Below, piece after piece: positions 1 through 64,000 of a stretch of 64,000 nt of DNA (position 1 is its first letter; every line of letters starts with the position of its first letter). The notes under the pieces were generated by a model, which was not told the origin of the DNA, ran no database searches, and worked only from the letters and a program-made list of their open reading frames with translations. The stretch covers positions 72,168,001-72,232,000 of the forward strand of contig OZ024740.1 of the NCBI GenBank assembly GCA_964016885.1. Reading direction: 5' to 3'. The DNA comes from Eledone cirrhosa (lineage: Eukaryota). The position numbers were made by a program, and so were the translations under genes.

Positions 1-144
1 TTGTCTTACTTTACTGCCATTCTTACTCCTTTATTTCTAACTTGCTTTGTACTGGCTTTCCTAAAACAATTTTTTTTAATTAAAGGTTTAATAAAAAATA
101 GTTCCAAAACTTGTTATAAATTCAATATTTTTTAAATGTGTAAG

Positions 145-295
145 AAGGGCATTAGGAAGGGTATCCAGCTGTTGAAACCAAGTCAGAAACAGTTCTGTGT
201 GAACAAGACACGGTCATCTGATCTGACTTGTCTTGCAACGGGATAACCCATGCTAGCATGTTAAAATGGACATTAAATGGTGATGATGATGATTG
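145..295 (+). mobile_element. SINE/RTE-tail fragment
   Basis: ggcattaggaagggtatccagctg...cccatgctagcatg...(GAT)n, the same tail as the RTE element and as reverse copies at ~4216-4370 and ~54187-54340. Confidence 0.6.
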
Positions 296-366
296 AACGT
301 TTATATTTTCTTCTGTTGTACTTGTGCTTTATATTAAAAATATTACATATAGTATATGTAATATTA

Positions 367-805
367 CACCTCTCCAAGACAATGTCACTGGACCGAGATC
401 TTTGGCGATACACAGTAATACAGAAGACCCGCCTTGCCTAAGTACAAAGTGAAACCTACAGTCAGTAGGCACCTCTAACAAAATACACCCCGGCCCCACT
501 ACCCCCACCCCTTCCAATTTAAAGTTATGTTGGTACCATAGCATCCAGTCCGAAACAAATGAGGGCGTGTAGGTGTCACGACAAAAAAACACAGTCCACG
601 CTGTAATGTGGCCGTGTAGGTAACACGGTAAAAACCTCCCAGTCCACACTGTAAACGTGGTTGGTGTTAGGAAGGGCATCCATCCGTAGAAAACCCGCCA
701 GACAGTCCTATACGAGCAAGACAACCAATCTTGCCTCAAGTGGGAAAATTCCCGTCCAAACCCATGCTAGCGTGGAAGATGGACGTTAAACGATGATGAT
801 GATGA
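367..805 (+). mobile_element. 5'-truncated 3' end of an RTE-type LINE
   Basis: Close match to 55397-55826; ends in a (GAT)n tail. Confidence 0.85.
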
Positions 806-2043
806 GTATAGTGTGTTAAATATCACATTGTCAATATATATAGTATTAACACAGACATCCTAGTATGAAATTAAACCTGTACTATTGTTGTTGTTTAGCT
901 CTAGAATAAAGATCCCTATATATTTTAGACCATCATGGAATCATTGATTTCTTATTGACCCCTTTGTCAAATCATTGACCTCTAGTCAACTGTTATGGAA
1001 GCTTTGATTCCCTCATCAACTCAGCCATGGAGCCCTTAACTCATCATTGACCCTGCCATGGAACCATTGTCCCATCAACCCCTACATGGAACCCTTGACC
1101 ACCCCCATCACTCCAGCCATATACAAAAATAAATAAGTATATAAATAAATCAATTACCACTATATAGAATAAACAATAAATTCTGCTGAGTTCAACTTTG
1201 CCTTTCGAGGTTGATAAAATAAAGTACCAGTTAAGTACTGGGATTGATTCTTCTTCTATATCTTTCTCATTTCGATTTTCTCATTCCCTATCCTTCTCTA
1301 GAAGAAATCTGCTGCTATATTCAGACCTGGAGAAGAGATGGGCTCCACCAGGTTTTAAAATGCCCAATAAATTCCCTCAGGAGTTATGGGACCATGCATG
1401 CTTATATAAACCAGAAACCTATATGTTGTATTTTATTGTATTGTTTTATGTATATTCATTTTTTATACAAATGTCGGGTTTTGGTCCCAAAGTTCAATCA
1501 CTCCCCTCCTTCCCCAGGTCACACTTTCTCTAGTTACCTCTAATTAGGCAGACCTGTGATCAGACATTTCAGCCATGACCATCCTGTCCTTTTAGAGATA
1601 GTATAAGCAGGACTGCATATCCAATATGAACTTCATAGTGAAACAGTAGAATGGGTTTGGAGGGAAAGTTGGCTGAGATTTCTAGGTTGTTGAATGAACT
1701 CTTTGATGTTGACCTCTTAGCTCAGAACTTGTTGTTTAGCAGTATATCTACCAATGCATCTGGAGAGATGAACGGTGGTGTTTGCTGTAGTATCTGGAGA
1801 GACAGTCTCAATTATTTTCCTTCCAGTTTATAACCATTCATGTAATAGTTCCAAGTATTAGATTCTTGCTACAGTAGATCGTTATATAAATACTGAGTGG
1901 TCAGTTTTTTTTCTCATTCTACATTGCATTATTGCTACTGGTTGAACAAGATTCCAGATAAGTTGTTAAAATACAGGGAACAAAAATGGAAAACTATTGA
2001 ACAAGCAAGAAATGGTAATTTGAAAAATATATTTGAAAGATAG

Positions 2044-2305
2044 TTAACTCTTTTGTTACCAGATTTCTAATGGAATATATTCACTATGCATTTCAATTAA
2101 TTTTGAAAATAATAAAAAAAAATTTGGAGGAATTTAGTAAAATAACTTTTTCCTTTTAAGCTGATGTTTGAATCATAAGTTAAGAAAATGTTCTTACAAA
2201 AATCATGAGGCAAGGTTTTGATATATATTTGAACACTTTAAAATGAATAGTTTTGTATCGAAGAACCATAAGCAGTTTCGGGTGGGTTGGTATTAAAAGG
2301 GTTAA
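2044..2305. mobile_element. TTAA-flanked MITE (piggyBac-like ends)
   Basis: TTAActcttttgttacc ... ggtattaaaagggTTAA; related decayed copies at 4174-4687 and ~44190-45030. Confidence 0.6.
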
Positions 2306-2469
2306 GATTAGAAATTTCTTGATGTATGAGATAGAAATTATCCATGGATCACATTTGCATAAAGGCTGTCATTAAGAAATAATCGATATGTATTATAGGA
2401 TAAGTGATTCTCAGATGAAGACGGAGAAATGTTATGGACATTAGTTAAAGATGAATGGGATTAGGTCAG

Positions 2470-2630
2470 GAATATATCAAGGCAAAGGATCAACTTATTC
2501 TATACACTGAAGTGGGATTAAAGTAAGAAATACATCAAGACAAAGGATCAACTAATATACACTGAAATAGTATTTAAGTAAGAAATACATAGAAGCAAAG
2601 GATCAACTACAACTATACACTGAAGTGATG
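2470..2630. repeat. Degenerate ~55-bp tandem repeat, 3 copies
   Basis: caaaggatcaact...atacactgaa recurs three times. Confidence 0.7.
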
Positions 2631-3472
2631 TAAATTAGAAGATCAATTGGATAGGTAGATTGTTAGTAAAGAGAGCAGGGATTAATAGTAGAAATGTTAA
2701 AACTAATAAAGCTTTCATGTCCCATAAATCAGATCTTCTTTAATAGCTACTGGCCTGTTGGCCAATATCAATTGAAGAGTGAAGAACAGATCAAAGGTTT
2801 TGATGAAGCAATGAAAGAATTATTGACAGTTTAGAGCTTAAATGATGTAGGTTTAAAACTCCAGGTCAGCTTTCATTGCATAGAACTATGATCAAAGGCA
2901 TTCTAACCTTTTGGGTATTGCATTCCTAGAACTGAGTTGTATGTATCTGTAGATAGCTAATAAGACCAATTCTGGCACAGAAATAATAGCCACGTGTGAG
3001 GTATGTCTGTACTGTGACTTCCTTTGGAGTCTACTAACTAGACTTTGTGGAACTCGTGTTTGGTTTCCATCATCATCTCCGTTTTACGGAAAAATTGATG
3101 TAAAACGGTGATGATGATGTCTGGATGTGTCTCTTACCTGGATTGTAGGATTGTGCACCTTTATGAATAAGGGTGCACTATAAGGGTCTGTTCTGTGTAA
3201 GCTGTTCCCAAGATTTTATGTTAATACTCATGGATTTCAGTGTTACCATCAGGCCATCTTTGTAGTGTTTGTCTGGGGAATGAGAATAGGTGAAAAGACA
3301 GGGAAAGAAATTAGAACTTCATAGTTGCGGTGTACATTGTGACAGTTTGGAAGAAGCTGTTCTAAATTCAATTGATCCATCACATCATCAAATAGTTATT
3401 TATTTAGTCATGATGTTATATTGGTATCTTATATCCATGTATCTAAACAACAGTTTTCAATTTATTTTTCAG

Positions 3473-3565
3473 CATGTAAGCAATGATATCTTTTGGTTTT
3501 ATATGATAGAGATTGGCTACTACATCTCCAGTTTGGTGCTTCATTTCACAGATGTACGTCGAAAG
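3473..3565 (+). CDS. CERS: Ceramide synthase (TLC/Lag1p domain, CerS5/6-like), first coding exon identified in the window
   Basis: tttttcag|CAT...AAG|gtaaa; 93 nt, phase 0; HVSNDIFWFYMIEIGYYISSLVLHFTDVRRK resembles the CerS 'WYYMIELxFYxSL...DxKRK' segment. Upstream exons were not found and are probably outside the window. Confidence 0.92.
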
Positions 3566-3942
3566 GTAAAGATATATTTATATACATACTTCCTATTGTT
3601 GCTATGTTGAAATATATTTTATTATACCAGTGACTCGAGTGCCAGAAGTTTTGTGTGTAAGGATACTTAAACTGCAGTTTAACTAGTAACCTTAAGCACA
3701 AAATCCTTGTCCCTCAAATCACTAATGGTATTTAACTGCAATGTCTTAAAGCACAAAACTCTGACTCCTGGATCACTGATATAGCTTTGCAGCTATCATC
3801 ATCATTGGATCAAGCGATCACAGCTATAATGAAATATATATCACTCTACTCATGTACTGAGTTTTGTTTCTCCCATTTGTAAAGCCAAAACATGTCAATA
3901 TATAAATGTGGCACTGACTCTTGTATTGATTCTTATTTACAG

Positions 3943-4071
3943 GATTTTTGGGAACTGTTCATTCACCATATTGTGACTTTACTGTTACTGACTTTCTCAT
4001 GGATTCAGAATATGATCAGAGTTGGTACTCTGGTGCTGGTAATTCACGATACTGTTGATCCCCTTGTAGAG
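3943..4071 (+). CDS. CERS: Ceramide synthase exon carrying the Lag1p motif
   Basis: tttacag|GAT...GAG|gtaagt; DFWELFIHHIVTLLLLTFSWIQNMIRVGTLVLVIHDTVDPLVE contains the conserved HH pair and HDxxD of the Lag1p motif. Confidence 0.96.
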
Positions 4072-4173
4072 GTAAGTGTTTCCTAGTCTCTACATGAAGA
4101 GGTTAGTCTCTCCTAGTTTTGGCTTATAGGTATAGTCACCAAACTCTTACATCAATTTTTTTTTTTTAACAAT

Positions 4174-4687
4174 TTAACCCTGTTATGACTGTATTTGTAA
4201 TGAAATAACTCTTACCATCATCATCCATTTTTTTCCATGCTAACATAGGTTAGACATGGTGTCCTGTTGTGAGGCAAGTCAGATCAGATGACCATGTTTT
4301 GTTCACACAGAACTGTTTCTGGCTTGGTTTCTCTGGCTGGATGCTCTTCCTAACACTAACCAAATTTAGTGTGGACTAATGCTTTTTATCATGTCACCAA
4401 CTTGACTACTTCAGTGTGGACTGGCTGCTTTTTGTCATGTCAACAACACAGCCACTTTACAATGTGGACTGGTTGCTTTTTGTTGTGGCACCAAACTATA
4501 TTTCAATTGATTAATGAAGAATTTTGTTTGATTTACTAACTATCTTATAAAGTAATTATAATGTAACTTAATGCATATTTCTTGTATAAAATTGTTGGAA
4601 GATTTTAATTTAAATGGTAATACTTTAAAATCGACTTTGTTTCAAAGAGCCAGAGCTAGTTTTGGCTAGGTTGGTATCAAGTGTTAA
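4174..4687. mobile_element. TTAA MITE interrupted by a minus-strand SINE-like element (~4216-4495)
   Basis: TTAAccctg...gtgTTAA ends, internal similarity to 2044-2305; insert begins with (CAT)n and is the reverse complement of 145-295. Confidence 0.5.
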
Positions 4688-4729
4688 ATGCATTTCTTTT
4701 TCTTAACAATTTCAAAATTGTAATTGTAT

Positions 4730-5245
4730 GGCAAGTGACTTGATATGGGATTGTGTGTTGCGTTTAAACTAAAGAAATTACATCATGAAAGAGTCACTTG
4801 ATTCACAGTTGAACATGTCTAGCAAGTGACTTGATCTGAGACTGTGTTGAAACTAGAATAATGACAGCATGGAAGAGTCATTTTACCCACCTTTGTACAT
4901 GTCTGGATAGTGACTTGATCTGTGACTGTGTTGAAACTAAAGCAATTACATTGTGGAAGAGTCATTTTAGCCACAGCTGTGTCTGACAAGTGACTTGATC
5001 TGAAATGGTGTTTAAACTAAAACAGTTACAGCATTGAAGAGTCATGTTAGCCACTCAAAAACATACACAAAAACTATTAACTTCATTTTATATTTATCAT
5101 TTGTTTGTCGGTGTCCAAATTTACATCATGCGTTTTGTGGCCTGGTCACTGATACAATTTCACTGCAAGGGAACTGTGTCAATGACCAGCTATTGTGTAT
5201 CTTTTAATGGCTAAAATTACTCTTCTATAATGTAATTGTTTCTTA
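4730..5245. mobile_element. Foldback-like element with ~85-bp modular arms
   Basis: Four copies of caagtgacttgatct...gaagagtca, a palindromic centre near 5142-5189, then an inverted partial module. Confidence 0.55.
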
Positions 5246-6226
5246 ACAATTGTTGTTGTTAATGTCAGTTTATTCCATGTTGGCATGGGTTGAACAGTGT
5301 CCTGTTAATAAAATGAAATCTTGATTAATGTACAGGGTCAACGATCCTTTTGTGTTGTGTTGTGTGTAAATCAGCATGGCTAGGGGCGTATTATTCACAA
5401 GGCTGACTAAGCTGAAGCATGGGGGATCCAAAGGGTCTGGTTGGGGGTGGGTCCATTAATTTTGTTTCTGTTGTAGTGGAATGAAAAATTGAAGTGTCTC
5501 AATGAGGCTAAAATATCTGAAAACCTAGTGGTCTGGTCATAGGTTAATACAGCAGAGCAGATGCTTAATTTTCTTTGCTTTGACCTAGCAATCTCTCTAG
5601 TTCAGTGGGTCCCAAACTATACACCTCAGTCCACAGGTGTGCCATGAGAGGTAATTAGGTACACAGTAAAAGAGCTAGATACTATTAGAAAATATCATTA
5701 TGTGTCTGTTTTCCCTGCTCCTTTAAATTCATAATAAAGTTTATATATAACTGTCAAAGGGGGAAGCAACTAAACTAAGAATGAAAACATTGCCAAAAAA
5801 TGCCAAACACATGTTTCACATTGAAAACTTTGTTTCTTGTATTGACTGCTTTATACTATTTTGTTAATATGTATAAATGCTTCTTTTGAATAAATTTACA
5901 AATTTAGGCATAAATTGCACGAAAACATTTTTACTTATTCTAAAGTGTGCTGTGAATAAATAATGTTTAGGTGCAGCTACTCTAGGTAATGTAGGCTACA
6001 AAAACAAGTGTTCTATTACCATTTTCTCTGTTAAAACAAGACTTAGCTTTAGGGGTTTGATGCTTGACGTCATACTCATCATGTGGTCCTTTTTGAGTAA
6101 ATTTCTTACAGCTGGATGCCCTTCTTGGTACCAACCCTTTAGTCATCTCTTATCAAACTCAGTCTATAGTATCCCTAACAGACAAAAGAATAAAGGGTCT
6201 AACCTGAAGATATTATCATTGAACTG

Positions 6227-9200
6227 TTGATTCTATCTATTAAATACTATAGACACTACCCTGATTCTATCTATTAAATACTATAGACACTACCCTGATT
6301 CTATCTATTAAATACTATAGACACTACCTTGATTCTATCTATTAAATACTATAGACACTACCTTGATTCTATCTATTAAATACTACAGACACTACCCTGA
6401 TTCTATCTATTAAATACTATAGACACTACCTTGATTCTATCTATTAAATACTACAGACACTACCTTGATTCTATCTATTAAATACTATAGACACTACCTT
6501 GATTCTATCTATTAAATACTATAGACACTACCTTGATTCTATCTATTAAATACTATAGACACTACCTTGATTCTATCTATTAAATACTATAGACACTACC
6601 TTGATTCTATCTATTAAATACTACAGACACTACCTTGATTCTATCTATTAAATACTATAGACACTACCTTGATTGTATCTATTAAATACTATAGACACTA
6701 CCTTGATTCTATCTATTAAATACTACAGACACTACCTTCATTCTATCTATTAAATACTATAGACACTACCTTGATTCTATCTATTAAATACTATAGACAC
6801 TACCTTGATTCTATCTATTAAATACTATAGACACTACCTTGATTCTATCTATTAAATACTACAGATACGACCTTGATTCTATCTATTAAATACTATAGAC
6901 ACTACCCTGATTCTATCTATTAAATACTATAGACACTACCCTGATTCTATCTATTAAATACTATAGACACTACCTTGGTTCTATCTATTAAATACTACAG
7001 ACACTACCTTGATTCTATCTATTAAATACTATAGACACTACCTTGATTCTATCTATTAAATACTATAGACACTACCTTGATTCTATCTGTTACCTTGATT
7101 CTATCTATTAAATACTATAGACACTACCTTGATTCTATCTATTAAATACTATAGACACTACCTTGATTCTATCTATTAAATACTATAGACACTACCTTGA
7201 TTCTATCTATTAAATACTATAGGCACTACCTTGATTCTATCTATTAAATACTACAGATACTACCTTGATTCTATCTATTAAATACTACAGACACTACCTT
7301 GATTCTATCTATTAAATACTATAGACACTACCTTGATTCTATCTATTAAATACTACAGTCACTACCCTGATTCTATCTATTAAATACTATAGACCCTACC
7401 TTGATTCTATCTATTAAATACTATAGACACTACCTTGATTCTATCTATTAAATACTATAGACACTACCTTGATTCTATCTATTAAATACTATAGACACTA
7501 CCTTGATTCTATCTATTAAATACTATAGACACTACCTTGATTCTATCTATTAAATACTATAGACACTACCTTGATTCTATCTATTAAATACTATAGACAC
7601 TACCTTGATTCTATCTATTAAATACTACAGATACTACCTTGATTCTATCTATTAAATACTACAGATACTACCTTGATTCTATCTATTAAATACTACAGAC
7701 ACTACCTTGATTCTATCTATTAAATACTATAGACACTACCTTGATTCTATCTATTAAATACTATAGACACTACCTTGATTCTATCTATTAAATACTATAG
7801 ACACTACCCTGATTCTATCTATTAAATACTATAGACACTACCTTGATTCTATCTATTAAATACTACAGACACTACCTTGATTCTATCTATTAAATACTAT
7901 AGACACTACCTTGATTCTATCTATTAAATACTATAGACACTACCTTGATTCTATCTATTAAATACTATAGACACTACCTTCATTCTATCTATTAAATACT
8001 ACAGATACTACCTTGATTCTATCTATTAAATACTATAGACACTACCCTGATTCTATCTATTAAATACTATAGACACTACCCTGATTCTATCTATTAAATA
8101 CTATAGACACTACCTTGGTTCTATCTATTAAATACTACAGACACTACCTTGATTCTATCTATTAAATACTATAGACACTACCTTGATTCTATCTATTAAA
8201 TACTATAGACACTACCTTGATTCTATCTATTAAATACTACAGACACTACCTTGATTCTATCTATTAAATACTATAGACACTACCCTGATTCTATCTATTA
8301 AATACAATAGACACTACCTTGATTCTATCTATTAAATACTATAGACACTACCCTGATTCTATCTATTAAATACTATAGACACTACCTTGATTCTATCTAT
8401 TAAATACTATAGACACTACCCTGATTCTATCTATTAAATACTATAGACACTACCTTGATTCTATCTATTAAATACTATAGACACTACCTTGATTCTATCT
8501 ATTAAATACTACAGACACTACCTTGATTCTATCTATTAAATACTATAGACACTACCTTGATTCTATCTATTAAATACTATAGACACTACCTTGATTCTAT
8601 CTATTAAATACTATAGACACTACCTTGATTCTATCTATTAAATACTATAGACACTACCCTGATTCTATCTATTAAATACTATAGACACTACCTTGATTCT
8701 ATCTATTAAATACTATAGACACTACCCTGATTCTATCTATTAAATACTATAGACACTACCTTGATTCTATCTATTAAATACTATAGACACTACCTTGATT
8801 CTATCTATTAAATACTATAGACACTACCTTGATTCTATCTATTAAATACTATAGACACTACCCTGATTCTATCTATTAAATACTACAGACACTACCTTGA
8901 TTCTATCTATTAAATACTATAGACACTACCCTGATTCTATCTATTAAATACAATAGATACTACCTTGATTCTATCTATTAAATACTATAGACACTACCCT
9001 GATTCTATCTATTAAATACTATAGACACTACCTTGATTCTATCTATTAAATACTATAGACACTACCCTGATTCTATCTATTAAATACTATAGACACTACC
9101 TTGATTCTATCTATTAAATACTATAGACACTACCTTGATTCTATCTATTAAATACTATAGACACTACCTTGATTCTATCTATTAAATACTATAGACACTA

Positions 9201-12200
9201 CCTTGATTCTATCTATTAAATACTATAGACTACCTTGATTCTATCTATTAAATACTATAGACACTACCCTGATTCTATCTATTAAATACTACAGACACTA
9301 CCTTGATTCTATCTATTAAATACTATAGACACTACCTTGATTCTATCTATTAAATACAATAGACACTACCCTGATTCTATCTATTAAATACAATAGACAC
9401 TACCTTGATTCTATCTATTAAATACAATAGACACTACCTTGATTCTATCTATTAAATACTATAGACACTACCTTGATTCTATCTATTAAATACTATAGAC
9501 ACTACCTTGATTCTATCTATTAAATACTATAGACACTACCTTGATTCTATCTATTAAATACTATAGACACTACCTTGATTCTATCTATTAAATACTACAG
9601 ACACTACCTTGATTCTATCTATTAAATACTATAGACACTACCCTGATTCTATCTATTAAATACTACAGACACTACCTTGATTCTATCTATTAAATACTAT
9701 AGACACTACCCTGATTCTATCTATTAAATACAATAGACACTACCTTGATTCTATCTATTAAATACTACAGACCCTACCTTGATTCTATCTATTAAATACT
9801 ACAGGCACTACCTGATTCTATCTATTAAATACTACAGACACTACCTTGATTCTATCTATTAAATACTATAGACACTACCTTGATTCTATCTATTAAATAC
9901 TATAGACACTACTTTGATTCTATCTATTAAATACTACAGACACTACCCTGATTCTATCTATTAAATACTACAGACACTACCTTGATTCTATCTATTAAAT
10001 ACTATAGACATTACTTTGATTCTATCTATTAAATACTATAGACACTACCCTGATTCTATCTATTAAATACAATAGACACTACCTTGATTCTATCTATTAA
10101 ATACTATAGACACTACCCTGATTCTATCTATTAAATACTATAGACACTACCTTGATTCTATCTATTAAATACTATAGACACTACCCTGATTCTATCTATT
10201 AAATACTATAGACACTACCTTGATTCTATCTATTAAATACTATAGACACTACCTTGATTCTATCTATTAAATACTATAGACACTACCTTGATTCTATCTA
10301 TTAAATACTATAGACACTACCCTGATTCTATCTATTAAATACTATAGACACTACCTTGATTCTATCTATTAAATACTATAGACACTACCTTGATTCTATC
10401 TATTAAATACTATAGACACTACCTTGATTCTATCTATTAAATACTATAGACACTACCCTGATTCTATCTATTAAATACTACAGACACTACCTTGATTCTA
10501 TCTATTAAATACTATAGACACTACCCTGATTCTATCTATTAAATACAATAGACACTACCTTGATTCTATCTATTAAATACTATAGACACTACCCTGATTC
10601 TATCTATTAAATACTATAGACACTACCTTGATTCTATCTATTAAATACTATAGACACTACCCTGATTCTATCTATTAAATACTATAGACACTACCTTGAT
10701 TCTATCTATTAAATACTATAGACACTACCCTGATTCTATCTATTAAATACTATAGACACTACCTTGATTCTATCTATTAAATACTATAGACTACCTTGAT
10801 TCTATCTATTAAATACTACAGACACTACCTTGATTCTATCTATTAAATACTATAGACACTACCCTGATTCTATCTATTAAATACAATAGACACTACCTTG
10901 ATTCTATCTATTAAATACAATAGACACTACCTTGATTCTATCTATTAAATACTACAGACACTACCTTGATTCTATCTATTAAATACTATAGACACTACCT
11001 TGATTCTATCTATTAAATACTACAGACACTACCTTGATTCTATCTATTAAATACAATAGGCACTACCTTGATTCTATCTATTAAATACTATAGACACTAC
11101 CTTGATTCTATCTATTAAATACTATAGACACTACCTTGATTCTATCTATTAAATACTACAGACACTACCTTGATTCTATCTATTAAATACTATAGACACT
11201 ACCTTGATTCTATCTATTAAATACTACAGACACTACCTTGATTCTATCTATTAAATACAATAGGCACTACCTTGATTCTATCTATTAAATACTATAGACA
11301 CTACCTTGATTCTATCTATTAAATACTACAGACCCTACCTTGATTCTATCTATTAAATACTATAGACACTACCTTGATTCTATCTATTAAATACTACAGA
11401 CACGACCTTGATTCTATCTATTAAATACTACAGACCCTACCTTGATTCTATCTATTAAATACTACAGGCACTACCTGATTCTATCTATTAAATACTACAG
11501 ACACTACCTTGATTCTATCTATTAAATACTATAGACACTACCTTGATTCTATCTATTAAATACTATAGACTCTACTTTGATTCTATCTATTAAATACTAC
11601 AGACACTACCCTGATTCTATCTATTAAATACTATAGACACTACCCTGATTCTATCTATTAAATACTATAGACACTACCTTGATTCTATCTATTAAATACT
11701 ACAGACACTAACCTTGATTCTATCTATTAAATACTATAGACACTACCTTGATTCTATCTATTAAATACTATAGACACTACCTTGATTCTATCTATTAAAT
11801 ACTATAGACACTACCCTGATTCTATCTATTAAATACTATAGACACTACCTTGATTCTATCTATTAAATACTATAGACACTACCCTGATTCTATCTATTAA
11901 ATACTATAGACACTACCTTGATTCTATCTATTAAATACTATAGACACTACCTTGATTCTATCTATTAAATACTATAGACACTACCTTGATTCTATCTATT
12001 AAATACTATAGACACTACCCTGATTCTATCTATTAAATACTACAGACACTACCTTGATTCTATCTATTAAATACTATAGACACTACCCTGATTCTATCTA
12101 TTAAATACAATAGACTACTACCTTGATTCTATCTATTAAATACTATAGACACTACCCTGATTCTATCTATTAAATACTACAGACACTACCTTGATTCTAT

Positions 12201-15200
12201 CTATTAAATACTATAGACACTACCCTGATTCTATCTATTAAATACTATAGACACTACCTTGATTCTATCTATTAAATACTATAGACCTACCTTGATTCTA
12301 TCTATTAAATACTATAGACACTACCCTGATTCTATCTATTAAATACTACAGACACTACCTTGATTCTATCTATTAAATACTATAGACACTACCTTGATTC
12401 TATCTATTAAATACTATAGACACTACCCTGATTCTATCTATTAAATACTACAGACACTACCTTGATTCTATCTATTAAATACTATAGACACTACCTTGAT
12501 TCTATCTATTAAATACTATAGACACTACCTTGATTCTATCTATTAAATACAATAGACACTACCCTGATTCTATCTATTAAATACAATAGACACTACCTTG
12601 ATTCTATCTATTAAATACAATAGACACTACCTTGATTCTATCTATTAAATACTATAGACACTACCTTGATTCTATCTATTAAATACTATAGACACTACCT
12701 TGATTCTATCTATTAAATACTATAGACCACCTTGATTCTATCTATTAAATACTATAGACACTACCCTGATTCTATCTATTAAATACTACAGACACTACCT
12801 TGATTCTATCTATTAAATACTATAGACACTACCTTGATTCTATCTATTAAATACTATAGACACTACCCTGATTCTATCTATTAAATACTACAGACACTAC
12901 CTTGATTCTATCTATTAAATACTATAGACACTACCTTGATTCTATCTATTAAATACTATAGACACTACCTTGATTCTATCTATTAAATACAATAGACACT
13001 ACCCTGATTCTATCTATTAAATACAATAGACACTACCTTGATTCTATCTATTAAATACAATAGACACTACCTTGATTCTATCTATTAAATACTATAGACA
13101 CTACCTTGATTCTATCTATTAAATACTATAGACACTACCTTGATTCTATCTATTAAATACTATAGACACTACCTTGATTCTATCTATTAAATACTATAGA
13201 CACTACCTTGATTCTATCTATTAAATACTACAGACACTACCTTGATTCTATCTATTAAATACTATAGACACTACCCTGATTCTATCTATTAAATACTACA
13301 GACACTACCTTGATTCTATCTATTAAATACTATAGACACTACCCTGATTCTATCTATTAAATACAATAGACACTACCTTGATTCTATCTATTAAATACTA
13401 CAGACCCTACCTTGATTCTATCTATTAAATACTACAGGCACTACCTGATTCTATCTATTAAATACTACAGACACTACCTTGATTCTATCTATTAAATACT
13501 ATAGACACTACCTTGATTCTATCTATTAAATACTATAGACACTACTTTGATTCTATCTATTAAATACTACAGACACTACCCTGATTCTATCTATTAAATA
13601 CTACAGACACTACCTTGATTCTATCTATTAAATACTATAGACACTACCCTGATTCTATCTATTAAATACTATAGACACTACCTTGATTCTATCTATTAAA
13701 TACTATAGACACTACTTTGATTCTATCTATTAAATACTACAGACACTACCCTGATTCTATCTATTAAATACTACAGACCCTACCCTGATTCTATCTATTA
13801 AATACTATAGACACTACCCTGATTCTATCTATTAAATACTATAGACACTACCTTGATTCTATCTATTAAATACTACAGACACTACCTTGATTCTATCTAT
13901 TAAATACAATAGGCACTACCTTGATTCTATCTATTAAATACTATAGACACTACCTTGATTCTATCTATTAAATACTATAGACACTACCTTGATTCTATCT
14001 ATTAAATACTACAGACACTACCTTGATTCTATCTATTAAATACTATAGACACTACCTTGATTCTATCTATTAAATACTACAGACACTACCTTGATTCTAT
14101 CTATTAAATACAATAGGCACTACCTTGATTCTATCTATTAAATACTATAGACACTACCTTGATTCTATCTATTAAATACTACAGACCCTACCTTGATTCT
14201 ATCTATTAAATACTATAGACACTACCCTGATTCTATCTATTAAATACTATAGACACTACCTTGATTCTATCTATTAAATACTACAGACACGACCTTGATT
14301 CTATCTATTAAATACTATAGACACTACCTTGATTCTATCTATTAAATACTATAGACACTACCTTGATTCTATCTATTAAATACTACAGACACGACCTTGA
14401 TTCTATCTATTAAATACTATAGACACTACCTTGATTCTATCTATTAAATACTATAGACACTACCTTGATTCTATCTATTAAATACTACAGACACGACCTT
14501 GATTCTATCTATTAAATACTATAGACACTACCTTGATTCTATCTATTAAATACTACAGACACTACCTTGATTCTATCTATTAAATACAATAGGCACTACC
14601 TTGATTCTATCTATTAAATACTATAGACACTACCTTGATTCTATCTATTAAATACTACAGACCCTACCTTGATTCTATCTATTAAATACTATAGACACTA
14701 CCCTGATTCTATCTATTAAATACTATAGACACTACCTTGATTCTATCTATTAAATACTATAGACACTACCTTGATTCTATCTATTAAATACTATAGACAC
14801 TACCTTGATTCTATCTATTAAATACTACAGACACGACCTTGATTCTATCTATTAAATACTATAGACACTACCTTGATTCTATCTATTAAATACTATAGAC
14901 ACTACCTTGATTCTATCTATTAAATACTATAGACACGACCTTGATTCTATCTATTAAATACTATAGACACTACCCTGATTCTATCTATTAAATACTATAG
15001 ACACTACCTTGATTCTATCTATTAAATACTATAGACACTACCTTGATTCTATCTATTAAATACTATAGACACTACCTTGATTCTATCTATTAAATACTAC
15101 AGACACGACCTTGATTCTATCTATTAAATACTATAGACACTACCTTGATTCTATCTATTAAATACTATAGACACTACCTTGATTCTATCTATTAAATACT

Positions 15201-17548
15201 ACAGACACGACCTTGATTCTATCTATTAAATACTATAGACACTACCTTGATTCTATCTATTAAATACTATAGACACTACCTTGATTCTATCTATTAAATA
15301 CTACAGACCCTACCTTGATTCTATCTATTAAATACTATAGACACTACCTTGATTCTATCTATTAAATACTATAGACACTACCTTGATTCTATCTATTAAA
15401 TACTATAGACACTACCTTGATTCTATCTATTAAATACTATAGACACTACCTTGATTCTATCTATTAAATACTACAGATACTACCTTGATTCTATCTATTA
15501 AATACTACAGACACGACCTTGATTCTATCTATTAAATACTATAGACACTACCTTGATTCTATCTATTAAATACTACAGGCACTACCTGATTCTATCTATT
15601 AAATACTACAGACACTACCTTGATTCTATCTATTAAATACTATAGACACTACCTTGATTCTATCTATTAAATACTATAGACACTACTTTGATTCTATCTA
15701 TTAAATACTACAGACACTACCCTGATTCTATCTATTAAATACTATAGACACTACCCTGATTCTATCTATTAAATACTATAGACACTACCTTGATTCTATC
15801 TATTAAATACTACAGACACTACCTTGATTCTATCTATTAAATACTATAGACACTACCTTGATTCTATCTATTAAATACTATAGACACTACCTTGATTCTA
15901 TCTATTAAATACTATAGACACTACCCTGATTCTATCTATTAAATACTATAGACACTACCTTGATTCTATCTATTAAATACTATAGACACTACCCTGATTC
16001 TATCTATTAAATACTATAGACACTACCTTGATTCTATCTATTAAATACTATAGACACTACCTTGATTCTATCTATTAAATACTATAGACACTACCTTGAT
16101 TCTATCTATTAAATACTATAGACACTACCCTGATTCTATCTATTAAATACTACAGACACTACCTTGATTCTATCTATTAAATACTATAGACACTACCCTG
16201 ATTCTATCTATTAAATACAATAGACACTACCTTGATTCTATCTATTAAATACTATAGACACTACCCTGATTCTATCTATTAAATACTATAGACACTACCT
16301 TGATTCTATCTATTAAATACTATAGACACTACCCTGATTCTATCTATTAAATACTATAGACACTACCTTGATTCTATCTATTAAATACTATAGACACTAC
16401 CTTGATTCTATCTATTAAATACTATAGACTACCTTGATTCTATCTATTAAATACTATAGACACTACCCTGATTCTATCTATTAAATACTACAGACACTAC
16501 CTTGATTCTATCTATTAAATACTATAGACACTACCCTGATTCTATCTATTAAATACAATAGACACTACCTTGATTCTATCTATTAAATACAATAGACACT
16601 ACCTTGATTCTATCTATTAAATACTACAGACACTACCTTGATTCTATCTATTAAATACTATAGACACTACCTTGATTCTATCTATTAAATACTACAGACA
16701 CTACCTTGATTCTATCTATTAAATACTATAGACACTACCTTGATTCTATCTATTAAATACTATAGACACTACCTTGATTCTATCTATTAAATACAATAGA
16801 CACTACCTTGATTCTATCTATTAAATACTATAGACACTACCTTGATTCTATCTATTAAATACTATAGACACTACCTTGATTCTATCTATTAAATACAATA
16901 GACACTACCCTGATTCTATCTATTAAATACTATAGACACTACCTTGATTCTATCTATTAAATACTATAGACACTACCTTGATTCTATCTATTAAATACTA
17001 TAGACACTACCCTGATTCTATCTATTAAATACTATAGACACTACCTTGATTCTATCTATTAAATACTATAGACACTACCTTGATTCTATCTATTAAATAC
17101 TATAGACACTACCTTGATTCTATCTATTAAATACTACAGACACTACCTTGATTCTATCTATTAAATACTATAGACACTACCCTGATTCTATCTATTAAAT
17201 ACAATAGACACTACCTTGATTCTATCTATTAAATACTATAGACACTACCCTGATTCTATCTATTAAATACTATAGACACTACCTTGATTCTATCTATTAA
17301 ATACTATAGACACTACCTTGATTCTATCTATTAAATACTACAGACACTACCTTGATTCTATCTATTAAATACTATAGACACTACCTTGATTCTATCTATT
17401 AAATACTATAGACACTACCCTGATTCTATCTATTAAATACAATAGACACTACCTTGATTCTATCTATTAAATACTATAGACACTACCCTGATTCTATCTA
17501 TTAAATACTATAGACACTACCTTGATTCTATCTATTAAATACTATAGA
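6227..17548. repeat. 34-bp minisatellite, block 1 (~330 units)
   Basis: Head-to-tail GATTCTATCTATTAAATACTATAGACACTACCTT with a small set of recurring variants. Confidence 0.99.
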
Positions 17549-17990
17549 TAATCTAGCTGTCGTCTGTTCTACAGTGTGGATGTCATTCACTTCGCACAGA
17601 AGTTTTGTTCAAATTTATTGAGGAAATTTTGTGAGTTCAAACTTAATTTTGATACAATTGTGTAGCTTGACCCTCCGTCTGAACTGTCAGGCGGTGGGTC
17701 AGCTCATCTCTACCCCTCCTAGAGGTGAAAAACCTGTTTAAAAAATTTTGTGTAAAAAATTTCAATCGTCTAACAGAAATGTTAAACGCAGCGAATGAAA
17801 ATAGTGGTGGGGGGACAGCGGTAAGAGTTGTAAGCTCGCACGCTTTAGTCCTCCCTTCCATCCCAACTAACGTCATAGAGAAGGAAGGAAAAATTAAAAT
17901 AAAAACGGACGAATCTGCGGAGAAAAAATTAAATGACGAAAACATAAATCTGGACTTGGATTCCAACAACGAAAAAAAAAATTTGAAAAA

Positions 17991-19679
17991 TTGCATGACA
18001 ATACTAATAACACAAACAAAGACACAACAAATAAAAAAATAACAGTTGAAAATAACACCATATCAGAAAACAAAGCAGACGACAAGATTTCGTTTGCACA
18101 GAAAACAAAGAAATCTTTGACTTATATAGCGGAAAACATTTCAGATGTGGTACGAAGGATCACGGACGCCAAACAATACATAAGTGAAGGTGAGAATGGT
18201 ATTTTATCGGTAAAAATGCCTCAAGAATTCACGAAAGACATTGAAAGCCGAACGGTCAAGTTTTGGACCATCAACAACAGTACAAAAAAACCTGAACAAC
18301 CTTCTCAAGCAGATATCAAAACAGTACTCACAGAAGTACTGAATGAAACAACTTTCATAAGAAAAGACAGACTGTATGGAAGCCTAGCAATTATCATGAA
18401 GAACGAATCGGCGGCAAAAAAATGTGCTTTGTCACCGATTCGTTCGAAAAATTTCACCTTTTATCCATCTTATATGGGGAAAAGAACTCAACGCATATGG
18501 CTGGATGCAATGATGCCAGATGTGGACTACTGCTGGCTCATAGCTGGCTTCATCGATCCAGTGAATGACAACGTGATTTCCATTGGGAAAACCACAAGCA
18601 ATGCGTTCAGTGGAACAGGTATAGAGCTGGTAGTACAAATGAAGCCTGAACGCATCGCCCAAATACCCGACAGAATCCTATTAGAGGACCACGGGTATAT
18701 AAACATTAGCGTGGAGGGGAGAAGGCCTTCCTGCCATATCTGTGCAGGCAGAGGGCACCTGAAGGCCGCTTGTCCCCAACTCAACAAAAAGAAAACCCTG
18801 CTACCAACACCAGCTCCACCACCACCACCACAACAGATAAACAAACAACAAAACTCAGTCCCACCCAACCCGTCCCTCAGTAAAACCACAACACCACCAC
18901 AACACAAACAGTCACAACACATTACCCCAAAACAAAATACAGGCCCACCCAACCTCTCACTCAATAAAACAACACAACCACCGCAGACACAACACACAAC
19001 ACAGTCTAACATAGTGACATCCATCTCCCCCACAAAGAAAACCAACACGGAAACATTACCAGCAAACATACCTCTTCCCTCCAACACTGAAGATAACCCA
19101 ACGAATTCAGAGGAAGAAACGGAGTCCTTCAGACAGATTAAAAGGAAAAAAAGAAAACATGTGCAAAACACACAAGGACAAACAACCCCCACCCAAATCG
19201 CAACGCAATCCAACAAAACAGAAAACACCCCTCCAGCAACAAACAAAACCAAACCTGCCCCTCCCCTCTTCGAAACACTCACACCATCGGAAAAAAAGAC
19301 ATTACACTATACTTACATCAACAGAAACAATAATAAATTAAATGAACTCATATACAATAATCCTTCGGTACAAACCGAAGGTGTAAACTTTGTTTCGTCA
19401 GAAAACCACCCACATTTAAAACTAATAAAAATCCCAATGAACCTCTACCAAAAACTAAAAAAGGATTTTAAGGAGGACGTAGGACCACCCTCTGTCAAAC
19501 CCATAAACCGCGTCCTACTAAAAAGCTTTCCCCCTCCCCTTCCCCTCCCCAACACAACTCCAAACACCCCAACCCCACCACACACTGACGACCCCACACC
19601 ACCACAAGACACCCCTTCACCCAACACCCCCGACCCCATGGAAGTCGTGCAACCCGAACCCCGGGAAGCGGAAAGGTAG
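17991..19679 (+). CDS. Retrotransposon ORF1 (gag-like nucleic-acid-binding protein), main frame; true start probably ATG 17779 in another frame
   Basis: Zinc knuckle CHICAGRGHLKAAC (CX2CX4HX4C), Pro/Thr/Gln-rich region, basic KRKKRK stretch; the ORF-track start at 17991 is TTG. Confidence 0.9.
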   Translation: MHDNTNNTNKDTTNKKITVENNTISENKADDKISFAQKTKKSLTYIAENISDVVRRITDAKQYISEGENGILSVKMPQEFTKDIESRTVKFWTINNSTKKPEQPSQADIKTVLTEVLNETTFIRKDRLYGSLAIIMKNESAAKKCALSPIRSKNFTFYPSYMGKRTQRIWLDAMMPDVDYCWLIAGFIDPVNDNVISIGKTTSNAFSGTGIELVVQMKPERIAQIPDRILLEDHGYINISVEGRRPSCHICAGRGHLKAACPQLNKKKTLLPTPAPPPPPQQINKQQNSVPPNPSLSKTTTPPQHKQSQHITPKQNTGPPNLSLNKTTQPPQTQHTTQSNIVTSISPTKKTNTETLPANIPLPSNTEDNPTNSEEETESFRQIKRKKRKHVQNTQGQTTPTQIATQSNKTENTPPATNKTKPAPPLFETLTPSEKKTLHYTYINRNNNKLNELIYNNPSVQTEGVNFVSSENHPHLKLIKIPMNLYQKLKKDFKEDVGPPSVKPINRVLLKSFPPPLPLPNTTPNTPTPPHTDDPTPPQDTPSPNTPDPMEVVQPEPREAER

Positions 19680-19712
19680 GTCTCTACACTCTCCTTTGGC
19701 TCTGCCGCCCAC

Positions 19713-22700
19713 ATGGATGTGTTAAGAGTAGGATGTTTGAATGCACGTGGCCTGGGCTCAACTTGGAAGCAAGCAAAGCTTCTAAATGACCTCAGGTCAT
19801 GTAGTATAAATGTAATGGTTATCTGTGAGACTCGAATCAGCGTCGTGCGGCAGCTGGCCCCCACCTTCGATGACTTTGAGGTGCATGCATCTCTCTGTCA
19901 ACCTGGAGGTGGGGTTGTACTGCTGCAAAAACACCTGGGTCTTGCCGTACAGGTTGTGCACTCGGACCCGGAGGGTCGTTTGTTGGTGCTAGACGTTGGC
20001 AGTAGTGAAAGTGCGGCCTTGAGACTGGTCGCCGTCTACTCCCCTTTCGGAGCTGAACGGCCCGACTTCTTCCAGCGTTTGGAGACTTTTCTGGGAACGT
20101 CGCGTTCCCTGCTTCTAGCGGGGGATTGGAATGACATCCTGGATGCACGTTGGGACTATGCAGGAGCATGTCCTAATAGAGGGGGGTGTAACAGCCTCAA
20201 GGGGTTACTCGACTGTTTTAACTTGGTCGATAGATATCGACTAGATTTTCCAACTGTGCCTACCTGGACTTGGAGAAACCACAGTGGTCAATCTAGATCG
20301 TACTTAGATAGATTCTTAGTTAGAAGTAAGGATAGGGACATATTAAGCTGTCCAGAAATGCGCACGGTTGGCTACACGGATCACAAATTAGTGACCTGCG
20401 TGGTCAATCTCGAGAAAACACATAGACAGGGTCCCGGTTACTGGAAACTTAATTTGTCTTTACCGGCAAAAGAGACTTACAGAAACCGGATTAGCAGATT
20501 AGTTAAGGAGAGGTTGACGGGTGCAATCGTCAACAACCGATGGTGGGCATCTCTCAAAAGAGAGATTAGAACAGAATCAATAAGTTATAGCAAGATGTTA
20601 GCTGCCGATAGGAATAGAAACGAGAAAGAATTAACAGGTAAATTAGAAGAGGCAATCAAGAGCGAAGATGTGGCCAGAGTGCTGGCATCGAGGACGGCCT
20701 TGAACCAGTTTTTCGATGCAAAGCACGAAGGCTGCGTCATTCGAAGTAAAATACGTGCTCTAGGTAATGAGGGGGCCAAAGCCGTTGGATGGGCCCGCGT
20801 GACAGAAGCTAAGAGTGGAAATCGATCCACCATCCGGTCGTTGCAAGACGAAGATGGACGAGTGATCCGGGAGCCTAAGCAGATGTGCGAGGCCTTTCAA
20901 AAGCACTTTGCCCGATTGTTCGGGGGAGGCGAGGGTCCGGGCCGGGGCGTGGATTTCGGTCCATACCTCGACGGCCTGCCGCGTCTCTCGAACGAAGAGG
21001 CAGAGGGACCAATCTCGGCTGATGAGATCGGAAATGCGCTGAGCCAATGCAGCAGATGCAAATCTCCAGGTCTCGATGGTATACCTTACGAACTTTATTT
21101 AGCAATGCCGGTCTTCTTCTCCGAACTCCTCGAAGCGGTCTACTGCAATTGGCAGCAGAACGGGAGAATTCCTTGTTCTGTAGCCAAGGGCGTAGTCACG
21201 CTGGTGAGGAAGGACGAGAACAAGGGGGATAGTATAAATAATTTTCGGCCCATAACCCTGCTTAACACAGAGTTAAAGATTTTGGCCAAGGTGCTAGCAA
21301 AGAGGTTGGCGCTTGTCGTGGGTGGCCTGGTGGGAGATGCGCAGACATGTGCTATCCCATCCAGGTCCATTCACGATAACCTCCACCTCATGCGATACAT
21401 CATAGAGAGGGTTGGCAACAAACCCGGCTTCGGTGGGGCCCTGATCAACTTGGATCAGTCTAAGGCCTTCGATAGGGTCGACCATGGTTACCTGGATGCG
21501 GTGCTAGCGGCGGCTGGGTTCGGTCCTGTTTTCAGAGGCTGGATCACTGCCCTACATAGCAACCACATCTGTTCTAGGATCAAGGTGAACGGCTACCTTT
21601 CGAAGCCGTTCGAAATCACACGATCCATTCGACAGGGGTGCCCTCTCTTCTCCCTTCTGTACGTATTGACTCTCGAGCCTTTACTGAGGAAGTTGGAGTT
21701 GTTGCAGGGTATCCCCCTGAAACCAGGATTGAGCAAAGCGGTGTCGGCCTACGCCGATGACGTAACAGTAATGGTATCAACCGACTCGGAGATCGAGGCG
21801 ATCGGTACCTTACTGGAGGAGTACGAAAGGTTGTCAGGAGCGAAACTGAACCGGGAAAAATCCATCGGGCTGCAACTCGGAACGTGGAGAGGCAAACCGA
21901 TGCCTCCTGACGGTGTCGTCGGACACTGGACAGAGGGCCCGGTAAAGTTGCTTGGGGTCTGGTTTGGACCGGACCTCCAGGTGGAAAAGAACTGGAACGA
22001 GGTTACGAACAAGGTGTTTGCACTAACCCAGAAATGGGCCAAGTGTAAGCTGTCCCTAAAAGGCCGGGCGGAGGTGGCGAACATTTACATAGCGTCCGTC
22101 ACTTACTACCGCCTGACTGTCGTGCCTTGCCCTAAGGAAACACTCACCACCATGGAACGCATGCTCTTCCAATTTCTTTGGAAGAAGCGTCCTCCTATGG
22201 TGAGAAGATCCATCTGCTGCCAACAACCTTCGAAAGGAGGACTGGGGATGCCGTGGTTGATGATGCGTAGGCACGCATTAAGGCTACGGCACCTACAGGT
22301 ATTCCTCACTGGTCAACCGGTGTGGGCTCCGTTCGTGAAACGAGCCTTTCCGAGACTCGTCTCACTCACCGAGCTACAGTCCTGGGTCAAGCAAAGATCC
22401 GGAAAACTGGGAGACTGGCACACTGAGTGTGCTCAGGCGCTCAGGGCTCTCTGGCAAGCGGGCCAGGCCATCGGTGGAGAATCCACCTCATCATTCTATA
22501 GAGGGCTGGTGGCTAGCAGGGGCGATGACACCCTTGGAGAGTCGCTGGACATGGAAGAAGACGAACTGGCCAGCCTGTTCGGTAGGACTTTCGGCCCTGG
22601 ACCAATGGACAACTTCCAGAAGTCACTGGCCTGGCAGTGCTACCGAGGGGCTCTACCCGTTCGAGAGAGGCTCTACAGACACGGGCGCCCGGGCAGGGAT

Positions 22701-23132
22701 CCCTCAAAAAAGATTTGCCCTAGATGCGTGCGTCACGAAGAAACCGTAGCGCACGCATTGGTGCAATGTCCGGGCGTGGCTGATCTGTGGGGCTACGCCG
22801 AACAACTGTTGTCGCGGGTGGCGCCGATTAAATTGACCGCCGAGTCCGTGATGACAATCAAACCGCCTCCCCTCTTCACAAAGGAAGCAAAGGCGGTTTT
22901 TCTGTGCGTAATAGCCATGTTGAAAGAGGTTGTTTGGTGGACACGATTGAAAGGTCTGAGGTCAGGCAACTTCCTCTCTGGCCATAGTCTGGTCTACTTC
23001 TTCCGATATCACTTCGGAAGAAGGATAAGAATGGAGAGAGAGGTGCTTGGCCACAGGCAGTTTTATGAAAGGTGGGTGATAGTGGCGAGAATGGCTCGTG
23101 TAAATGGGCCTTCTCTGTATACCATCCTGTAG
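19713..23132 (+). CDS. Retrotransposon ORF2: apurinic-like endonuclease + reverse transcriptase + C-terminal zinc finger, 1139 aa
   Basis: APE motifs (LNARGL, ET, GDWN, LDR, TDH), GPGYWKLN linker typical of L1/Tx1, RT motifs (KSPGLDG, FRPITLLN, DQSKAFDRV, RQGCPL, YADD, LLGV), KGGLG, CPRC...ETVAHALVQC. Confidence 0.97.
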   Translation: MDVLRVGCLNARGLGSTWKQAKLLNDLRSCSINVMVICETRISVVRQLAPTFDDFEVHASLCQPGGGVVLLQKHLGLAVQVVHSDPEGRLLVLDVGSSESAALRLVAVYSPFGAERPDFFQRLETFLGTSRSLLLAGDWNDILDARWDYAGACPNRGGCNSLKGLLDCFNLVDRYRLDFPTVPTWTWRNHSGQSRSYLDRFLVRSKDRDILSCPEMRTVGYTDHKLVTCVVNLEKTHRQGPGYWKLNLSLPAKETYRNRISRLVKERLTGAIVNNRWWASLKREIRTESISYSKMLAADRNRNEKELTGKLEEAIKSEDVARVLASRTALNQFFDAKHEGCVIRSKIRALGNEGAKAVGWARVTEAKSGNRSTIRSLQDEDGRVIREPKQMCEAFQKHFARLFGGGEGPGRGVDFGPYLDGLPRLSNEEAEGPISADEIGNALSQCSRCKSPGLDGIPYELYLAMPVFFSELLEAVYCNWQQNGRIPCSVAKGVVTLVRKDENKGDSINNFRPITLLNTELKILAKVLAKRLALVVGGLVGDAQTCAIPSRSIHDNLHLMRYIIERVGNKPGFGGALINLDQSKAFDRVDHGYLDAVLAAAGFGPVFRGWITALHSNHICSRIKVNGYLSKPFEITRSIRQGCPLFSLLYVLTLEPLLRKLELLQGIPLKPGLSKAVSAYADDVTVMVSTDSEIEAIGTLLEEYERLSGAKLNREKSIGLQLGTWRGKPMPPDGVVGHWTEGPVKLLGVWFGPDLQVEKNWNEVTNKVFALTQKWAKCKLSLKGRAEVANIYIASVTYYRLTVVPCPKETLTTMERMLFQFLWKKRPPMVRRSICCQQPSKGGLGMPWLMMRRHALRLRHLQVFLTGQPVWAPFVKRAFPRLVSLTELQSWVKQRSGKLGDWHTECAQALRALWQAGQAIGGESTSSFYRGLVASRGDDTLGESLDMEEDELASLFGRTFGPGPMDNFQKSLAWQCYRGALPVRERLYRHGRPGRDPSKKICPRCVRHEETVAHALVQCPGVADLWGYAEQLLSRVAPIKLTAESVMTIKPPPLFTKEAKAVFLCVIAMLKEVVWWTRLKGLRSGNFLSGHSLVYFFRYHFGRRIRMEREVLGHRQFYERWVIVARMARVNGPSLYTIL

Positions 23133-23347
23133 GTAAAGAAGTAAAGGAGAGGGGAGCACCTTCTCCATGTGCTCCCCGGGCAAAGGATTGCACACTTTTT
23201 CGGGGGTGTGTGCAACCCCCATCACATCCCCTCCCTTTTGAGGTTATTTTCGATTATTTTCATGTTACACCCTTTTTACTCGATTATATGTAAACTCCCC
23301 CTTTGTATTTGTCCCTTCTTTTTATGCCTTTATGGTAAATAAAGAAA

Positions 23348-26300
23348 TCTATCTATTAAATACTATAGACACTACCCTGATTCTATCTATTAAATACTAC
23401 AAACACTACCTTGATTCTATCTATTAAATACTATAGACACTACCTTGATTCTATCTATTAAATACTATAGACACTACCTTGATTCTATCTATTAAATACT
23501 ACAGACACTACCTTGATTCTATCTATTAAATACTATAGACACCACCCTGATTCTATCTATTAAATACGATAGACACTACCTTGATTCTATCTATTAAATA
23601 CTATAGACACTACCTTGATTCTATCTATTAAATACTACAGACCCTACCTTGATTCTATCTATTAAATACTATAGACACTACCTTGATTCTATCTATTAAA
23701 TACTACAGACACGACCTTGATTCTATCTATTAAATACTACAGACCCTACCTTGATTCTATCTATTAAATACTACAGGCACTACCTGATTCTATCTATTAA
23801 ATACTACAGACACTACCTTGATTCTATCTATTAAATACTATAGACACTACCTGGATTCTATCTATTAAATACTATAGACTCTACTTTGATTCTATCTATT
23901 AAATACTACAGACACTACCCTGATTCTATCTATTAAATACTATAGACACTACCCTGATTCTATCTATTAAATACTATAGACACTACCTTGATTCTATCTA
24001 TTAAATACTACAGACACTACCTTGATTCTATCTATTAAATACTATAGACACTACCTTGATTCTATCTATTAAATACTATAGACACTACCTTGATTCTATC
24101 TATTAAATACTATAGACACTACCTTGATTCTATCTATTAAATACTATAGACACTACCCTGATTCTATCTATTAAATACTATAGACACTACCTTGATTCTA
24201 TCTATTAAATACTATAGACACTACCCTGATTCTATCTATTAAATACTATAGACACTACCTTGATTCTATCTATTAGATACTATAGACACTACCTTGATTC
24301 TATCTATTAAATACTATAGACACTACCTTGATTCTATCTATTAAATACTATAGACACTACCCTGATTCTATCTATTAAATACTACAGACACTACCTTGAT
24401 TCTATCTATTAAATACTATAGACACTACCCTGATTCTATCTATTAAATACAATAGATACTACCTTGATTCTATCTATTAAATACTATAGACACTACCCTG
24501 ATTCTATCTATTAAATACTATAGACACTACCTTGATTCTATCTATTAAATACTATAGACACTACCCTGATTCTATCTATTAAATACTATAGACACTACCT
24601 TGATTCTATCTATTAAATACTATAGACACTACCTTGATTCTATCTATTAAATACTATAGACACTACCTTGATTCTATCTATTAAATACTATAGACACTAC
24701 CTTGATTCTATCTATTAAATACTATAGACTACCTTGATTCTATCTATTAAATACTATAGACACTACCCTGATTCTATCTATTAAATACTACAGACACTAC
24801 CTTGATTCTATCTATTAAATACTATAGACACTACCTTGATTCTATCTATTAAATACAATAGACACTACCCTGATTCTATCTATTAAATACAATAGACACT
24901 ACCTTGATTCTATCTATTAAATACAATAGACACTACCTTGATTCTATCTATTAAATACTATAGACACTACCTTGATTCTATCTATTAAATACTATAGACA
25001 CTACCTTGATTCTATCTATTAAATACTATAGACACTACCTTGATTCTATCTATTAAATACTATAGACACTACCTTGATTCTATCTATTAAATACTACAGA
25101 CACTACCTTGATTCTATCTATTAAATACTATAGACACTACCCTGATTCTATCTATTAAATACTACAGACACTACCTTGATTCTATCTATTAAATACTATA
25201 GACACTACCCTGATTCTATCTATTAAATACAATAGACACTACCTTGATTCTATCTATTAAATACTACAGACCCTACCTTGATTCTATCTATTAAATACTA
25301 CAGGCACTACCTGATTCTATCTATTAAATACTACAGACACTACCTTGATTCTATCTATTAAATACTATAGACACTACCTTGATTCTATCTATTAAATACT
25401 ATAGACACTACTTTGATTCTATCTATTAAATACTACAGACACTACCCTGATTCTATCTATTAAATACTACAGACACTACCTTGATTCTATCTATTAAATA
25501 CTATAGACATTACTTTGATTCTATCTATTAAATACTATAGACACTACCCTGATTCTATCTATTAAATACAATAGACACTACCTTGATTCTATCTATTAAA
25601 TACTATAGACACTACCCTGATTCTATCTATTAAATACTATAGACACTACCTTGATTCTATCTATTAAATACTATAGACACTACCCTGATTCTATCTATTA
25701 AATACTATAGACACTACCTTGATTCTATCTATTAAATACTATAGACACTACCTTGATTCTATCTATTAAATACTATAGACACTACCTTGATTCTATCTAT
25801 TAAATACTATAGACACTACCCTGATTCTATCTATTAAATACTATAGACACTACCTTGATTCTATCTATTAAATACTATAGACACTACCTTGATTCTATCT
25901 ATTAAATACTATAGACACTACCTTGATTCTATCTATTAAATACTATAGACACTACCCTGATTCTATCTATTAAATACTACAGACACTACCTTGATTCTAT
26001 CTATTAAATACTATAGACACTACCCTGATTCTATCTATTAAATACAATAGACACTACCTTGATTCTATCTATTAAATACTATAGACACTACCCTGATTCT
26101 ATCTATTAAATACTATAGACACTACCTTGATTCTATCTATTAAATACTATAGACACTACCCTGATTCTATCTATTAAATACTATAGACACTACCTTGATT
26201 CTATCTATTAAATACTATAGACTACCTTGATTCTATCTATTAAATACTACAGACACTACCTTGATTCTATCTATTAAATACTATAGACACTACCCTGATT

Positions 26301-29300
26301 CTATCTATTAAATACAATAGACACTACCTTGATTCTATCTATTAAATACAATAGACACTACCTTGATTCTATCTATTAAATACTACAGACACTACCTTGA
26401 TTCTATCTATTAAATACTATAGACACTACCTTGATTCTATCTATTAAATACTACAGACACTACCTTGATTCTATCTATTAAATACAATAGGCACTACCTT
26501 GATTCTATCTATTAAATACTATAGACACTACCTTGATTCTATCTATTAAATACTATAGACACTACCTTGATTCTATCTATTAAATACTACAGACACTACC
26601 TTGATTCTATCTATTAAATACTATAGACACTACCTTGATTCTATCTATTAAATACTACAGACACTACCTTGATTCTATCTATTAAATACAATAGGCACTA
26701 CCTTGATTCTATCTATTAAATACTATAGACACTACCTTGATTCTATCTATTAAATACTACAGACCCTACCTTGATTCTATCTATTAAATACTATAGACAC
26801 TACCTTGATTCTATCTATTAAATACTACAGACACGACCTTGATTCTATCTATTAAATACTACAGACCCTACCTTGATTCTATCTATTAAATACTACAGGC
26901 ACTACCTGATTCTATCTATTAAATACTACAGACACTACCTTGATTCTATCTATTAAATACTATAGACACTACCTTGATTCTATCTATTAAATACTATAGA
27001 CTCTACTTTGATTCTATCTATTAAATACTACAGACACTACCCTGATTCTATCTATTAAATACTATAGACACTACCCTGATTCTATCTATTAAATACTATA
27101 GACACTACCTTGATTCTATCTATTAAATACTACAGACACTACCTTGATTCTATCTATTAAATACTATAGACACTACCTTGATTCTATCTATTAAATACTA
27201 TAGACACTACCTTGATTCTATCTATTAAATACTATAGACACTACCCTGATTCTATCTATTAAATACTATAGACACTACCTTGATTCTATCTATTAAATAC
27301 TATAGACACTACCCTGATTCTATCTATTAAATACTATAGACACTACCTTGATTCTATCTATTAAATACTATAGACACTACCTTGATTCTATCTATTAAAT
27401 ACTATAGACACTACCTTGATTCTATCTATTAAATACTATAGACACTACCCTGATTCTATCTATTAAATACTACAGACACTACCTTGATTCTATCTATTAA
27501 ATACTATAGACACTACCCTGATTCTATCTATTAAATACAATAGATACTACCTTGATTCTATCTATTAAATACTATAGACACTACCCTGATTCTATCTATT
27601 AAATACTACAGACACTACCTTGATTCTATCTATTAAATACTATAGACACTACCCTGATTCTATCTATTAAATACTATAGACACTACCTTGATTCTATCTA
27701 TTAAATACTATAGACTACCTTGATTCTATCTATTAAATACTATAGACACTACCCTGATTCTATCTATTAAATACTACAGACACTACCTTGATTCTATCTA
27801 TTAAATACTATAGACACTACCTTGATTCTATCTATTAAATACTATAGACACTACCCTGATTCTATCTATTAAATACTACAGACACTACCTTGATTCTATC
27901 TATTAAATACTATAGACACTACCTTGATTCTATCTATTAAATACTATAGACACTACCTTGATTCTATCTATTAAATACAATAGACACTACCCTGATTCTA
28001 TCTATTAAATACAATAGACACTACCTTGATTCTATCTATTAAATACAATAGACACTACCTTGATTCTATCTATTAAATACTATAGACACTACCTTGATTC
28101 TATCTATTAAATACTATAGACACTACCTTGATTCTATCTATTAAATACTATAGACTACCTTGATTCTATCTATTAAATACTATAGACACTACCCTGATTC
28201 TATCTATTAAATACTACAGACACTACCTTGATTCTATCTATTAAATACTATAGACACTACCTTGATTCTATCTATTAAATACTATAGACACTACCCTGAT
28301 TCTATCTATTAAATACTACAGACACTACCTTGATTCTATCTATTAAATACTATAGACACTACCTTGATTCTATCTATTAAATACTATAGACACTACCTTG
28401 ATTCTATCTATTAAATACAATAGACACTACCCTGATTCTATCTATTAAATACAATAGACACTACCTTGATTCTATCTATTAAATACAATAGACACTACCT
28501 TGATTCTATCTATTAAATACTATAGACACTACCTTGATTCTATCTATTAAATACTATAGACACTACCTTGATTCTATCTATTAAATACTATAGACACTAC
28601 CTTGATTCTATCTATTAAATACTATAGACACTACCTTGATTCTATCTATTAAATACTACAGACACTACCTTGATTCTATCTATTAAATACTATAGACACT
28701 ACCCTGATTCTATCTATTAAATACTACAGACACTACCTTGATTCTATCTATTAAATACTATAGACACTACCCTGATTCTATCTATTAAATACAATAGACA
28801 CTACCTTGATTCTATCTATTAAATACTACAGACCCTACCTTGATTCTATCTATTAAATACTACAGGCACTACCTGATTCTATCTATTAAATACTACAGAC
28901 ACTACCTTGATTCTATCTATTAAATACTATAGACACTACCTTGATTCTATCTATTAAATACTATAGACACTACTTTGATTCTATCTATTAAATACTACAG
29001 ACACTACCCTGATTCTATCTATTAAATACTACAGACACTACCTTGATTCTATCTATTAAATACTATAGACACTACCCTGATTCTATCTATTAAATACTAT
29101 AGACACTACCTTGATTCTATCTATTAAATACTATAGACACTACTTTGATTCTATCTATTAAATACTACAGACACTACCCTGATTCTATCTATTAAATACT
29201 ACAGACCCTACCCTGATTCTATCTATTAAATACTATAGACACTACCCTGATTCTATCTATTAAATACTATAGACACTACCTTGATTCTATCTATTAAATA

Positions 29301-32300
29301 CTACAGACACTACCTTGATTCTATCTATTAAATACAATAGGCACTACCTTGATTCTATCTATTAAATACTATAGACACTACCTTGATTCTATCTATTAAA
29401 TACTATAGACACTACCTTGATTCTATCTATTAAATACTACAGACACTACCTTGATTCTATCTATTAAATACTATAGACACTACCTTGATTCTATCTATTA
29501 AATACTACAGACACTACCTTGATTCTATCTATTAAATACAATAGGCACTACCTTGATTCTATCTATTAAATACTATAGACACTACCTTGATTCTATCTAT
29601 TAAATACTACAGACCCTACCTTGATTCTATCTATTAAATACTATAGACACTACCCTGATTCTATCTATTAAATACTATAGACACTACCTTGATTCTATCT
29701 ATTAAATACTACAGACACGACCTTGATTCTATCTATTAAATACTATAGACACTACCTTGATTCTATCTATTAAATACTATAGACACTACCTTGATTCTAT
29801 CTATTAAATACTACAGACACGACCTTGATTCTATCTATTAAATACTATAGACACTACCTTGATTCTATCTATTAAATACTATAGACACTACCTTGATTCT
29901 ATCTATTAAATACTACAGACACGACCTTGATTCTATCTATTAAATACTATAGACACTACCTTGATTCTATCTATTAAATACTACAGACACTACCTTGATT
30001 CTATCTATTAAATACAATAGGCACTACCTTGATTCTATCTATTAAATACTATAGACACTACCTTGATTCTATCTATTAAATACTACAGACCCTACCTTGA
30101 TTCTATCTATTAAATACTATAGACACTACCCTGATTCTATCTATTAAATACTATAGACACTACCTTGATTCTATCTATTAAATACTATAGACACTACCTT
30201 GATTCTATCTATTAAATACTATAGACACTACCTTGATTCTATCTATTAAATACTACAGACACGACCTTGATTCTATCTATTAAATACTATAGACACTACC
30301 TTGATTCTATCTATTAAATACTATAGACACTACCTTGATTCTATCTATTAAATACTATAGACACGACCTTGATTCTATCTATTAAATACTATAGACACTA
30401 CCCTGATTCTATCTATTAAATACTATAGACACTACCTTGATTCTATCTATTAAATACTATAGACACTACCTTGATTCTATCTATTAAATACTATAGACAC
30501 TACCTTGATTCTATCTATTAAATACTACAGACACGACCTTGATTCTATCTATTAAATACTATAGACACTACCTTGATTCTATCTATTAAATACTATAGAC
30601 ACTACCTTGATTCTATCTATTAAATACTACAGACACGACCTTGATTCTATCTATTAAATACTATAGACACTACCTTGATTCTATCTATTAAATACTATAG
30701 ACACTACCTTGATTCTATCTATTAAATACTACAGACCCTACCTTGATTCTATCTATTAAATACTATAGACACTACCTTGATTCTATCTATTAAATACTAT
30801 AGACACTACCTTGATTCTATCTATTAAATACTATAGACACTACCTTGATTCTATCTATTAAATACTACAGATACTACCTTGATTCTATCTATTAAATACT
30901 ACAGACACGACCTTGATTCTATCTATTAAATACTATAGACACTACCTTGATTCTATCTATTAAATACTACAGGCACTACCTGATTCTATCTATTAAATAC
31001 TACAGACACTACCTTGATTCTATCTATTAAATACTATAGACACTACCTTGATTCTATCTATTAAATACTATAGACACTACTTTGATTCTATCTATTAAAT
31101 ACTACAGACACTACCCTGATTCTATCTATTAAATACTATAGACACTACCCTGATTCTATCTATTAAATACTATAGACACTACCTTGATTCTATCTATTAA
31201 ATACTACAGACACTACCTTGATTCTATCTATTAAATACTATAGACACTACCTTGATTCTATCTATTAAATACTATAGACACTACCTTGATTCTATCTATT
31301 AAATACTATAGACACTACCCTGATTCTATCTATTAAATACTATAGACACTACCTTGATTCTATCTATTAAATACTATAGACACTACCCTGATTCTATCTA
31401 TTAAATACTATAGACACTACCTTGATTCTATCTATTAAATACTATAGACACTACCTTGATTCTATCTATTAAATACTATAGACACTACCTTGATTCTATC
31501 TATTAAATACTATAGACACTACCCTGATTCTATCTATTAAATACTACAGACACTACCTTGATTCTATCTATTAAATACTATAGACACTACCCTGATTCTA
31601 TCTATTAAATACAATAGACACTACCTTGATTCTATCTATTAAATACTATAGACACTACCCTGATTCTATCTATTAAATACTATAGACACTACCTTGATTC
31701 TATCTATTAAATACTATAGACACTACCCTGATTCTATCTATTAAATACTATAGACACTACCTTGATTCTATCTATTAAATACTATAGACACTACCTTGAT
31801 TCTATCTATTAAATACTATAGACTACCTTGATTCTATCTATTAAATACTATAGACACTACCCTGATTCTATCTATTAAATACTACAGACACTACCTTGAT
31901 TCTATCTATTAAATACTATAGACACTACCCTGATTCTATCTATTAAATACAATAGACACTACCTTGATTCTATCTATTAAATACAATAGACACTACCTTG
32001 ATTCTATCTATTAAATACTACAGACACTACCTTGATTCTATCTATTAAATACTATAGACACTACCTTGATTCTATCTATTAAATACTACAGACACTACCT
32101 TGATTCTATCTATTAAATACTATAGACACTACCTTGATTCTATCTATTAAATACTATAGACACTACCTTGATTCTATCTATTAAATACAATAGACACTAC
32201 CTTGATTCTATCTATTAAATACTATAGACACTACCTTGATTCTATCTATTAAATACTATAGACACTACCTTGATTCTATCTATTAAATACAATAGACACT

Positions 32301-32942
32301 ACCCTGATTCTATCTATTAAATACTATAGACACTACCTTGATTCTATCTATTAAATACTATAGACACTACCTTGATTCTATCTATTAAATACTATAGACA
32401 CTACCCTGATTCTATCTATTAAATACTATAGACACTACCTTGATTCTATCTATTAAATACTATAGACACTACCTTGATTCTATCTATTAAATACTATAGA
32501 CACTACCTTGATTCTATCTATTAAATACTACAGACACTACCTTGATTCTATCTATTAAATACTATAGACACTACCCTGATTCTATCTATTAAATACAATA
32601 GACACTACCTTGATTCTATCTATTAAATACTATAGACACTACCCTGATTCTATCTATTAAATACTATAGACACTACCTTGATTCTATCTATTAAATACTA
32701 TAGACACTACCTTGATTCTATCTATTAAATACTACAGACACTACCTTGATTCTATCTATTAAATACTATAGACACTACCTTGATTCTATCTATTAAATAC
32801 TATAGACACTACCCTGATTCTATCTATTAAATACAATAGACACTACCTTGATTCTATCTATTAAATACTATAGACACTACCCTGATTCTATCTATTAAAT
32901 ACTATAGACACTACCTTGATTCTATCTATTAAATACTATAGA
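23348..32942. repeat. 34-bp minisatellite, block 2 (~280 units)
   Basis: Same unit; variant order largely repeats that of block 1. Confidence 0.99.
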
Positions 32943-33384
32943 TAATCTAGCTGTCGTCTGTTCTACAGTGTGGATGTCATTCACTTCGCACAGAAGTTTT
33001 GTTCAAATTTATTGAGGAAATTTTGTGAGTTCAAACTTAATTTTGATACAATTGTGTAGCTTGACCCTCCGTCTGAACTGTCAGGCGGTGGGTCAGCTCA
33101 TCTCTACCCCTCCTAGAGGTGAAAAACCTGTTTAAAAAATTTTGTGTAAAAAATTTCAATCGTCTAACAGAAATGTTAAACGCAGCGAATGAAAATAGTG
33201 GTGGGGGGACAGCGGTAAGAGTTGTAAGCTCGCACGCTTTAGTCCTCCCTTCCATCCCAACTAACGTCATAGAGAAGGAAGGAAAAATTAAAATAAAAAC
33301 GGACGAATCTGCGGAGAAAAAATTAAATGACGAAAACATAAATCTGGACTTGGATTCCAACAACGAAAAAAAAAATTTGAAAAA

Positions 33385-35073
33385 TTGCATGACAATACTA
33401 ATAACACAAACAAAGACACAACAAATAAAAAAATAACAGTTGAAAATAACACCATATCAGAAAACAAAGCAGACGACAAGATTTCGTTTGCACAGAAAAC
33501 AAAGAAATCTTTGACTTATATAGCGGAAAACATTTCAGATGTGGTACGAAGGATCACGGACGCCAAACAATACATAAGTGAAGGTGAGAATGGTATTTTA
33601 TCGGTAAAAATGCCTCAAGAATTCACGAAAGACATTGAAAGCCGAACGGTCAAGTTTTGGACCATCAACAACAGTACAAAAAAACCTGAACAACCTTCTC
33701 AAGCAGATATCAAAACAGTACTCACAGAAGTACTGAATGAAACAACTTTCATAAGAAAAGACAGACTGTATGGAAGCCTAGCAATTATCATGAAGAACGA
33801 ATCGGCGGCAAAAAAATGTGCTTTGTCACCGATTCGTTCGAAAAATTTCACCTTTTATCCATCTTATATGGGGAAAAGAACTCAACGCATATGGCTGGAT
33901 GCAATGATGCCAGATGTGGACTACTGCTGGCTCATAGCTGGCTTCATCGATCCAGTGAATGACAACGTGATTTCCATTGGGAAAACCACAAGCAATGCGT
34001 TCAGTGGAACAGGTATAGAGCTGGTAGTACAAATGAAGCCTGAACGCATCGCCCAAATACCCGACAGAATCCTATTAGAGGACCACGGGTATATAAACAT
34101 TAGCGTGGAGGGGAGAAGGCCTTCCTGCCATATCTGTGCAGGCAGAGGGCACCTGAAGGCCGCTTGTCCCCAACTCAACAAAAAGAAAACCCTGCTACCA
34201 ACACCAGCTCCACCACCACCACCACAACAGATAAACAAACAACAAAACTCAGTCCCACCCAACCCGTCCCTCAGTAAAACCACAACACCACCACAACACA
34301 AACAGTCACAACACATTACCCCAAAACAAAATACAGGCCCACCCAACCTCTCACTCAATAAAACAACACAACCACCGCAGACACAACACACAACACAGTC
34401 TAACATAGTGACATCCATCTCCCCCACAAAGAAAACCAACACGGAAACATTACCAGCAAACATACCTCTTCCCTCCAACACTGAAGATAACCCAACGAAT
34501 TCAGAGGAAGAAACGGAGTCCTTCAGACAGATTAAAAGGAAAAAAAGAAAACATGTGCAAAACACACAAGGACAAACAACCCCCACCCAAATCGCAACGC
34601 AATCCAACAAAACAGAAAACACCCCTCCAGCAACAAACAAAACCAAACCTGCCCCTCCCCTCTTCGAAACACTCACACCATCGGAAAAAAAGACATTACA
34701 CTATACTTACATCAACAGAAACAATAATAAATTAAATGAACTCATATACAATAATCCTTCGGTACAAACCGAAGGTGTAAACTTTGTTTCGTCAGAAAAC
34801 CACCCACATTTAAAACTAATAAAAATCCCAATGAACCTCTACCAAAAACTAAAAAAGGATTTTAAGGAGGACGTAGGACCACCCTCTGTCAAACCCATAA
34901 ACCGCGTCCTACTAAAAAGCTTTCCCCCTCCCCTTCCCCTCCCCAACACAACTCCAAACACCCCAACCCCACCACACACTGACGACCCCACACCACCACA
35001 AGACACCCCTTCACCCAACACCCCCGACCCCATGGAAGTCGTGCAACCCGAACCCCGGGAAGCGGAAAGGTAG
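33385..35073 (+). CDS. Retrotransposon ORF1, copy 2 (probable true start ATG 33173)
   Basis: Identical translation to 17991-19679. Confidence 0.9.
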   Translation: MHDNTNNTNKDTTNKKITVENNTISENKADDKISFAQKTKKSLTYIAENISDVVRRITDAKQYISEGENGILSVKMPQEFTKDIESRTVKFWTINNSTKKPEQPSQADIKTVLTEVLNETTFIRKDRLYGSLAIIMKNESAAKKCALSPIRSKNFTFYPSYMGKRTQRIWLDAMMPDVDYCWLIAGFIDPVNDNVISIGKTTSNAFSGTGIELVVQMKPERIAQIPDRILLEDHGYINISVEGRRPSCHICAGRGHLKAACPQLNKKKTLLPTPAPPPPPQQINKQQNSVPPNPSLSKTTTPPQHKQSQHITPKQNTGPPNLSLNKTTQPPQTQHTTQSNIVTSISPTKKTNTETLPANIPLPSNTEDNPTNSEEETESFRQIKRKKRKHVQNTQGQTTPTQIATQSNKTENTPPATNKTKPAPPLFETLTPSEKKTLHYTYINRNNNKLNELIYNNPSVQTEGVNFVSSENHPHLKLIKIPMNLYQKLKKDFKEDVGPPSVKPINRVLLKSFPPPLPLPNTTPNTPTPPHTDDPTPPQDTPSPNTPDPMEVVQPEPREAER

Positions 35074-35106
35074 GTCTCTACACTCTCCTTTGGCTCTGCC
35101 GCCCAC

Positions 35107-38100
35107 ATGGATGTGTTAAGAGTAGGATGTTTGAATGCACGTGGCCTGGGCTCAACTTGGAAGCAAGCAAAGCTTCTAAATGACCTCAGGTCATGTAGTA
35201 TAAATGTAATGGTTATCTGTGAGACTCGAATCAGCGTCGTGCGGCAGCTGGCCCCCACCTTCGATGACTTTGAGGTGCATGCATCTCTCTGTCAACCTGG
35301 AGGTGGGGTTGTACTGCTGCAAAAACACCTGGGTCTTGCCGTACAGGTTGTGCACTCGGACCCGGAGGGTCGTTTGTTGGTGCTAGACGTTGGCAGTAGT
35401 GAAAGTGCGGCCTTGAGACTGGTCGCCGTCTACTCCCCTTTCGGAGCTGAACGGCCCGACTTCTTCCAGCGTTTGGAGACTTTTCTGGGAACGTCGCGTT
35501 CCCTGCTTCTAGCGGGGGATTGGAATGACATCCTGGATGCACGTTGGGACTATGCAGGAGCATGTCCTAATAGAGGGGGGTGTAACAGCCTCAAGGGGTT
35601 ACTCGACTGTTTTAACTTGGTCGATAGATATCGACTAGATTTTCCAACTGTGCCTACCTGGACTTGGAGAAACCACAGTGGTCAATCTAGATCGTACTTA
35701 GATAGATTCTTAGTTAGAAGTAAGGATAGGGACATATTAAGCTGTCCAGAAATGCGCACGGTTGGCTACACGGATCACAAATTAGTGACCTGCGTGGTCA
35801 ATCTCGAGAAAACACATAGACAGGGTCCCGGTTACTGGAAACTTAATTTGTCTTTACCGGCAAAAGAGACTTACAGAAACCGGATTAGCAGATTAGTTAA
35901 GGAGAGGTTGACGGGTGCAATCGTCAACAACCGATGGTGGGCATCTCTCAAAAGAGAGATTAGAACAGAATCAATAAGTTATAGCAAGATGTTAGCTGCC
36001 GATAGGAATAGAAACGAGAAAGAATTAACAGGTAAATTAGAAGAGGCAATCAAGAGCGAAGATGTGGCCAGAGTGCTGGCATCGAGGACGGCCTTGAACC
36101 AGTTTTTCGATGCAAAGCACGAAGGCTGCGTCATTCGAAGTAAAATACGTGCTCTAGGTAATGAGGGGGCCAAAGCCGTTGGATGGGCCCGCGTGACAGA
36201 AGCTAAGAGTGGAAATCGATCCACCATCCGGTCGTTGCAAGACGAAGATGGACGAGTGATCCGGGAGCCTAAGCAGATGTGCGAGGCCTTTCAAAAGCAC
36301 TTTGCCCGATTGTTCGGGGGAGGCGAGGGTCCGGGCCGGGGCGTGGATTTCGGTCCATACCTCGACGGCCTGCCGCGTCTCTCGAACGAAGAGGCAGAGG
36401 GACCAATCTCGGCTGATGAGATCGGAAATGCGCTGAGCCAATGCAGCAGATGCAAATCTCCAGGTCTCGATGGTATACCTTACGAACTTTATTTAGCAAT
36501 GCCGGTCTTCTTCTCCGAACTCCTCGAAGCGGTCTACTGCAATTGGCAGCAGAACGGGAGAATTCCTTGTTCTGTAGCCAAGGGCGTAGTCACGCTGGTG
36601 AGGAAGGACGAGAACAAGGGGGATAGTATAAATAATTTTCGGCCCATAACCCTGCTTAACACAGAGTTAAAGATTTTGGCCAAGGTGCTAGCAAAGAGGT
36701 TGGCGCTTGTCGTGGGTGGCCTGGTGGGAGATGCGCAGACATGTGCTATCCCATCCAGGTCCATTCACGATAACCTCCACCTCATGCGATACATCATAGA
36801 GAGGGTTGGCAACAAACCCGGCTTCGGTGGGGCCCTGATCAACTTGGATCAGTCTAAGGCCTTCGATAGGGTCGACCATGGTTACCTGGATGCGGTGCTA
36901 GCGGCGGCTGGGTTCGGTCCTGTTTTCAGAGGCTGGATCACTGCCCTACATAGCAACCACATCTGTTCTAGGATCAAGGTGAACGGCTACCTTTCGAAGC
37001 CGTTCGAAATCACACGATCCATTCGACAGGGGTGCCCTCTCTTCTCCCTTCTGTACGTATTGACTCTCGAGCCTTTACTGAGGAAGTTGGAGTTGTTGCA
37101 GGGTATCCCCCTGAAACCAGGATTGAGCAAAGCGGTGTCGGCCTACGCCGATGACGTAACAGTAATGGTATCAACCGACTCGGAGATCGAGGCGATCGGT
37201 ACCTTACTGGAGGAGTACGAAAGGTTGTCAGGAGCGAAACTGAACCGGGAAAAATCCATCGGGCTGCAACTCGGAACGTGGAGAGGCAAACCGATGCCTC
37301 CTGACGGTGTCGTCGGACACTGGACAGAGGGCCCGGTAAAGTTGCTTGGGGTCTGGTTTGGACCGGACCTCCAGGTGGAAAAGAACTGGAACGAGGTTAC
37401 GAACAAGGTGTTTGCACTAACCCAGAAATGGGCCAAGTGTAAGCTGTCCCTAAAAGGCCGGGCGGAGGTGGCGAACATTTACATAGCGTCCGTCACTTAC
37501 TACCGCCTGACTGTCGTGCCTTGCCCTAAGGAAACACTCACCACCATGGAACGCATGCTCTTCCAATTTCTTTGGAAGAAGCGTCCTCCTATGGTGAGAA
37601 GATCCATCTGCTGCCAACAACCTTCGAAAGGAGGACTGGGGATGCCGTGGTTGATGATGCGTAGGCACGCATTAAGGCTACGGCACCTACAGGTATTCCT
37701 CACTGGTCAACCGGTGTGGGCTCCGTTCGTGAAACGAGCCTTTCCGAGACTCGTCTCACTCACCGAGCTACAGTCCTGGGTCAAGCAAAGATCCGGAAAA
37801 CTGGGAGACTGGCACACTGAGTGTGCTCAGGCGCTCAGGGCTCTCTGGCAAGCGGGCCAGGCCATCGGTGGAGAATCCACCTCATCATTCTATAGAGGGC
37901 TGGTGGCTAGCAGGGGCGATGACACCCTTGGAGAGTCGCTGGACATGGAAGAAGACGAACTGGCCAGCCTGTTCGGTAGGACTTTCGGCCCTGGACCAAT
38001 GGACAACTTCCAGAAGTCACTGGCCTGGCAGTGCTACCGAGGGGCTCTACCCGTTCGAGAGAGGCTCTACAGACACGGGCGCCCGGGCAGGGATCCCTCA

Positions 38101-38526
38101 AAAAAGATTTGCCCTAGATGCGTGCGTCACGAAGAAACCGTAGCGCACGCATTGGTGCAATGTCCGGGCGTGGCTGATCTGTGGGGCTACGCCGAACAAC
38201 TGTTGTCGCGGGTGGCGCCGATTAAATTGACCGCCGAGTCCGTGATGACAATCAAACCGCCTCCCCTCTTCACAAAGGAAGCAAAGGCGGTTTTTCTGTG
38301 CGTAATAGCCATGTTGAAAGAGGTTGTTTGGTGGACACGATTGAAAGGTCTGAGGTCAGGCAACTTCCTCTCTGGCCATAGTCTGGTCTACTTCTTCCGA
38401 TATCACTTCGGAAGAAGGATAAGAATGGAGAGAGAGGTGCTTGGCCACAGGCAGTTTTATGAAAGGTGGGTGATAGTGGCGAGAATGGCTCGTGTAAATG
38501 GGCCTTCTCTGTATACCATCCTGTAG
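35107..38526 (+). CDS. Retrotransposon ORF2 (APE-RT-ZF), copy 2
   Basis: Identical translation to 19713-23132. Confidence 0.97.
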   Translation: MDVLRVGCLNARGLGSTWKQAKLLNDLRSCSINVMVICETRISVVRQLAPTFDDFEVHASLCQPGGGVVLLQKHLGLAVQVVHSDPEGRLLVLDVGSSESAALRLVAVYSPFGAERPDFFQRLETFLGTSRSLLLAGDWNDILDARWDYAGACPNRGGCNSLKGLLDCFNLVDRYRLDFPTVPTWTWRNHSGQSRSYLDRFLVRSKDRDILSCPEMRTVGYTDHKLVTCVVNLEKTHRQGPGYWKLNLSLPAKETYRNRISRLVKERLTGAIVNNRWWASLKREIRTESISYSKMLAADRNRNEKELTGKLEEAIKSEDVARVLASRTALNQFFDAKHEGCVIRSKIRALGNEGAKAVGWARVTEAKSGNRSTIRSLQDEDGRVIREPKQMCEAFQKHFARLFGGGEGPGRGVDFGPYLDGLPRLSNEEAEGPISADEIGNALSQCSRCKSPGLDGIPYELYLAMPVFFSELLEAVYCNWQQNGRIPCSVAKGVVTLVRKDENKGDSINNFRPITLLNTELKILAKVLAKRLALVVGGLVGDAQTCAIPSRSIHDNLHLMRYIIERVGNKPGFGGALINLDQSKAFDRVDHGYLDAVLAAAGFGPVFRGWITALHSNHICSRIKVNGYLSKPFEITRSIRQGCPLFSLLYVLTLEPLLRKLELLQGIPLKPGLSKAVSAYADDVTVMVSTDSEIEAIGTLLEEYERLSGAKLNREKSIGLQLGTWRGKPMPPDGVVGHWTEGPVKLLGVWFGPDLQVEKNWNEVTNKVFALTQKWAKCKLSLKGRAEVANIYIASVTYYRLTVVPCPKETLTTMERMLFQFLWKKRPPMVRRSICCQQPSKGGLGMPWLMMRRHALRLRHLQVFLTGQPVWAPFVKRAFPRLVSLTELQSWVKQRSGKLGDWHTECAQALRALWQAGQAIGGESTSSFYRGLVASRGDDTLGESLDMEEDELASLFGRTFGPGPMDNFQKSLAWQCYRGALPVRERLYRHGRPGRDPSKKICPRCVRHEETVAHALVQCPGVADLWGYAEQLLSRVAPIKLTAESVMTIKPPPLFTKEAKAVFLCVIAMLKEVVWWTRLKGLRSGNFLSGHSLVYFFRYHFGRRIRMEREVLGHRQFYERWVIVARMARVNGPSLYTIL

Positions 38527-38741
38527 GTAAAGAAGTAAAGGAGAGGGGAGCACCTTCTCCATGTGCTCCCCGGGCAAAGGATTGCACACTTTTTCGGGGG
38601 TGTGTGCAACCCCCATCACATCCCCTCCCTTTTGAGGTTATTTTCGATTATTTTCATGTTACACCCTTTTTACTCGATTATATGTAAACTCCCCCTTTGT
38701 ATTTGTCCCTTCTTTTTATGCCTTTATGGTAAATAAAGAAA

Positions 38742-54699: not shown

Positions 54700-55826
54700 T
54701 ATGCTCACTTACTTCCCCTGTGCATCTGCATAGGTAGAAACTCCATTTTATGTCCCAAATGCAAAGTATGGGTGCATAAAAGATGTAGTGGGATCACAGG
54801 TAAGGTAACTAAGAACATAGATTTTTCATCTGGCCGGTGCTCTGGTGCAATAAGTAGCAGCAAGTCCCCACAAAATACTAGCTCTTTCAATTGCGCAGAG
54901 GGTTCTATAGAAATAGTGGACAGCTTCCGTTACCTGGGTGACAAAATCAGCAGTGGGGAGGGTGCTCGGAAAGTACAGTAGCTAGTTCAGAGAGCTTATA
55001 CCACTATTAGCCACTAAAGGGTTCTCCCTAAAAATGAAAGGCAGGTTGTATGATGCCTGCATACGAACAGCAATGTTGCATGGCAGTGAGACCTGGGCAT
55101 TGTGTGCAGAGGATATACACAGACTAGAGAGGAACGAAGCTTGCATGCTCCGCTGGATGTGTAATAGTAACATACGTGAACGGCAAAGCATAAGCAAACT
55201 AAGGAAAAAATTAGAAATAAGAGGGATCAGATGTTGTTTACTCGAGAGAAGGCTACGTTGGTATGGTCACGTGATGAACATGAAAGACGACAGCTGTATC
55301 ACAAAGTGCAGGGCAATAAAGATAGACGGTAGCTACGGAGTAGGCAGACCCAGAAAAACCTGGGACGAGCTGATAAATTCCGACCTCACACACTTGCACC
55401 TCTCCAAGACAATGTCACTGGACCGAGACCTTTGGCGGTACTCAGTAATAGAGAAGACCCGCCTTACCTAAATACATAGTAAAACCTACTACAGCCAGTA
55501 GGCATCTCTAACAAAATACACCGCCCCTTTCAATGTAAAGTTATGTTGGTGCCACAACATCCAGGCCGAAACAAATGAGATCGTGTAGGTGTCACGACAA
55601 AAAAACACAGTCCATGCTGTAATGTGGCCGTGTAGGTAACACGGTAAAAACCTCCCAGCCCCACACTGTAAATGTGGTTGGTGTTAGGAAGGGCATCCAG
55701 CTGTAGAAAACCCGCCAGACAGTCCTATGCGAGCAAGACAATCACTCTTGCCTCAAGTGGGGAAAACCCCCGTCCAAACCCATGCAAGCGTGGAACACGG
55801 ACGTTAAACGTTGATGATGATGATGA
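54700..55826 (+). mobile_element. RTE-type LINE, 3' portion
   Basis: VDSFRYLGD, KGRLYDACIRTAMLHGSETW, RRLRWYGHV, GRPRKTW; 3'UTR and (GAT)n tail. Confidence 0.88.
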
Positions 55827-55949
55827 GGGACCCTGTAAAAGGCCTTCTCCATATCTACAAATGCTAGATACAGTGGCTTGCTCTTATCTAAGTGCCTCTT
55901 ATATTGTTGTTTTACCAGAAAGCAGGCATCTCATCTAAGTTCATTCTTT

Positions 55950-56650
55950 CCCTAATGAACTGGTCCGTAGTTACTTCTCTCTAGTGCATCTCCTTTGCCC
56001 TTGTAGCAATTTACAATGATAATGCTGCCCCAGTCGTTGGGTATGATACCATCCTGTACTACTTGATTAACTATGCATCTGACTAGCTCATATCCTAACA
56101 TGCTAGATGTTTTACCAGATGGTCCAGTTGCTTTCCCTACCTTCATGTCTTTAATTGCTTTATTTGTCTTACTGCTGCCAACTTTCATGGCTGCTTCCTC
56201 GGTAGGGTCTGCGTGGTGTAGGCCCTCACTCTCCCTTTAATTTTCAGCAACTTCTTATAGTATGTCTTCCATGTCTCCATCTTTTCGGCATCAGACAGAG
56301 CAAGTGCTTCATTGTCATTTCAGGCACACTTTTGCCAACCACATGATTCTCTCTAGCATACTCTCTTGCAATCCTGAACACTTCATGCCTCTGATCTTCA
56401 TGATGAAGAACTTGTGCAAACTTCTTTTTTGCCTCTTCTCTCCCTAGATAAACTTGGCACCTGACCTTCCTTCTAGCTATTTGGTACTACTTTCTGTCTC
56501 CTCCATTCCTCTATTTTCTCCTGGCTTATGTTTTTGTTTTAATGGCTCTTCCTACCTTGTCATTCCACCACCATGTCACCCTCCATCTTGGTGGAACCTT
56601 GCTCCAGTTGCAGACCTGACTTGTGGCTTCAAGCATTGTTGTCCCATAGA
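55950..56650 (-). mobile_element. Decayed RTE-type LINE fragment (linker / RT N-terminus)
   Basis: KAIKDMKVGKATGPSG...IPNDW...IVNCYKGKGDALERSNY. Confidence 0.75.
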
Positions 56651-57837
56651 ATGAAATGAATATTTAAACTTTACATCCGTCAATGACACACACACACGTG
56701 CACACTTATGTTTGTCATCAAGGAAACTGATAAACAGGTGCACTGGAACAAAAGTATCTTGTGACATTTATTCCACCAGAGTTATACAGAGATTCCCCTT
56801 GTTCTCTCACCACTGGAAATGGCAGTGAACCATTTATCATCTCATTAGAAACCTGTAGCCAATAATACCATTGTTATATATATAACCATGATATATATAA
56901 ATAAAAGAACATCTCATAAAGATGTCTGCTTGAATGATGGCCAAAAGCCAGAATATTGAAATGAAATAAGTCAATGTGGCAGTGGGAAGATGCTGATGGT
57001 CATTGTGGTTGTGGTGGTGGTAGTGACATTGTGGTTGTGATGGTGGTGTGGACAACTGACCAATCCATTGAAATAATAACTTTAATAAATGTATCAGGAA
57101 ATTGAAGAATCTAACAACATGAGCAAGGCAATGTATTTTGAGTATAATTCATAATTTTTTTTTTGGTACTATCTCTTCCGATATCAAACTTGCAGACAAC
57201 TGACCGACTGTCTGGCGGCAAAACAAACCACTGACCGACTGTCTGTTGGCACCACTGACCAATAGTCTGGTGGCAGTACTATAGACCATAGAGATATTAG
57301 TATTGATTTAATCAAGACAAAAAATCTTGCATAAATTTTTCATGTACTCTTAAACGAAATGTATCCTTATATTTTAATAAAATCACCAGAACTATTGTGG
57401 AATATATTCAACGATAACAAATGTTTTAAGACTAGCTTTCCTGTGAAAGCAAGAATAAGCCTTGAGGGTTCCATGACAGACTTCATACTCATCAATGGGC
57501 TCCCCTATGAGGCAATGTTTTACAGCCAGATACCTTTCCTGGTATCAACTCTTTTAGTCACCTCTTGTGACGTACGGATACCGAGTATCTATTCTAAACT
57601 CTATATGAATAGAATTAGACAAGCATTTTAAGGCCATGTTGAAGGGTCCTTTTTGAGGCAATGTTTTACAAAATAAATGTAAAATGAATTTAAGTTTTTG
57701 TATTTGTGTATACATTGTTTTTGTTGTTTTTTGGTTTTTTTTTGCAAACTGACTCTCCCATGTAATTGCTGATATAATATTACAAATACACTGAATAATA
57801 AGAGAAATTCCTTTTTTTTTCCTTTTTTATCCAACAG

Positions 57838-57915
57838 ACAGAAGATCTGCGAAGTGAGACAGAGGAAAATGTCAGCGAGGATGAAAACCATTTACCTGTG
57901 AAAAAGTCAGGTTGA
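57838..57915 (+). CDS. CERS: Ceramide synthase terminal coding exon
   Basis: Strong polypyrimidine tract + cag; TEDLRSETEENVSEDENHLPVKKSG*, with a DxRS(D/E)xE motif and acidic tail typical of CerS C-termini; phase 0 fits. Confidence 0.88.
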   Translation, partial: TEDLRSETEENVSEDENHLPVKKSG

Positions 57916-58196
57916 AAACAGAACCACCTCTTTAAACCTTTAAAAAAAATTTGCCATTATCATTTCTGTCATTACTTCTCTAACCACCACCTTTACTATA
58001 ATTCCTGGCCAACTTTACTAATTCTAACATTCACCCAATTTCTATTATAACTGAAACTATCTTGATAATTTTTTTTTTTTTTTTTCACATCAATTTTTGA
58101 CCTAATACTAAATTTTACCCACCACCAACACTATCCCCAGTGGCTAGTGTTTATAAATCTGTGTTAGATAACAGGCCAGAGTTGTTTAACACACAG

Positions 58197-58236
<40 letters not shown>

Positions 58237-58617
58237 TTAATTTCAATAGTATTTTTTTTAAATTGAGTATTTCAGATATTTAACTAAACACTTTATTTGG
58301 ATGATTATATTATATATTTATGAAGATTTATTAATAATATTATTATTTAATTTTTTTTTTTTTATTTTGAGAGAACGATGATACGAGAATATTTCTTCAT
58401 CTGAATGTTTGCATTGTTTTTGTAATGAAAGATGGCAGAATTTGATTATTTAAATATCTAATAATAACAGAATAGCAGCTATTGTAGATGTGTGACCACA
58501 GTATCTACAATATATATGCTATTTCAGCGCCATGCCAAAAAAAAAAAAAAAAACGACTAAAACAGCTATGATATTCTGTATGTGTGTCGCTGTAAGTGTG
58601 CATATGTGTCTGTGAGA

Positions 58618-58623
58618 AATAAA
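58618..58623 (+). promoter_or_regulatory. Candidate polyadenylation signal of the CerS gene
   Basis: AATAAA ~700 nt after the stop codon; other candidates exist further on (e.g. ~58783). Confidence 0.3.
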
Positions 58624-60231
58624 CTTTGAGCTTAAAATCCAAACTTTAAAAAATCGTGCTATGCAGTGCATAATTTTGTTTTTAACTATGCTGACTTATA
58701 ATATATAAATATAATATATAGCTCTGCTTTTAGTACTTTTTGTTGTAGTATACTTAAATATTTTTTGTGGAGATTTATGTTAAATAAATAGTCATTAAGG
58801 TACTGGGAACAATGCTTTAAACAAATGAAATTCAACCAGAACTGCATGTCGATATCCGATAGAAAATATGGTAAGATACATATATTTCCTATTAGATACT
58901 CCTACATAGAAACTAAAGTGTTAAATAGTTGTGATACAACAAGTAGATATTCTGATATGACAATAAGTATTGTTAAGCCAAGGTTTGTAAGATAAACATT
59001 AAACTCAGATTAATTTATATTAAGAGTTTCGGGGGAAACATTAATACCATTAAAAAAGACGATCGTGTTAAATGTATTTTACATCACTGAAACAACTAAT
59101 TCTCTGAGTACTTAACTTAAATTCCTGATGGCTTCTTTTGAAGAATCTCTCCAAAATTACAACCATTTTTTTTTTTTTTCTCTTTGATTTAACTTGTTGC
59201 TTCGTTCCTATTTGTTATTAAGCTTTGGTTTGTTTCTCTGGCTAAAAACTGAGACCTAACCACTCTACCCAGCTCACCCTAACATTACTGCTGTATTTTG
59301 CTTACTCATTCATTGTTATTCTGGATGAGTTCTCTCTCTTTTTTGCTTCTGTTCTTTCTTTTTCCCCCCAATGACTATTTTTACTGTGACGTGACTTTCT
59401 CTTCAAAACTTGCTCTTTAGTCACAGAAGATAATATTAGCAACATAATGACTGTCTGACTTGACAGGCTTCTGCAATCAGCATGACTTCCTGCCTTGTCA
59501 CATGACCAGTAACTAACAACCAGCCATTCATTGACCAACAACTGAAGTGCAGCCAGATGATGTTCCATAAAGAATGTTATATTATCTCAAACCTTTCTGC
59601 AGTCTGTGTGTGTATGTTTGTGTGTGTGTGTGATGCACATACACACATGTTCATACATGCATACACACACTTCCCCACCACCACCCATATGTGCGCACTT
59701 GCACATACACACATGCACCTATCCATACACACACACACTTGCCCACATAGATACATACATACTTGCACTTACATATATGCATACAATCACTCATTCATTC
59801 ACACAAATAGAATGAGAACTCTACATAAAACTGATCTTTACGTGTTATGAGGTTTAAACTTTTTCTGAAATTTGTCTTCATTCATCTAAACCTACAGGTT
59901 TTTTCTTTATCCCTAAAACAACTTTTACAAAAAATATTCTTTCTGTATTTTTCGTGAAGCATTAGCAATTCTATAACTAAAGACATAGTTTGATATTAAA
60001 ATAATCTTATTTAAAAATGGGTGAGGATTTACTTGAGAAAATATATTTCTCTAGATTTTTTTCTGGGTTTTTTTCCTAAAGAAATTACAAAATGTTGCTG
60101 ATGTCTTGTCATTTTTTTTTTTATATTTATATATTTTTTTTAGATTGAGGAATTATATATATATATATCATCATTAATATTATTATTATTACCATTATCA
60201 TTATTATTATTATTGTTATTATTATTATTCA

Positions 60232-60449
60232 GGGGCAGTGGATTGGCAGAATCGTTAGAGCATCAGACAAATTCTTTGTAGTATTTGTTACAACTCTTTG
60301 TTCTGAGTTCAAATTCCACTGAGGTAAACTTTGCCTTTCATCATTTGGGGAGGGGGTGATAAAATAAAGTACCAATCAGGTATATTGGTCGATTTAATAG
60401 ACTTTTTTCTTCATCCGAAATTGCAGGCCTTGTGCCAATGTTAGAAAGA
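60232..60449 (+). mobile_element. tRNA-derived SINE, same family as 44677-44862
   Basis: Same head and body; ATTATTATTCA direct repeat on both sides. Confidence 0.8.
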
Positions 60450-61481
60450 ATTATTATTCATTGTTGTAAGGGTTGATAAAATAAAGAGCCAGCTATGTAC
60501 TGGAGTTTTATATAACCGACTATATACTTTCTCACTGAAATCTGTGACCTTGTGCCATTCTTAATCATCATTAGTATTATTAATTCTGCCATCTTTGAAT
60601 GAAACAAAAACTTGAATTGAAGACCTCCTTCTCCCCCTCCTCACCACCCCTACTGCTAAAAGTATCTCGGTCACAATGGTTTTCCTGTGACTTAAGTACT
60701 TTTACATCAGGCTTCAAATATTGAGATTTTATCATTTAAACTGTGCCAAGAAAAACTTCCGTTATATTTCACTTAAAATCAGCTTTTCTGTAAATCCTTA
60801 AAAAACAAAACTTTTTATTTTAACATGAAAAACAAAAAAAAAAAGATGTATCCCAATTTCTTAACTGTGATTCTTGAATATTTTCAATTGCTCTTGGAAT
60901 TTAAATCTCCAAAAAATATTTCATTAGCATTTTATCAGTCTTAGAACCAAGTCTAGACAGAAGATGCTAGTTTTAACATCTGAAAAGAACCAAAAAATAT
61001 TCTTCTTTAATATAATATGGAAAATTGATGTTAAATGGTGATGATGATGATATATTCTTTAAAAAAAAAAAAAAAGAAATTAGGGTTATATTTGCATACA
61101 TTAAATCCAGCTATGTTTCTTTCATCAATATTTTTGGCTGAAAAACTTTGTTTAATTATCCATAATATTTACGATATTTATCTATTTCACAATCTGCAAC
61201 CAGTTTACTGAATTTCACACCATTGAGAAACTTTTTGTCATTTGAAATAATTTTGACAAATACTTTGTATATTTCTTACATCATTTAAATTATTATTATT
61301 ATGATTATATTATTATTACATTGTTTTAAATGGAAGCATTTTGAAAAATCCACTGATTCTAAAAAATCAATAACATTTGAAAAAAGTTCACAATTTAAAG
61401 AGATTCACAATCAATAAGTTGATTGATAAATTAAGCCTTACTTTTATTGCTGTAATTATTTTTTGTCAAAAATCTGTATTC

Positions 61482-61866
61482 TGAAACAATGACATCATGG
61501 AAGAGTCATTTTAACTACTTAACAAAAACTGTTAATTCCACTTTACATTTATCATATATTTCCTTGTGCCAAAATTTTTGCTGCACTATTTGGAATTTGG
61601 TCACTAACGCAGTTCCACTGTAACAGTGGACCAAATCTTAAACTATGCAAAAAAAATTTCAACACCAAGAAATGAAATTAATTTAATATATTTTTTTTTA
61701 ATGGCTAAAATATCTCTTCCATGATGTAATTGTTTTAGTTTCAACATAGTCTCAGATTGTCACTTGCCAGACAAGTACAACTGTAGCTAAAATAACTATT
61801 CCACGATATAATTACTTTAGTTTCAAAACAGTCTCAGATCAAGTCACTTGCCAGACAAGTACAACT
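61482..61866. mobile_element. Second member of the foldback-like family
   Basis: Partial forward module, palindromic centre, then two inverted modules (gatcaagtcacttgccagac). Confidence 0.55.
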
Positions 61867-62508
61867 CAGAAATGTATTCTGAAAGTTCCTCTTTTATTAT
61901 CAATTTAAAAGAAGAAAAAAAACATATACAAATTAATCTTATAGGAAAGCATTTTATGTTAGTGATCAAAATGTTTATATTTTTTTAATACCTCCCTACA
62001 TTTATGGTAATTATTAGTATTAGGGTTCCTTTCCTGTCCCCGATTTAACAATTTTCTTTTCATTTATTTTTTTAGTTTTTCTACAGAATTTTTTGTTAAA
62101 AATTATTTTTAATTTCCATTGCTACAATATCTGGTTTTACATTATATATATATATATATATAATGTAAATCTTTATTCTAGCTGCAAACCTAAACTGCCT
62201 GCAGTTGCCTCTAAACACATCTAAGTTTTTCTATGGATATGTTGCCTTTGTATATGAAGGGGAGTTGATCTTTAAAAACAAAACCTGCTATATGCCCAAA
62301 TAGCTTCAATAAGTTGCTATATTGTCAAGTTTGTGTTTTAAAACTAAAAGATCAGTCCCGAACAACATAGAAATCTGTAGCTGGTTTGTATTATTTTGTC
62401 CATTTATGATCAATGTTATTTGATATTATTGATCTGATTTCTGACATATTAACTCCAATGGTTAGCAGATTGTCAGGAAATTTTACCTTTCTCCTTATTA
62501 CCTATGAA

Positions 62509-62620
62509 GGCATGTAGCTGAGTGGTTAATGTGCTGGACTCACAATCATAAGGTTATGGGTTTGATTCCTGTATCAGGCAGCATATTGCTCTTGTGAAAA
62601 ATACTGTTTCATGTTCCATT
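62509..62620 (+). mobile_element. Decayed tRNA-like SINE head
   Basis: tagctgagtggttaa...gggtttgattcc A/B-box-like motifs without an intact cloverleaf. Confidence 0.45.
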
Positions 62621-64000
62621 CTGCCAGGAGTTGCGACCACCAGAAAGTATCAGCAATAGAAAAACCTATGGAAACATTGTTTCCTTGGTCTGATTTGATG
62701 ATTGGCTCTTTTCTTTTCCTTACTGCTAGGATTTTTTTTTAGTTATCAATGTAGGAGTTCTCTTCTCTTGACTTGGTTATTCTTCCTTCTTTTCTCCCTC
62801 CATCTGCTCTATTTTCTCCTATTTGGTTAACCCAATGGTTAATACATTGTCAGAAAATTTTACCCTTCTTACTACCTGGCTCCTTGTTTTAGTTATCAAT
62901 GTAAGAGTTCTCTTCTCTTAACTTGGTTATTATTCCCTTTCTCCACCCCTGGGGTTTTATTTTCTCTTATTTGGTTCCCTAGCAGAGCTATCAGTGTTCA
63001 AATGATTTTCACAGCTTATCATCACATCCTTCCATTTTTTCTCCATTATCACCAATGGATTGACTGACAATTATACATATATTAAATTCAATGTTTATTT
63101 TTTTTACTACTAAGTCCATTTTGCTACCATTTCTTTCACAGAAAACCAAACCCATCTTGCACATTACTGAGATCTTTAATGAAATCATTCTATATATTTC
63201 TTTAATAAGCACCTAATGGCATGGGATGGAGGAAGTTTATTCCTTCATTTAAATGAAGACACTCTGTCGGATGTTGCCATTAGTATATTTTGCCACTTTT
63301 CTATTTAATACTTTAAACATACCTCAATGTATACAGTATTGTGTGCAGAGACCGATTTCATAGTTAATTATTCAGAACTGAGTTTCGCCTATAACTTGAT
63401 TTATTCCACTACAGGGTGGCCATTTAATAATAGCAATACACACTCAATTGATGTTAGTTTCTGCATTATACAGGGACAGATTAAGTTTCCATGGGACCCC
63501 TGGCTGAAAATTTCATCAGGGTACTTGCCTATTATTTATGGTAGGAAAAAAAATTTATCTAGGGTCCTTTAGATAATGAGATGGGGGCGGAGGCTCTGGC
63601 TACAGCCCAATCAGCCTTCCACACGTCTTCTCCCTTAATCTGCCACTAGCATTATGTGTGAAAATTAACATCTTTTCTAGACGTACCAATACATACATGT
63701 ACAAATGTACCTGTATGTATATATTCTTTTCAGGTTTTGTGACTTTTTCCTAACTTGTCACACAACCTCCATGGTGGAAAATCATGTCAAAATGGGCTGG
63801 GGTCCATGTGGTTTATTTATTCCTCATAGGAAGGAAGTATAAATATAAAAATGTATTTGTTTGTATACACTATTCACATATCAGTACTTACAGATATATG
63901 TATATTTGGCCATCTTCAAAGTAAATACATACATTCACCTACTAGCGACTTGACACTGATCTTACGACATTATGTATGTATATTTTGGTCAACTTTGCCT

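Follow-up and report, generated by a model that had tools for sequence, protein, structure and literature searches.

Several non-LTR retrotransposons are known to insert into simple repeats. In teleosts, Kibi is found in (TC)n and Koshi in (TTC)n, and crocodilian Tx1 families occupy (TTCC)n or (TTTC)n (PMC4494074, PMC3812793); microsatellite targeting has also been described for Waldo ((ACAY)n), Mino ((AC)n), Dong ((TAA)n) and Togen ((TG)n) (PMC3812793, PMC4640811). According to one review, the mechanism by which APE-type elements target microsatellites is poorly understood (PMC3812793). Related processes have nevertheless been documented: SINEU-3, mobilised by Tx1-Mar, forms tandem insertions that sandwich a duplication (PMC4494074), and human L1 combines a sequence-biased first nick with a second cut that is much less so, giving duplications of 10-20 bp (PMC6895275). 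In Octopus vulgaris, 13 active L1-Tx1 families with 421 insertions, and 80 families with 56 Mb, have been reported (PMC13282606), in a paper whose main text does not contain the word 'target'. No LINE directed to (GATA)n/(TATC)n was found in the literature searched; Repbase lay outside that scope, so a prior entry there is possible. The 64,000-nucleotide stretch of Eledone cirrhosa DNA analysed here (the window) very probably contains such an element: a young, abundant Tx1-type APE-RT LINE of (TATC)n, which likely entered a 34-bp satellite once through a TC-TATCTAT site.

A duplicated two-ORF element inside a 34-bp satellite

The presence of a two-ORF non-LTR element, 5.8 kb long, inside the 34-bp satellite was confirmed (Table 1). 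By Pfam alone, ORF1 yields only zf-CCHC (E 0.32), but its structure model (pLDDT 85.8) matches tandem-RRM proteins (best E 1e-4, with low TM-scores) and its Atlas neighbours carry zf-CCHC/ZCCHC3-RBD domains. The Pfam domains of ORF2 are Exo_endo_phos, RVT_1 and zf-RVT (the last slightly below cut-off); its catalytic motifs align with those of L1 ORF2p, which is also its closest solved relative (E 3e-46, vs 2e-19 for R2). Together, (i) the N-terminal APE, RT and C-terminal zinc-binding domain, (ii) the target-site duplications and (iii) the 5'-truncated copies (the 5' end is missing in 25 of 60 position-ordered copies) indicate that the element is an APE-type non-LTR retrotransposon of the L1 group.

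Two features of Tx1 elements were recovered as well: a type I ORF1 (RRM(s) plus a CCHC knuckle), which is consistent with Tx1 (PMC5203782), and sequence-specific insertion, frequent in that clade if not universal. The Tx1 assignment made in the earlier note is thus borne out by the ORF1 and ORF2 domains, as a matter of anatomy only: all rows of the RT tree are unnamed, including 20 metagenome loci (26-41% identity), the top homologues offered no useful clade name and the Atlas returned domain names only. We refer to the element as Tx1-like by its anatomy, which is partly predicted.

Table 1. Coordinates of the element, its flanks and the satellite within the window.
Feature	Position	Strand	Remarks
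34-bp minisatellite array	6227..42093	+	712 units counted, 710 beginning TCTATCTAT; interrupted by two element copies
Full-length APE-RT LINE, copy 1	17549..23349	+	(T)AATCTAG start, AATAAAGAAA-TC end; without poly(A) tail
Copy 2, identical to copy 1	32943..38743	+	product of a duplication of about 15.4 kb within the array
Upstream target-site duplication, 20 bp	17529..17548	+	probable register, from the element-encoded dinucleotide; earlier 17527-17548
ORF1	17779..19679	+	contains two predicted RRMs and a CCHC knuckle; tail long and of low complexity
ORF1 zinc knuckle, CX2CX4HX4C	18732..18773	+	invariant in 12/12 aligned relatives
ORF2, 1,139 aa	19713..23132	+	APE endonuclease, RT, zf-RVT
AATAAA signal	23338..23343	+	4 nt ahead of the terminal dinucleotide; common to related families
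Terminal dinucleotide TC, element-encoded	23348..23349	+	other copies have TA or TG
Downstream target-site duplication, 20 bp	23350..23369	+	

The window copy carries a frameshift in an A-run of ORF1 near 17972 and, relative to copy L064, two 9-nt in-frame deletions in ORF2 (near 19914 and 21002). Because ORF1 is frameshifted, this copy is likely non-autonomous; intact family copies are present elsewhere in the genome.

The two copies of the window are a single insertion that was later duplicated along with the array, because 64 identical satellite units lie upstream of both, the second array segment agrees with the first in 266 of its 282 units, and the element-satellite junction is found at these two places in the genome and nowhere else. 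The caution that only one independent insertion is visible was therefore justified. Copies 1 and 2 show no difference across the 5,799 bp compared (32943-38741), ORF1 frameshift included, as might be expected if copy 2 were an assembly artefact rather than a genuine duplication; we consider this unlikely, since the array segments upstream differ by scattered unit changes and those downstream in their order, as expected of a real and recent unequal exchange.

The family targets (TATC)n/(GATA)n microsatellites

The genome contains 1,459 exact 3' ends of the element, of which 1,424 are followed by A-T-N-TAT and 739 by ATCTATCTAT; the motif A-T-N-TAT is missing from the remaining 35 (~2%). On the other side, CTAT(C/A)T is present at most 40 nt upstream of 72 of the 74 full-length copies (the other two lie in (TA)n), a count that serves as a proxy for a genome-wide count of 5' ends preceded by TATC; TCTAT(C/A)T has a background of 16 in 56,200 sites. 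These data show that the family targets (TATC)n/(GATA)n microsatellites. There are exceptions: copies L108, L121, L153 and L154 lie in (TA)n or (TC)n, and in the set of 60 position-ordered copies (TC)n comes after one. The short core TC-TAT(C/A)T suffices as a target, and at short targets (e.g. L102, L120, L130 and L151) TC-TAT is kept between unrelated flanks with no repeat added. The long TATC runs that follow many copies could have been taken for a tail made by the element and expanded by slippage, rather than for a pre-existing target. This is almost certainly wrong, given that the motif also stands upstream of all but two of the 74 full-length copies, reaching past the duplication, and that resolvable copies (L102, L151) have no repeat added past the terminal dinucleotide.

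The target specificity proposed by the earlier note is hence real, but its object has to be redrawn. The suggestion of an ATAGA/(TAGA)n-directed family holds for the (TAGA)n microsatellite, and fails for the ATAGA preference at the second cut (see below). The satellite is not the family's target: all 397 genomic matches to the 34-bp unit fall within the window, so that the satellite is unique to this locus, and it received one insertion among 710 sites. It was likely hit that once because its unit contains the look-alike site TC-TATCTAT.

Junctions, nicks and the source of specificity

The same 22-mer flanks both ends of the element (17527-17548 and 23348-23369), and its first two bases are best examined across the family. 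The terminal dinucleotide varies among copies (TC, TA or TG), and at 13 of the 35 resolvable sites it disagrees with the target copy. Ahead of TAT, TC stands in 31 of the 35 target copies; at the element's end, TA is present 14 times and TG once. On a tree of the last 1,200 nt (90 of 100 copies), the dinucleotide changes 10 times, against a mean of 23.3 after shuffling (none of 200 shuffles gave so few); the two TG copies pair as sisters (support 99/87). Other families, sampled at 48 ends, show free variation in the two bases past GAAA, with the next four nearly fixed (T 46, A 46, T 48, C 45). Read from these alignments, the dinucleotide is shown to be element-encoded and heritable. The flanking duplication of the window is therefore real, but likely 20 bp long and not 22, its first two downstream bases being the element's own, a contribution that the earlier note had itself raised as a caveat. 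Since TC arose several times among TA copies, the junction register may shift on occasion. Contigs from three other organisms cover parts of the element, some pieces being near-identical; one contig from one of these three, and one from a fourth organism, read GAAA-TA-TATC-T and then depart from the reference, a weak hint.

The 22-mer had also been read as an imperfect palindrome nicked symmetrically, 3' of ATAGA on both strands. It is partly palindromic, with only 12 of 22 ungapped matches to its own reverse complement, and this symmetry is not needed for targeting. In favour of such recognition, the 22-mer flanks both ends, and shuffling the remainder of the unit places the end of ATAGA at positions 15-24 only 1.7% of the time, a modest and post hoc figure; a top-strand cut at the inverted TATA^GA plus two matching extra bases could still account for the junction of the window copy taken by itself. 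The family argues otherwise. Among 100 copies, 35 duplications were resolvable as exact matches of 12-26 nt, a rule to which shorter duplications are invisible, and 65 copies were unusable (pure repeats, nested or old copies). These 35 duplications measure 13-22 bp (mode 19) and end in 27 different 5-mers, never in ATAGA, with TAGA near the second cut in a single case; the independent junctions thus reveal no ATAGA preference there. Moreover, one insertion at one satellite locus stands against 1,459 family ends, and the first two bases of the 22-mer are element-encoded. Recognition of the palindrome with symmetric nicking is thus highly improbable, and the palindrome is likely a coincidence. 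A palindrome-cutting element with the same motif at both nicks was likewise rejected as a family property. The second cut, then, is likely placed by distance, as suggested by the duplication lengths and their free ends.

We propose the following sequence of events. The endonuclease would cut first within 5'-GATA^GA-3' of the GATA strand (TC^TATC on the top strand); the RNA, reading on into downstream UAUC, would pair with the freed 3' end; RT would begin copying at the dinucleotide past AATAAAGAAA; and the second strand would be cut about 19 nt away whatever its sequence, the 5' joint often gaining a few bases. Because TATC would survive on both sides, the site could be reused and related families could pile up head-to-tail. 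We infer the first nick at GATA^GA; given RNA-DNA microhomology it could fall anywhere from TC^TAT to TCTAT^C, and the invariance of TATC across families favours TC^TAT. The earlier placement of the bottom nick, GATAGA/ATC, is probably off by 2 nt or more.

An alternative is that specificity arises mainly when the RNA's read-through UAUC end pairs with the nicked primer, and that the endonuclease is only loosely specific. In its favour, none of 100 family copies has a poly(A) tail despite the AATAAA signal, which makes an internal, paired start of RT likely; conservation peaks at +1 to +7, where bases are able to pair; and few endonuclease columns (at least two) separate the TATC from the minisatellite groups. 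However, conservation extends to bases 5' of the junction that lie out of reach of RNA pairing (T 34/35, C 32/35), at short non-microsatellite targets too; in described systems the endonuclease mainly sets target choice (PMC4494074), and a TRAS1/SART1 EN swap has been cited in connection with target specificity (PMC1919474). We therefore regard a predominant role of RNA pairing as less likely than not.

Related families and comparison with known systems

The family is young and shows signs of activity: of the 74 full-length copies, 20 have both ORFs open (in the position-ordered sample, 3 of 35), and divergence among 11 young copies is 0-3 nt per 1,000. No RNA record was listed for it, which speaks neither for nor against expression. 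It is also not alone, since 22 of 60 position-ordered copies touch the end of a related element, all 20 fetched neighbours carry a related ORF2 (62-85% identity), and these related families stack head-to-tail within the same tracts; sister lineages occupy (ATT)n and a 71-bp minisatellite. It is tempting to speculate, although the case is at present somewhat short of even, that this is an undescribed, active Tx1-like LINE radiation dividing simple repeats, with (ATT)n basal, (TATC)n/(GATA)n derived and one subclade in the 71-bp minisatellite. Targets would have switched between ORF2s that are 65-80% identical, through few endonuclease residues and a re-matched RNA 3' end, and target regeneration would build multi-family trains. 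At the tip of an endonuclease hairpin, a candidate switch residue is Ser in TATC families and Ile/Met in ATT families.

Intact young families with three repeat targets, coexisting in one genome at high identity, make a good system to study target change, and domain swaps or nicking assays should for that reason be easier to interpret here than in comparisons of fish with insects. The heritable terminal dinucleotide marks the likely RT start, the 13-22-bp duplications with free end sequence are a natural data set on second-strand cutting, and a (GATA)n-directed inserter could serve as a repeat-targeted gene-insertion tool.

As the claim of a palindromic target with symmetric nicks was not upheld, what is new is the target, within a known class, and not the mechanism. 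By analogy, the element appears to work like Kibi and Koshi which, with the crocodilian Tx1 families, are likewise two-ORF APE-type non-LTR elements specific to a microsatellite. The comparison is one of target, not of phylogeny, and the target here is none of (TC)n, (TTC)n, (TTCC)n or (TTTC)n; in addition, many coexisting families share one target in stacked tracts, with sisters in (ATT)n and in a minisatellite. Waldo, Mino, Dong and Togen belong to other clades (R1, R4, NeSL), whereas the present element is closest to L1 ORF2p among solved structures; the repeat used by Dong, (TAA)n, is identical to the (ATT)n of the sister lineage here. Tx1L/Tx2L (Xenopus, Tx1D transposon), Keno (U2 snRNA) and Tx1-Mar (Mariner) are also sequence-specific APE-type elements, but they insert at long unique motifs within genes or transposons, whereas a short core is enough here. 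Like the L1-Tx1 elements of Octopus vulgaris, the family is abundant and recently active. With human L1 it shares the APE-RT architecture, a biased first nick, a freer second cut and short duplications, and it differs in having no poly(A) tail, an RRM+CCHC ORF1 instead of Transposase_22, and a much tighter target preference.

One insertion in the satellite, many in the genome

The element that the earlier note placed inside a minisatellite is real and present twice in the window, and the 22-mer said to flank it is found on both sides. The second copy is a duplication inside the array, since the last 64 satellite units ahead of each copy are identical, 266 of the 282 units of the middle array segment have a match in the first, and only two element-satellite junctions exist in the 3.0-Gb genome, both inside the window. 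The satellite thus received one insertion among its 710 TCTATCTAT sites. As all 397 genome matches of the satellite unit fall within the window, against 1,459 genome occurrences of the 25-nt 3' end of the element, the satellite, suggested earlier as a possible target, is not the target of the family. The diverged satellite units past the array end are perhaps its ancestral seed.

Features of the window and their positions
Feature	Window position	Remark
34-bp minisatellite array	6227-42093	two interruptions by the same 5.8-kb element
Element copies (starts)	17549 and 32943	identical to each other over 5,799 bp
22-mer of the earlier note	17527-17548 and 23348-23369	sequence match
ORF2	19713-23132	1,139 aa; APE, RT and zf-RVT domains
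Two diverged satellite units	42197-42267	about 100 bp past the array end, beyond a short interspersed-repeat fragment
Two old open frames	43425-44111 (-) and 54986-55468 (+)	resemble C-terminal fragments of other LINEs; by motifs presumably CR1-like and RTE-like
(TG)n/(TA)n microsatellite block	48980-52893	3.9 kb, without insertion of the window element's family

Directly after the 3' end, A-T-N-TAT follows in 1,424 of the 1,459 occurrences and ATCTATCTAT in 739; the 25-nt 5' end occurs 608 times. Of the 100 copies that we retrieved end to end, 40 were selected for a similar 5' end (37 matches from the list and three tandem neighbours) and 60 were taken in order of position along contig 1 from 3'-end matches, with copies already fetched skipped; 35 of these 60 are full-length. 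CTAT(C/A)T lies at most 40 nt upstream of 72 of the 74 full-length copies (the remaining two sit in (TA)n), the background rate of TCTAT(C/A)T being 16 in 56,200 in window DNA outside the satellite. None of the 100 fetched copies has a poly(A) tail, and no repeat was added 3' of the element at L102 and L151, two copies with unique flanks, which identifies (TATC)n as the target and rules it out as a tail made by the element. Five loci (L050, L096, L100, L142 and L159) share a sequence of about 40 nt ahead of the TATC tract, probably the end of another repeat supplying targets.

The 3' end and the two cuts

At the 3' end of the element, AATAAAGAAA is followed by TC, TA or TG, after which comes TAT. 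Thirty-five of the 100 copies have a resolvable duplication (an exact match of 12-26 nt, not pure repeat), in which the dinucleotide of the upstream target copy is TC (31), TA (3) or CC (1). The element-side dinucleotide differs from it in 13 (11 TA/TC, 1 TG/TC, 1 TC/CC). On a tree built from the final 1,200 nt of 90 copies, with ten others excluded as shorter or irregular, the dinucleotide changes 10 times against a shuffled mean of 23.3, as low a value being reached in 0 of 200 shuffles; the two copies with TG pair as sisters (99/87), and the youngest 54-row group, whose branch is not starred, lacks TA. Being variable, tree-tracking and different from the target copy, the terminal dinucleotide is, on sequence grounds, copied from the RNA. 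The two bases vary as well (T/C/G/A and A/C/T) at 48 ends from other families, where TATC almost always comes next. The junction would then lie at TC^TATC, which corresponds to GATA^GA in the strand that is nicked, with up to 3 nt of doubt from microhomology. The 22-bp duplication is accordingly shortened by its first two, element-encoded bases, and that of the window is likely 20 bp, the only length, taken modulo 34, that the family range allows.

The 35 resolvable duplications are 13-22 bp long (mode 19, median 18), with 27 different 5-mers at their ends. The headline of the earlier note, a palindromic target with symmetric nicks 3' of ATAGA, is wrong as a family property: 0 of 35 duplications end in ATAGA, and TAGA lies near the second cut in one. 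In its favour, ATAGA falls at the observed distance in only 1.7% of shuffles, and for the window copy alone the top strand may have been cut in the inverted motif. At the 5' junctions of the 74 full-length copies, extra bases (such as AAT repeats or C runs) are common between the target and the AATCTAG head, which suggests untemplated addition before a template jump.

Coding state and related lineages with other targets

The best solved-structure relative of ORF2 is L1 ORF2p (E 3e-46). In ORF1, the knuckle CX2CX4HX4C is invariant in 12/12 relatives, and the predicted model of the region ahead of it (pLDDT 85.8) matches tandem-RRM proteins. Such a Type I ORF1 (RRM plus knuckle) is described as consistent with Tx1 in the available text of PMC5203782, and this partly modelled anatomy supports a putative Tx1 membership. 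Relative to copy L064, both window copies share, at 17737-21002, two in-frame 9-nt deletions in ORF2 and a 1-nt A-run loss near 17972 that shifts the frame of ORF1 and breaks it, possibly a homopolymer read error. Both ORFs are open in 20 of the 74 full-length copies, 17/39 among those picked for 5'-end likeness versus 3/35 among the position-ordered. Near-identical pieces of window 17549-23347 occur in sequencing runs of other organisms (X5, X7 and X8; in X5, 848 nt with 11 differences) and may reflect close relatives, transfer or mixed samples.

The element belongs to a radiation with target switches. Twenty-two of the 60 position-ordered copies abut the end of a further element within their tract; 20 neighbours fetched for variety, out of 32 upstream and 17 downstream candidates, all encode a related ORF2 (62-85% identity). 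Sixteen of these neighbours retain enough RT for a quick tree, in which they and the window copy make up a single clade (SH-aLRT 99). Head-to-tail trains of at least three elements of different families, with only short TATC tracts between, are seen at L181, L190, L191, L095/L099 and L100. A search by an outside homologue, blind to the target, gave 41,282 first-look candidates, a figure that is not a copy number. Among 30 of its loci, seven end in TATC, five fall in two basal lineages (four end in (ATT)n, one ambiguously) and 18 form a subclade (96) nested in the TATC clade (96), 17 of which, judged by eye, continue into a minisatellite rich in pyrimidines that repeats about every 71 bp. Upstream, (ATT)n stands in 7/10 fetched ATT copies and the minisatellite in 4/10 subclade copies, those with a readable 5' end; one of the latter (L263) has a 19-bp duplication. 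The 25/25 ATT tails of another search are biased by its tail-containing query.

The ATT sister lineages (L112:3040-6401 (-), L201-L225, L266-L275) have an ORF2 about 65% identical and end GAAA-NN-(ATT)n, with (ATT)n upstream too; several copies, about 98% alike, retain an open ORF2. The minisatellite subclade (L226-L255, 18 loci; L256-L265) inserts at CTC-TATATC, and its minisatellite is dispersed. A distant sister group (P0002-P0011, about 40% identity) forms clusters, the largest with 352 members, on long contigs of other genomes. Two endonuclease columns separate the TATC from the minisatellite families and 13 the TATC from the ATT families, including the tip of the hairpin (Ser vs Ile/Met). 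In L1-type enzymes this hairpin steers the selection of the target, and its tip is a lead to the TATC/ATT difference, in a contrast drawn from two basal lineages.

Insertion mechanism and known target-specific LINEs

The target preference, the duplication lengths, the RNA-derived dinucleotide, the lack of an added tail and the stacking are established here. In the mechanism we propose, the enzyme would nick at GATA^GA, the read-through UAUC of the RNA would prime synthesis, distance would set the second cut and the regenerated target site could be used again. Specificity may be split between enzyme and RNA pairing; the TC kept upstream of the junction, where the RNA cannot pair, favours the enzyme. 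The second cut agrees with the pattern reported for APE LINEs, a specific first and a much less specific second cut (available text of PMC6895275), unlike R1Bm, which reads both sites (PMC1919474, likewise in part).

No (GATA)n-targeting LINE was found in the literature searched, which included parts of PMC4640811, PMC6515669 and PMC5753468; Repbase lay outside this search and may hold a prior record. For Octopus vulgaris, the available text of PMC13282606 lists active L1-Tx1 elements, with no mention there of targets. The target is thus seemingly unreported within a known class of elements: as far as the available parts of PMC4494074 and PMC3812793 describe them, the Kibi, Koshi and crocodilian (TTCC)n/(TTTC)n families work like the present one.
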